Shown here: in pieces, positions 1 to 64,000 of the stretch | Layout of the letters: every line of letters starts with the position of its first letter | Numbering within the stretch: the first letter of the stretch is position 1 | Origin: Macrostomum hystrix | Taxonomy: Eukaryota > Animalia > Platyhelminthes | Direction of reading: 5' to 3' | Length of the DNA stretch: 64,000 bases | NCBI GenBank assembly: GCA_950097015.1 | Contig: CATNEN010000012.1 | Coordinates: 124,001-188,000, forward strand | The notes under the pieces: model-generated | Told to the model about the DNA's origin: nothing | Database searches by the model: none | What the model saw: the letters and a program-made list of their open reading frames with translations, nothing else | Program-made: the position numbers and the translations under genes

Positions 1-797
1 AATGAATGACCAGATCGAATGAATGACCACATCAAATGAATGACCATATCAAATGAATGACCAGATCAAATGAATGACCAGATCAAATGAATGACCAGAT
101 CAAATGAATGACCAGATCAAATGAATGACCAGATCAAATGAATGACCAGATCAAATGAATGACCAGATCGAATGAATGACCAGATCGAATGAATGACCAG
201 ATCAAATGAATGACCAGATCGAATGAATGACCAGATCAAATGAATGACCAGATCAAATGAATGACCAGATCGAATGAATGACCAGATCAAATGAATGACC
301 AGATCAAATGAATGACCAGATCAAATGAATGACCAGATCAAATGAATGACCATATCAAATAAATGACCAGATCAAATGAATGACCATATCAAATAAATGA
401 CCAGATCAAATGAATGACCAGATCAAATGAATGACCATATCAAATAAATGACCAGATCAAATGAATGACCAGATCAAATGAATGACCATATCAAATAAAT
501 GACCAGATCAAATGAATGACCATATCAAATAAATGACCAGATCAAATGAATGACCAGATCAAATGAATGACCAGATCAAATGAATGACCAGATCGAATGA
601 ATGACCAGATCAAATGAATGACCAGATCGAATGAATGACCAGATCAAATGAATGACCAGATCAAATGAATGACCAGATCGAATGAATGACCAGATCAAAT
701 GAATGACCAGATCGAATGAATGACCAGATCAAATGAATGACCAGATCAAATGAATGACCAGATCGAATGAATGACCAGATCGAATGAATGACCAGAT
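1..797. repeat. Minisatellite, 17-bp unit AAATGAATGACCAGATC, ~47 copies, truncated by window start
   Basis: Direct head-to-tail periodicity with few variants (ATCG/ATCA, CCAT/CCAG). Confidence 0.97.
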
Positions 798-1249
798 TGA
801 ATGTATTATTAGCAAGATAGATGGAAAAGATTTCAGAGCTCGCGAGATCAGGACCCGGTTGTGCGTGCATTCTGATTCAAGCTGGCTAATGCAATCAGCC
901 GGGGCTGGCTGTTATTTTTACACGCGCGCGAATTAAAGTAGTTGTCACACTTCATCGTGGAATTTGATTCCCTGAATGAAAAGCGGATGCTGCCAGAGAA
1001 GCCAAGTGGAAGGACAGCCAAAGTATTGGGATCGGGCTAAGAAGCCAATTAATAGACTTAGCCGCGAGTTCTTCCTTTGTGCTGAAACCAACAATTGCTA
1101 TATGATGTACTGCATGAATAAAAACTGAACTAGAGAACTTTAGCGAACCCTTACTGTTTATTTCAATATACTCGTATACTCGTATAGATATGTCTTTCTG
1201 ATTGGCGTGTAGTCCATGGTGTTTTTCTATGCTTTCTATGGTTTGGCAC

Positions 1250-1660
1250 CTATCCCACTCCTGCACCCACCCACTCCTGAAACCACCCCACTCCTGCAAC
1301 AACCCCACTCCTGCAACCACCCCACTACTGCAACAACCCCACTCCTGAAACCACCCCACTCCTGCAACCACCCCACTCCTGCAACCACCCCACTCCTGCA
1401 ACAACCCCACTCCTGAAACCACCCCACTCCTGCAACCACCCCACTCCTGCAACAACCCCACTCCTGCAACCACCCCACTCCTGCAACAACCCCACTCCTG
1501 CAACCACCCCACTCCTGCAACCACCCCACTCCTGCAACCACCCCACTCCTGCAACCACCCCACTCCTGCACCCACCCATTCCTGCAACTACCCAACTCTT
1601 GCACCTGCACCACTCCTGCACCCACCTTAATCATGTACCCACCCACTCCTGCACCCACCA
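1250..1660. repeat. Minisatellite, 17-bp unit CCCCACTCCTGCAACCA
   Basis: Direct periodicity; generates the QEWGGCRSG pseudo-ORFs. Confidence 0.95.
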
Positions 1661-1772
1661 ATGAAAATCATATATTGATTTGATTTATTTGTTATTGGTA
1701 TCGAATTGAATTTGGCCCTCCTTTCCGAATAATGAAATGAGAGTAAATTTTTTCTGAATCTGAAGGGCTCAC

Positions 1773-1864
1773 TTCTTGGCCGGATCGGCATCGGCCTGGC
1801 AGACGAACAGAGCGGCCAGGGCAGCGATTGCCAGAGCTTGAAGCAGGCGGTAATGATTCATCAT
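1773..1864 (-). CDS. Probable first coding exon of a secreted protein (signal peptide); downstream exons not identified
   Basis: Minus strand reads MMNHYRLLQALAIAALAALFVCQADADPAK: basic N-region, hydrophobic core, A-D-A cleavage-type motif, followed by a GTGAGC donor (phase 2). Confidence 0.55.
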
Positions 1865-2088
1865 TGGCGCAGTCTAGTTAGTTAGTATTTTTCAAGGTGA
1901 CGACCGCGGTGGATACGGGAGTACCTTGAAAATTGCATTCGTTTAGTCAGATTAGGTCAGATTTACACTTGCGATACTACATTACGATTCTTACGAGTAA
2001 TACGAAACACACTAGTTAAAATTCTCTCAAAAAGATAGGGTGCTTGAACGTTTAGGACTCTAAAAAGTAAACAGGAGACACGAGATTT

Positions 2089-2473
2089 GTTAGAAAGTTG
2101 TGAGGAGTTTGGGCACTGGATGCATTAGAAAGTTGTGAGGAGTTTGGGCACTGGATGCATTAGAAAGTTGTGAGGAGGTTGGGCACTGGATGTATTAGAA
2201 AGTTGTTAGGGGGTGGGCACAGGTGTTAGAAAGTTGTGAGGGGTGGGCACTGGAGGTGTTAGAAAGTTGTGAGGGGTGGGCACTGGAGGTGTTAGAAAGT
2301 TTTGAGGCAGTGGGGCACAGGAGGTGTTAGAAAGTTGTGAGGCAGTGGGGCACAGGAGGTGTTAGAAAGTTGTGAGGCAGTGGGGCACAGGAGGTGTTAG
2401 AAAGTTGTGAGGCAGTGGGGCACAGGAGGTGTTAGAAAGTTGTGAGGCAGTGGGGCATAGGATGTGTTAGAAA
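2089..2473. repeat. Minisatellite, ~35-bp unit GTTAGAAAGTTGTGAGGCAGTGGGGCACAGGAGGT
   Basis: About 11 diverging copies. Confidence 0.93.
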
Positions 2474-4034
2474 TTTGACAGGACCCGCTAGATAGAATGA
2501 AACTTTTATTTGTAAGTAAAAGTACTTAGAAGCAGTTAAATTATTTCTCATTATGCAACGCTTGACTTATAGATGTGCAGGTGAGGTTTTCGCTTGAATG
2601 ATTAAACTTTAGAATGGCCTAGCCTAAAGTTGAACTTTTAAGATTTCAAATTTTAACTGCAGAAAATCGAGTAAGGCGTCGCCAAAGAGTTCGTCCGAGT
2701 AGGGCTTTGATTTTTTCTAGACTGAGCTAACCTTTGTGACCGGTTTTCCATTCTGCAGCAGTTTGCGAGGCGTTGCAGCCGCATCGGATGGAATCGAAAT
2801 TAAGAGAATTCAATCATAGCCAGAAGATTGCAGGTCCCACGGATAAGGTGGATGGATATTGGGGTGGAGACGCCCATCAGAGGGCTGCGGATAGGGACTG
2901 CGAGATCAAGATTCTTTGATGGGGAGGCAGATAGCCAGTTTTGGTATTTTCGGGGCGAGAGAAGAGAAAGTGGACAGCGGGCGGCAGGTCCTGGTTGGGT
3001 CAACAGATAATATTTTCGCATCGCTGGTTGCAGCTGCTAAAACTCGGCGAAGCGGCTCCGTTTGCGACCCCTTGGCCACCCCTCCCCCCACCAAGTCAGG
3101 ACCATTTCGTACCGATTGCGGTGGCCGGCAAGAAATTCGGCCCAGAGATAACAGATCCGGCGAGCAACTCCCCGCCCCAAAGCTAGCTCCACCTTCTTCT
3201 CTTTTTTAGTTCTCAAAAAATCTGAGCTCGATCTGTTGGATCCACTTTGGTCGCATATTCTCCCCCCCGGAAAGTTCCTCTAAACAGGCATTGACCACCC
3301 TGTGCTCTGAGGACTATGCTCAAACGCGGATAGCCTGCTCAATCGAAGCCTTCCGGAGCATCGGGGCCTCTACTCAAACCGACTCTCCATCGCTTTTTCA
3401 AAATGGATCTCTCGTTGGGACGAAGCAGATGAGGAAAGTAGCGGTCACGATAGGGCAGTGAAACGGAAGGAAGCAAAAATGAGAATGAACCAATCCGTCT
3501 TATACACACGAAGTTTCTGATGATATGCTCAGAGCTCTACTCAAAGCCCAACCAACTGGGATCTAGTAAAGGGAAGAATTCGGCCTTGCGTCCGACCCAA
3601 GCCATTGTCTGAACAGAATTCCTGTCTGTCACAATTAATCTTTGATGTTGTCAGCCATTGTTCCTAGATGGCAGTGGGGCAACGCAAGACAAAAAAAAAC
3701 AACTCATTCCGCTTGCTTTCGGCAAATGATTTTCCAATCGTGCTCTGGAGCTGGTATGTAAGCTGGTACCAGAGAATGGTATCTAGGTCAGCGGGCTGCG
3801 AGGCGGTAGGGGCTAATTACGTGAAGCCTTCAATTCGAAGTCACGGCTACGCCAACAGCAAGCTGAGTGCGAATTCTGATTCGATTGTCTGATGCGTGTG
3901 TGTGTGTGCGTGTCACCTGACACTCACTATAGGATTCGTGCCTAGTCCCGCTGCCTAATTACATATGCATGCTTGATAATTATGCTTAGCTATTCACAAT
4001 ATTTATTTGTACACTTTACCTCGCTTCCACATCT

Positions 4035-4700
4035 CTTTATCTATCTGCCAATCTACCTTACTATCTATCTGCAAATCTAACATAATATCTATCTGCCAAT
4101 CAACCATTCTATATATTTGAAAATCTACAATTCTATCTATCTGCAAACCTAGCACTTAATCTATCTGCAAATCTACCTTACTATCTATCTGCAAATCTAC
4201 CATACTATCTATCTGCCAATCTACCATTCTATCTGCCAATCTACCATACTATCTATCTGCAAATCTAACATACTATCTATCTGCCAATTTACCATTCTAT
4301 ATATCTTAAAATCTACAATTCTATCTATCTGCAAACCTAGCACTCAATCTATCTGCCAATCTACCATTCTATATATTTGAAAATCTACAATTCTATCTAC
4401 CTACAAACCTAGCACTCAATCTATCTGCAAATCTACCTTACTATCTATCTGCAAATCTACCATACTATCTATCTGCAAACCTACCACTCAATCTATCTGC
4501 AAATCTACCATACTATCTATCTGCCAATCTACCATACTATCTATCTACCAATCTAACATTCTATCTGCCAATCTACCATACTATCTATCTGCCAATCTAC
4601 CATAATATCTCTCTACCAATCTACTATTCTATCTCTCTACCAATCTACCATCCTATCTATCTGCCAATCTACCATTTTATCCATCTACAATCTATCTACA
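4035..4700. repeat. Degenerate minisatellite, ~24-bp unit CTATCTATCTGCCAATCTACCATA
   Basis: Recurrent ATCTATCTGC(C/A)AATCTAC core. Confidence 0.85.
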
Positions 4701-5482
4701 CACAAGCTAATCTATTTCTATTCATTAATCTTCCAAACCATCGGCGCGGGCACAGTTTAGAAATCCGATTTCGATTTCGCTTGCCAGACACATATTCCCC
4801 ATTCCCCCATGTCGTCTCAAATTAGAGAAAAGATATGTAGAAAATTCGATTTCTAATCATTAATCCTAGGATTAAGGATGGAAAGATCTGAAAGGTTGTT
4901 AGAAAATGTAACAGCTGCCTTGACAGTCATGTGACTTTTAGGCCAGAGTCCCAACCGCCACTTTGTCGCGTCTCGAAGCATTTTCTGACAGCTAAAAATC
5001 TGATTAAAAAACTCAAATACCATTCGTTGAGCTGGTTGCACTCTGAACACAACAACCAAGTATAAATAGCTACTTTCCAAGATCCTGACTCCTACTCTGA
5101 ATCGATGCAACTAGGAAACATTTTTGACCAACTTTTCAGACGTAAAAAATGTATCCTTGTCGCGCAAGGTCACTTGAGATGCACACTCGAACCATTCCAC
5201 CGTCAAACTAACCCGGGACAGGGCTACTCAAACTTTGAGCATCTCTTCGCTTGGCTAATTAAAGCCGGTTTTTGTCTCTCATCCGGCTTGCAAAAATTTC
5301 AGCTGTGAGCTCTGCCTTAGAGTTAAAATTGAAATTATATTTAAGTAAATTCACTCAGCTGTAAAATGAGTTCCAGCATTAGCTCCCCAGTCCATGGACT
5401 GAACAGCTGTACCTTTGGAAGCGCTGCGGTCTTCTATTTGGAATCTATTTTCGATGGATTAGCAGTAAATTGACACCGCATC

Positions 5483-6510
5483 GACTGTGGATTGACAGTG
5501 GATTGACAGTGGATTAGCCGTGGATTGGCTGTGGATTGGCTGTGGATTGACAGTGGATTGGCTGTGGATTGACAGTGGATTGGCTGTGGATTGACAGTGG
5601 ATTGGCTGTGGATTGACTGTGGATTGGCTGTGGATTGGCTGTGGATTGGCTGTGGATTGAATGTGGGTTGACTGTGGGTTGACTGTGGGTTGACTGTGGA
5701 TTGGCTGTGGATTGGCTGTGGATTGGCTGTGGATTGGCTGTGGATTGACTGTGGATTGGCTGTGGATTGGCAGTGGGTTGGCTGTGGATTGGCAGTGGGT
5801 TGGCTCTGGATTGCCAGTGGGTTGACTGTGGGTTGACTGTGGATTGACTGTGGATTGGCTGTGGATTGGCTGTGGATTGGCTGTGGATTGGCTGTGGATT
5901 GGCTGTGGATTGACTGTGGATTGGCTGTGGATTGACTGTGGATTGGCTGTGGATTGACTGTGGATTAGCTGTGGATTGACTGTGGATTGGCTGTGGATTG
6001 ACTGTGGATTGGCTGTGGATTGCCAGTGGGTTGACTGTGGGTTGACTGTGGATTGACTGTGGATTGACAGTGGATTTTCTGTGGATTGACTGTGGATTGG
6101 CTGTGGATTGCCAGTGGGTTGACTGTGGGTTGACTGTGGATTGACTGTGGATTGACAGTGGATTTTCTGTCGATTGACTGTGGATTGGCTGTGGATTGCC
6201 AGTGGGTTGACTGTGGGTTGACTGTGGATTGACTGTGGATTGACAGTGGATTGGCTGTGGATTGACAGTGGGTTGACTGTGGGTTGACTGTGGGTTGACT
6301 GTGGATTGACAGTGGATTGGCTGTGGATTGACTGTGGATTGACTGTGGATTGACTATGGATTGACTGTGGATTGGCTGTGGATTGGCTGTGGATTGACTG
6401 TGGATTGGCTGTGGATTGACTGTGGATTGGCTGTGGATTGACTGTGGATTGACTGTGGATTGGCTGTGGATTGGCTGTGGATTGGCTGTGGATTGGCTGT
6501 GGATTGACAG
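5483..6510. repeat. Minisatellite, 11-bp unit GTGGATTG(G/A)CT
   Basis: Direct periodicity over ~1 kb. Confidence 0.97.
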
Positions 6511-7191
6511 AGGATCGGCTGTGAATTGTCTAATGGAAAATAAAAGCTTATTAATGAAGCTGTCATTATCAGTGTCCAGTCTAGCTGCCCCAATTCACCG
6601 AAGAATTCAGACAGCGGCTTCTCAAAGTTCTCAAGTTCTTATCGTTAGAGATTCACAAAGTGACAAGGATTTGGTAGTGACAGCTTCATTACCTTCGCAG
6701 CTTCACGACTGGGATGAAGATATTTCCTAATTAATCAGCTGTCAGCTTCAGTTGGGAACTAAAAACGATTGCAACAACAGAAATTCTCGCAAACTTATCT
6801 ATTTGAACCGATTTCTAACCGCTTTAGCACAGTAAACCTAAAAAAATATAGTTTTGTTACACAGTAAACTAACACAGAAACTAAAAAAATATGTCGAATC
6901 ATTCTATCCAGATCCCATTGACCACCTGTATAATATGATTGACGTGTTAGCAATTGATTTGGGGAGTTTTTACAATTCACTGCACACTGCGTCAAAGCGA
7001 CACAAATCACATTGAGAATGCGATATTCGCCATTCTGTATGATTAGCTGCAGAAGCGAATTGGATGTGTGCCAGTGCCATACCTATCGCAGAATTTACAT
7101 TACATTACGTTGAACAGTTTCAGTGTCACGCTTGATACTAATGCAGCATTAAAATTAAAATTATTCAAGATACTGTCACTTCTAGGTACTG

Positions 7192-8688
7192 CTACAGAAA
7201 CAGAAAACAGAAAACAGAAAACAGAATACAAGATACAGAATACAGAATACAGAATACAGAATACAGATACAGAATACAGAATACAGAATACAGATACAGA
7301 ATACAGAATACAGATACAGAATGCAGATACAGAATGAAGATACAGAATACAGATACAGATACAGAATACAGATACAGAATACAGAATACAGAATACAGAT
7401 ACAGAATACAGAATACAGAATACAGATACAGAATACAGAATACAGAATACAGAATACAGATACAGAATACAGATACAGAATACAGAATACAGAATACAGA
7501 ATACAGAATACAGAATACAGATACAGAATACAGAATACAGAATACAGAATACAGATACAGAATACAGATACAGAATACAGAATACAGAATACAGAATACA
7601 GATACAGAATACAGATACAGAATAAAGAATGCAGATACAGAATACAGATACAGATACAGAATACAGATACATTTACAGAATACAGAATACAGATACAGAA
7701 TACAGAATACAGAATACAGATACAGAATACAGAATACAGAATACAGAATACAGATACAGAATACAGAATACAGAATACAGAATACAGATACAGAATACAG
7801 AATACAGAATACAGAATACAGATACAGAATACAGAATACAGAATACAGAATAAAGAATACAGATACAGAATGCAGATACAGAATACAGATACAGAATGCA
7901 GATACAGAATGCAGATACAGAATACAGATACAGAATACAGAATACAGAATACAGAATACAGATACAGAATACAGATACAGAATACAGAATACAGAATACA
8001 GATACAGAATACAGAATACAGAATACAGAATACAGAATACAGATACAGAATACAGATACAGAATAAAGAATGCAGATACAGAATACAGATACAGATACAG
8101 AATACAGATACAGAATACAGAATACAGAATACAGATACAGAATACAGAATACAGAATACAGATACAGAATACAGAATACAGAATACAGAATACAGATGCA
8201 GAATACAGAATACAGAATACAGAATACAGATACAGAATACAGAATACAGAATACAGATACAGAATGCAGATACAGAATGCAGATACAGAATACAGATACA
8301 GAATGCAGATACAGAATGCAGATACAGAATGCAGATACAGAATACAGAATGCAGATACAGAATACAGAATACAGAATAAAGAATGCAGATACAGAATGTA
8401 GATTCTGTAGATTGAGATACAGAATACAGACAGAATACAGATACAGAATACAGACAGAATACAGACAGAATACAGACAGAATACAGACAGAATACAGATA
8501 CAGAATGTAGATTCAGATACAGAATACAGACAGAATACAGACAGAATGCAGATACAGATACAGAATGTAGATTCAGATACAGAATACAGACAGAATACAG
8601 ACAGAATACAGACAGAATACAGAATACAGACAGAATACAGACAGAATACAGAATACAGACAGAATACAGAATACAGACAGAATACAGA
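7192..8688. repeat. Compound microsatellite (ACAGAAT)n/(ACAGAT)n
   Basis: Mixed 7- and 6-bp units; source of the YRIQNTE and SVFCIL pseudo-ORFs. Confidence 0.97.
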
Positions 8689-9253
8689 TGCAAATATTGG
8701 ACCAAGACTCCCGAGCAAAGCAGATGAGCCTTACCTGGCTGGCTGGGTTGCTAGGCAGTCTCAGTAGTCGGGATCCGAGCAGAGTGGCGGAGGAACTGTC
8801 GCGACAGTGGAGCTCCCTAGTTATGCAATTTCAGTTGGCCAATCAAAGGCTAGCTACCCGGACAGGGCCTTAAAAAGCTAAGAGCCAGGTCTTGACAGCG
8901 CCTGGGGCTGCTGAGTTGAGTCGATCGTTGGCCGTGGCAGGCCTGTAGTTGACGAACCATGATGAATGAATCAGAAAAAAATAAGAATTCTTTTTATTCT
9001 TGAAATTGCTTTGAGCAGTTTCAGTTTTTTAACAGACTTTATCAGTCAGAGACATGACATTGCAACTTTTGGACATAGATGGAGCTGCCTAGCTCACACG
9101 TTTTTAGCTGACGCAAATCTGTCAAAACAAGCCGGCTAATTTGAGTCGCCCGACAGAACAGTCGCTTGTTGCTGCTGCTGCTGTTGCTGTTAACTCTCTG
9201 CTCCTTCATCAGCGAATCTCCCCGTAAAACTGATTATCTCTCACGTCTACTAA

Positions 9254-11135
9254 ACATCTCCCTCTCCCACACACCTCCCTCTCCCACACACCTCCCTCTC
9301 CCACACACCTCCCTCTCTCACACACCTCCCTCTCCCACACACCTCCCTCTCTCACACATCTCCCTCTCTCACACATCTCCCTCTCCCACACACCTCCCTC
9401 TCCCACACACCTCCCTCTCTCACACACCTCCCTCTCCCACACACCTCCCTCTCTCACACACCTCCCTCTCCCACACATCTCCCTCTCTCACACATCTCCC
9501 TCTCCCACACACCTCCCTCTCCCACACATCTCCCTCTCTCACACACCTCCTCTCCCACACATCTCCCTCTCCCACACACCTCCCTCTCCCACACACCTCC
9601 CTCTCCCACACACCTCCCTCTCCCACACACCTCCCTCTCTCACACACCTCCCTCTCTCACACACCTCCCTCTCTCACACATCTCCCTCTCCCACACACCT
9701 CCCTCTCTCACACACCTCCCTCTCTCACACATCTCCCTCTCTCACACATCTCCCTCTCCCACACACCTCCCTCTCTCACACATCTCCCTCTCCCACACAC
9801 CTCCCTCTCCCACACACCTCCCTCTCTCACACACCTCCCTCTCCCACACACCTCCCTCTCTCACACACCTCCCTCTCTCACACATCTCCCTCTCCCACAC
9901 ACCTCCCTCTCTCACACATCTCCCTCTCCCCACACACCTCCCTCTCTCACACACCTCCCTCTCTCACACACCTCCCTCTCTCACACATCTCCCTCTCCCA
10001 CACACCTCCCTCTCCCACACATCTCCCTCTCTCACACACCTCCCTCTCTCACACATCTCCCTCTCCCACACACCTCCCTCTCTCACACACCTCCCTCTCT
10101 CACACATCTCCCTCTCCCACACACCTCCCTCTCTCACACACCTCCCTCTCTCACACATCTCCCTCTCTCACACATCTCCCTCTCCCACACACCTCCCTCT
10201 CTCACACATCTCCCTCTCCCACACACCTCCCTCTCCCACACACCTCCCTCTCTCACACACCTCCCTCTCCCACACACCTCCCTCTCTCACACACCTCCCT
10301 CTCTCACACATCTCCCTCTCCCACACACCTCCCTCTCTCACACATCTCCCTCTCCCACACACCTCCCTCTCCCACACACCTCCCTCTCTCACACACCTCC
10401 CTCTCCCACACATCTCCCTCTCCCACACACCTCCCTCTCTCACACATCTCCCTCTCCCACACATATCCCTCTCTCACACATCTCCCTCTCCCACACACCT
10501 CCCTCTCTCACACATCTCCCTCTCCCACACATCTCCCTCTCCCACACACCTCCCTCTCCCACACATCTCCCTCTCCCACACACCTCCCTCTCCCACACAT
10601 CTCCCTCTCCCACACACCTCCCTCTCCCACACATCTCCCTCTCCCACACACCTCCCTCTCCCACACACCTCCCTCTCTCACACATCTCCCTCTCCCACAC
10701 ATCTCCCTCTCTCACATCTTCCTCTCTCACATCTCCCTCAATCTCACATCTCCCTCTCACATCTCCCTCAATCTCACATCTCCCTCAATCTCACATCTCC
10801 CTCAATCTCACATCTCCCTCAATCTCACATCTCCCTCTCCCACACATCTCCCTCAATCTCACATCTCCCTCTCTCACATCTCCCTCTCCCACATCTCCCT
10901 CAATCTCACATCTCCCTCTCTCACATCTCCCTCAATCTCACATCTCTCTCTCACATCTCCCTCTCTCACACCTCCCTCTCTCACATCTCCCTCTCTCACA
11001 CCTCCCTCTCTCACACCTCCCTCTCTCACACCTCCCTCTCTCACATCTCCCTCTCTCACATCTCCCTCTCTCACACCTCCCTCTCTCACATCTCCCACTC
11101 TCACATCTCCCTCTCTCACATCTCCCTCTCACACA
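9254..11135. repeat. C/T-rich minisatellite, 17-bp unit CACACACCTCCCTCTC(T/C), grading into 15-bp CACATCTCCCTCTCT
   Basis: Direct periodicity; source of the 657-aa SHTPPSLTHL pseudo-ORF. Confidence 0.97.
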
Positions 11136-11814
11136 TTAGTCCCTCATCAGCACATATTGAGAACAATATTTTATTCTAAAAAGCATCTCATTATGGCATC
11201 ATGAATTCTGGCAGTGCCGAATCCTGAAATCGTGATATTTAAGCCAATATTTTCGTCGCTTTCAATCAACTGAATTGTTCGATTGCCTGCCAACTGGAAG
11301 CCAATCCGAGAACCGGTTCAGAACTAAAATCCGCAGCCAGATATCCAGTTGCCGCGCCTGAAATCCGAGTTACTTTGAAATCCCAAAACTAGAGGCGTCA
11401 GAAATCCCACCATTAGGATATAAATTTCCCCCATTCATTTTGTCTAGTCACGTTCCCGGCTTTCAATTCCCAGTTCGCGGCTGAGAACGCGTTCCCAGAA
11501 AATTCACGAGAATAGTAAAACAAAAAATAAAGAAAGATGAGAAGTGAAATGGGTTATTAGATTCCCATCAAACTTTGATAAGTTTTTTCTTACAGTGGAA
11601 AATGCGAGTAGTTGTTAAAGAGAATTTACTCAAATTGCGGAAATACCCCGGCGAAGCTGACAAACAATGGAAAAATCGCAAAGAATTCGGGCATTTAAAT
11701 ATAGATCAGCCACGATGGTTTGACGGTGCGTTTAAACACGCCACCAAATTACCGACACAGAGCAGAAACTGCTCTGCTCTATCCTGAGCCTCATTAACTA
11801 TTTCATACTACTAT

Positions 11815-12335
11815 ACCTCTCCGTATCGTCTCCATCTCCGTCTCCATCTCCTTCTCCGTCTCCGTCTCCATCTCCGTCTCCGTCTCCGTCTCCATCTCCG
11901 TCTCCGTCTCCGTCTCCGTCTCCGTCTCCGTCTCCGTCTTCGTCTCCGACTCCGTCTCCGTCACCGTCACCGTCTCCGTCTCCCTCTTCATCTCGCTCTC
12001 CCTCTCCCTCTTTATCTTCATCTCCGTCTCCGTCTCCGTCTCCGTCTCCGTCTCCGTCTCCGTCTCCGTCTCCGTCTCCGTCTCCGTCTCCGTCTCCGTC
12101 TCCGTCTCCGTCTCCGTCTCCGTCTCCGTCTCCGTCTCCGTCTCCGTCTCCGTCTCCGACTCCGTCTCCGTCTCCGTCTCCGTCTCCGTCTCCGTCTCCG
12201 TCTCCCTCTTCATCTCGCTCTCCCTCTCCCTCTTTATCTTCATCTCCGTCTCCGTCTCCGTCTCCGTCTCCGTCTCCGTCTCCGTCTCCCTCTTCATCTC
12301 ACTCTCCCTCTCACTCTTTATCTTCATCTCCGTCT
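11815..12335. repeat. Microsatellite (TCCGTC)n
   Basis: Hexamer array with interruptions. Confidence 0.96.
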
Positions 12336-13959
12336 TTTTGATCTCGTCAGCCAGGCCACTCTCCCATATTCTTTCCGAGCCGGTTATATTTACTTTATAA
12401 TCAAAATTATGGGCCGCAATCGCAGCAATTGTAAGGCCTGAAGTTGTTGAAGCGATTCGGCTCCCAGAAGGGTGAAAGAGGGAAGCATGAGGTGGCGGCG
12501 GTTGAGGTTAACCCCAGAGTTAATAAAACGGTTCACTGAAGCCTGTTTGACTGAGTGAGGCCAGAACTCGGCGGTGCTAGTTTTTATTATTTGTCAGAAA
12601 TAGTCGAGCGCAGCTGACAAATGACTTGCTTTAGAGTCCCAAACAGCTCTCTCTTCTCTGACACTCAGGAATATCGCTGAAGAGGTTATTACTTCCTCTG
12701 TGACATTGGTGATGGTGGCTGGTCAGCGGTGATTAATGCCAGCTCCGATCGCTCCCTCCCTCTCTGGCTGTCTCTTATTTATTCGATTTGCCTATTTTAG
12801 GCAATCGGAGTTCGAACTAAGAAAATATTCCAACTTATTTATTTCTCTCTTTTTCTTTTTTTTAACGATGATGATTGGCTAAGAAATTAAATAGATTTGA
12901 ACTCTCTTACTGAAAGGTCGAGAGTTCCACGGACTGAACATCCACGCAGCATTTGGACGCACCACGCAATAGCTGCGTCTGGCAATTGGTAGAATTGGTA
13001 GCATGATTTATCGAGGAAACAAGTAGCACGTTTTTAGGGAGTAGTATGATTTATTGAGAGGTAGAACGATTTAGCGAGTGGTTGCATGATTTGTCAAAGG
13101 GGTAGCATAGATTATCTAGGGGGTAGCATTATTTTTAATCAAGATACTGATAAAAACTTTCGTAACTGCACAGATATTTCTATGCAGGTTTAAGCTCCTC
13201 TGAGGGGGGCATAGCTGCTAGTCAAGTATACTAAATATGAATCAATATGTCATAATTCCTTTGTTACCTGCTAAAGGGTTTTATTGATTAATTGTGTTGT
13301 ACCTGTGGTATCGTGGGACACACAATTGGTAAAATAACCAAGACTGGAAACACTAAGACTCAGAAAGGGTTTTACCGGCCTCAACGCTGATGCTTCCTAG
13401 CAGTGGAGCAACCGGTTAGTCAGGCTTGGGATTGCTAAGTTTTCACACAGGGGTTAACTTCAGGGATCCGGAATTCTCTAAGTCCTAGGTAATCTTAGAC
13501 TTTGTTCACAAATAGCGTATCTTCGTCACAAGGACTGGATACAAAACCTTGTAGCAGTGTCTTCAAAATTAAGTTTCTTACTCAAAGCACCAAGGAGGCA
13601 AAAGCCACAAAAGCATGAAGAAAAAAAGAAACTTAGGTGTGCGACTAGAGTACACGAAGTGAAATACCACAATGCTAACACAATCCGGTGTATTCGTCGG
13701 ACTGTGCTCTACTTATAGTAGGAGCATTTGAGCGATGTTCTGCCAGTCTTCTTCCGAACCGAAGCGATTGCACCATGGCGTGCAATGTGACTCAGTGCGC
13801 AGACAGCTGGAACGAGAGAGAGAAAGAGGAGGGGGTGGCGAGCGGAGGTGAGTGTGCACGGGTAACCACAGACCTCCAACTCCCAAGCCCTCCCACAGCA
13901 CCAGGGCAGTGCTGACTCCACAGATTGCATGGAGGCAGCTCAGCAGACTACAGCACATC

Positions 13960-14430
13960 AACTGCTAAAGGGGTTCATTGATTTCCTGCTAAAGGGGTTC
14001 ATTGATTTCCTGCTAAAGGGGTTCATTGATTTCCTGCTAAAGGGGTTCATTGATTTCCTGCTAAAGGGTTCATTGATTAACTGATAAAGGTTCATTGATT
14101 TCTTGCTAAAGGGGTTCATTGATTAACTGCTAAAGGGGTTCATTGATTTCCTGCTAAAGGGGTTCATTGATTTCCTGCTAAAGGGCTCATTGATTAACTG
14201 CTAAAGGGTTCATTGATTAACTGCAAAAAGGGGTTCATTGATTTCCTGCTAAAGGGGTTCATTGATTCATTGATTAACTGCTAAAGGGCTCATTGATTAA
14301 CTGCTGAAGGGGTTCATTGATTAACTGCTAAAGGGGTTCATTGATTTCCTGCTAAAGGGGTTCATTGATTTCCTGCTAAAGGGGTTCATTGATTTCCTGC
14401 TGAAGGGGTTCATTGGTTACCTGCTGAAGG
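13960..14430. repeat. Minisatellite, 24-bp unit CTGCTAAAGGGGTTCATTGATTTC
   Basis: Direct periodicity; a solo degenerate unit also occurs near 13268. Confidence 0.94.
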
Positions 14431-15260
14431 GGAGCGCTCTGTTATATGGCGTCATTGGTTCTCTGTTGCTGGGAAGACATTGTTCAACTGATTGATGTGT
14501 AGGAATAAAGGAATGTTGTTTGCATCATTTACATAAAAATCTAGATATAGATAATGACATTCATCATTCGTTTCCGTGCATTTTTTCTATTTCTATTTTT
14601 TGATAATTTATGAACTGTAGTGTACTGTAGTGTAGTGGACTGGAGAGTCTAAACAATCGGGAGAGTGCATTGGAGAGTCTAGACATTAGGGAGAGTGTAC
14701 AGGATAATCTATAAAGGTCAGACAGGTGACTGTAATGGACAACTAGGGATTGTCAATGGACTGTGAAGACAATACAATGCAGCCAATGGATCGTGAGGCA
14801 GCCATTCCCAACCACACCAGAGTGTCGTCTGTCGGCAGTTAAAATGCATCGAATGTCAAAGAATCTTTCACGGCAAATCTGATTTATGCATTTGTCCTTG
14901 CGTCGAAAACCGTGAAAGGTAGACAGAAGGTAGACCTGGCTAGTCAGGCTCTGGAGGGTTGAAAGCAGCAATAATAAATATAGACAGAAACAAGCCAGAA
15001 ATTGCATTCGAATGCTGAAGAAAAACTTTGGAAAAATTCACTGAAGGGTGGGGACGGGCAGGCGAGAGGCCAACAAATGGTAAACAGCGCAGCCATTGAT
15101 GCAGAAGAATAGATAAGGAGAAATTTGTAGATGGCATCAACTGCGCCACCCCAGCTGCACTGCCGGCCCGAGGACCAGGGCAGATAAGAAGGCCAGCTAC
15201 AATAAAACTGCTGCCTGGCAGACTTCACTGCTAAGGATTAGCCGAAGAATATATTGACAA

Positions 15261-18200
15261 ATGACGGTTCAGCTGCTCGGCCTGCTGCTTCTGGTGACCG
15301 CCGGGGCCGCCGAGCTCAACGTCTGGTTCGAGCGGCGCGTGCTGGAGACCGTGGTCTCCCAGATGCTGCTGAGCGCCAACAACCCCCTCCGACCCCGGTG
15401 CAAGCCTAAGAGTGAGGGACAGCCTGGCTCCTGACACCCGGGGCCCCGTGACTCCAAGCTCTCAGTTCCTAAGAATGTAACTGACCCTCAGTTCTCATCC
15501 CCTGAAATCCCTCTTACACCCTCAGTTCTCATCCCCTGAAATCCCTCTTACACCCTTAGTTCTCGCCTCCCTGAAATATCCCTGATATCCCCCTTACACC
15601 CTTAGTTCTCGTCTCCCTGAAATATCCCTGAAATACCCCTGAAATCCCCCTTACATCCTTAGTTCTCGCCTCCCTGAAATATCCCTGATATCCCCCTTAC
15701 ACCCTTAGTTCTCGCCTCCCTGAAATATCCCTGATATCCCCCTTACACCCTTAGTTCTCGTCTCCCTGAAATACCCCTGATATCCCCCTTACACCCTTAG
15801 TTCTCGTCTCCCTGAAATATCTCTGAAATACCCCTGAAATCCCCCTTACATCCTTAGTTCTCGCCTCCCTGAAATATCCCTGATATCCCCCTTACACCCT
15901 TAGTTCTCGTCTCCCTGAAATATCCCTGAAATACCCCTTACACCCTTAGTTCTCGCCTCCCTGAAATATCCCTGAAATCTCCCTGAATTATCTTTTAAAA
16001 AGACTCCATGTAATCTAACAGAAAGTATTTTAGTCTCCCTAAACCCATCTGTTTTCAGCTCTCTAAAATCTCCCAGAAGTCTCCCCACACTCTCAGTTCT
16101 CTGCAATCCTCTTCGCGCACGCTTAACTTACTTTCTAAGAAATCATGTCAGCCATCAGATTTAATTTGCCTGGTCCCTCATAATGATCATGCGTTCTCGC
16201 CTGATTTCTCTTCACCAAATCCACCTGACACCCTCCAGATGGCTTGGACCAGCTTCTGCACCGTCTAACAACGGACCGCTACCCAATTGTGGCTGACGGA
16301 CACCTTCTGTCCAACCTTTACTTCGACTCTTCGTCTGGCACAGGTGTGACTCTGGCCTTCGCTCTCAACAGCTTCACCCTGCACTGGTCCACAGCTGCCA
16401 GAGACGCACGGCTGCAGCCCGATAGGGTGAGTGAGGACTAAATTATTTACTCTCTCCCGGTTCCCTTTATCTGTTTTCTCCCTCTCTCTAACCTCCCTCT
16501 CTCTCTAACCTCCCTCTCTCTCTAACCTCCCTCTCTCTCTAACCTCCCTCTCTCTCTAACCTCCCTATCTCTCTAACCTCCCTCTCTCTCTATCCTCCTC
16601 TCTCTCTAACCTCCCTATCTCTCTAACCTCCCTCTCTCTCTATCCTCCTCTCTCTCTAACCTCCCTCTCTCTCTAACCTCCCTCTCTCTCTAACCTCCCT
16701 CTCTCTCTAACCTCCCTATCTCTCTAACCTCCCTCTCTCTCTATCCTCCTCTCTCTCTAACCTCCCTATCTCTCTAACCTACCTCTCTCTGTTATCTCCC
16801 TTTCTCCCAACTCCCTCTCCCACCTATTCCACCATGCTTCCCATCGGGTTCCGAGTTCAGCAATTTCACCGAACTAGACAAACTGATAGATAAATGCCTG
16901 TCCACAATGCCAGGTGCAGTACAAGTTCGTGAGTCTGCAGTCTTACAATACATCTGTGCTGCAGCACCCAAGGCTGGACATCGCTGATGAAGGATTTGTA
17001 CCAGTTGCCGAGACATGTGAGTCTGGAATCAGAGACATTGCCGAGACATGTCGCTCTTAAGCTACTATAAGTAGGCATGTTACCGATTTCAAAGATTGAT
17101 TTTCAGATCATTTAAAGAAATAATCCTCATTTGCGCCATCACCGAATTTGAGCAGCCTTCCAGTTGAGTCTGCAGTGCTCAAATCGCGTCAGCGGAGTTG
17201 CCGAATTCGAAATTCACGCCGTCTTCCAGTGGCCCGACCGGCCTGAAAAACGCTCACTGTCCATGCAGCACAAGTTCCGCAAGGCCTGCCTGGCAACCAG
17301 TGAGTCACTGCTGCTCAATTATAGTAGATACATGGTACACTCTGCACACACATTGTACACTCTGCGCACACATTGTACACTCTGCGCACACATTTTACAC
17401 TCTGCACACACATTGGACACTCTGCACACACATTGTACACTCTGCACACACATTGGACACTCTGCACACACATTGTACACTCTGCACACACATTGGACAC
17501 TCTGCACACACATTGGACACTCTGCACACACATTGGACACTCTGCGCACACATTGGACACTCTGCGCACACATAGGACACTCTGCACACACATTGGACAC
17601 TCTGCACACACATTGGACACTCTGCACACACATTTGACACTCTGCACACACATTGGACACTCTGCACACACATTGGACACTCTGCACACACATTGGACAC
17701 TCTGCACACACATTGGACACTCTGCACACACATTGTACACTCTGCACACACATTGTACACTCTGCACACACATTGGACACTCTGCACACACATTGGACAC
17801 TCTGCGCACACATTGGACACTCTGCGCACACATAGGACACTCTGCACACACATTGGACACTCTGCACACACATTTGACACTCTGCACACACATTGGACAC
17901 TCTGCACACACATTGGACACTCTGCGCACACATAGGACACTCTGCACACACATTGGACACTCTGCACACACATTGGACACTCTGCGCACACATTGGACAC
18001 TCTGCGCACACATTGGACACTCTGCGCACACATTGGACACTCTGCACACACATTGGACACTCTGCACACACATTGGACACTCTGCACACACATTGGACAC
18101 TCTGCACACACATTGGACACTCTGCACACACATTTGACACTCTGCACACACATTGGACACTCTGCACACACATTGGACACTCTGCGCACACATTGGACAC

Positions 18201-19081
18201 TCTGCGCACACATTGGACACTCTGCGCACACATTGGACACTCTGCACACACATTGGACACTCTGCACACACATTTGACACTCTGCCCACACATTGGACAC
18301 TCTGCACACACATTGGACACTCTGCGCACACATTGGACACTCTGCACACACATTGGACACTCTGCACGCACATTGGACACTCTGCACACACATTGGACAC
18401 TCTGCACACACATTGGACACTCTGCACACACATTGGACACTCTGCGCACACATTGGACACTCTGCGCACACATTGGACACTCTGCGCACACATTGGACAC
18501 TCTGCACACACATTGGACACTCTGCACACACATTGGACACTCTGCACACACATTGGACACTCTGCACACACATTGGACACTTAGTAGACACCCCGCTACT
18601 TAGTAGACACCCCGCTACTTAGTAGACACCCTGCTACTTAGTAGACACCCCGCTACTTAGTAGACACCCCGCTACTTAGTAGACACCCCGCCACTCAGTA
18701 ATTAGAAGACACCCGAACACTCATGATTGTCCAGATGACCTGCTGGAGCTGAAGCACAAGTGTCACTGCCGTAAGCTGTGTGAGCAACGGATTCGCCTCA
18801 AACAACGCCGGAATCGCCGTAAAAAGGACAGGCAAGCTTCCGAATTCTCTGCCGCCAAACCGACTTCATCGTCGACCATGGAGTCTCGACAGGAGAAGCG
18901 TCGACAGCGACGACTTCTAGAAAGAAATGGCGCCAAGACCATAAAGCGCCGTCTTCGGCAGCGTCGGCGTCGTGAACGTCGCCGCCGACTGCGCCGCCGC
19001 AGGAAGCAGTGCCAGGCGGAGTGTCGCCTGGAATGTCGCGCTAAGCCAAAGAGCTGTGATGACTCCCCGGCATCGCCCTGA
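15261..19081 (+). CDS. Secreted WIF-domain protein (~310 aa) with Cys-flanked poly-Arg C-terminal tail; no EGF repeats, TM segment or kinase
   Basis: Exons 15261-15411, 16239-16426, 16914-17016, 17156-17299, 18735-19081, all GT-AG and phase-compatible. Signal peptide MTVQLLGLLLLVTAGA; segments ELNVWFE, YPIVADGHL, LNSFTLHW, YKFVSLQS..HPRLDI..GFVP, FQLSLQC..SGVAEFEI, KFRKAC align in order with the WIF1/RYK WIF domain as recalled (SLYLWID, ILIVSEGKM, IHSMNFTW, YEFLSLRS..DPTVNV..GTVP, VQVGFPC..DGVAAFEV, IFFKTC). Confidence 0.8.
15480..15990. repeat. Intronic minisatellite, ~46-bp unit CCCTTAGTTCTCGCCTCCCTGAAATATCCCTGATATCCCCCTTACA
   Basis: Direct periodicity with longer variants; in intron 1 of the WIF gene. 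Confidence 0.92.
16478..16790. repeat. Intronic minisatellite, 17-bp unit CTCTCTCTCTAACCTCC
   Basis: Direct periodicity; in intron 2 of the WIF gene. Confidence 0.93.
17337..18580. repeat. Intronic minisatellite, 20-bp unit ACACTCTGCACACACATTGG, ~62 copies
   Basis: Highly homogeneous array; in intron 4 of the WIF gene. Confidence 0.98.
18580..18697. repeat. Minisatellite, 19-bp unit ACTTAGTAGACACCCCGCT
   Basis: About 6 copies abutting the 20-bp array. Confidence 0.92.
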
Positions 19082-20780
19082 CTGATCGCTGACTGATGAC
19101 CTGGATGAAAATAACTGGAAGAGCTCGAGGCCGTTACGCAACCGAGATCCATGAAATTCACTTTCTGAATTTATTTGGTCGCGTTTTTTCACCGATTAGT
19201 TAATAGAATTCGGGTCGTTTCAGAAACACGAAATTTCACAAACGAATTTTCGGATTTTTTTCAGTCTACAAAGTTTGTAAAGGCTGCCTCATCTCCAGTT
19301 CCTTTTATTGATTCAGAAACTTCACGAATTCGGAAGCGACCCTAAAAGTTATTCCCATGAAGAAACTATTTAAGGCATCAGGCAAGGTAGCTAATTTTGG
19401 TGTAGATATTTTTAGAATAATGCTTCGGCTGATTGGATTCATTCTGGAATAAAAATTTCTTGAGTTTATCAACTTAGTTTTTCTTTCTTTCTTTCTATCG
19501 GTACCTAGCCGATGATGAAAGGACAAAGGACGATTTAGCATGTGCTTTTGACATTGTTAACAAAACGCTTTAAAATACATAATCGATATAATAAAAATAA
19601 CAATGAAACATGTTTCCTAATGCTTTTGAAACAGTGCTTCGCAATTTGAGCATCAAAGCTTGATCGGCAACTATTACCAACTGAGCTTTATCTAAGCAGG
19701 GACTATACTCAAACATGCAAAGTTCTGAAGCTGTTTGATAACCAATACTTTCTTTAAGTGGCTAGTTAGGAAAACAACAATTACAGTGCAGGAGCACCTG
19801 AAAAAGCTCAGAAGCACCTGAAGAAGAATTGTGCTAGTTGTAATATTAAATTTTATAATGCAACAACTGCTTGGCGAAAGGATTTTACTCACTTGATCTA
19901 ATATATAGTAATCTGTGGGCTATATTTTTTGTCACCCAAAGGGTACGGGGTGCCTAATCTCATCCGCAATGCTAATTTGAACACTTCAAGCTCTGCACTA
20001 GAAACCGGTCTGCGTTCCTTCAGACAGGTAAACTGAGAAGGCAGTTGAGATAGAGAGCAATACTAGGTAGCTAATGGATAGGACAGGGTGAGTGCGTGTT
20101 TGTTCTCATCGGGGGTGGGTGCCGCTGTACGGGGCTACTCTTGCCTCTCAATTTGAAGGCCGAATTAAGTATAAATAGAACTCACAGAAGAGACAACTCC
20201 ACACTGGAGCGATAGAAGAGAAAACTTATAAGCACTGACTAATGCGAAGCAAATTATTAAGCTCTGGTGCTTTCCTGTCGCACAATTTCTCCCGTCTAAG
20301 AAATCATTGAGCGGATACAAAGAGGCGAAATGTCAGGGCTTTTCAGTGAGTTTGCCGCCTGATTTTGTGCAATTAGAGAGTTAATTAATCAATTCCCTTG
20401 TTTCTTTAATTTAGATATTGTCAACAGTTTCAGGCTATCACAATTCCAGATTTATTCAATTTTATTAGTTGCTCATTTTATTAGACATTTCTTAAAGTAC
20501 ATACTCGTACTCGTAAACATACTCGTATTTCTTAGAAATCCAGAGTTATTAGAATCCAGACTTATTCGTATGGACATTGATTTCCTAGAATTCAAGATTT
20601 CTAAAAAGTCAATGTTTTTTTAAATCCCAGATTTCTTAGAATTCTTTATTTCTTAGAATTCAAGGTTTTTTAATTCCAAATTTCTTAGAATTCCATATTT
20701 ATTAAAATTACGAATTTCTGATAAATCCAGGTTTCTTAGAATTCCAGATTTTTTTGGCGCGCCTAAATCTATCATTGCAG

Positions 20781-23700
20781 CTCGAAGGCCTAGTAAGCCC
20801 TGTTCGAATTGCGAAACGTTGGCGGCTAATGTGGAAGAGCTCAAGCAGACACTAAAGAAAAGTAATGGGCACTCTTTCGTATTTTTTTTACTCATTCGAT
20901 TAGGCTTAGTGTCTGAATTTAAGAGGGGCAGCCGCAGAGTGAAGGCCTGTTGTGTCGCCAAATGATAATAGGTCTGCGGCCTTAGTCAGCCAGAAAGAAT
21001 TTTTTAATTGTGTTTTTTTTTAGTAACACTTACATATTTTTAAAAAAATTCCAGCTTACGATGAGTTTCAAAAGAGTCAGACCGAGTTTAGACAACAGGT
21101 GAGTGAGTTGAATTGATTCTTTTCTTCGGGTGTGCTTTTAATCGACGATAAAAATCTACGATTGGTACTATTTACCAGCGGGGGGTCGGTGGCAGGGCGG
21201 TTAACGCGTTTGCCTCTCGCACCAAGGTCCCTGAGTTCGATTCCGCGGCGAGGCCACATTTATTTGGGGCGCAGCCGCGGAGAGAAGGCTTGGGGGCTTG
21301 TCGTGCAATTTACGCCATTGACGGCCAACCTCCAAGGCGCAGGGAAGTGTACACTGCCTGACGATGAGAAAGTCAGAGCGGATGTACACAGCTGTGTGAA
21401 CGTATGCCTGTGTACGTGTCTGTGTGCGTGTGTGCTCAGGAGTCAGCGGAATGGGCAGAATTGCCTCCTCACTGGCTGCGTGTCTAGTGTCACCAAATGA
21501 TGTGCCACTGCCCGCAGTTCTCCTGCAATTATTATTATTATATACAATTTACCTGCTGCCGTTGTGTCTTTCAGATTGAATCTATGAAGCTGGAATTAAA
21601 AGTGAAGCAGGCGGAGCTGAAGACCCGGGATCAGCGTGAGTAAACATTTTCAAGCAGTCGTTTGTCTATGACCGTAACCAGAAGTGAATAATGGGAATCC
21701 TTTTTACCCTAGTAGCTCACTATAATATGCTTCTAAGAAGCAAGGATTTATTGTTGCACGCTTCAACTGTCTATGGGTAAGAGGCTCCAGTGCCAGTCTG
21801 GCTCTAGTCTGAGTAAACAAAAGCCGACAGTACTCAGGGGGCTGGCTGCTCAGTTTAGGATCCTTGTTTAACTGAGCAGTATTCACAGGATGCTATCTAT
21901 CCATGCTGCTCTATTGTTCATTGGGCGAAGGTGAGTGAGTGATGGTCAACAATACTGAGGTGTGTTTGAGAATTGTTGCTCGAAGACAGATAGGAAAATG
22001 AATTCCGTATTCACATGCGTCTTTGCCACAAACAGAATAGCAAACTCTCTTTTGTGCGTGGCTGTGTATTGCTATTGCCTGGGACTGTGTTGAAGGCAGT
22101 AAGAAAACAAAAATAATATTCTATTTCATTTGAATTGTGTGAAACAGTGCAATATTAGGGATCCATTATCCACGGACCACTGTAGTAGAACTGTAGTATG
22201 ACTGTACTAGAATGGTCCTAACTATTAAAAGGGACATTTCAGCTTAAATTGACATTGCGACGTTGAATGTCAGCTTCAAGAGTGACATCGTGAGAGTAAA
22301 AGTCAGCATTGAGAGTGACATTGCGAGGGGGTGTCATTGTCGAGAGTAAATTGTGAGGGAAATGATAGTATTGAACATGCCGCATTCTTCACTTCCTCGC
22401 AGAGGCGGAGCTGGAGCGTGGCAGAGCAGCCGGGCTCAGGCAGCAGCTGAAAATCAGCCGCATCTACCAGCAGGTGGCGGTCAGCACGTGCGCAGATCTC
22501 GAGAGAGAGAAGCGGGAACTGCGCACCCGAAGCTGCATGATCGTGGACAAGTTGCTGTCCATGCCTGGCCAAGTCGGAGTCGCAGCCTCCGCTCTTGTCG
22601 ACTCTGGCGGCGTTGACGATGGTCTCCTATCCCCGTCTTTGATAAATGTCATTGAGGAGCTAATTGGCGACGATGACGCTGATCAGGACGACTGTTCACC
22701 GACCGGCGGCAATGAAAGCCCCGTGCGTCGACGCAAGCCGTCGCTCCCAACGGAGCCTCAACTGACTGAGCACATGCTGCAGGTGGTTCGACAGAGCTTC
22801 GTCGAGAACTGCCAGAGCAAGGAACCGAAGAGAAATAACAGAAATGAGGAGGAAGACGATAATTTCAGCCTTGAAGTTCCAACTAAGCAGCAGCAAGAGC
22901 AAGAACAAGATGAGGTCTATGAGGTCTTTGATCAAGAATCGCCGAAACCGAAGCCAACTCAATCGGAGTCTGAGCAGCAGCAGCTTCACCTAGAGGATGA
23001 AGAAAATGATGTCTATGAGGAAGCAGAAATCTCGTTGACTGAAGCGTCGCCGGAACCGAAGCCAAGGCTGTCGGAGTCACAGCAGCAGCAGCCAGAGGAA
23101 GAGCCGCAAAAGGAAGAACAAGATGAGGTATTTGAGAAAGCCGAAATCTCAGTGACTGAAGCGTCGCCGAAACCGAAGCCAAGGCTGTCGGAGTCACAGC
23201 AGCAGCAGCAGTCAAAGCCGCCGAAGCTACCAAAGCCAATTCTAAGACAGGCATCAAGGAGGCAGGCGGGCGGAGAACGCAAAGACCTCAGCCTGGTACC
23301 GGAGTCCGAAGAAGAGACGGACAGGCTGGGAGAGAATGAGGCGACTATCCACTTGGGCGAGGAAAATCAGGAAGAGAATGCAGACATCCGAATCGAGCTG
23401 GCAACCAACAATACAGAGCAGCTGGAAAATGTGAGCATGCTCCAAACTTTAATAATAATAGTAATAATAATAATAATTGCAGGAGGGCTGCGGGCAATGG
23501 CACATCATTTGGTGACACTAGACCCGCAACCAGCGAGGAGGCAATTCTGCCCATTCCGCTGACTGCTGAGCACACAAGCACACAGATACCGTACGCAGGC
23601 ACACGCTCACACAGGTGAATATATCCGCCCTGACTTTCTCATCGTCAGGCAGTGTGCACTTACCTGTGCCTTGGAGGTTGGCCGTCAAGGGCGTAAATTG

Positions 23701-24737
23701 CACGACAAGACCCCAAGCCTTCTCTCCGTGGCTGCGCCCCAAATAAATGTGGCCTCGCCGCGGAATCGAACCCAGGGACGTTGGGTGCGAGAGGCAAACG
23801 CGTTAACCGCCCTGCCACCGACCCCCTGCTTCAAGCCTTTTTCCGCGTAAACCCATATATGCATTCATGTTTTTGGTTTCCACGAAATACTTCCAGATTG
23901 GCACCATAGACGACATGCTAGAGGCTCTGCGTCAGGCTTCGCAGACGGCGATCCAACGTGAATGCGGCTGCGACAGACAGCTGGACCTAGCCGTGACTGC
24001 CTTGCTGCGGGTGAAGCGCGGTAAGCCTATAGATTGAGGCGGCGCAAACATGCTACCAATGCCTGCTTGTGCGCATCTGCTTGTTCTTTGTAACTCGAAA
24101 AAACCATATTATTTTGTAGACGCGGAGGAGCACAAACGGCAGCTCAGAGATCTTGATGACCAGATCAACGAGCTGAAAATCAAAGCCTCCCGTCCGCCGC
24201 CTCCGCCGATCGCACCGCCGCCGCCGCCGCCGCCGACGCCGCCGCCAACGCCGTCGTTCCTGAATAAATACAATATTGGAAAGAAAAATCGAAATCGTAA
24301 GCAGGATTTCTTTGAGTTGAGCTACTCTTACTCTTGGAGCTTGTTCTAATCCTATGCACTGTCACTGACCCCCGGGCAGTTCTATTCTATGAACCCCGCG
24401 ATTTTCTGTGAATAAATATTATTTACGATTTCATTGAATAGAAGCATTTTACTCAATACGCGCAGAGCTCGCCAAAGTCTCTTCCTTCGACGAAACTCTA
24501 ATCGAGAGCCTGAAAAACGAGCTGAAAGCGAAACTGAGCGGCGGCTGCAAGGTCCTCCGCCCGACTGTCCCGCGTCACACGCCGCCCTCCGCCGTCGCAA
24601 CCACCGCTGCCGCCGGCGGTGACTCCGAGGTTGACGAGCAGCTGAAGAAGCGAATGGCTAAGATCCGGCATCGGCTGTCGTCCTACCGGCCCGCTCCGGT
24701 GGATGAGCCGCGTGCCATCTTCATGGACCGACTCTAG
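20781..24737 (+). CDS. SHTN1: Shootin-1-like coiled-coil, polyproline and WH2-like protein; start exon not resolved
   Basis: Exons 20781-20861, 21055-21098, 21575-21635, 21889-21930, 22403-23430, 23897-24020, 24120-24296, 24466-24737 (phase-compatible). QLKISRIYQQVAVSTCADLEREKRELRTRSCMI resembles shootin LEIEKTCRESAEALATKLNKENKTLKRISML; coiled coil followed by PPPPPIAPPPPPPP and LKNELKAKLSGGCKVLRP (cf. MMDRIKKGVHLRP). Confidence 0.65.
21178..21542 (+). mobile_element. tRNA-derived SINE, copy 1 (full length)
   Basis: A-box-like TGGCAGGGCGG, B-box GAGTTCGATTCC, conserved body, (ATT)n tail, imperfect TSD TACTATTTACCAGC/TACAATTTACCTGC. Confidence 0.88.
23450..23826 (-). mobile_element. tRNA-derived SINE, copy 2 (full length)
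   Basis: Reverse complement of copy 1 with high identity, including the (AAT)n tail at the left end. Confidence 0.88.
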
Positions 24738-24844
24738 ACCTAAAACCGCAAGCAGTGCTTTGATTGGTTCGCTGTTCTTACTGACTTCTATTTGTAATAG
24801 GGATGTTTCGATAGTTTTCAACAGCTTTTATCGAATCCGGATTG

Positions 24845-25060
24845 GCTAGCTCTCAAAATCTTCTATCCGATCCTGATTGGCCAGCTCTCAAAATCTTCTA
24901 TCCGATCCTGATTGGCCAGCTCTCAAAAACTTCTATCCAATCCTGATTGGCCAGCTCTCAAAAACTTCTATCCAATCCTGATTGGCCAGCTCTCAAAATC
25001 TTCTATCCAATCCTGATTGGCCAGCTCTCAAAAACTTCTATCCAATCCTGATTGGCCGGC
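24845..25060. repeat. Minisatellite, 35-bp unit TCCTGATTGGCCAGCTCTCAAAAACTTCTATCCAA
   Basis: About 6 copies. Confidence 0.94.
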
Positions 25061-25519
25061 TATGAAATGAACTTGCAAATGGCATGTTTCTGATGAATGT
25101 TTTAAAACATTTGCTTCATGTTGAAGGTTTTTCAAACACAAATTCTTGTTTGCATATACGTGCGTAAATTAATTTTTTCCTAATCAAGCAAGCCAACGAG
25201 TGTGCCTTTTGCATGCAGTGCTGACATTCCTAAAAAACTCAATAAAAAGCAGCTTTTGCCTTTTTGGCTTCTACGCTCGTACGTTTTTATCTTTGATAAA
25301 AAATTATTTTCCAAAAACGAATTATCCACGTTTATTGAACTTAAACACATATTTTTCGATACCTGAGCAGATAACTTTGTAAATTCCAATCCCAATCAAT
25401 TCATATGAAAAAGTACTTTTACAATTCCCACTTCATTTCTACTTGACGCGATTTCGTTTTCAAGACTTTTGTACTCTTGCACTTCTGGTTCCATGTACTT
25501 TGCATGTTCGCTTTTAATT

Positions 25520-25910
25520 TTTATTCTATAATATCCCACATACTTCACATACACATGCTTCACATAGACATGCTTCACATACACATACTTCACATACACA
25601 TGCTTCACATACACATACTTCACATACACATACTTCACATACACATACTTCACATACACATACTTCACATACACATACTTCACATACACATACTTCACAT
25701 ACATATACTTCACATACACATACTTCACATACACATACTTCACATACACATACTTCACATACATATACTTCACATACACATACTTCACATACACATACTT
25801 CACATACACATACTTCACATACACATACTTCACATACACATACTTCACATACACATACTTCACATACACATACTTCACATACACATACTTCACATACACA
25901 TGCTTCAAAC
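25520..25910. repeat. Minisatellite, 15-bp unit CACATACACATACTT
   Basis: Direct periodicity. Confidence 0.96.
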
Positions 25911-26317
25911 ATGAAGTAAGCATGCTTTATCAGACAAAAGTTTTAAATTTAAAGACGACAATATATATATTTACTCTGCACTAGTGAAGCTCAGTTTATT
26001 ATTGCACACAAAAATTGCCTAAATAACCGAAATGCTTTGTTCCTTGTGAATATCGGAAAGCGAGTACAACTCCAACCGGCCGTTACAAATGAAGAGAGTT
26101 AAATTAGAATAATAAAGCAGGCTGTAACTAATGCCGTCATGATAAGTTAAGCAACAGGAAAATGCACCCTAAGCAAACAGAAACAAAACTTATCGTTGGC
26201 CTATAGCTTTACAGATTCTGAGCAAATCTCCCATAGCCTAGTACGCGTCTACGGAATGCTTTAGAAAACTCCAAAGTGATTCAGGGAAATGGGGATATAG
26301 AATGAAGAGTTTTCGCC

Positions 26318-29300
26318 TCAAATTTTCTTCTTTCCTTTAAAAGACTTCGTGGCTTCTTTATTGTTCGCTTCCTCTCCCATCTCCTGCAACTTTGGTCGCC
26401 TGCCAACCTGAAAGTGCAGTAACAAGGCCGAGTCCTTGGCAACCAGTCGCATCATGTCCAAGGACAGGTAGGACCAGGCGTCTCGAGTCTCATTGAAGGC
26501 TGTGACCAAGCCGAAGCGAATGCTGGGCATGATGAGGCTGGCTTGACGTGCCAGTTGAAAGTCGACGCTGCCAGGCGAATAGACTGGCTTCTTCTGGCTA
26601 GAGTGGAAAAACCTCACCAACTGCTTGGCCTGCAACAGGGTGTGCAACAGGCAGTCAGTCAGGCGTTCAATTATAGCGGCGTGCTGATCTCGCCGACTTT
26701 CCAACACTTTGTGCACTTCGACGTGGGCGAATCGTCGCCTACCGGTGCGCACCCGCCGCAGCAGGGCGTCGATTGCGTCCTGCTCCCTGCAGGCCAAGTT
26801 CAGCAGGCAGTTCGCGATGTTGCGCTGGTCACGTGCTCTTCGGGAAAGCAACACTTGGTTTAATTAGCGTTTAACCTGGCTCAATTTTCCTAAATAGTTC
26901 CAAATTAGCTAATCTTATACTTTAAAACTGCGTGCCTGGTCAATGAAAATTAGGACTCGTGCCGCTCAGGATCCTCATTGGGATCTGTATAATCTCACAG
27001 TCAGGATCCTCATTGGGATCTGTATAATCTCACAGTCAGGATCCTCATTGGGATCTGTATAATCTCACAGTCAGGATCCTCATTGGGATCAGAAGACCCA
27101 GGACAGGTTGCGAACTACCAACCTGGGATCCTGAAGTTTCAGTTCTTCGGCATTGAAAAAGAATTTCGCCCGGATGTAGACTTCGAAAGCTTGGATGCAC
27201 TGCGCCAGACTGCGCTTTCGTTCCAATGCGAACAACAGAATGCGAAGCGGCTCTGAGCAATACCAGTCACTCACATTTAGCTTAGATTTCTTCCCACTCG
27301 AATTGGAGGCCTGCGAAAAAAAATTTTTTGACCTTTGCTTATTTGAACGCCAAGGCAAAGCCTAAAGGGATCTTGTAAGGGATTTCCTAGAAAGACCACG
27401 TGATATCTCAAATACCCAGAGGGTCGGTGACAGGGCGGTTAACGCGTTTGCCTCTCGCAATAAGGTCCCTGAGCTCGATTCCGCGGCGAGACCACATTCA
27501 TTTGGGGCGCAGCCGCGGAGAGAAGGCTTGGGGGCTTGTCGTGCAATTTACGCCCTTGAGGGCCAACCTCCAAGGCACAGTGAGAGTGTACACTGCCTGA
27601 CGATGAGAGAGATTGTGTCTGTGGCCACAGCCCTCCTGCCAAAAATAATATTATGAGTAATAATAATGAGAAGATGGTTCTGAGCACCCACACACACACC
27701 AGACACGTGCGCTGGAGCACATGGCAGAGTGCATCACTTCACTGGTGAACGAACTGTGGAAAATCACTCACTGGGCCTTCACCCGACTGCCTTACCCATC
27801 AGTGCATCGACGAACAATGGAACCTTTGCTAGAAGGTTGGACGCGATAATTGAAAATGATTCGAAAGGCAACCAGTCCTACTGAATCACCTGTTGAATCC
27901 TGGCGTTGTTATTCCGATTGTCCTTGGTCTTCGGATCCATCGCCGCCTGCATCATCAGCTGCGGATTGACGCCGTCGACCTCAGCTTGCCGTTTTAGCTC
28001 TTTCACAGCCTGCAATGTCACCTTCAGCTGCTTATATTGGTCATACTGGTCAGCCAGATCCAGTAGGTTGGGCACGCCAATCATCCGGAGATCCGGCGAC
28101 AGGTGCTCAACGTCGATTAGGCCGAAAGGCGTTGGCGTCGCGTTGTTCCGGTGAGAAATTACGAGCGACAAAGGCAGGCGAGAACTGCGATACTCTGTAG
28201 ACCCAATGACGCTGGCCACGAGCCGGTGGATGGGATAGAATGATCTGCTGGCCAGCATGTGCAGGGCAATGTCCAGCCAATCGCGGAAATACAACGCCCG
28301 ACGCTCGTATCGCCGTCTGATGGGCAGCGCCATCGCTTCACCAGACTGCCAGCCAGCTGCCAACAGAGGCGAAATCGCGGTGAAGAACTCGCGCCGAATC
28401 GCCACTAGGAAGGCTGGGAAGGCATGAAAGTCGCCGTCATTCAGGCTCATGATGTGGGAAGCGTACTGAACCTCGTTGGCATCTGCGATGCCCTGTCCGT
28501 CTGTCTCGGTCAGGCTTAGCAGCAGTTCAGTGACTTCCCTCTGGAACAGTGGGACATGAGAAATTCGAGATTATTTCAATTGCTTTTCAATGCTTTCGCA
28601 CTACTATGAGTAATAGATCTCTTATTGTGCAAGTATAAATTCTCAGATATCACGACAAAATTAGCGTTTGCTCACACTGCCCTGGAATTTCACGCACATG
28701 GGGTGTAAATACACTGCCCTGGAATTTCACGCACATGGGGTGTAAATACACTGCCCTGGAATTTCACGCACATGGGGTGTAAATACACTGCCCTGGAATT
28801 TCACGCACATGGGGTGTAAATACACTGCCCTGGAATTTCACGCACATGGGGTGTAAATACACTGCCCTGGAATTTCACGCACATGACCTTACATGTTAGC
28901 AGCGAATGGTTTGAATAGTTAAAAAAGCTCGATTGCATACTCACAGCTCTCATGTACAGACTGATGCCCAAAGCCGTGAGGTACAGCACGCACTTGCAGT
29001 GATACATAGGCGAGTCCATCTTGCCTTCCTTGAAGTACAACGCAGGATCGTCCAACACTTGAAAATATTTTCCGCGCAGGAAGTCTGGTGAGATTTCAAA
29101 TTTGCGTCGGACCGCATCGGAGTCGTTGGCCCGTATGCGGCTGATAAGCCAGAGGTTACTGGGATGCAGATGGTGCAGGAACCGGGGCACAGTGTAGTAG
29201 TAACAAGTGTTCAGTGAGTTCAGTGGGTCCAGAAACGCTGGTGGATTTGGTGCCTTGACCTTCTGTAAGCGCTCCTTCATGTTTTCATAACAAAAAATTG

Positions 29301-29385
29301 GGCAAACTGATTCTATAAACTCATGTTTCAGTCTCATCTTATGCAGCTCAAAATTATATCTGATTGCACGTACCCCACTTGCCAT
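26318..29385 (-). CDS. Uncharacterised ~590-aa protein, no family recognised
   Basis: Exons (minus) 29385-28945, 28540-27890, 27823-27796, 27252-27123, 26837-26318; GT-AG with compatible phases 0,0,1,2; long non-repetitive frames with GC-rich coding-like codon usage. The 3' end is uncertain. Confidence 0.7.
26967..27090. repeat. Minisatellite, 35-bp unit CAGGATCCTCATTGGGATCTGTATAATCTCACAGT, 3.5 copies
   Basis: Units start at 26967, 27002, 27037, 27072. Confidence 0.93.
27421..27670 (+). mobile_element. tRNA-derived SINE, copy 3 (internal deletion)
   Basis: Same head and body as copy 1; 3' half largely deleted; short AAT-type tail. Confidence 0.85.
28674..28884. repeat. Minisatellite, 37-bp unit ACACTGCCCTGGAATTTCACGCACATGGGGTGTAAAT, ~5.7 copies
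   Basis: Near-perfect direct repeats in an intron. Confidence 0.96.
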
Positions 29386-29479
29386 AGAGTTATCATTTCC
29401 TAAACTCTAATTATAGCATCCGTTTACGGATAATTACTTATCAAGTTTTCTCACACACAACATGTAATACGGATTGAAA

Positions 29480-30078
29480 GACTGAAGGGAATGACTGAAG
29501 CAGTGAGGGACTGATGGGAAATGACTGAAGCAGTGAGGGACTGATGGGAAATGACTGAAGCAGTGAGGGACTGATGGGAAATGACTGAAGCAGTGAGGGA
29601 CTGATGGGAAATGACTGAAGCAGTGAGGGACTGATGGGAAATGACTGAAGCAGTGAAAGACTGATGGGAAATGACTGAAGCAGTGAAAGACTGATGGTAA
29701 ATGACTGAAGCAGTGAGGGACTGAAGGGAAATGACTGAAGCAGTGAAAGACTGATGGGAAATGACTGAAGCAGTGAAAGACTGATGGGAAATGACTGAAG
29801 CAGTGAAAGACTGATGGGAAATGACTGAAGCAGTGAAAGACTGATGGGAAATGACTGAAGCAGTGAGGGACTGATGGGAAATGACTGAAGCAGTGAAAGA
29901 CTGATGGGAAATGACTGAAGCAGTGAGGGACTGATGGGAAATTACTGAAGCAGTGAGGGACTGATGGGAAATGACTGAAGCAGTGAGGGACTGATGGGAA
30001 ATGACTGAAGCAGTGAGGGACTGATGGGAAATGACTAAGCATTGGAGAATGAACTGATGGGAAATGACTGAAGCAGTG
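29480..30078. repeat. Minisatellite, 30-bp unit ATGACTGAAGCAGTGAGGGACTGATGGGAA, ~20 copies
   Basis: Direct periodicity; source of the HCFSHFPSV pseudo-ORF. Confidence 0.97.
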
Positions 30079-31822
30079 AATAATTAACTGAAGGCAATAG
30101 ACATTCATGAGGTCTGAGAAATGTAAAGCGAGTTTGGAAATTATTTCAAGACGCAATAAGTCATTTAATGCATTGTTTTCACGAATCTATTTTTGTGGAA
30201 AGTGCAAATTACCGATAAAAACAGGATCAAATGAATTGTGTCGTGATTTGTTGGCTGCGTAAGCGTATGGTGCTAATGTTTAGGCTAGTAATCACAAAAG
30301 TACAATTGCAGCAGCAGCAGTAGCGGCAGCAAAAGCAATAGAATTACAGAAACATGATAAAAACAGAGAACAGAAAAAAATAGCGGACAAGTTTTAATCA
30401 CTGGCCAATCAATAGCAAGTGTTTTCTAAGAATTTTTAATGCAAATAAGAACATTGCTAACGGTTATGTATGAAAATGAGGCTCATTTTGCGTTATTTAC
30501 TGCATTTTTAAGTGATAGCCTTTAGTAACAGCGAAATATTAGGGAAGATCTTATTTATCAATCGACATATAGTATCTGTAATTATATGAGTATACTGTTT
30601 CTCGACTAGTTATGTACTGATACTTGTTAACCATTGTGCAAATTTGCTAATATTAACAATAAATCAATTATGTTTGTAGGAATGCATAGATAAATTAATG
30701 AATGAACCAATACACGCGCAATGCGCGCAGCAGGAGAAAATTTAGGGATTGCTTTAGTACGAAATCCTTGGTTTGACACTTGTACACGAGCCGAATGTTG
30801 ATGCGAAGACAATTAAACCCTTTCAATTGACCACAAACGTAATACAGACAAGTAATGCTAATAGTAGTAACAATTTGTTAGTAAAATGCGTGATCGAAAG
30901 TATGAAAATACAATTGGAAACATCAGTGAGCAAGAACTTACCAACTCGAAACTATATATCTTTTGTTGTCAAGTAGCATAATTTGTGCTTTTTTTCAAGA
31001 CAATAACCAGATCTTCTAAAAGCGGATGGGATGGCCGAAGAGCTATTTGAATTTTGACCTTGGTTCGTTGACAGCTTGTTTATTCCCATTTTTGGTTTTG
31101 AGTCCGGCTCCCCTTGCTCACTGAAGTTAGGAGTTTCATTCAAAAATAACAAAACTTGTCAGATATCTAGAGACAAAAAAAAACAAGAAATGAAAATAAG
31201 ACAAGTACTGCGACTAAACAAATGTGAGAAGTGCAATTAGACATAAACTGTAAGGCTTCTTGAACGCCAATGACGCACTGGTTGGCGTTCATTAATAGCA
31301 TTCTTAATTGATTTCACCATTCTACATTCTGCCCAAAAAGGAGGGTGCTAGCGGGCGTGCGCCCCGCTAGGGACGTGGGGGGGCGAAGCCCCCACCATCT
31401 AACCATAGACAATATTAATCTATTGACAATTGACAATTGATCCATAGACAATATTGAGTTATTCAGAAAAATCGGAAGAATTCGAAGATTCGAGCCTATG
31501 GCGGCACCAAAGTCATTGAATTTGTATTTGAGTAACGTCTGGGACCGATTTCATGAGCAACTGGCGACTTGTAAATAGCCGCAGCTACTTGAAGTTTGGT
31601 TTCATGGCAAACTTTAGCAGCTGCTAACTTTTACCAGTCTGGTAAGCTGCGGTTTCACGAATTGACTGGTAAAACTGAGACTGTTTATTTTTATTTAGAA
31701 CGTTTGTCTATGGCTCAAAGTATAGGGTGTTCTCGGGGGAGTAATGATATTAACTAAATTTTCATCCGTTGTTTTGCTTGTTGTCTAAAAATAAATTTCG
31801 ATCCTGCACCTTTTATCACTGT

Positions 31823-31957
31823 GAGGAGTGAGGTGGCTGGAGGAGTGAGGTGGCTGGAGGAGTGAGGTGGCTGGAGGAGCGAGGTGGATGGAGGAGTGAG
31901 GTGACTGGAGGAATGAGGTGGCTGAAGCAGTGAGGTGGCTGGAGGAGTGAGGTGGCT
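31823..31957. repeat. Minisatellite, 17-bp unit GGAGTGAGGTGGCTGGA
   Basis: About 8 copies; reverse complement of the array at 33197-33371. Confidence 0.93.
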
Positions 31958-32294
31958 ACTTCATTTGTAGGCTGCGAAAGCGACAACATATGGTGCTACT
32001 GTTGCAACGAGGCACGACTAATTGCGCACCAGGTATGATGCATTAGACCTAAAAGAGACTTTGCCATAGACAAAATCAATTCTGCACACTTGAGTGTGCA
32101 AGATCAGCAATTCTGCACGCAGAATCAAATAAGAATGCAGGCGTCAATATCCTAGAGTTCTAGGAATTCATGGGAGATTTTCACGCAGCCAATGGTCTAT
32201 TCACTGCTTTTCCTGCACGTAGAAATTTAGTCTCGTTATTTTCCGATCTGGCAACAATGGGCTGCTAGCGTCACTGCAATACTGCTACATCTTG

Positions 32295-35200
32295 TCAAAC
32301 GAAGTGATTCTTGGAAAAGCGCAAGCGGTGCAGATTCTCTGGCTCGGAGGAGCTGTGCCACATGTGACTGGTCTCCTGCGGAGTTGAATGTAATTTTTCC
32401 GCTTAGCTTTGTTCAGCAGGCTAAGATTTATTAGCATAATATAAACTTGTGGGCTGATGTGAGACCCGTCTTACCCTGTTTAGCAGGGCCGCGTTGATCT
32501 GGCTGAACTCGGGCCTGTACAGGGGGTCGTGGCACCAGCACTCGGCGATTAGGTTCTGAAGTTCGGCATTTAGTTGTGAGTAATTTGCTTGATCATAAAA
32601 TTTGAAAAAAGGCTTCTGTTTAACAATGCCTTTGAGGGGCAAGAGCGATTAACGCGTATGCCTCTCGCGTCAAGGTCCTTGAGCTCGTTCCATGGCGAGG
32701 CCTCATTTATTTGGGGCGCAGCCGCGGAGAGAAGGCTTGGGGGCTTGTTGTGCAATTTACACTGCCTGACGATGAGGGAGTCACGGAATATGTGCACACC
32801 AGTGTGAGCGTGTGCCTGCGTGCAGCATCTGTGTGCAATTGTGCTCAGGAGTCAGCGAGATGGGCAGAATTGCCTCCTCGCTGGCTGCGGGTCTACTGTC
32901 ACTAAATGATGTGCCCGCAGCCCTCCTGTAAAATAAGAATTTGTTCCTATTAACAACTTCTTCAAAGTTGAAAAATTCCTCACCTTGATGGCATCAGATA
33001 CACGCAGATCGTGGACGCTGTCCCGCTTGCCCTGGCAGATGTTCTCCATGTACTGGCGTCTGTCACACTTGGCATAGGGATACCGGCCGCTGCACACCTC
33101 GAACATTATTACACTGCAAAATGGGAAGTTTTTCATAGGAGACTGATTTTTGCAATGCCTTTCTTTAGTCGATAGTCAGACGATGACACTCCCTTCTCAG
33201 CCACCTCACTGCTCCAGCCACCTCACTCTTCCAGCCACCTCACTCCTCCAGCCACCTCACTCCTCTAGCCACCTCACTCCTCCAGCCACCTCACTCCTCC
33301 AGCCACCTCACTCCTCCAGCCACCTCACTCCTCCAGCCACCCCACTCCTCCAGCCACCTCACTTCTCCAGCTACGCCAATCCAATCAGCCAATAGAAATT
33401 TGAGACAACGTCCCAGACGGGCTGTAAAAAAATGCATAATCTATACCTAAATGCAAATACATCAGAGGCGGTAGTGAACGCCGAGTCCGGTATAGAGGAG
33501 GTCTTGTCGGCCAGCTGGGTGAGAATCTCAGGCGGAGTGTACCAAACTAGCGAGGCTGGCACGACTAAATAGCCCGGTCTGCAATGCGCAAAGAGAGTAA
33601 TTAATAAGAGCTTGTTATAAATCACAAAGAATAGAACTTTATCATTGTACTTGATCATCGAAATGTGCTAATTGAGAGATAGCGCACGGCTTCGCGCACT
33701 CGTGTCCTAGGCGTTGCTGCACTCAAAAGCCGTGCTTCTATCATATTGACGAACATAGTTTGGACACTCAGCATAATCGATAACCAATGGGTGGCTTGGA
33801 CCATAGACAACTGATGGTTGGATAATGGTATTTTCGTAAACAAACGCTGACTGGAGTATTATTGCACGCTGTCTATGGTAAATCCTGGCATTATTTTGTC
33901 TCAGCTAGTGTCCAAACCATTTGTCAATGGTAGATTTACGCACTAGGAAGCCTAGCATAAGTGCATTGATTTATGACCAAGTGTGTGTGCGCAAGACCAG
34001 CTCCTTCGGCCCATAGACAATACCCGTCTGGGATTTACTGCATAGTAGCTCAGAAGAGGGATGGCACGGATTTACCGCACAGTTGCGGAATTTACTGCAC
34101 ACTTCAATCTATTTCTTTGATGGCCTTTGGGCCATAAACTATACACGAGCTTGAGACGTTTACGCACACTTGGTTATATGTCAATGAAGTTAGAGTAAGC
34201 AGTCAGCGGAAAGCTTTGTCGCACTAAAAAAACTAAAGTACGAGTACTTTAAAATTCGTTAGAGAATGCTATTGGCAGTAGTAGCCGATTAGCCTGGGAC
34301 AGAAAATCTAGACACTGTCTATGGCACAAAGTCTTTTCATCGGCCGTTAAAATTCTTTAGGCTTAAAAGGCTTAAAAGCCTTTCGCATCAACAAACTGAG
34401 AATTTTCCTATTTAAAGTACGACATCCAAGGCTAGATGGATCACCAGCGGTTGGAAACACCCAGGCGCCGATTTGAGTACCCCAATTCCAGCTACTCTCA
34501 CAGTCAACATAAACAGCAGCTGCAACAAGGTGGCGATGGCGAAATCATTGCTTGCAGCCCGAAGATTTCAGGCGCCGCAGTCGCATCAACCCCACTGGCT
34601 GACGCTGTGTTGAACATCGACCAGAATGGTGACTGCATGGAGGGTGGCCTGCCAGGCATTGCGATCATTCCTAACGATTGGTGGAAGACTCTGCTGGCCT
34701 TGATCTGTACAGCCAGCGGTATGCTACTCATGGCGATCAGCTTGTCCTACGTGCACGATTATGTGCCTCAGCGCACGCCTCTGCCAGATATAACTTTAAA
34801 AATGTTGCCACGCATCGATTGGGCAATCAATGCTTGCGAGGCCCTGCTACTGATGAACATAGGCATTGCGCTGGTCATCTGCCTGGCTCACCGATACCGT
34901 TGGGTTTTGCTCCGCCGCGCATTCTTCATGCTGGCCATTGTTTTCGTCTACCGCTCGGTGACCATCGCCGTAACAGTCATGCCAGATCCGGATTCGCGTC
35001 GCTTCTGCGAGCCGCGCTCAAACCGGAGCCACAGCTTCTCTGAGATAGCCGACCGCGTTACCCGCATCGCCATGGGCGGCGGCTTCTCCGTCAGCAACAC
35101 GCACAGTATCTGCGGAGACTCGATCTTCTCTGGCCACACGGCCAGCCTGACATTGTCCTACCTCACTATTAAGGAGTACACTCCCGCCTCCGCCAGTCCG

Positions 35201-38200
35201 CTGCACTGGATCAGCCTGGTCTCCTGCCTCTTAAGCTTCCTGTTCCTCATCGTCTCGCACGCGCACTACACAGTTGATCTGGTTATTGGCTACTGGCTGG
35301 CTAGCCGGCTGTTCCTAATGCTCCACGCCCTGGCGGCATGCCCGCCATCGATGCGCCCGAGCAGTCCACTCGCCGGGGTCTGGTGGTTCTCGGCGTTCCA
35401 GTTCTTCGAGGGCAACACTCCGGCCAAGCTGCCTTGTGAGTTCCGGCTGCCTGGGCCATACAGCTGCTGCCAGCGAGCCTACAAACGGCTCGACAGCTTC
35501 CGCATGCGACTGCGCGGCTTCATGAACTGAATGCTTCAACTCTTTAACACTTCCAATCCTGACTTGAATGATTCGTTCTATCTTTAGTTGGACATTTTCC
35601 CGCAACTCTTTGATCGTACCTAAAGCCAGTATCGTTAAAAAGTTGTTTTAGTGTTTTGCCGTTTGAGTACAATTTTCCGTTTGAGTACATTTTGCCGTTT
35701 GAGTACATTTTGCCGTTTGAGTACATTTTGCCGTTTGAGTAAATTTTGCCGTTTGAGTACATTTCGCCGTTTGAGTACATTTCGCCGTTTGAGTACATTT
35801 TGCCGTTTGATTCTCCGATTAAAATTTATCTAAAGCTTCGCAGCGTATCTTTAAAGCGACTCTAATTGAAAATAAAGCTAACAGACGACATTCTATACTC
35901 TCCACCACCGAATTCGAAAGACCTATACGACCACACATCCAGCAATCTACTTAATCTCACCTGTCCTCTTCCTCTTCGGCAATCACTGAGTAGTCCTGCA
36001 ACGACAATTTGGCCCTGGGCTCCAGGAAAATGTTGTGCGAGTTAAACCGCCTGATCAAAATGGCCTTGGCGTGCAGGTAGCCGGCCGCCTGGGCCAGGTC
36101 GCGAATAATTGAGAGCTTGCTAGCGGAACTCAGCTTCTCCCTGGGATGAAGGTGTAGCCGTTCGTAGAGCGATTGGCCCTTCCTCTGACAGGTGACTACC
36201 GCGAACCGCGAAGTTGGCGGATCCATGGACGCGCCCATGAACAAGAAGATGTTCTCGTGTCGTACTAGGCTCAGCTTGGCCACCTCCTCCCAGAATTTGC
36301 TGCGCTCCTTGCAGTCCAGGTTCTCGTACGTGTGGATGGTGACGTCACCGTGCCACTGGCCCCTAAAATGCGCAGTAACATAGCAGATAATCAGGGGTGA
36401 ACTTAAATGGCGCGATTTGAGGCTGGACTAAGCAGGGGTAGGAAATTAAGAATGTAAAGTGTTACAGCCAATCAGAGAGATCGGTTAGGATGAGGCATGG
36501 GAGGTAAATGTGCACACGCTCTATCCCATGAGACCCTCAATAATTGTCTCGCTGCATTTCATAACAATTGAAATTCAGGTAGCAAATCATTCTAATCCGA
36601 ACCTGAACACTTTCCGCCTCCTTCCCTTGATAAGGCAGTCCTGGAATACGATGCCTTCGTACGGAATGTTGAACTCGAACTCCTTGATTTCGAAGCTGAA
36701 ATTGTGACGAAATTGTGATTCTACTAAATAGAACATTTCCAGAAAGTACTCTAACACCCACACAGTCACATGAGTGCTCTGCTCATTTCGATCTTTAAAA
36801 TGTTAAATGCGAAGTCCTACTCCTTTGTTGACCCGTCACTGCTGCCACTGCTGCTGCCGCAACAGACACTGCTCAATTATATCCAGGGTAGCGGCATCCA
36901 GGGCAGCAGAGAAAACTGCCTTCGTTAAATTTGGCTGTCCCCAGGGCTCTAGGGGGACATTTTTGTGGGGCCGGAGGTACGCGCAAACAGACCTGCACTT
37001 ATACCTACCGCTGCGAATGCACAAAATTTCACAAATCAGCTCTCCCTGTCTAAGGGGTGGGGTAAAGAAAAAAATCAATCGATAAAACGCTGACTGGGGC
37101 CACCCCACACCCTTCTGCTCAAACTCGTCAGACACTCGTGCTGAGGGTCGGGCAAGGACAAGAAAGACATGAGGAGAACAGAAGACAGACAATGGTTCCT
37201 GCACTTTTTCAGACTAAAGGCTCCACTTCCGAAAAACAGGATTTCTCGGATCGGATCTGGGATTTTACTGACTTGAAAACTCAGCTTGTCTATCAATGCC
37301 TATTGTTTATGCGTTGCCATTTTGGAAGCTTGAAATTCTAAAATTAGAAAACTGTTCGGCAAGAAAAATAAAGCTGCTTAGCTGGCGACGGAAACCAAAG
37401 TAAATGGGATTTGCAGGCGCGCCTACCTTCCGCGACTGTTCTGCACAACGCTGTCGACAACTTGAAAGCAGGCAGCCGCTCCTTCCTCCTCTTCTGAAAT
37501 TGAAAATAGCCAGAACTGATAATCTGTTACCTGTCCAGTAAGGATCAACTTCTAGAAGCAATCTGACATGTCTGGGAAAGGAAAAAATAACTTATAAGGT
37601 CGACAGACAGGCGCAATACAAACCAGACACGCAGAAAGCGGGGCTGAGGATTAGAATACGTTTTACACAAATCCTACTTCTTCATTTTCTCCTGGTCACT
37701 TGCGTCTGAAGCATGTGTGGTCGGCCGAGTTGAATAATTTTATGTGTTCAGGCAGTGCAAAGCTGTTTCCAACCAAAACTGAGGGCCAAGGAGCAAGGGT
37801 TATAGAACTTGCACTTTCAGCGAGCCAGCAGAGAGAAAATGCTGACTGGTACTCTTAACGAAAAAGTGAAACAACCAAGCAGAGGGATCTAGAAAAAAAT
37901 TCAAAAAATGAACGTGAGAACATTCATTCCGCTTAGAGGCAATGCCAGAAGTCACTCACCGCTGCCAACCGCCGCCAGCCTCCATCCGCTTGGAGGCCAG
38001 GTGGAGCAAAGCAGCAGCTGGTCCTTTTGCTTCTGTACGGCCCCGCCGCCAGCCTGCGACTGCAGGCTCCAGCTGCGCGCGGTGGTGGCCGCGTCCAGCA
38101 TCCGACGGGTCGCCTGACGAGGATTCCTGCGCTGCAGCAAGTCATAGTCTAACTGAACTCCCCAGTCGAAGAAACCGTTGACGGTGGACAATGGGGCACC

Positions 38201-39870
38201 AAAGCCGTAGTTTCCGCCACCGACAGCTCCGTTGCCGCCGACGCCACTGCTGCCACCGCCGATGCTGAAAGCTCCAGCGGCAGCATAAAAGGACGGCTCA
38301 GTGTCACCATCCTCAGTTCGACATGGTGTCGATGGCAGGTCTGATGCGGCAGATGAGCAAGCCGAAGGGCTGGTGTAACAGTGCAGCAGGTAGTCGCTGT
38401 CGAAACTGCTGCTCATGCTCATCACGTTGTGCGCGTGCTGCAAGTCCGAATTGCTGCACTCCTGTGGAAACTGCGGACAGGCGATGTTTAGGTACTGTGC
38501 CTTCACACCGTTAGTACCGATGCTGCAGGCACCATTTGCGACGCCCTCGTGAGCGTCTGCGGCAGCGGCGGCGGAGGTACCTACTGCCGATGCGGCCTTG
38601 GTCTCGCGCAGCAACTTTGTAAAGAGGCCACGGATATTGGCAAACAGGTTCGCCGCCGGAGGCGAGGCGACTGCCGCTGATGCCGCCGCTGCGGAGGCGG
38701 CGGCTGCTCCGGCCACCCCAGAAGAACCGCTGTTGGATTCGGCAGACGCCGCTGCAACAGCTGCAGCGGCTGCAGCGGCGGCCGATTTACGCATTTCGCG
38801 ACGTGCGCGCGAGGTCGAGCCGATGGAGGACTTGCGGCTCTTGCGAGACCGACAACTGGCCGCTGAGGACGAGATCAACGAGCAGCTGTCGCATTCGCAG
38901 TCGTCGCCGCAGTCGACGCAGACGCCGCTGCTGCCACCGCCACCACCGCTGCGTCGCGAAAGGCGCAGCCTCGGCTGAGGATAGAAAGGAGTCATCTCAG
39001 TGGTCTCCACGGCGTTGCTGTGCACAATGTCGTACTCAGATTCGTCTGTAGAAATTTTTGTTTAGTTTTTTAAGGAACCTTTCAATTGTTTTAACTTTGT
39101 CGATTCAAACAGCGCCTACCAAAGTGAAACTCGGCCACTCGCTGCGACTGGATCTGCGGCTGCGGCTGCGGCGCGAGCGCCAGCGTCACTGGCTGCCTGC
39201 GGTGCCCCCCAATGTGAGGCGGTCGGCGCACTGGACTGTCCGCTGATCTCTCCGACTGATACGAAGAGGACGAGGGCCGGCTGGTCGATGTACCCGTTGA
39301 GTCCAGAGGCATCCGGCTGCGCAGGCTGCCGGCTGAGGCTTCAGAGGCGCTGCGGGAGTGAAGAAATTGGCGAGCCGTCAGTGTGGGAGACTTCAGAACT
39401 CAAATATATATTAGTTCTGTCGGCTCCAAAGTAATGTGTCGACCCCAGCAGGAATTTGACACTTGGTGAGGCCTCGGCGATGGTGGGAGTTGGACCCAGG
39501 AAATTGAGGCCGCGAGTCCGACTGTCAACTTTTGTCCTTGCCGCCGACAAGCGGCTTCCATCCGCCACAAAAGGAAATGAAATCATAAATAAAAATCTCC
39601 CACTTGTTGCTATAGAGATTCGGGGGTTCGAAGTTCGAATCTTAGCCCAAGGGAAATAATTAATATGTGTCCCTGCAGAGCAAGAAGCTCAATTCTGGGG
39701 GTAGTCCACGGACTACGATAATCTGTTTTCAAAAGTACATCGCTACGTTGAAACGTCGACTTGGATGCTTCGAATATAAGCAAAACTTACGTGTCTCTGA
39801 AGATGCTGTCATCCGGACCGTAGCAGTGCCTGCTGCTTCTCTGCTGCGCACCTGGCTGCTGAGTCATCAT
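32295..39870 (-). CDS. KSR: KSR/RAF-family (TKL) pseudokinase, ~816 aa
   Basis: Exons (minus) 39870-39791, 39349-39120, 39045-37960, 37705-37678, 37571-37531, 37493-37427, 36695-36603, 36362-35961, 33578-33447, 33113-32984, 32555-32475, 32375-32295, all phase-compatible. Kinase fold: FNIPYEGI..GQWHGDVTI, LVRHENIFLFMGASMDPP..AVVT, IIRDLAQAAGYLHAK, WYTPPEIL, SDVFAF, CWCHDPLYRPEF; matches the KSR pattern WDIPFEQL..GRWHGEVAI..RHENVVLFMGACM. Confidence 0.83.
32637..32935 (+). mobile_element. tRNA-derived SINE, copy 4 (internal deletion)
   Basis: Shared head and GGGGCGCAGCCGCGGAGAGAAGGCTTGGGGGC body. Confidence 0.85.
33197..33371. repeat. Minisatellite, 17-bp unit TCCAGCCACCTCACTCC
   Basis: About 10 copies, in the kinase intron between exons ending 33447 and starting 33113. 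Confidence 0.93.
34436..35530 (+). CDS. SGMS: Sphingomyelin synthase family protein (364 aa), intronless, no SAM domain
   Basis: Single ORF with the four SMS motifs: PLPD, RRAFFMLAIVFVYRSVTIAVT, CGDSIFSGHT, HYTVDLVIGY; about six hydrophobic segments. Confidence 0.93.
   Translation: MDHQRLETPRRRFEYPNSSYSHSQHKQQLQQGGDGEIIACSPKISGAAVASTPLADAVLNIDQNGDCMEGGLPGIAIIPNDWWKTLLALICTASGMLLMAISLSYVHDYVPQRTPLPDITLKMLPRIDWAINACEALLLMNIGIALVICLAHRYRWVLLRRAFFMLAIVFVYRSVTIAVTVMPDPDSRRFCEPRSNRSHSFSEIADRVTRIAMGGGFSVSNTHSICGDSIFSGHTASLTLSYLTIKEYTPASASPLHWISLVSCLLSFLFLIVSHAHYTVDLVIGYWLASRLFLMLHALAACPPSMRPSSPLAGVWWFSAFQFFEGNTPAKLPCEFRLPGPYSCCQRAYKRLDSFRMRLRGFMN
35655..35808. repeat. Minisatellite, 18-bp unit CCGTTTGAGTACATTTTG
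   Basis: About 8 copies just downstream of the SMS stop. Confidence 0.94.
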
Positions 39871-42800
39871 GGTGACAGCTGACTGTTACCACTCCGACAG
39901 CCTATAATTAGTGCCTTATGCGACGGTTATCGAGGGTGTGACGGGTGTAGGGGCTAAAAATAGGGCAACGACGACAGAGCACTGAGCAGACGGTGTCTCT
40001 AAGGCATTGGCACAGACAATAGTATATGCTTGCTCAGCGTGGGAAACTAATACGAGTAAGTTGTCTGGCCTTCGTCTTCTGACTCTGGCCCCACTTTGCA
40101 ACCGTCTCCCTGGATTTTATATAAGCGACTGGAGCCGAATAGCTCATTGGCTGAGTTCATTATTTTAGCGCAACGCAACTGCAGGACAGACATTTTCGGT
40201 ACACCCCCAACTGGCTGTTCGGCTACTCTGAACTCTGCTCAATTCCTTCTAGCTTCGCATTGTTGCAGTGTTGCGCAGCTCGCACTACGGAGAGTGGGCC
40301 TGGATCAGAAGGGGTGGAGTAGCTGGGACGGACGCGCACATGCTGACCGATTGTTGCTGTCCTGCTCCAAGTCGATTCTCCCTTTCTCTGGTCTGAATTA
40401 TTTCCTTCTCCCAATTCCCTTAGCTCCTTTGAAGGCTCAACTGCCAGAGCTGCGTGCGCTGCAACAAAAAACTGGACCCCAGTGATTTTCCCCAGCCAGT
40501 ATAACAACTCTCTCCCAAGAAGCCGTTCGATCCCATTCCCTCCCACACGGGTGGTGGAGAAATGGCATAGACTTCAGAGTCGTGACGACAGCACTCGCCA
40601 ATCAATAAGCACTGGCCGTCAATGCATTCTTATTAGCTTTTTCCATTTAATTCTCCCTTTCAATCATGAATTTATTCGCTTCCTGTTGTGCCTTACGCAA
40701 GTCCGCTAGGCGATCCTCGCGTTTAACTAATTCTCTCTCTTATTATCTCAATCCAATTTATGAAAGGATCCGCGAGACATACGTACACTGCACCCATGTG
40801 GACTAAGAGAAAGAGAGAGTGAACATTTTTGGCAGTGTTGGGCGCGTTACTCGTTACTATTTACTCGTAGTTACCAATTTACAATACATAATATGGCTGA
40901 TAAACAAAGCTGCACGTGTTATTATTATTATTATTCTGACGTCAAAAAAACAGCACTACAGCATATTCATGGTCAAAAAGTTATAAACTTCTAGTACATA
41001 TTAAAAGTAACTATAATCGCTGCAAAAAATTTGTTACCTGATTTTTTAGTTATCAAATGGTCAGTATATCGATCGTTGCCGCCATTGCCGTTACTTTTTT
41101 AGTAACGCTAACACAAAATTTTGCAGGGATCCAGACAGCGCAGTTTGAGAAATGCCTCCGGCCACATACGGCCCCTTCCAACTCGTACCCTACTACTCGT
41201 ATCTCATCACTTTCTCACCAATCACTGCAAACCACTGTCATATTTTAGAGTTCTGTGGTGTACTATACTCACTTCTACAGTTTAAAATCTATCAAACGTG
41301 AAATAGGACATCTTTATCTTTATTTTTACTACTTCTGTAGTTGATTTCATAAAATAACTTCAGTGTCCCCATTTTTATAGGCAAGCTGCTTCGCAAGCTA
41401 GCTTTGTATTGTTGAATAGTCCGTTAAGTGGTTTAGCTGTACTTTGCTGACTTTATATGCATTAAACTTTCAAAAGTCTCAAAATTTTCAATCGAGAATT
41501 CTAAGCCAAGCACTTGCTTGACGAAACTGTACAGTTTGACTGTGCATGTACTACTATGTAACTGTATGTAGGAACTGTTAAGAGAACGGGAATTATAACC
41601 AACACTTTATACGAATCTGCAGTTATACTTTCTTAGCTTCGCAACATAATCGGATTCCATTCCAGTATATAGCTTCCCTGCGAATTTGCTCCTGCAAAGT
41701 TAAATTAATCCTAACAGGATAAGTCTCAGAGCTAAATGTACAGTTTATTTGGCAAAAGCCATCGATTCAGAGCAGACCAAATCAGTACTGCAAGGATTTC
41801 TACATGTACATGTAGTACCAGTACCAGCACAAAGCAGCATTGATTTGGTATACGAGCTAATAGAAGTTTTTCATGAAAAATCCTAATGTTTTTCTTTTTT
41901 TTATGTGCGCGCTCAAAATAGTTGCTGATTTATTATTATTTTTTAATAGAAACTACGAGTAACAACGAATCGAAAAGGAGTAAAAACGAAAGCAAAAAAC
42001 TAAAAGCAAAATGTTTTCCATGGCGAAAAATGAACAAAAGTAGTTAAATATTGAACTAGTTCTTAAGAATATATCATATTAACTGAAGTTGTCAACATTA
42101 TTTGGTATTGTCAATTGTGCCACTGTTTTATTGCTTATATCGCATAAATTGTATTATCATGACGTCATTCTAAAGAGAAGCATAAATCTAGTCAGGGCAG
42201 CTGTGTGCTTTCTTTAATTTGATATAGTCTTTTTATGAACAATGTCAGTTCAGTTCTTTACTTTCTTGTACCATTAGGTATATGCTTTTGTCATCTTCAG
42301 TTAGGTTTCCAAAGTTTGGCGCCGATATTTCTTGTAAAGTTATGTACATCCATATGTGGTTTGTGAAGGATATACACACATTAATTTACATACGTCTCCC
42401 TTGCGGAGAATCCTGAGGTAAGCTTCTAAGTAACTGCTAATTAAACTAACAGCAACTCAACAAAAAAGGGCGACGCTTCCCTGGCGATGTTTATATTACT
42501 CGTATTAACTCGACTAATTTGAGACAACCTGCGCCTAGTGCACAAATAATCCCAGTGTTGACTTCACAATAAATAGAAAGTATTTAGTTCAAAAATGTTT
42601 TCAACTTATAAATATTAGGCTGATCTCAACCCGATAAACCCGTGGCCTTTTGTGTGCCGAAAAACAATATAGACGCGGCAGGTTGCACTGAGGGCAGAAG
42701 TTCAACAGTGTTGTATATAGCAAGTGCCAGTGATCACAAGTCTTGACAATAAATACTTTTGTTGCTGCCAAACGAAAATGGAATTAGTTTGTGCAACTAC

Positions 42801-44591
42801 TGCATGCACATGCACTTCTGATGACGCTAATGGGCAGTTAGTAGCTAAACACAGTGTGTTGCTTAGCGGAGTGCCTGATCGCTAGCATAACAAGAGAGAA
42901 AAAACTCACATTTTAAAGTCGTTTTTATTTACTTTTGCATGATTTGCATGCTTTACATGCATCAATTAAACATACAGCTAGTTGCTTGCCGTTTGAACTT
43001 TTATAATCGTCAAATTAAAACATTCTGTTAAAATAAAAAATGCCACCAGTATTCGTAAATTCCCAGACAATAAATTTGTCTAGTAACCATCTGAAACATC
43101 ATAAAAACACATGACTTAAAAGGCTTTTAAATAATTTAATAGAGAAAATTTGCTCTAAATTTGAAGAGTAAACTGGGCGCGCTTTTAATTGAAAATAAAG
43201 CAAATGCCAACAAAGAAAAAAAAACAAAAAAAATCACTGAATTATTTAACAATATTCAAACCTGAGATGTCTAGGCCTACTGCAAGTAATATGCGAAAAA
43301 AGTAATTACTAAATGGAGTGGAATAAACCTGTAGTTCAGAAATAATTGCATCAATTAAGAAAATTGCAACTGGAAACTATCGAATGTCAATATGATGATA
43401 TGAATTAACAAGCCTCCTTTTGAACAGACAGTCAAATCTTCATCAGTAAACCGGATATTGTTAACTTCAGATATGAAAAAATGGGGAGATAGAGGCGAGA
43501 AAAGAGATTAAACAAACATGTGTTTATTAACTTGTCCATCATAGCCGAAGCTCAGACTCAGTTTCAGATCAAATCTAATTGGCAGCCTCAAGTAAATTGG
43601 GAGCCAAATTTAGAATCAGATAAGATCAAAGTTCTGCATTCTCTAACTCGCCCAGTCACATCAGAGCTGCTATTATAAAATTTATTGCAACTGGCTCAGT
43701 TACCACTGAAGCTGTTGAAACAACAGCCAGAGGGAGCCTTTAGCATGTTAAAGATAATTAGCAATATATCATCATATGTGACTATTGAATATTTAAGGCT
43801 AATTTTGAAGCAAATATGCTTACTTAACTTACCACTTAATTAGAAAAGCTGCATAAACACATGGCCATTAGCATATTGATGATTGTCATTGTTCAGTAAC
43901 AAATTCTGCAATTATTATTGTTTAAGTTAGGATTCATGTACAATTCAAAAAGTAAGTTATTGCATTTACCATATAAATAGCTATACATAGTAAAAATATA
44001 AAAATTATAAACAAAATTATATTTAATTTGAGCAGAACTCAGTCAATAATATCACAAAATTATATTAGAAAAATAATTGGGTTTGAATAAGTATTGAAAT
44101 TAACAGCTAAAAAATTGCTAGTGTGTATGATGAAGAAAAAAGTCTAGTCTAGGAATATTGAGTATCATAAAGCCCTATAGGATTGTTAAAAATGTAAAAC
44201 TATAAATTTTAATACCATATGCAAATTGTGGGATGGGTTTTATATAGTCTGTTCACTATTGGTGGTATAAAGATAGACAGGATGAATAAAGATGGATGAA
44301 CAAAACTCTTCTTTAAACTGCAAAAATATAAATTCTTAATTCCCTACTATTAATTAATTAAACTCAAGCTTTCAATGCTACATGCATGTTGTGTAGTGGC
44401 AGGGAAGGGTTTCACCCTAAACAAGGTAAGTTCCTGGAAAGGCTTGAACTCTCATTGGCTGCCATCTCCTAGGTTCACTATTCTGATAATAATCTAAATT
44501 GGCATTACTTTTTTGTGATCTTATCCTTTTACAACTTGTGTTTGTAACTTTTTTGCTTTGTAAAAGCTTTGCTTTGTACTCTGTTTTGCTT

Positions 44592-45288
44592 TATATATGG
44601 GCAGAGCTTATTCCCATGGTCCCATGCGGATAATTTCAATTTTATCGACATGGATCAGTGCCGATAATTTTCTGCTTATCCACACAGCAGCTTGTATGAA
44701 TAGGTCTAAAACTCTTTATATAAATATGCTGTGTTGTTAATTTCCATTTTATTCACACGTTCTGTTCTTTGAAACAAGGACCTTTTGGGTTTGAATGTTT
44801 TGTTGAACCCTTGAGCCAATAGATTGACTAAGTTGAAAGTTGCCAGTGTGTTACAACAGTATTTTACATTTTGACCTACACATTCATTAAATGACATTAA
44901 TGTCATCCTTTTTAATTATTGCAAAAACAACTTACTAAATCTTTTGTCATCATTACGTGTTTTCATTCGAATTGTATTGACTTAAAAAGTAAGAAGTCTA
45001 TCAAAGAAAATCATACAAGTCAACCAGCAGAATTCTAGTCAGCACCAAACTCGTCACACATATTATACATCATTGTTATTATTTTACACTATGCATTGAT
45101 AGTGTACACTATACACTATACTCTGAAGCAAAAGCCTTAATGCTCAGAGAAGAATAGGTAAGGACTTGAAAGTAGACCTATTCATACAAGCTGCCATGTG
45201 GATAAGCATAAAATTATCGGCACGGATCCGTGTAGATAAAATTGAAATTATTGGCACGGGACCATAGGAATAAGCACTTCCTTATATA
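44592..45288. mobile_element. MITE-like/foldback element, ~700 bp, with ~118-bp imperfect terminal inverted repeats flanked by TA-rich ends
   Basis: 44592-44708 (TATATATGGGCAGAGCTTATTCCCATGG...CTTGTATGAATAGGTCTA) is the reverse complement of ~45175-45288 (TAGACCTATTCATACAAG...GGAATAAGCACTTCCTTATATA); no ORF inside. Confidence 0.8.
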
Positions 45289-47954
45289 TGACATATTTAG
45301 TGAGCAGAAATCTTTTATTGAGAAAAAAACTGAATACTCTTAGTAATTTATGAGCATTATATATTAGGCCTATAGATTTTTGCTAGGTAAAGTCAGTTGT
45401 ACCTAGCCTATAATAAAGTAGAGAGCAAACATATCTTATTGAATTTCTCTAAGTTATATATATCCTTTATTTAAAAACATGTTTCTTAGGACACACAGGT
45501 TTTTTATGCAAATTGGGTGCAACTTGCATCTTAATATCCTGATATACACCTAAATTTTGGGAATCAGATACAAATCTTATACTTACTTTTTTCTGAGGTG
45601 AGAATGTGAGATGCAAATGCAAATTGCAAAATTTTATCAATAAATATTATAAATTGCACTTGTAGAATATGAAAAAATCTCATTTCATTATGTCAATATG
45701 TCATTCAGTAGTATATTTAGTTTATATAAAATACCATATGTTAAATGGCATGTTAGTTACTTTTACAATCAAAGTAATGAATAAAAAATTCTAAAACTAT
45801 AATTTGCTATATTTCAACTCTTTCTTTTCATCTTCTAAAGTAGGGACCTAGTTTAAATGCATTAGATGGTTTAGACCTATTGTATATATTGGTTAAAAAT
45901 AGTAAATAAATTTGTCTGAACAATAGGAGTTTGGTTGGTGATTAGAGATGCGACCACATTTCAATACAGTTTAACATGCAGAATGACATTCAGTTTAACA
46001 TGTGTCAAAAGTCATATATATGCACATATCCACATAAGAGTAATGCCCTAGATTAGGCCTACAAAAGTTATGAGGAGTTGCATGAAGTTTTTATTACCAT
46101 TATGGATACAGATACAGGGAGGCTATGGGAAAATATTGGAGATATGGATACAGATATAGTCAACAGGAAAAAATTGGTTACAGTTAAAGCATAACTCTAT
46201 TTTTGTATATAATTTTTTGCTCAAGTTAATGACAAATATAGTCCATCAGTTTTTTATATTTCAAATTAAGCAAAATGTCAAGAATTAAAATTAAAAAAGA
46301 ATTGCACAGAAAAAAGGCCTCTCACATAGCATTAGGCCTACTCAGATTATCATGATAGACCATGGGAAATGGTCTGATGGCAGTATTGGTAAGTGTCAAG
46401 CAGGAATGGATAGCGTTAAGAATGACATTTTTTGCTCTGCTCACAGTTTTTAGATCATTTTTATCTGCTTCGATTTTTGGTTCAAAAGCAAATGGTAAAA
46501 TAACTATTGCTAAATGCTAATGCTAAACGCTTCTCTCTTGCCCTGTATATATTTCATATTGAAATTTTGAAACGATCGAAGGACTTCATTCTTCTTTCGG
46601 ACTGGATCGTAAGTAAAAACTCGACCATTTAAATTTTCATAGTTCAAGTCACAACAAAAGAAATAAACAATCTTTTTGCATTACTGGTAAAACGGCACTT
46701 TAGCTCACAAACTTATTCAAAAATAAAATACAGTATGAATATTAAAAAATGACAGTATAACTTCCCAGAATTAAGAAAAATTTAAGTTAAAAAGTCATGG
46801 CTTGAGTCTGTTAGTTCAACCGTTGAATGAATGTGTCTAAATGTAAAAAAACACAAATGAACAGTAGTATTATAACCAAGTAACTGATGGGAAGGGCATG
46901 ATCTGTGCATTTAGTTTTTTTAATGGCTAGTAAATATTATATTATAGAGTTACGACCTCTGTAGCTTTTGTTTTGTCAGATAAAAAGGTTCTCGTTTTTC
47001 CTTGGTCATCAAACTAAAAATCTTTATGGTTTGAATGTTCAGATTCAGAAGTACAATAACATTTTACTACAACTGTTTGTTTCTATATTCCCTAATGAAA
47101 CTGAATATATATTTGGTTATCTTTAATTATTTCACAGCATTAAAAGCATAAAGTAAGTTTTTTCTCTAAATCAATTATGAATTAGATCAAGTACTTCTGT
47201 GCAATCTAATGTAATCTAATATTTTGAATTGTCAAAGACTCAAATCCCAATTCAGCTTAAGTTATTACTTTTAACCCTTTAGAGTGTAATAGTCAATTGT
47301 CTACCCATTCTACCACTAGTTTGTTTGTAAACAGAATGGTTGGTCCTAACCAATTTGTCTGTTAGCCAGCTAATATAATATAAATTATAGGCTATTGCCT
47401 GTACTATAGCCCCTTTTGTAGCCTATCCCTTTGTAGCATTGCCTAATGATAGAACTAAACCAATTTGTCTGTTTGCCAAAAAATCTCTCAAATAAAAAAT
47501 GTAAATATTAAGAACCCAACACTAGGCCCCCTAATCCCCACTAGGCCCTAACAAATATAATATCAGTTCTAGAGGTAGGGCAGCAAGGCCAAAATAATTT
47601 TTATCTGAATCAAAGACTTTTTAAGCCATGACAACAGTTTAGCAATTGAAGGATTTGATAGAAAGGCAAAACTATAGCATAGTATCAAAGTATTTTATTT
47701 ATATTTATATTCTACTTGTGCAACACCCAGCCAACCTGGCCAAACCGGCTGGGTAAAACAAGGGCCAAGCAAGGTAAGTCGCAAAAACCAATTGACCAAG
47801 CGCAAAAAAATCAAAGGGGGGGACCAAGGGACAAAAAATGAAGGCGTGAAGAAAAGGAAAGAGGGGACAGAAAAAGAGAGCAAACTAAGTCGTAAATAGA
47901 GCAAAAACTAAGTTGCACGGCCAGCTAAGATTTGGGAGGTTGCACATGTATGCT

Positions 47955-48295
47955 TGTGGTAGCAAAGTGGTTAGCACATTTGCCTCTTGCACCACTGTCC
48001 CTAAGTTCAATTACACAGTGAGGCCACATTTATTTGGGGCACCCCCAAGAAAGAGAGAAGGCTTGGGGGCTTGTCATGCAATTTATGCCCTTGAGGGCCA
48101 ATCTCCATGGCACTTTGAAGTGTTAATTGCCTGATAATGAGAAAGTCAAGGCATGTACTCAATCTGTGAGAGTATGTGCCTATATATAATAATATTTGTG
48201 TCTGTGTGTGCTCAGGAGTCAGCAAAATGGGCAAAATTGCCTGCAGCCCTTCTGTAAATTACTATTACTTTTATTATTATTACTATTATTACTAG
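47955..48295 (+). mobile_element. tRNA-derived SINE, copy 5 (CpG-decayed)
   Basis: Colinear with copy 1 including the ATT tail, but contains no CpG. Confidence 0.82.
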
Positions 48296-49308
48296 GGCAG
48301 TTGTCTATGGTCTAGTTATTTCTCAATTTTTGCACTTTTGTAATAAATGACTTGTTTGTACTTGCAATCAATTTATTGACACCCAAAATGAATAATTCCA
48401 AATTGAAATCTAGAAGAACAAATCAAAACAATTTATTTATTATTTGATTATGGTGATAACAACATTACAAAATGATTGTCCAGTTTTTTGACATGTAAAA
48501 ATTTAATTTAGTCATTGTCTACAAGGGAGATAACCATTTGAATTAGTTTTCCTGACACACCTAAGATTCTAGTGCCTAGAGGGAAGTCTTGATTATTGCT
48601 TTGGTGGGCTTAGCAACAACTGTTTCTTCTGAAGTCATGCAGCTATGATGTACTCCATCTTCACCTTATCCATTAAGAATGGCACTAAGCTGCTTCCAAC
48701 ATGTAATTGATGGAGATATGTAGCACTCCAGCACCTTTTGACTTGAATGCCATATAACTTCAGCAGTATTGCCACAATCTTGGCACACTTTGTACGTTAT
48801 AAAGAACTTTACCCCCTGATCCAGCCAGAAAATGTCAGCAATGATATAATTAAGTGCTGCAGCATTTGAACAATAGCCTATAGACTACATACTGTGAGGA
48901 TTCAGTTTCAAGAGCTTTGAATCAGCATTTGTTATTTTTTTAATACTGCTGAACATTTGAATATGTTTTTGAATATGCTTTATTTTTACACTTAACTTAA
49001 CATCGCAGATTAGTATTGTCAAGGATAATAAATAGGCTGCAGTAATTTTTACTAACTTTACTTGCATCTTAGAAGTAATCATACATGTGATATTTTTTAC
49101 CCATAAATGCCATAAATTCAAAGTTATGGTCTGCATTGGATTAGGCAAAGGAAATTTAAAGCAGTGGCAACATATAGTTAAAATTAAGAACTACATGATC
49201 ATTAAAATTCTTGTTGCCTTATTAAGTTATTTTTCTTTAAGAATTCTCATTGGTTCTGATAACAATTTTTACAGATAGGCTCCTCTTGAAAATTTGTTCC
49301 ATTGCCCA

Positions 49309-50229
49309 ATGCAGTCTGCACAGAGACTACTATGGGGCGGCGCCTTTTCTGTCCAGTTGCCTAGCAACTGCATCGACGCCAGCCAGCTTCGTCAAGTTCC
49401 AGACAATCAAGAAGTGTTCCTTCACCCGCGCCACGATCAGAGCCTCACACTGGAGCTGCTGGATCAGCTTACCGATGCAGACACAGTGGAGGCAGCAGCG
49501 CGAGAGTTTTTCAACGACCTGGCAGAGGCGAATAGCGCCAGCGGCAGCGGCTGTCGTGTTGTCGATTGCCGTCTGCTAACTGACGACACCTGGCCACTTG
49601 GCCAGTTCGCCTATCTTATTGGTGAACAACTCGTGGCCAAGTATAACGAGCAGGGACGCAATGTAGTTCAGGTAGCTAAATTCATTTCAGAGGTTTGCTA
49701 CATGCGGGATTATATATACGAGTCTCGTACAGAAGCGAGTAGACTCACTGAGCAAACGACTCAAACCTGAGCCCTTGAATTAAAACAAAAATAGAGCTTC
49801 AATTCTTAAAATATAATTCTTACAAATGATTCGTAGTTGCTGCCATTCGAGCTAATTGTCCTCGCATGGAGGTGGAAGAAGACTAGGGACGAGATTAAAT
49901 ACTCGATTTGATTTGACTTGCTGATTGCTGCCGCAGCGCATCATATGATGGGAAATACGAGTACATTATCGCGAACTTAAAGTAAGCAGAAGGGCGACGT
50001 TTTTGAGCAGGCATTTCCAATCTTTTGTTTGCAGATGCACATTCTGTTACACAGACTCGCTGAGCACAACTGCGACCTGGCCGTTACGTTGAACCATCCA
50101 ATCAGCGTCTCTCCGAAGTCGTCGAGCTCCGCCTTGTTAGATTCCGAGTCAGCTTGGCCGCCTAATTGTATTGTTGCTATGGTGACGGAATCGTTGCAAT
50201 TGTTGGATGTCACTATATTTGATGCCTAG
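49309..50229 (+). CDS. RANGRF: Ran guanine nucleotide release factor MOG1 (~185 aa)
   Basis: Exons 49309-49671 and 50035-50229 (phase 0). LWGGAFSVQLP, DASQLRQVPDNQEVF, DQSLTLELL, FFNDLAEAN, QLVAKYNE, RLAEHNCDLAVTLNHP are Mog1 family motifs. Confidence 0.92.
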
Positions 50230-51611
50230 TTACTGTCTAGGGGGGAGTATCTAATTTTTTTGTTGCAACAGTGCAGACTCGTATATTTTTGCATTTCCTG
50301 CTACTATTATGTAAAATATAATACAATTAATGTAGCGCCATTTACTGATCAGATTGACGATTTCGAGTTGAAACAATCGAAATATCTTTTCTCGAGTTCT
50401 GTTTAAATCGTTAGATACAGACAGTTATTTAGTGCTATGGGTTGATAAGCAACAAACACTTTTATTATATAGTCCAGAGGGTCTATTTCGTCAACATAGT
50501 GATTATTTAAGAAGGCTATTATAGCAAAAAATTACATTATATAGATTGACGCAAGGAAAGGTAAAAATAAATTTTAAGCGCCTGATCAAGATTCATTTTA
50601 GGCATGTCCAGCATTTTTGTCCAGTGTGAGCTGAGCTTAGCAAACAGATAATATTCGGGTGGGAGTTTTGTTATTAATGTTCTATAGAAACATGATCAAA
50701 TTATTGATTTTGTTTCAAAAGACAATGTATAATGAAGTGGTCTATTACGTTTGGTCTAAAAGGAAAAACGTATCAGTCAGCAAGCAGAAAATCTGTTAAT
50801 AAAAGGTTTAAAAATTGCAGTGACGCCAAAGGTATCAAGCTATAGATTTTAGTTTTTTTCTGCACCGAGTGCAACAATTTATATAATTGTCCCTTAGGAA
50901 TGGTGGATCGCTGGTTGAATAGTAATTATTGCTATATTTTTGTACCCTTCTTATCTTGTACTATTATGTACAATTGTATATATTATTTTAGTAGATCTGA
51001 TGTGTACTATATACTGTTCTATAGATGTATATATACACATATTTATATGTTATTTCAGTAAAGAAACAATTATTTGCCTGGGGGACGAAAAGGGGTGCGT
51101 ACGGCTGTTCCGTCCATGGGCTGGGGGTTGGCCGCCACTCCGTCCCACATTTCTATTTTGGAAATTTTGGAATATATTCAACATCTATATTTTTGTTTGG
51201 GACTTTATTGTTTTGCTAAAGGACGCAAATTTTATCTACTTGTTGAGCTTTGAACACCTCCCTGGTGTTGTAAGTTTCCAGTGTTCTCGGCGTTCTCAGA
51301 ATGTTTTAATCTTGCCATGCACACACTACTAGGAGTAGATAAATAAAAGGAAAACATCGATATAATTTAAAGGCCTAGTAATGATGAATATACTATTATA
51401 CGAATATAGGGAAGTTAGAAAACAGTGATAGGGTTGAATATACTTTTACTTTTTTCTTTTAAGCTGTGCCTAATGCGGTGCATATTATAAAATCATGAAA
51501 TATGTTGGTTAAAATGATTCGCGTCCAAAATAAAATCTTTTCTATGGGGTTCAGAAAGGTGGTACACAAAAAACACGAATATGTTCGGGGCGATTTTGAC
51601 AGCTTCTTTGG

Positions 51612-54600
51612 TCAGAACAGGCCGACACTCTTCTTGGCGGTGGTCTGCTTCCACTCTGGCAGAGTGGCAAACTTCTGGTACGGCATGCCAAATACTCGCT
51701 TGAATTCTTCCTCGCTCAGATGGCGCTAAAATATGGATTTTGGCGATGAAATTCCTGTGCTGCAAGTTCAACTTTAATTCGATCCTTCACAGTCCTCACC
51801 TCCTTCTCCTGGGGCTTGACCCCATCCGGGCAGGCCTCGCGCAGCTGCGAGTAAGGAAACTTCTTGTACTCGGCGAAGCTGCGCGGCGCTCGCGGACCCC
51901 CGTTGGCCGCCTCGCCGATGTCCAAGCGGTCAAGAGCGCGGGCTGACTGCACCTCCCGCTTCATCTGCTCGTAGGTCTTGGCAGACTGTTAGAATTTAGA
52001 GTTCGTTTCATCGTTTGGTTTGATTTGCAGTCTCAAAGCGCCTTCTCTTTCTGACTTCTCAGTTAAATGATGCTCTATAATTGTTTCAATTCTAATCATT
52101 TCTTATTATTTTGAACGCATTTAGTTCTATTAGATATTTGATGTCCGCAGCAATCAATACTTCGTGATGTCCTTGGAAGTGCTTGGCTTCCAATCAATAG
52201 TTGACAGAACCAATGTCACTTAACAAAACTTGACAGCGGCTTCATAAAAATTACAATGTTGCAAGGAAGCAAGTCTGACAGTGAATGTCCTGAACTTACT
52301 ACTAGCAAATGACAGGACTTAGTATTAATTGTATACTCACCGACCACATGCCGTAGTCCCAGGAGGGAAAGAAGCCGATGAACACTGGCGGCTCGTGGCC
52401 CTGGCGCACACGATAGATCGGCGTGTCCTCCGGGTCACGTGACCGGCTGGGGTCAGTTCGCAGATACTCGACGGCGGCCTGCATTGCCTCGCGTCGCTCT
52501 GTCTCGTTGGACTCCTTACCGATCCACATGTAGATCTCGTCGTGAACATCCAGCAGCATCACGTCCTCTTCGATGAGGTCGTCCTGGAAAGGTTCATGTT
52601 TTAAGTTCTAGACCCACTACGATCAGTCTTGCAGAGACGTATGCAAACTTGCTAACGGAAGAATATCACAAGTTTTACGAATATTCAAAATACATCCCAC
52701 AAATGTTTAGTCATGAAGTCCAATTTGTTAGAGCTCATGATTTCTAATTGACTTAATAAACCTTGAAATTAAAAGGTTTACCTCTATCACCGTGAGCCAG
52801 AACCTCCTTACAATAGAGGCGCTCATTCATGATACGAGCAGATTTTTCTCTAGCATGAGGTGGAGGGAAGGCTACGTGTTGATAAAATAAGTCATTATAC
52901 GCAAAATAATCAAACCTGGACAAAGTCTGCGATTTCCTCTGCGGTGAAATAGCCCTTGGCGTTGCTGCACTGGAATAGGCGCGAAGCAAACGTGCTGTTC
53001 GACTCCTGCAGGCGCTTGTCGTTCTGGTAGGGCCCTCTGCACAATTGATTAATGGATGCAACGGTGCATGCTACAGAAGCACTTGAAACGTCAGTGCATA
53101 TTGGTTTGGAGTTTGCGCAAGATTTACTTTGGTACGGGAGCCGTGTAAACGAGTCTCAGGGCGTCAAAACTGGTGTGCACTGGCATGAGCTATTGAGCTT
53201 ATATAGAACAAACTTTAAAAAATCCATGGAAATTTTCGCAGTCTATTCAATCTACGTAATGCATGACTCACTTTCCGCCCAAAAGTTGCCAGAACTGGTC
53301 AGTCTCCTGGCCCTCGCACAGCAGGCAGTACTCCCGGCGGGACACCGCCTTGGCCACCTCCTTAGCCGCCTCACGCTCGTCGCCAGTTGTGCCCTGTAAA
53401 TACGAGCTAGCTAGTTGCAGCGGACTGTAAGCAGACGCCCCATTACGCGGACCACTGAGCACACACGCACACGGATACGTATGCCTGTTTGGGCACAGGT
53501 ACATAGGCCCAAAATGTTTCATCATCAGGCAGTGTATATTCCCTCTGTCTTGGGCTGCGCTCCAAATTATTATAGCCTCGCTGCGAATTCGAGCTCAGTG
53601 TCAGGGACTCTAAGAGTGTAAGAGTCAGGCACGTTTCCGCTCCGTCACTTAACCCTTTAAAATGGCCACGGCCATATAAAATTAAAATTAATTTAATAAT
53701 ATGAATTAAATCTAAAATGGATTTTATATTCATTCTTGACCTTGATCGCTAAGCGGAACATAATTTATCTCGTAGTTTTATAGCTATACCAAAGATGTTA
53801 GTCTGATTCATATAAGCCAATGCCTCACCTTGCCGCACCAGATAAACACCAGCTGCTTGGAAACCAGTACAAAGGTATCGTTAGAATTCAGCGAGCCGGT
53901 GGTCTTCGGCACCTGTTCAGCCTTCGCGTTGATGGCGTTGGTGCCGTGCACGCGTAGCAGGAAGGTGTCGCCGACTAGCTGGTCACGCTCCTCTTTGCCC
54001 CAGCCAGCCTTGCCGCCCTGCAGATTGCAAAGCGAACATATTACATGTACGCTTACTACGAAACGCATACGACAGCCCTAATCCCAATCATTTTACGATT
54101 GATAAAATCCAAACGTACCTCGTAGACAATCATGCGACCTTTGAATAGCGTCAAGAAGTGCAGCGGCTCCTTGCCCTGGACAACGCGCACCTGAACCGCT
54201 GCCCCGCCAAGCCGGTCGTCCAAATTCATCGCATGCAGTGCGGCGGCGCCACGCTCGTCCTGTGACGATTTTCGGCCCTGCAGCAGGACAATGAGATCGA
54301 TTAACAGAAGTAGAGAAGTAAAAGGTGGGAGGAAAATAGCCCTATGACAATTTTTCTGACGTGCCTAGACTGAGAAAGGCAGGGACTTTAAACAACATTT
54401 TTTCAACATTTGGTAACTTTTTGTTGCGCACCTCTTGTACCAATAATCAGGATCTTTGCAAAATCTATAGAAGGTCGACCTATTCAAAGATTCTGAACCA
54501 GCTGATTCTGGTTCTGAACACCAACCAGCAATGCACTTTTAAAAAGCTTTGCTAAGCCTTCAAATTAAATCAGCTTTTCGACCACATTCGACTTAGGCGA

Positions 54601-57600
54601 GCTTATGAAAACCTACGGATGGCATCAGCTGTCAATACGAGCTTACACACTAGGTTACAAATTTCTCCGATCTCGCTTTATTAAGCCCAGAAAAGTACAC
54701 CGGGTCGTTAAGAAAAGTCCACAATCAAGCTAGATTTACCTGCCAAAAATATACTATGTACTGCTCCCTGCCGTTGACCTTGTACGTGTAGAGAACGACG
54801 TAGGAGTCGCCCCCATAGAATTGGCCATGCTGGGATTTGTCCAATGGTACCAGCTCTTTAGCCTGGACGCGCCACACCTGAAGCAAATATGTTAACTTTT
54901 GCCATAGACAATAAATGGATAATTAGAAAAAGGCTCACTTTAACCTATGCTTCTCTGTACATCTAGCTCGTTAAATCAACGCTGCTCACCTCAACTTTGC
55001 CGCTGCCATCGTCAACCATGCGTGTCTCGGCTGCCAACTTGGGGCTCTGGTGCATGCTGGAAGCGTCGAACTGCGTCTGCACCGTCTTGGCTGTTGGCGA
55101 TTGGAAAACCCGCGTTCGGGTGGGACTTGGTGGTTTAACAAACGTATAATGCCTAACTAACACCCACTAATCTTAGAATGTTGGAAAGTGGATGGTGGTA
55201 TTGCTAATGTTAGGACGCTTAGAATACTGGACTAGCTAATTAAAATTTGCAACAGACTCACCAATCTTATTGTTGTTAAACACCTTGCCCGTGTGCTGCG
55301 GTGCTGGCCAAGTCTGGAACAGCTGCTTAAACTGAGCAGTCTCGCAGCCTTCGTTCACCTTGGTGATCTGCACCTGGGCAGCATGCTTTCCCAGCTTCTC
55401 GACAAAGCTCTGCATTCGGGTGTCAGATTTGGTAAAAATATATTAATGAAGATATAACACCTGATTGGAACAAAAGTACAGGCAGTAGCTCAGTCGCAGT
55501 TGTTCCGTACGCATCAACAGACTGCGTAAAACTGTTTAGCCTACGGAAATTGCCGACCGCCAAGCCCCTAACTAATTCATAAAAATCAGTGGGTGAGTGG
55601 CTGAGCAGTTAAAGCGTGCCTCTCGCACCAAGGTCCCTGAGCTGGATTACACGGCGAGGCCACATTTGGGGCGCAGCCACGGAATGCTTGGGGGCTTGTG
55701 CAATTTACACCTTTGTGGGCCAACCTCCAAGACAAAGTGAAAGTGTACACTGCCTGATGATGACAAAGTCAGGACAGATGTACACACCTGTGTGAGCGTG
55801 TGCCTGCGTACAGTATCTGTGTGCGTGTGTGCTCAGCGAGATGGGCAGAGCTGCCTCCTCGCTAGTTGCAGGTCACCAAATGGTGTGAATTGAGACAGTT
55901 AAGAATTGAGAATTGAAATTAAGAAATCCGAATTGAGAAATTGCCAGCAGCCCTCCTGCAGTTATTAGCTATTATATTATGCTGAAAAATTTCATTTTCC
56001 GCTGTTTGGATCAACCATGGGGAAGTAAATTTGTCTTACTCAAGGGCAAAAATGCTTTGCAATCAACTTGCGGCGTCAATTAGGCACATTGTTAGCTCTG
56101 TAGATCCATGAATCAACTCACCATGGCATTGGTCATAGCTGCTCGCTTCTCGTTTCGATTGCTCAACTTGCCGCACCAAACCCACACGCCAAGGTTGGCG
56201 TTGTCAATGATGAAGACATCCTGTGGGTGGGTTTATTCTTTGTTGTATCTTTGTTAATTGTTCTGGCATATACGTTTAACATTTAGCAATCGGTGATGAT
56301 TGCTAGGTTAGTCCTTACCTTGGTGTCCAGCATCGAGTGATGCAACGGGCCTGTGCCAATCTCTACCACCTTCAATGTGCCGCCTTCGTCGGAGCATCTG
56401 TGAGTTGTTATTTTTTAAGTAACGAATATAATTAGTATTATGAACTCGTCGCTTAAATATAAATTTGAAGCATTTGTGTCTGTTGTTCAGCATATTTATA
56501 TATACGAGTAGAATAGTTGCTCAAGTAATAGATTCATTTATACATTTTGATGTGCATTTTCGTGCGTTCTAAAGATGTATCTCGTGAGCCAAATAAAATG
56601 GGTGTTTTTTATTCACATTTTGGCACACAAATACACACGATTGTTATCATTCTTTTATTTTTCATCGGCCCTGAGTGTTAAGTAAAAAATATTTGGCTCG
56701 GTGACTCAATAAACATTAACGCCTCAACAACGTGTTAAACTAATGTAATTTGGCTTCTGCGGGGTGAGGAGTACATGGAGAGGGGTGGTTGGTTGAGTCC
56801 GGGAGTTGGTGTGATTGGCTGGACAGGTTATCGAATGGGCTTAAAGAATGAAGGCTTTAACTGCCAATACTTGGCTAGTATTCACTGAAACTGAAGCTGA
56901 GTTAGCTTTTACATTAGTTTATTAATGCGTGCAAATTTTGAGAAGTTAAGGCGAAAAATTTATTTTGATTTAGATTAGATTATGCGCAAAATGTTCTGCC
57001 ACTTTTGCACAGCTACCTCAGCAGGCGAACTTTTCGCTCGCTAGCCTTCTCGAATTCCACGTCCGACGGGCCAGCGGTGGCAGGCTGGATGCGCCTTCGC
57101 TCCAGCGACAGCCGGCCGCCGCTCTCGAAAGCCTTGCGTGCGTTTGTTGATTTTTAATTATCATGCTTTCAGGGTAGCATGCAGTTTTCATTGCCCTACT
57201 TATAGTAGGCTCGTGCACACTTTTATCGAATATAATATATAACAGGAGAGCACTGCACCTATCTTGCTGAGTGCCTGTGTTGAAAGCCTAACCAAGAACG
57301 ATGTGTTAATCAAAGAATTACACATGATATTAAAATCGTATTACTCCCTACGTGAGCAGACAATCGATTTTCGTGACAAGTGATCGTGATGTTCTACGAT
57401 GCAAAAATGCCGCTGGCGACTGGTTTATTGGCTGAAGTTGTACACGTGCGCGCTGATTGTGTACGCTTATGTAAGCGACTCTATACCTGTACAGCCGGAT
57501 GCTGGCTGCCTGACTACGCTCGAACGCCTCATCGGAGAGGTCAGTCTGTGCCGGTGCGATAATCAGCGACGCAAGCGGCAGGGCGCCGTGGCATTCCCAT

Positions 57601-60600
57601 AGCTGCGAAGTATTTTTGTGGCTTGTTCAACTTGTCTATGGCCTTTCTTCGGTATATGCCGATGTCAGATGAAATGATTCAAACTTAAAGTCAATTTTTC
57701 AATTAGCTAATAGGACTTTGAATTTGCCTTCCCTGCTGTCTCCTGAGCTGTCGCGTCAGAGCTGCGCCATCTCTCTCTCTCTCTCTCTATGTCCTCTCAC
57801 CTGTTTGTGCACCCCAGTCAGGCGGGTCTCCTCGCCCTCCTCCAGCACCAGCAGGTCGGCAGTCGGACGCTCGTCCCGCAGCGCCCTGGCCGCCTCCATG
57901 CCTTTGAGTCGCTCGCGCCTACTCGACTGGGCGCCGTTCCAGACAAATATCAGCCGGCCCTGGTCGCTGATGAACACGTCGCCAGAGTTGAACGAGGACC
58001 ACTCGATGGGCACCTTGGAGTGAGAAAACTCTGGCTTGAGTATCCGTCACACTAACTTCCCTATTGTTGTGAGCGACACTTAAAAGCTCCAGCCCTCCAA
58101 AACGGGCGTGCAATGCTTTATATATTTACTCAATCAATGCATGTACATTAAAGAGGTGTCATTGGCATGTACATTGCGCAATCACCATTAAGCGATACTA
58201 GCAATCGACCCACAGCACCAATATTAAAGTTCGCTACGTCACAACACCTATCTGCCAATGCCGTTCAGTTGGTTGTCTCTCCCTCCAGACTATTCAATGA
58301 CATGCTGCAACTCAAATCCCATACTCCAAATCCCAAAATTAGTGAGCTGCTGCAACTCTGATACCTTACTCCTAACCAAATGAGCGCACCTCTACAACTC
58401 GTTTGATCCACTGCTTCAATCCTTCGGTTTAAAAAAATCGCAAAATCAAGTGTGGACTCACTTGGCGACAGCGCGGATTCCGCTTGCCCTTGACCTGGTA
58501 AAGCCGCGGCTCGTGCTTGTCGCGGTCCACGTGGCTCAGGCCGGACTTCACGCCGCCCTCCATGTAGCGCACCTGGCTGCCGCGGAAAAGCGCCTGGAAG
58601 CCGGGACTCTCGTTGCCCTCGACCTCGCGGTGCTGCACCGCAGCGCCGCCGCAGAGGTCGTCCAGCTCGACGGCTTTGAAAGCGGCAACCGTGGCTTCGT
58701 CCTGCGAGCAGCCGGAGCCGAGCCAGAAGTGCACGTGCTGCTCTGGCCTAGCCCGGGTCTCACGGCAACTGTACACCAGGTAGGCGTCTCCGCGATAGAA
58801 GCTGCCCCACTGCTGCCGCGGCACCGGCGTCACCTTCATCTCCTGGCGGTCCGGTTTGGGGGGCCATTGGGAGTGAGAAATGAGAAATGAGAACCTGAGA
58901 AATGAGAATTAAGAAATGAGAATCGAGGATTAAGCACTGGGAATTTAGAAATGCGGGCGAGTGGCAGAGAAGTTAACGTGTTCGCCTCTCGCACCAAGGT
59001 CCCTGAGCTCGATTCCGCGGTGAGGCCACATTCATTTGGGGCGCAGCCGCGGAGAGAAGGCTTGGCGGCTTGTCGTGCAATTTACGCCCTTGAGGGTCAA
59101 CCTCCAAGGCACAGTGAGAGTGTACACTGCCTGACGATGAGAACGACTGGGCAGGTGTACACACCTGTGTGAGTGTGTGCTCAGGAGTCAGCAAAAGTGG
59201 CTGAACTGCCTCCTCGCCAGTGTAGCCAATGATGTGCTATCGCCTACAGCCCTCCTACCATTATGATATTATAATGGGAATTGAGGAATTTAGAAGTAAG
59301 AAATGGGACTTAGGAAATGGTAATTGAGAAGTAAAACGTAAATTTAGAAATTATGCATGTAGAATGAACTTTTGTTAAAAAGAAATGTAAATTATTTGGC
59401 ACGAATTGAAATCAGGTTTTTGATGGAATGATGCGTTAAATAATGACAGCTGGAGAATAGCCTCTGCTTGAAGATAACTTTCACATAATCTAACTTTGAA
59501 AAGACATTGAACTAGAATCTCTGAAAGCAATATCACAGTCCCGCCTTTTAGCTAGTCTAGTTTCCGCCTAGAATCCAGCATACGTTCATTGACTCTCCCA
59601 AATGGATGGGGGGCCAACACAGTTCTGTACAGTCTCAGAGTTAGCAGCCGCGGCATGAGCTCTATTGGTGCGAGAATTGCTCCGGTGTGCCTGGCTAAGA
59701 AAATGTTGGGCGTAGCCGCTGAGCCACAATGGGGTCCCTGCCGCAGTGCCCTTCTACTGCTTGGCCTTCCATCGTTAACGGCTTGATCGTGGGAGCTGGC
59801 TCGCGTCGGCCTCCCAGCACTGTAAATTATTTAGGTTCATCCAAGACCACCCCATCCGCCGCCGACCCCTCCGGCCAGGACACACGGCCCGTTCCGGTGT
59901 ATGCGATAGCGAAAGAGAGAGCTAGAAGGACAGAGTTAGAGAGAGAGGAGACCTCTCGGCATGTGAAAATTACAATAACATCAGAGTTAATTCCAAATCT
60001 TAGCCTGGCAGCCCTTCATTCTTAATTCCACCTTTCCTTCCTGTGCTAAACTTGAATCCATGCAGCCACGCCCTTAGCACTGAGAACGATTCTGATGCAG
60101 CTGCTTTTCACTCATTCTATTCAAGATTCGAAATTTATAGTCGATCAGTCCGAGTCAAGTCTTGTCGATTTCACATAATTTTTTGGATTTTAGGCTTTCT
60201 GGGAATGTCTTGCTCAATTGAGATCTCAATCTCTGGTCTTCTGATTAAGACCAGATTTAGCTGTGAAATCTAAACGACCCGGATTAGTTAATCCAGTAAT
60301 TGCAGATGCTCGTGGGATTGAAATCTGCTAGTTTTCCTCGCTGTGATCTTTATAAACGCTGTGCACGTATTCACAATAGAAAGAGGTATTCAAATACCCA
60401 CAATTGATTTTTTTCTGTACACTGCTCAAAATATTCTACCAATCGCCATGAAAATCTAAAACACGGTGCTAAAATTTTAGCCGGGCTAGATATTCAACGA
60501 CTCTCGTCGGGGTGTTGGCAAAACAACGAATAATATAGCCATAGTTTTTCAATTTCATCATGCAACTATGTCGGCTATCAATTTTGACAATTTTAGATTG

Positions 60601-61077
60601 ACAAAGGTGTCATTTTTAACCAATATGGATACGCCATAGAGGTTTTCACACAGCAATGTTAGCTGTCCTTGTCACCAGGGTCTCCGACCCTGGATGTCTG
60701 AATATCTCGACAATACTTACTCGGACAAATTTAAAAGTTAGTTGATCTTAAAGGGCGTAAAATTTTTATTCAGATGGTGGACTTTAGCGAAAATCGGTCT
60801 GGGAGCTGTCGTGAAGTACGCAATGGGTATTTGAAACGTCCCCGTTGTCTTTCCCCAGGGGGAAATAGCCTGGTCTTTCTCCTGTTAAAGAATCTGTCCA
60901 TAAGTTATGAATCCAAAATATCCAAAATAAAACAAAAAAATAAACAGAACGTCTAAAGCGCATCAAACACAGCAGCCGGTCCGGACTCACTTCAACTCGC
61001 CAAACGCAGAAGAAGGGCTTGTTGAGCGGGATGGCCTTAAAGGCCGGATCAACGCTGCCCGCCGGTGGGTTTGTCAT
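51612..61077 (-). CDS. VIL1/AVIL: Villin/advillin: six gelsolin domains plus headpiece (~831 aa)
   Basis: Exons (minus) 61077-60991, 58842-58462, 58013-57801, [57602-57487 or 57132-57017], 56397-56319, 56220-56122, 55409-55262, 55090-54990, 54877-54740, 54277-54119, 54017-53829, 53393-53272, 53036-52916, 52583-52341, 51985-51800, 51725-51612; all phase-compatible. Motifs: [56 protein letters not shown], headpiece [27 protein letters not shown]. Confidence 0.96.
53443..53655 (-). mobile_element. tRNA-derived SINE, copy 6 (old, degenerate)
   Basis: CTGAGCACACACGCACAC, CATCATCAGGCAGTGT and GGCTGCGCTCCAAAT match the reverse complement of the family. Confidence 0.65.
55590..55980 (+). mobile_element. 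tRNA-derived SINE, copy 7
   Basis: Family head and body; a ~55-bp GAGAATT-rich insertion lies near the 3' end. Confidence 0.83.
57017..57132 (-). CDS. Villin alternative exon 4b ([38 protein letters not shown])
   Basis: 116 nt, phase 0 in and phase 2 out, AG/GT flanked, same length and phase as exon 4a (57602-57487); ends in the homologous F-E-x..-I/V-R-L-Y/L motif. Confidence 0.8.
58955..59275 (+). mobile_element. tRNA-derived SINE, copy 8
   Basis: Family head (GTTAACGTGTTCGCCTCTCGCACCAAGGTCCCTGAGCTCGATTCC) and body; GGAATTTAGAA occurs on both flanks. Confidence 0.86.
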
Positions 61078-64000
61078 TTTCACCTGATGCTCCACTGGAA
61101 ATTAATATTGCAAAGTTGTCAAAATAAGTGTTAAAAATCAAAAGAAGGTAAAAACAAAGTGAAAGTTTTATCTTACTCTCGAATTATAGGAAAGATCTGA
61201 AGGTTTTTACACAAGAACCTTTGACAGAGAGATCTTTTAGTAAGGTCAATATTGTGAGGCGAGATTAAAAAACCAAGCAGAAACAAAACCAGAGCGAGAA
61301 AGTGCTCCTAGTACCACTATTGCCACTTCAAGTTTAAAAGAAATTGTGCGACGGAATTGGATTCAAGTCTTTAATACGTTTTGGGTAAGTCGTAGTTGTG
61401 GATGGGCAGTTCTCACAACAGCTCCGTATTCGTTGGCTGGCGGCTCTCTCTCATTTGCCAATGCATAACTATTTCTTCTCGCAGTTTAATGACTGCAGCT
61501 ACCAACTGGTAATTTCCGTTTACACTTCTTTCCGAAGCTAATGGTATAGAACTCTTTGGTATAGTAGAAGACTTGGAAACCGTGAAGGCGCTCAGAGATT
61601 AATTTACTACCTTACGCTCTCACTTTTTTCAAGCAGCTACCTCATTTTGCTCTGACTTACATTTGGCATTATAAATAACATACAAATATATAGAATGACA
61701 ACTGTCTCTATTATATTCACGTGAAAAAGCCAGCTGAAACTTTTAAATAGCTAAATTATTTTTCTTTATATTATATGAGTGCTAAAAAAAACTGTAGATA
61801 ATAAAAAAGTATTTTAATGTGATAGCTTTACATAAAAAATCTTTCCAAAATAACTTTATAATATAAAAAACTAATTAGCACGTGCTCTCTTCATTAGACA
61901 CATCCAATGTGGATCCTGACAATCTGGATATAGTAAAGTACGTAACTTCAAAACAAATAAGCTTATATACAGCCATAAGAAAGAGTTTTGTAACAAATCC
62001 CGATACATCTTTATTTTGGTATCTACTAATGTTCATAGAAAAAAGTTATCTACGTATTTTCAAAGAAAAAGTAATCTTCTTATCTTCATAGAAAAACGAA
62101 ATAACTTTAGTTACTGCAACTGCCGTAGCAAGGCTTTCATTAGCACTTCCGTTTTTTTTACTAAGAAATCGCTTTCAATTCCTGTGTGTGTTGCTGAGAT
62201 GGCCTGTGTAATGCGCAGATTTAATATATAAATTATAAAATATATTTTAAAGTTCAAGCTTAACGCAGAACTTTCAAATTAGTTCCAAAACTCAGTTCGC
62301 GCTGCAGAGCTCAATTTTAACGAATTCACTAATGCGTTTTCAATGTAGCAGCAAGAAGCACTTAATTTCTTAAGCATAATTTGTTTAATTAGCAGAATTA
62401 TATTTTCTCTCATCAAACCAATCGCTGCTATGTGAAATCATTACGCAGTTTCATTAATTTCAAATTTGACAGGTACGGTACCAACCTGTAGCCTCAGAGG
62501 TGGGACACTCTGTCCTCTGTTCTGGGACAATGTAAATGTTAAGATATGTGGTTAAGAAAATAGCAGATGCTCAGTATTATCTTCAGCCTCACAGTCTGTA
62601 GTAAGACTTCGATTTTAGACATTCGCATATTTAAACTGTTTTTATGATGCATTTTCACAATTTATCTACAGTTTTAACACAAGCCTACTACGAGTATTAT
62701 ACAGCAATTATAAGTATATGCCTTGTAAGCTGCTTTATCAATTTTGTTCATCTGTTCAACTAGCTAGCAAAAGATAGGGCCAAGCTAGGCCTAGCTGCAT
62801 TTTCTTTTTTATGTGTAGACATAATTGCTTTGCTCAAGGACAACTACGAGTAGTAGTAGACTCTACTCCTAGGCCTAGTGGTCCTTAGGGTTTGCTATAC
62901 AAATAACTGCAGCAGCTAGTTATTAACTTAGTATTTATCTAATTTAGAGATGGACCTAATGCCATGGGCCATGGCAATGTGTATAATTGGTCTAAATAAA
63001 TAAATAAAGCTAAATATATTAGTGTATTTGTTTCAGAATAGCTAGAAAATCTTGTGTATTGAGTAGCAGCGAAATGGAATTTATTGCAACTAGCAAAAAT
63101 GAATAAAAGCTAAGCCTAAAGTAAAATAGGCCTAGCACAATTCCATTGTTTTTATTTATTTATGCCATTGTGTTCATGGCAAAGCCTAGCACATTGCTTG
63201 TTTTAGGCTTATGGTCTCAGGAGTAAAGTTGAGATCGGCCCTACATCACCAAATAGTTCTAGCATGGACAGAAACCTCAATTCATTTAATCTTGTCTGAA
63301 GATTTTGGCATAACAAAGCTGATAGTTGTCTGATTTGTATAGCTACAAGAATGATAAGCCATAAGGAGAATCTTGATCTGGTAATGTTAGGTAGGAGGGT
63401 AGGAGGTTTCTAACCATATCTACTGAGTGGTGAATAAAGACAAAACCTATGATTCCTACTTTGACCCAGAGACAAAGACAAAGCAGGATAGCTTCACAGT
63501 GTAGGAAATAGATGGTTTAGATCTGGTTAAGTTAGGCCTACCTATGAAAATATTATTGACATATAAGACAGTCATTAAATTTATTTTATTAAAAAGTCCT
63601 TGAGTCACACAGTATCCTTACTAAATGTTAGCAACTTTAGACATCAGAAAACATATTTAATATTTAACTATTGCAAAAACTTAAGTAGATAGATTATGCT
63701 AGGGCCTACACAAGATTCTATGTCAAGCTTATCCAAATGCCATCAATGTGTTCTCTTTTATGCAATACACTAAATGCTGCAAGCTATGTGGTGACTTTGT
63801 AAAAATAGACCTACATTTATGACATGGACAATGCATAGAAATCATGTGTGACCCACTGACATTACTGGTCTGGACATGGTTTAACTTTATCCCATGTTAT
63901 TTTTTACTAATAACTCCTTAAAGAAATCAATATTTGTTATTTTATAAAGCAATAGAACTGTGAAATTTTTTAAGTAGTGCATGTTATTTAAATCTCTTGT

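What the first reader, a model, noticed from the sequence alone, without database searches (positions are those of the whole stretch)
15261..19081. Secreted WIF-only protein whose EGF repeats are replaced by a Cys-stapled poly-arginine tail
Seen: signal peptide + WIF domain (with a ~30-aa insertion after the first strand), then a last exon encoding KCHCRKLC, a very basic stretch (RRNRRKK, RRLRQRRRRERRRRLRRRRK) and CQAECRLEC..C, ending at a stop. No TM or kinase exons follow before the next gene. Established: WIF domains bind Wnt (and affect Hedgehog movement via Drosophila Shifted); WIF1 uses EGF repeats to bind heparan sulfate; RYK has TM + kinase. Inference: a third architecture in which a polybasic, possibly disulfide-stapled helical hairpin (CxxxC pairs) tethers the protein to heparan sulfate, with furin-type RxRR sites that could release it. 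This would be a candidate Wnt/Hh gradient modulator.
Basis: partly seen in the sequence, partly recalled or inferred. Interest (0 to 1): 0.75.

Follow-up and report, generated by a model that had tools for sequence, protein, structure and literature searches.

The report
Flatworm WIF protein with Cys-braced poly-arginine tail
A Macrostomum flatworm gene encodes a small secreted protein in which a Wnt/Hedgehog-binding WIF domain is followed by a cysteine-braced, arginine-rich tail instead of the usual EGF repeats or receptor kinase; the architecture is real and conserved, but its function is untested.

Summary
Window 15261-19081 (+) is a five-exon gene with GT-AG introns full of minisatellites and a 933-nt in-frame CDS of about 310 aa.

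- **WIF domain:** Pfam WIF hits exons 3 and 4 in order. The M. lignano ortholog P0007 (307 aa) has the same residue count across all four exon junctions. A near-identical M. lignano model (P0001) scores 47 bits on Pfam WIF. P0007's model matches the human WIF-1 WIF domain (Foldseek E 3.6e-10).
- **Tail:** The last exon has two Cys clusters (C-x-C-x3-C and C-x3-C-x3-C-x6-C) around a 76-residue linker of net charge +29. All seven Cys are invariant in four genes: this gene, a short-linker paralog on contig C5, and the M. lignano ortholog of each.
- **What is absent:** I found no EGF, TM or kinase. The genome's three RYK-like genes lie elsewhere.
- **Untested ideas:** Heparan-sulfate tethering and furin release remain inference. 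If the Cys clusters are disulfide-linked, cleavage inside the loop would not free the WIF domain.
- **Novelty:** It is less new than claimed. Orthologs already sit in public databases as uncharacterised "WIF domain-containing protein". This scan had already reported what is probably the paralog, on other DNA (s1-328870). I found no paper describing the architecture.

The parts
15261..15411 (+). Exon 1: ATG, hydrophobic signal-like N-terminus (about residues 1-17), first WIF strand (L-N-V-W-F), a helix, and the start of the lineage-specific insertion with a conserved Cys (R-P-R-C-K-P). It ends in phase 1.
   Evidence: It is 66% identical to M. lignano P0007 and 48% to the C5 paralog exon 1.
15412..16238 (+). 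Intron 1 (827 nt, GTGAGG...CCAG), mostly a 46/103-bp minisatellite at 15484-15992.
16239..16426 (+). Exon 2: the rest of the insertion (an extra helix) and WIF strands up to the F-T-L-H-W motif.
   Evidence: 66% identical to P0007. The family profile hits it at 74 bits in the genome's own search. Pfam WIF does not reach it.
16914..17016 (+). Exon 3: the middle of the WIF domain (V-Q-Y-K-F...G-F-V-P).
   Evidence: Pfam WIF profile 56-85, 20.6 bits, E 4e-4. The V-Q-Y-K-F start matches P0007, which supports the acceptor at 16913/16914.
17156..17299 (+). Exon 4 (144 nt): the last WIF strands, with the conserved Cys pair (L-Q-C ... K-A-C-L).
   Evidence: Pfam WIF profile 90-131, 18.6 bits. It is 81% identical to P0007. 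The Cys residues align with the WIF-1 Cys pair.
17300..18734 (+). Intron 4 (1435 nt): a 20-bp unit x62 (17337-18581) followed by a 19-bp unit x6.4 (18579-18700).
18735..19081 (+). Exon 5: the whole C-terminal tail and the stop codon.
   Evidence: It is 51% identical to the P0007 tail and of the same length class.
18761..18781 (+). Cys cluster 1 (C-x-C-x3-C; tail residues 9-15).
   Evidence: Invariant K-C-x-C-R-x-x-C in all four genes compared.
18782..19009 (+). Polybasic linker: 76 residues, 28 R + 8 K against 7 D/E (net +29), with a Ser/Thr-rich spacer in the middle. All eight R-x-[KR]-R sites lie here.
   Evidence: The linker is 71 residues (net +39) in P0007, and 22 and 18 residues in the short paralogs.
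19010..19057 (+). Cys cluster 2 (C-x3-C-x3-C-x6-C; tail residues 92-107).
   Evidence: Invariant C-Q-x-x-C-x-x-x-C-R-x-x-P-x-x-C in all four genes.

Best explanation
Shown: this is an intact five-exon gene of a Macrostomum flatworm. It is one of a two-gene family in this genome, and each member has an ortholog in M. lignano.

The product of about 310 aa has three parts:
- a hydrophobic, signal-like N-terminus;
- a divergent WIF-1-type WIF domain with a roughly 28-residue insertion that carries one conserved Cys;
- a C-terminal module in which two invariant Cys clusters bracket an Arg/Lys-rich linker. The linker is long here (76 aa, net +29) and short in the paralog (18-22 aa).

Inferred: the protein is secreted. 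The WIF domain binds a lipid-modified morphogen (Wnt and/or Hedgehog), as WIF-1 and Shifted do. The two Cys clusters lie on antiparallel helices and are disulfide-bonded, closing the polybasic stretch into a loop or hairpin. That loop binds heparan sulfate or other polyanionic matrix, doing the job that EGF repeats II-V and glypicans do for WIF-1/Shifted. It would restrict the protein's range and concentrate it at cell surfaces.
For: - Gene model: GT-AG at all four introns and an in-frame 933-nt CDS. The M. lignano protein P0007 aligns with the same number of residues across each of the four exon junctions.
- WIF domain: Pfam hits on e3 and e4 are collinear. M. lignano models score 47.3 bits (P0001) and 45.9 bits (P0003). 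phmmer against PDB gives WIF-1 at E 1.3e-5.
- Fold: the six best Foldseek hits of the AF2 model of P0007 are all WIF domains. WIF-1 entries give E 3.6e-10 to 2.3e-8 and Drl-2 gives 4.2e-8, with target TM 0.46-0.68.
- Tail: seven Cys plus K8, R12, Q93, R101 and P104 are invariant across two paralogs in two species, while the linker keeps its charge but not its sequence. The family profile finds exactly two loci in the genome, each with all five exons in order.
- Tail shape: the tail-only AF2 model is helix 2-37, loop, helix 52-102 (pLDDT 72.5, pTM 0.51). VIA-align matches only generic two-helix hairpins.
- No EGF, TM or kinase.
- Background: PMC3285576 studies the role of glypicans in WIF-1 activity and the structural basis of its effects on Wnt and Hh (title and abstract only).
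Against: - No binding, secretion or expression data were obtained here.
- The N-terminal third of the WIF domain is not reached by the Pfam profile and is low-confidence in the model (pLDDT below 50 for residues 29-65 and 79-93), so the lipid pocket may not be intact.
- High pLDDT on Arg-rich helices is a common AlphaFold habit. Disulfide pairing cannot be read from the tools.
- Dense R-x-[KR]-R sites in a secretory protein may be cut by convertases, which would change the picture.
- A poly-Arg stretch could equally bind nucleic acid, phospholipid or acidic proteins.
Confidence: 0.5

Rival explanations
1. The tail is a pro-region. Proprotein convertases cut the many R-x-[KR]-R sites in the secretory pathway. 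The mature product is then either a two-chain, disulfide-held WIF protein or a free WIF domain plus Arg-rich peptides. Matrix tethering is not the tail's role.
For: There are eight R-x-[KR]-R sites in exon 5 and eight in the M. lignano ortholog, all between the Cys clusters. A Ser/Thr-rich spacer is predicted disordered (pLDDT below 50 at tail residues 44-48) and so is accessible.
Against: The short-linker M. lignano protein P0003 keeps the Cys clusters but has no such site in its tail. Cleavage is therefore not a family-wide feature. In a poly-Arg run these motifs arise by composition alone. The linker's net charge is conserved between species (+29 and +39), which suggests the charge itself is what is selected.
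Confidence: 0.2
2. The protein has left morphogen signalling. The WIF fold serves as a general lipid- or ligand-binding module, and the cationic Cys-braced hairpin acts like an alpha-hairpinin-type defence or adhesive peptide, for example in gland secretions, rather than as a Wnt/Hh modulator.
For: - The C-x3-C ... C-x3-C pattern on two predicted helices matches the alpha-hairpinin Cys motif, several members of which are Arg-rich (PMC7191063).
- The WIF domain is very divergent, with only its C-terminal 60% matching Pfam.
- So far the family is seen only in Macrostomum.
Against: The conserved WIF core, including its Cys pair, is still nearest to WIF-1. Alpha-hairpinins are peptides of 30-50 aa with four Cys, whereas this tail has seven Cys and hangs on a folded domain. 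[quoted passage not shown]
Confidence: 0.2
3. The locus is a mis-modelled or decaying gene: the true transcript uses other exons, or the copy is a pseudogene.
For: Several M. lignano database models of the same gene (P0001, P0004, P0005, P0009) are frameshifted or fused.
Against: The frame is open across all five exons with canonical splice sites. The best M. lignano model has the same residue count at every junction. All ten Cys are kept in four genes. No alternative coding exons lie downstream.
Confidence: 0.05

Closest known systems
WIF-1 (vertebrates) / Shifted (Drosophila): secreted WIF domain + five EGF repeats
   Same: It shares a signal-like N-terminus and an N-terminal WIF domain with the same fold and the same Cys pair. 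It has no membrane anchor. WIF-1 is its best sequence and structure match in PDB. The likely logic is also shared: a ligand-binding domain plus a matrix- or glypican-binding C-terminus.
   Different: It has no EGF repeats at all. In their place is a module of 57-115 residues with two Cys clusters and a polybasic linker. The WIF domain carries an insertion of about 28 residues with an extra Cys. A published survey found no Wif1 ortholog in platyhelminths (PMC7565927).
RYK / Derailed / LIN-18: WIF domain + TM + (pseudo)kinase
   Same: WIF fold (Drl-2 entry 7me5, Foldseek E 4.2e-8).
   Different: It has no TM or kinase. The sequence match to Drl-2 is much weaker than to WIF-1 (13.6 against 28 bits). 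The genome's three RYK-like genes are separate loci (C38:1.46 Mb, C38:19.99 Mb, C29:8.51 Mb) and show no close similarity to this gene's exons.
M. lignano BOX15_Mlig015645g2 (P0007) and BOX15_Mlig030313g1 (P0003), deposited as hypothetical / 'WIF domain-containing protein'
   Same: They are direct orthologs of this gene and of its C5 paralog. They share the same exon-junction positions, the same ten Cys and the same tail module.
   Different: They come from a different species: identity to P0007 is 51-81% per exon for four exons, and e3 (59%) was scored with a wrong first residue. They are uncharacterised, and I found no paper that mentions this architecture.
Alpha-hairpinins and other twin C-x3-C helical hairpins
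   Same: C-x3-C motifs on two predicted antiparallel helices, often in an Arg-rich context (PMC7191063).
   Different: Alpha-hairpinins are free plant peptides with four Cys and a short loop. This tail has seven Cys, a loop of 18-76 residues, and is fused to a WIF domain. There is no sequence or specific structural match. The resemblance is a lead only.

Membership tests
WIF domain (Pfam PF02019) | Profile match above the 25-bit gathering score | tested here: met
   Full-length M. lignano models score 47.3 bits (P0001) and 45.9 bits (P0003). In the window, e3 scores 20.6 bits and e4 18.6 bits. They are collinear on profile positions 56-85 and 90-131, but each is below the cut-off alone. The joined protein was not scored, by rule.
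WIF domain (Pfam PF02019) | WIF beta-sandwich fold | tested here: met
   In the AF2 model of ortholog P0007, the six best Foldseek hits are WIF-1 and Drl-2 WIF domains (E 3.6e-10 to 4.2e-8, 184-194 aligned columns). Model confidence is only moderate, at pLDDT 62-74 in the core.
WIF domain (Pfam PF02019) | Conserved Cys pair in the last two strands | tested here: met
   The phmmer alignment to 2d3j places both Cys opposite the WIF-1 Cys. They are invariant in the family.
WIF domain (Pfam PF02019) | N-terminal third of the domain (profile positions 1-53) | tested here: inconclusive
   There is no profile match on e1 or e2. An insertion is present and the model has pLDDT below 50 there. Only the L-N-V-W and F-x-x-x-W motifs are recognisable by eye.
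WIF-1 / Shifted | Five EGF repeats after the WIF domain | tested here: not met
   No EGF hit appears on exon 5 or on P0007/P0003 at E up to 1-10. The Cys spacing does not fit an EGF.
WIF-1 / Shifted | Binds Wnt and/or Hedgehog | not testable with these tools
   Needs a binding assay.
RYK / Derailed | Transmembrane helix and kinase domain after the WIF domain | tested here: not met
   The stop codon is at 19079-19081. The tail has no hydrophobic stretch and there is no domain on downstream ORFs. The orthologs end at the same place.
Alpha-hairpinin-like Cys-stapled helical hairpin | C-x3-C ... C-x3-C motif | tested here: met
   Tail C11-x3-C15 and C92-x3-C96-x3-C100, invariant.
Alpha-hairpinin-like Cys-stapled helical hairpin | Helix-loop-helix with the two motifs facing each other | tested here: inconclusive
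   AF2 gives two helices through both clusters and generic hairpin matches at Z 5.8 or less. Coordinates and Cys-Cys distances were not available. The arm lengths are unequal: 22 residues from C15 to the loop, 40 from the loop to C92.
Alpha-hairpinin-like Cys-stapled helical hairpin | C1-C4 / C2-C3 disulfides; four Cys; a free peptide of 30-50 aa | not testable with these tools
   Disulfide mapping is needed. The Cys count (seven) and the size already differ.

The most novel reading that the evidence does not exclude
Flatworms did not lose WIF-1 but rebuilt it. The EGF/glypican-binding half was replaced by a disulfide-closed polyarginine loop that binds heparan sulfate directly. The long-loop and short-loop paralogs would then set different diffusion ranges for a Wnt or Hedgehog carrier or trap. 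This would be an independent, minimal solution to morphogen-range control.
Probability: 0.25. Interest if true: 0.65.

Novelty: new variant of a known kind. Interest (0 to 1): 0.5.

Why it matters
WIF domains are known in two architectures: WIF-1/Shifted with EGF repeats, and RYK with a TM helix and kinase. A conserved third one has a compact Cys-braced polybasic module where the heparan-sulfate/glypican-binding EGF repeats normally sit.

If confirmed, it would do three things:
- It would help reconcile a survey that found no Wif1 ortholog in platyhelminths (PMC7565927) with reports of WIF in several flatworms (PMC11805424).
- It would give a natural test of whether matrix tethering alone is what the EGF half contributes.
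- It would add a candidate extracellular Wnt/Hh modulator to Macrostomum, a transgenic regeneration model. The Wnt-system survey of flatworms I found does not cover WIF proteins (bioRxiv 10.64898/2026.07.29.741434).

The value is limited because function is wholly untested and the family is so far seen in one genus.

Tried and rejected
- **Word search, exon 5:** no hits. The length window of 63-200 aa excludes full-length kin, so this says little.
- **Genome search, exon 5 as a single protein:** it missed the C5 paralog. The paralog appeared only through the WIF profile hit, a Cys/basic ORF scan, and later the family profile.
- **Big HMM search with a 47-position exon-4 profile:** six hits. 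Five are M. lignano WIF-tail models and the sixth, weakest one (P0006, E 6e-5) was not traced to a source. Vertebrate WIF-1 was not recovered either, so absence outside Macrostomum is not shown.
- **Word searches with P0001 and P0003:** M. lignano only. Poly-Arg words probably dominated the 8000 candidates scored.
- **ESM Atlas on the tail:** no usable hit.
- **Foldseek and VIA-align on the tail model:** only generic helical hairpins.
- **EGF remnant:** rejected, because the spacing C-x-C-x3-C lacks the 8-13 residues after C-x-C.
- **Antisense ORF 18763-19161 (-):** rejected as the coding frame, because the + frame is the one conserved with M. lignano.
- **Slippage-generated CGN repeat:** rejected (no TRF array, mixed Arg codons).
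- **dN/dS against M. lignano and an RNA check:** Paralog dN/dS was not attempted because at 45-50% identity silent sites are saturated.
- Full-length analyses used the database ortholog P0007 instead.
Full report
**Organism and setting.** The window is C12:124001-188000 of a 220-Mb, 42-contig assembly. Earlier notes of this scan call the genome Macrostomum. I checked this. The five hits that align over the whole gene are M. lignano proteins, at 51-81% identity per exon for four exons (e3 was scored with a wrong first residue). So this is a different Macrostomum species. Published assemblies exist for M. hystrix and M. cliftonense (Wiberg et al. 2023, cited in bioRxiv 10.64898/2026.07.29.741434). 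I did not determine which species this is.

**The gene model.**
- Reading the sequence, translating each exon by reference and checking splice sites gives five exons: 15261-15411, 16239-16426, 16914-17016, 17156-17299 and 18735-19081.
- All four introns start GTGAG and end CAG. The exon lengths sum to 933 nt, in frame, for about 310 aa.
- The introns are largely minisatellites: a 46/103-bp unit in intron 1, a 17-bp unit in intron 2, and a 20-bp unit x62 plus a 19-bp unit x6 in intron 4. Exon 5 contains no tandem repeat.
- The model rests instead on M. lignano protein P0007 (307 aa, BOX15_Mlig015645g2), returned by the database search. Each window exon aligns to it separately, and the number of residues across each of the four junctions is the same.

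**WIF domain.**
- Pfam WIF hits exon 3 (profile 56-85, 20.6 bits) and exon 4 (profile 90-131, 18.6 bits), in order.
- Full-length M. lignano models reach 47.3 bits (P0001) and 45.9 bits (P0003), against a 25-bit cut-off.
- phmmer of P0007 against PDB finds human WIF-1 (2d3j, E 1.3e-5, 28 bits) well ahead of Drosophila Drl-2 (7me5, E 0.32, 13.6 bits). Both domain Cys align to the WIF-1 Cys.
- An AlphaFold2 model of P0007 was made with a shallow alignment of family members and single window exons as separate rows. Mean pLDDT is 63.9, and 62-74 in the domain core.
- The six best Foldseek hits of that model are all WIF-domain structures, with E 3.6e-10 to 4.2e-8.
- Exons 1-2 are not reached by the Pfam profile. 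In P0001, profile position 54 maps to residue 102, which leaves about 28 extra residues after the first strand. The insertion holds a Cys conserved in all family members.

**The tail.**
- Exon 5 encodes 114 residues with 44 R+K and 13 D+E.
- There are seven Cys in two clusters: C-x-C-x3-C at tail residues 9-15, and C-x3-C-x3-C-x6-C at residues 92-107.
- The 76-residue linker between them has net charge +29 and a Ser/Thr-rich spacer in the middle.
- Aligning this tail with those of P0007, P0003 and the C5 paralog shows all seven Cys, K8, R12, Q93, R101 and P104 invariant.
- The linker keeps its charge (+29 and +39 in the long form, +10 and +12 in the short form) but not its sequence: 28 of 61 positions are identical between species.
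- With the WIF pair and the insertion Cys, the mature protein has ten Cys in every member. One tail Cys may therefore bond to the insertion. This is inference.
- A tail-only AlphaFold2 model gives helix 2-37, a disordered spacer, and helix 52-102 (pLDDT 72.5, pTM 0.51). Searches find only generic two-helix hairpins (Z 5.8 or less).
- So 'helical hairpin' is plausible but not established, and disulfide pairing is untestable here.

**Family and genome context.**
- The Pfam WIF search of the whole genome finds five loci.
- Three have a TM segment and kinase motifs downstream and are RYK-like: C38:1.46 Mb, C38:19.99 Mb and C29:8.51 Mb.
- The other two are this gene and a paralog on C5:2.50 Mb (minus strand). 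The paralog has the same five-exon layout, 45-53% identity in exons 1, 3 and 4, identical Cys spacing, and a 22-residue linker.
- A profile of the family finds exactly these two loci, each with all exons in order.
- No WIF gene with EGF repeats turned up. That search gives a lower bound only.
- The C5 gene is probably the one this scan reported earlier (s1-328870). The architecture has therefore been found before in this scan, on other DNA.

**What is absent.** No EGF, TM or kinase is found in exon 5 or in the orthologs. The orthologs end at the same point. ORFs between the stop and the next gene (an acidic repeat ORF from 22474) have no Pfam domain.

**Mechanism.**
- Shown: the architecture and its conservation.
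- Inferred: secretion, from the hydrophobic N-terminus only.
- Inferred: binding of lipid-modified Wnt or Hh by the WIF domain, by analogy with WIF-1/Shifted (abstracts of PMC3285576 and PMC8699845).
- Inferred: disulfide closure of the polybasic loop.
- Inferred: binding of that loop to heparan sulfate, in place of the EGF repeats.
- Furin 'release' is weak as proposed. All eight R-x-[KR]-R sites lie inside the Cys-bracketed loop, so cleavage would leave the halves tied if the clusters are bonded. The tail of M. lignano's short-linker protein P0003 has none.

**Literature.**
- One survey found no Wif1 ortholog in platyhelminths (PMC7565927).
- Another paper states WIF is present in several flatworms (PMC11805424).
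- The flatworm Wnt-system survey I found, which used Macrostomum genomes, does not mention WIF or RYK.
- I found no description of this tail.

**Limits.**
- The protein searches were sensitive only to close kin. Even vertebrate WIF-1 was not recovered by the 47-position profile. Restriction to Macrostomum is therefore not shown.

**Verdict.** It is a new variant of a known kind. Orthologs are already deposited but uncharacterised, and the scan has seen the paralog before.

Noticed in passing
window 21132-21500 (+), 23518-23850, 27400-27720; also L016, L020, L021, L022: A dispersed repeat carries the same ORF-like peptide (…[18 protein letters not shown]…, then CTLPDDEKVRADVH). It recurs in this window and near the other WIF loci, and is probably a transposable or SINE-like element.
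   Followed up: no
G000 C38:1456000-1475999 (L015/L019), C38:19989000-20008999 (L016/L020), C29:8510000-8529999 (L017/L021): There are three separate RYK-like genes, each with WIF exons followed by a TM segment and kinase motifs. No canonical WIF+EGF gene appeared among the genome's WIF hits.
   Followed up: partly
M. lignano protein P0008 against window exon 4 (17156-17299): A database model lacks exactly exon 4 (144 nt, in frame), which would remove the last WIF strands and the Cys pair. It is either an exon-skipping isoform or a prediction artefact.
   Followed up: no
M. lignano proteins P0001, P0002, P0004, P0005, P0009: Several deposited models of the two family genes are frameshifted, truncated or fused to neighbours. 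Some carry misleading automatic names ('ZP domain', 'Velvet domain', 'C2H2-type').
   Followed up: partly
window 15484-15992, 16482-16819, 17337-18700; L022 3754-6535: The introns of both paralogs are packed with long minisatellite arrays. One is 62 copies of a 20-bp unit, and the C5 gene has an array of about 2.8 kb. The arrays differ between the paralogs.
   Followed up: no
window 22474-23562 (+): A 362-aa open frame is rich in Glu, Gln and Pro, with repeated 'SPKPKPRLSESQQQQ'-like units and no Pfam match. It is the next gene downstream.
   Followed up: no
window 7182-12327: About 5 kb of strongly strand-biased simple or tandem repeats (GC skew down to -0.72) lies upstream of the gene, giving long spurious ORFs on both strands.
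   Followed up: no

Follow-up and report, generated by a model that had tools for sequence, protein, structure and literature searches.

Tandem homologous exons at the V2-V3 junction of a Macrostomum villin gene, probably used as alternatives

The villin gene of the flatworm Macrostomum hystrix holds two neighbouring versions of one exon, 4a and 4b, which probably descend from an old tandem duplication and have been kept as a mutually exclusive pair. The gene, of approximately 16 exons, lies in a 64,000-nucleotide stretch of contig CATNEN010000012.1 (the window, to which all coordinates refer) and occupies 51615..61089 on the minus strand, as do all of the exons and introns described below. 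It encodes a complete villin of six gelsolin repeats and a headpiece; a preliminary description of this DNA had recognised it as a villin. Residues 1-837 of the M. lignano orthologue, P0152, mapped without interruption onto the window by tblastn, five window exons matched the Pfam Gelsolin profile (PF00626), and P0152 contains six gelsolin stretches, the number expected of a villin. The last exon (window:51615-51725:-) matched the villin headpiece (VHP) profile PF02209 over positions 1-36 of 36 (2.7e-17). The closest relatives of the gene in protein searches were M. lignano proteins.

Exon 2 (58459..58842) encodes repeat V1, with RNA contig piece ends at 58459 and 58842 and a Pfam Gelsolin match of 5.7e-12. 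Exon 3 (57801..58010), phase 0 in and out, encodes the core of V2, covers Gelsolin profile positions 10-72 of 76 and is present as contig piece 57801-58010 in 4/4 RNA runs. A 198-nt intron follows (57603..57800), which is unalignable to M. lignano and contains a (GA)n run at 57761-57800. The upstream alternative 4a (57487..57602) and the downstream alternative 4b (57017..57132) are separated by an intron of 354 nt (57133..57486) that is not conserved and shows no significant pairing with its neighbouring introns. Between 4b and exon 5 lies a 619-nt intron (56398..57016), reading CT..AC on the plus strand and GT..AG on the gene strand, whose joint, 56397|57017, was found in four runs. Exon 5 (80 nt, 56318..56397), which starts V3, is supported by contig pieces and joints, and exon 6 (56122..56219) by contig pieces 56122-56219, its loose contig end at 56122 continuing into the next exon at approximately 55412. 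Introns at this locus are AT-rich and exons GC-rich, a composition that at first suggested an insect; this reading was rejected on the protein searches, with their M. lignano relatives.

Each alternative exon is 116 nt long, enters in phase 0 and leaves in phase 2, with AG before and GT after it, and each translates into exactly the residues first reported. Their proposed homology is borne out by an ungapped alignment (55/116 nucleotides and 13/38 amino acids identical) and by a local BLOSUM62 score of 48, reached by 0/20,000 shuffles (maximum 43). Both are 51% identical to the downstream exon of a paralogous gene (E=2e-7 for 4a and 2e-8 for 4b). A third copy was found nowhere in the gene, where the next best score was 33. 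The reading frame locks the choice to one of the two, as had been argued: exon 3 followed by 4a, exon 5 and exon 6 is open, as is the same series with 4b, and the frame meets a premature stop in exon 6 if both are skipped or at the end of 4b if both are included. The earlier remark on the visibility of 4b was also correct, the list of open reading frames showing only a wrong-frame ORF, 57018-57218, around it.

Use of 4b was observed in spliced RNA contigs from four public runs of one study (X1-X4), chosen for holding 4b. In contigs of all four, the two junctions predicted for this exon, 57801|57132 and 57017|56397, are joined exactly, and the predicted flanking borders at 57801 and 56397 are matched. 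Single contigs from X3 and X4 (the latter 3,305 nt in length) span 58010..57801|57132..57017|56397..56318|56219 and hold 4b whole (57017-57132) between 57801 and 56397; the partial copies in X1 and X2 agree, and exon 3 directly adjoins 57132 in three contigs. In the contigs of these 4 runs 4b is seen alone, without 4a, and is the predominant form. The downstream exon is also used in 9/9 complete or nearly complete M. lignano models of the orthologue and the paralogue, with every annotated M. lignano orthologue using 4b. The preliminary description had treated 4a as the default and 4b as doubtful, possibly a dead duplicate with neither reads nor conservation. These roles are reversed: 4b is spliced at the predicted junctions and conserved, and it is 4a that has no transcript evidence.

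Exon 4a has zero contig coverage in the four runs, where it is a minor form at best; this silence is weak evidence, because a single study supplied all of the runs, which were chosen for 4b, and because contigs lose rare variants. No correctly spliced 4a was found among transcripts, contigs or database proteins. Queries of 40 aa and 140 aa (the latter from P0154) returned no 4a peptides from a protein collection in which even 4b fragments are absent, so these blanks carry no information. P0154 itself (UniRef A0A1I8GS30) was considered as a sign of 4a expression and rejected, since it joins part of 4a, approximately 30 nt of intron and 4b, and was judged a frame-preserving prediction artefact. 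Papers and the PMC7336406 supplements yielded no expression data for Mlig008406 and Mlig017793.

The zero coverage, the use of the downstream exon in all annotated M. lignano models and the lack of 4a peptides in the protein collection would each fit another explanation, that 4a is a dead duplicated exon which never enters productive mRNA, leaving the gene with a single protein containing 4b. However, comparison of the window with the M. lignano locus L001 speaks against this. Exons alone align between the two and introns are unalignable; 4a stands as an island of 84.9% nucleotide identity within unalignable intron (other exons, 77–88%), and its alignment ends within 5 nt of the exon borders. 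In L001, exon 3 ends at approximately 12958, 4a occupies 13607-13722, 4b occupies 14141-14256 and exon 5 starts at 14745. Between the window and L001, 4a has accumulated 14 synonymous and 5 non-synonymous changes (dS 0.75, dN 0.062, dN/dS 0.08), a synonymous excess with a binomial P=1.8e-5. For 4b, nucleotide identity to M. lignano is 80.3% and dN/dS is 0.11. Conservation in related species, which the preliminary description had put forward as a check on the pair, thus extends to both variants: both are under purifying selection relative to M. lignano, and both are kept in the paralogue. The two paralogous genes hold the 4a/4b pair in the same order, the M. lignano paralogue loci L002 and L005 carry 4a, and across five loci 10/10 exon copies have the 116-nt length and AG..GT bounds and are stop-free. 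Synonymous sites are saturated against the paralogue, with dN of 0.20–0.23 for 4a and 0.42–0.45 for 4b. A neutral relic would have decayed as the introns did, and with length, splice sites and open frame retained in five loci, including the paralogue, we consider a dead exon quite unlikely. Since the diverged paralogue has the same pair, the exon duplication is older than the gene duplication. The substitution pattern indicates that purifying selection has acted strongly on the protein sequence of 4a in no fewer than three lineages, namely the window species and both the orthologue and the paralogue of M. lignano, and it is from this selection alone that we infer that 4a is used.

Selection could also act on an untranslated 4a, were it a regulatory 'poison' exon whose joint inclusion with 4b lowers villin output. 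Unproductive splicing is a known mode of gene regulation, and the premature stop created by 4a plus 4b is of the expected kind. Against this, the pattern is that of translated sequence, in which synonymous sites are free (to the extents given above) and amino acids are held. In addition, 4a retains the hallmarks of the family better than 4b does, namely the Trp of FW..LGG, the SD..FE[RK] helix and the Tyr before the V3 strand, and the exact 116 nt has been kept, a length that matters only for substituting 4b. We therefore regard the poison exon as very unlikely. Least probable of all is that 4a ends a short, fragmin/CapG-like isoform of V1-V2 only, by read-through or alternative polyadenylation and with no swap: the 4a frame of the window is open for approximately 50 codons into the intron, but this read-through is unconserved, the M. 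lignano alignment ending 5 nt past the donor, the GT donor is kept in 5/5 loci, and the last residues of 4a form the first V3 strand, matching 4b and the family, which is sensible only if V3 follows.

The position of the alternative segment in the fold was assessed from Pfam boundaries, alignment to the Paralvinella sulfincola villin structure 9jus and an AlphaFold model of M. lignano V2-V3. The exon pair spans the junction of repeats 2 and 3, where it had originally been placed, and the cassette covers the tail of V2, the connector to V3 and the first strand of V3. In the AlphaFold model (pLDDT 88) the exon-4 residues are predicted to form a helix end, an ordered coil, a helix (128-137) and a strand (140-143). 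Nearly all of 44 family members compared have the acidic residue of the SD motif, and an Asp is kept at the aligned place in both 4a and 4b. The G2 Ca2+ ligands of human gelsolin are G186, D187, E209 and D259 (PMC13013752); judged by alignment spacing, not coordinates, the conserved Asp of the cassette is probably the equivalent of Asp259 and a putative G2 calcium ligand. The Arg-rich patch of 4b is missing from the 4b of the paralogue, which weakens the idea of a charge switch between the variants. Two more distant transcripts with a single exon, P0155 and P0163, were compared as 4a- or 4b-type; they are mosaic and fit neither.

Under the preferred reading of a mutually exclusive pair, 4a would replace 4b in a particular type of cell, at a particular stage or under particular conditions to give a second villin isoform, and the products of double inclusion or double skipping would presumably be cleared by nonsense-mediated decay. 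The exchanged cassette would comprise the final turn of V2's short C-terminal helix, the ordered connector between V2 and V3, in which the helix Ser-Asp...Phe-Glu-Arg/Lys is conserved, and the first strand of V3. The two versions may tune the packing of V2 against V3 and, through it, Ca2+ activation or side-binding to F-actin. The preliminary description had proposed that the isoforms may be switched between tissues, such as gut versus muscle or neurons, and may differ in Ca2+, PIP2 or severing properties. A bolder proposal, which we offer as possible yet doubtful, is that this is the first alternative-exon switch described in the gelsolin/villin superfamily: it would pre-date the villin duplication in Macrostomum, exchange the connector between V2 and V3 together with the probable fourth V2 calcium ligand, and yield two villins that differ in calcium threshold or in side-binding to filaments, while 4a, the more canonical version, would be limited to a cell type or state that is rare.

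Inverted repeats around the exon pair occurred at chance level only; a 12-nt pair, 57468-57479 with 56448-56459, is of a kind of which approximately 3 are expected by chance. Intron-intron duplex energies fell within the shuffle range (z from -1.3 to +1.2), and comparison with M. lignano gave no conserved intronic complementary elements upstream of the variants, the flanks being unconserved. With neither conserved intron elements nor pairing beyond shuffles, a docking-site/selector exon cluster was rejected. Because an RNA-pairing selector was not found, trans-acting splicing factors presumably decide between 4a and 4b.

Tandem-duplicated alternative exons are rare and mostly functional, and mark a part of a protein that is worth having in two versions. 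Here the duplicated part is the villin V2-V3 connector, for which structural work on gelsolin and villin points to roles in the binding of calcium by domain 2 and in placement on the actin filament. Should both isoforms be made, Macrostomum would provide two naturally occurring villins that differ in a stretch of 38 residues. Transgenesis is possible in M. lignano, and would permit tests of the role of the connector. The analysis also corrects the annotation of M. lignano, in which models built from transcripts lack 4a and one UniProt model merges it wrongly.

Gelsolin has no headpiece, unlike villin, and we know of no alternative exon in gelsolin at the segment equivalent to the cassette. In human gelsolin that segment holds Asp259 (PMC13013752), of which the villin of the window probably has an equivalent, judged by alignment. 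The closest solved structure is the villin of Paralvinella sulfincola (PDB 9jus/9jw0; PMC12674126), which shares the six repeats and headpiece and aligns with the V2-V3 region at E=5.8e-64. In that protein V2V3 lies on the side of actin and helps to position villin along the filament, and a type II calcium is bound by every V domain (PMC12674126). The alternative V2-V3 cassette is present in Macrostomum villin, whereas none is described for Paralvinella villin (PMC12674126). In the annotated isoform sets sampled from a planthopper, two sea stars, a barnacle and Ciona, the differences lie elsewhere, with no swap at the cassette segment. With vertebrate villin, the flatworm gene is compared by analogy only.

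Mutually exclusive tandem exons are documented in the myosin heavy chain clusters of insects (PMC2257972), as tandem duplicated exon substitutions in human genes (PMC9741552) and in a survey of human mutually exclusive exons (PMC5740500). Names from the villin/gelsolin family are absent from the main text of both human surveys (PMC9741552, PMC5740500), and we found no paper tying villin or gelsolin to such an exon pair. Control of the Dscam1 type likewise picks one exon from a tandem set but relies on docking and selector elements, in contrast to the villin pair. Known tandem pairs, like that of villin, are adjacent, equal in length and phase, homologous and old, encode the same structural segment and have one-of-two use enforced by the frame. 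The villin pair differs from them in belonging to another gene family, and in that the use of 4b is seen in RNA and that of 4a deduced from selection. The 4a/4b pair is real and old, and adds a gelsolin/villin gene to a known kind, the tandem-duplicated alternative exons.

The villin gene lies on the minus strand at about 61089-51615, with gelsolin repeats spread over several exons and the villin headpiece (PF02209, 2.7e-17) on the last. A profile-free search with exon 2 returned a Macrostomum lignano 'HP domain-containing protein' as the nearest relative (314 bits). The M. lignano orthologue (P0152, 837 residues, six gelsolin stretches and a VHP) maps onto the window across its full length, and comparison with the DNA of the orthologous locus (L001) gave exons that are 77-88% identical and introns lacking any alignment, which places the window in a Macrostomum species other than M. 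lignano. Further relatives from insects, molluscs, echinoderms and annelids carry the names villin-1 or advillin-like; of the relatives with a solved structure, the villin of Paralvinella sulfincola matches best (9jus, E=5.8e-64). The neighbours of the villin gene in M. lignano are Rcd1-like, histone-fold and Mog1-like genes (L001 1-2911, 4908-5318 and 24157-26282). The window also holds an interspersed repeat of ~220 nt, probably a SINE- or MITE-like element, with copies 78-93% identical in both orientations (58951-59194, 55591-55803, 21189-21407, 27427-27608, 23599-23818, 47979-48179 and 32634-32815), two of them in villin introns.

Between exons 3 and 5 the gene carries two minus-strand alternatives, exon 4a (57602-57487) and exon 4b (57132-57017), each of 116 nt and bounded by AG before and GT after. 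Aligned without gaps they share 55/116 nucleotides and 13/38 residues; their local alignment score of 48 was reached by 0/20,000 shuffles (shuffle maximum 43), and no third copy was found anywhere in the villin gene. Scripted joining to the neighbouring exons left the frame open with either exon alone, whereas 4a and 4b together run into a stop where 4b ends, and omission of both leads to a stop in exon 6. As 116 is not a multiple of three, the frame rule admits one of the two per mRNA. The preliminary description of a homologous, frame-locked pair was correct in every particular: both translations were reproduced exactly, and 4b is indeed hidden in its right frame from the list of open reading frames, where only a wrong-frame ORF (57018-57218) appears. 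By anatomy, the pair is a textbook case of tandem-duplicated alternative exons.

Four public RNA runs from one study, of unrecorded kind, were picked by a search with exon 4b itself, and their contigs were placed on 55900-58900. The contigs are clearly spliced RNA, with the pieces 58842-58459, 58010-57801, 57132-57017, 56397-56318 and 56219-56122 contiguous within single contigs, the longest of 3,305 nt (run X4). Both junctions predicted for 4b were found exactly as proposed: 56397|57017 is present in 4/4 runs, and 57801 directly adjoins 57132 in the contig records. A (GA)n microsatellite (57761-57800) that closely follows the exon 3 donor removed the 57132|57801 row from the joint table; the contig pieces show the joint. 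Exon 4b is therefore spliced into mRNA, and the earlier reservation that it might be a dead exon, with neither reads nor conservation, is excluded. The depth of 4a was zero in 4/4 runs, all from one study and chosen for holding 4b, in contigs that drop minor variants; this shows 4b to be the main form in those four runs and does not imply that 4a goes unused. Within the intron between exons 2 and 3, a 170-nt stretch (58077-58247) is matched by contigs of 344-643 nt (depth 8-11) from X1, X2 and X4, which share identical mismatches (5 counted per contig, 4 itemised) and continue into unlike sequence on both sides. No second copy lies within the window, and the contigs look as if they were transcribed from another place, where a copy of this intron stretch would lie.

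All nine full or near-full-length M. lignano models of the orthologue and paralogue carry the downstream exon, and 4a is absent altogether from the transcript-based NCBI models. One M. lignano gene model, P0154 (UniRef A0A1I8GS30; L001 13607-14256), builds one protein from a portion of 4a, some 30 nt of intron, and 4b; we read it as the predictor's frame-keeping and not as a sign that 4a is expressed. Both annotations miss the alternative-exon structure.

Comparative evidence argues that 4a is alive as a coding exon. It aligns to M. lignano as an island (57607-57482, 84.9%) inside an unalignable intron, and the constitutive exons align no better. Between the window and L001 it differs at 14 synonymous and 5 non-synonymous changes (dS 0.75, dN 0.062, ratio 0.08; binomial P=1.8e-5 for the non-synonymous deficit), and the ratio for 4b is 0.11. 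In M. lignano the paralogue (Mlig017793/Mlig027879; loci L002, L005) likewise contains the two exons, in unchanged order, and its upstream copy retains 73% protein identity to the window's 4a despite saturated synonymous sites. Across five loci, 10/10 exon copies are 116 nt long, flanked by AG and GT, and open. Orthologue-paralogue dN is lower for 4a (0.20-0.23) than for 4b (0.42-0.45), which makes 4a the better conserved exon. The exon duplication is therefore older than the duplication of the villin gene, and each copy has since been maintained as coding sequence. Neither a dead relic nor a purely regulatory 'poison' exon fits these data.

More distant species yielded full-length villin transcripts, L003 (an SRR18242220 contig) and L004 (an SRR22411498 contig), with 52% identity across the query region (residues 182-330 of P0001, covering exon 3, exon 4b and the V3 start); their single exon at this position mixes 4a-type with 4b-type residues and is two residues shorter. 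In the more distant transcripts P0155 and P0163 (Logan contigs, 52% identical) the one exon here is such a mosaic, so the exon duplication is not datable from them.

Exon 3 ends at position 72 of 76 in the Pfam Gelsolin profile. The V2-V3 region of M. lignano was modelled with AlphaFold from a 44-sequence alignment (pLDDT 88). There the exon 4 residues occupy positions 105-142: they complete the short C-terminal helix of V2, continue as an ordered coil into a second helix (128-137), which begins at a conserved Ser-Asp, and supply V3 with its first strand (140-143). Across the segment, 10-residue blocks have a pLDDT of about 76-95, declining toward its C-terminal end, and the model thus predicts that it is not a floppy linker. 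An acidic residue at the SD position, FE[RK] after it and a hydrophobic-aromatic pair before 'VSD' are widespread in the 44-member family alignment, and both 4a and 4b retain all three; the family Trp and Tyr are retained in 4a and replaced in 4b. The strongest differences fall at positions 11-14 and 30-34. The Arg-rich patch of 4b in the orthologue group is missing from paralogue 4b, so a simple charge switch is not a conserved feature.

The gelsolin G2-G3 linker reportedly has a role in pH/Ca2+ insensitivity, according to the title of one paper. Human gelsolin G2 binds calcium through G186, D187, E209 and D259 (PMC13013752), and by spacing D259 would fall at or next to the cassette's conserved Asp. 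The structure of Paralvinella villin on actin shows V2V3 where two longitudinal actin subunits meet, contributing to the positioning of villin along the filament, with a type II calcium in each of the V domains (PMC12674126).

As to how the choice is made, the 354-nt intron between 4a and 4b is too long for steric exclusion. Competing RNA pairing left no sign that we could find in the sequence: inverted repeats are at chance level, the sequences flanking the exons lack conservation between species, and the energies of intron-intron duplexes resemble those of shuffled sequence (z from -1.3 to +1.2). Choice by trans-acting factors would be the default, and products with both exons or neither are assumed to be cleared by nonsense-mediated decay.

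We found no villin or gelsolin case of such an exon pair in the literature searched, and the family is unmentioned in two human surveys of such exons. Five relatives from other phyla have annotated isoforms that differ elsewhere and not at this segment. What is new here is the gene family and the protein segment, while the type of exon pair is itself known.
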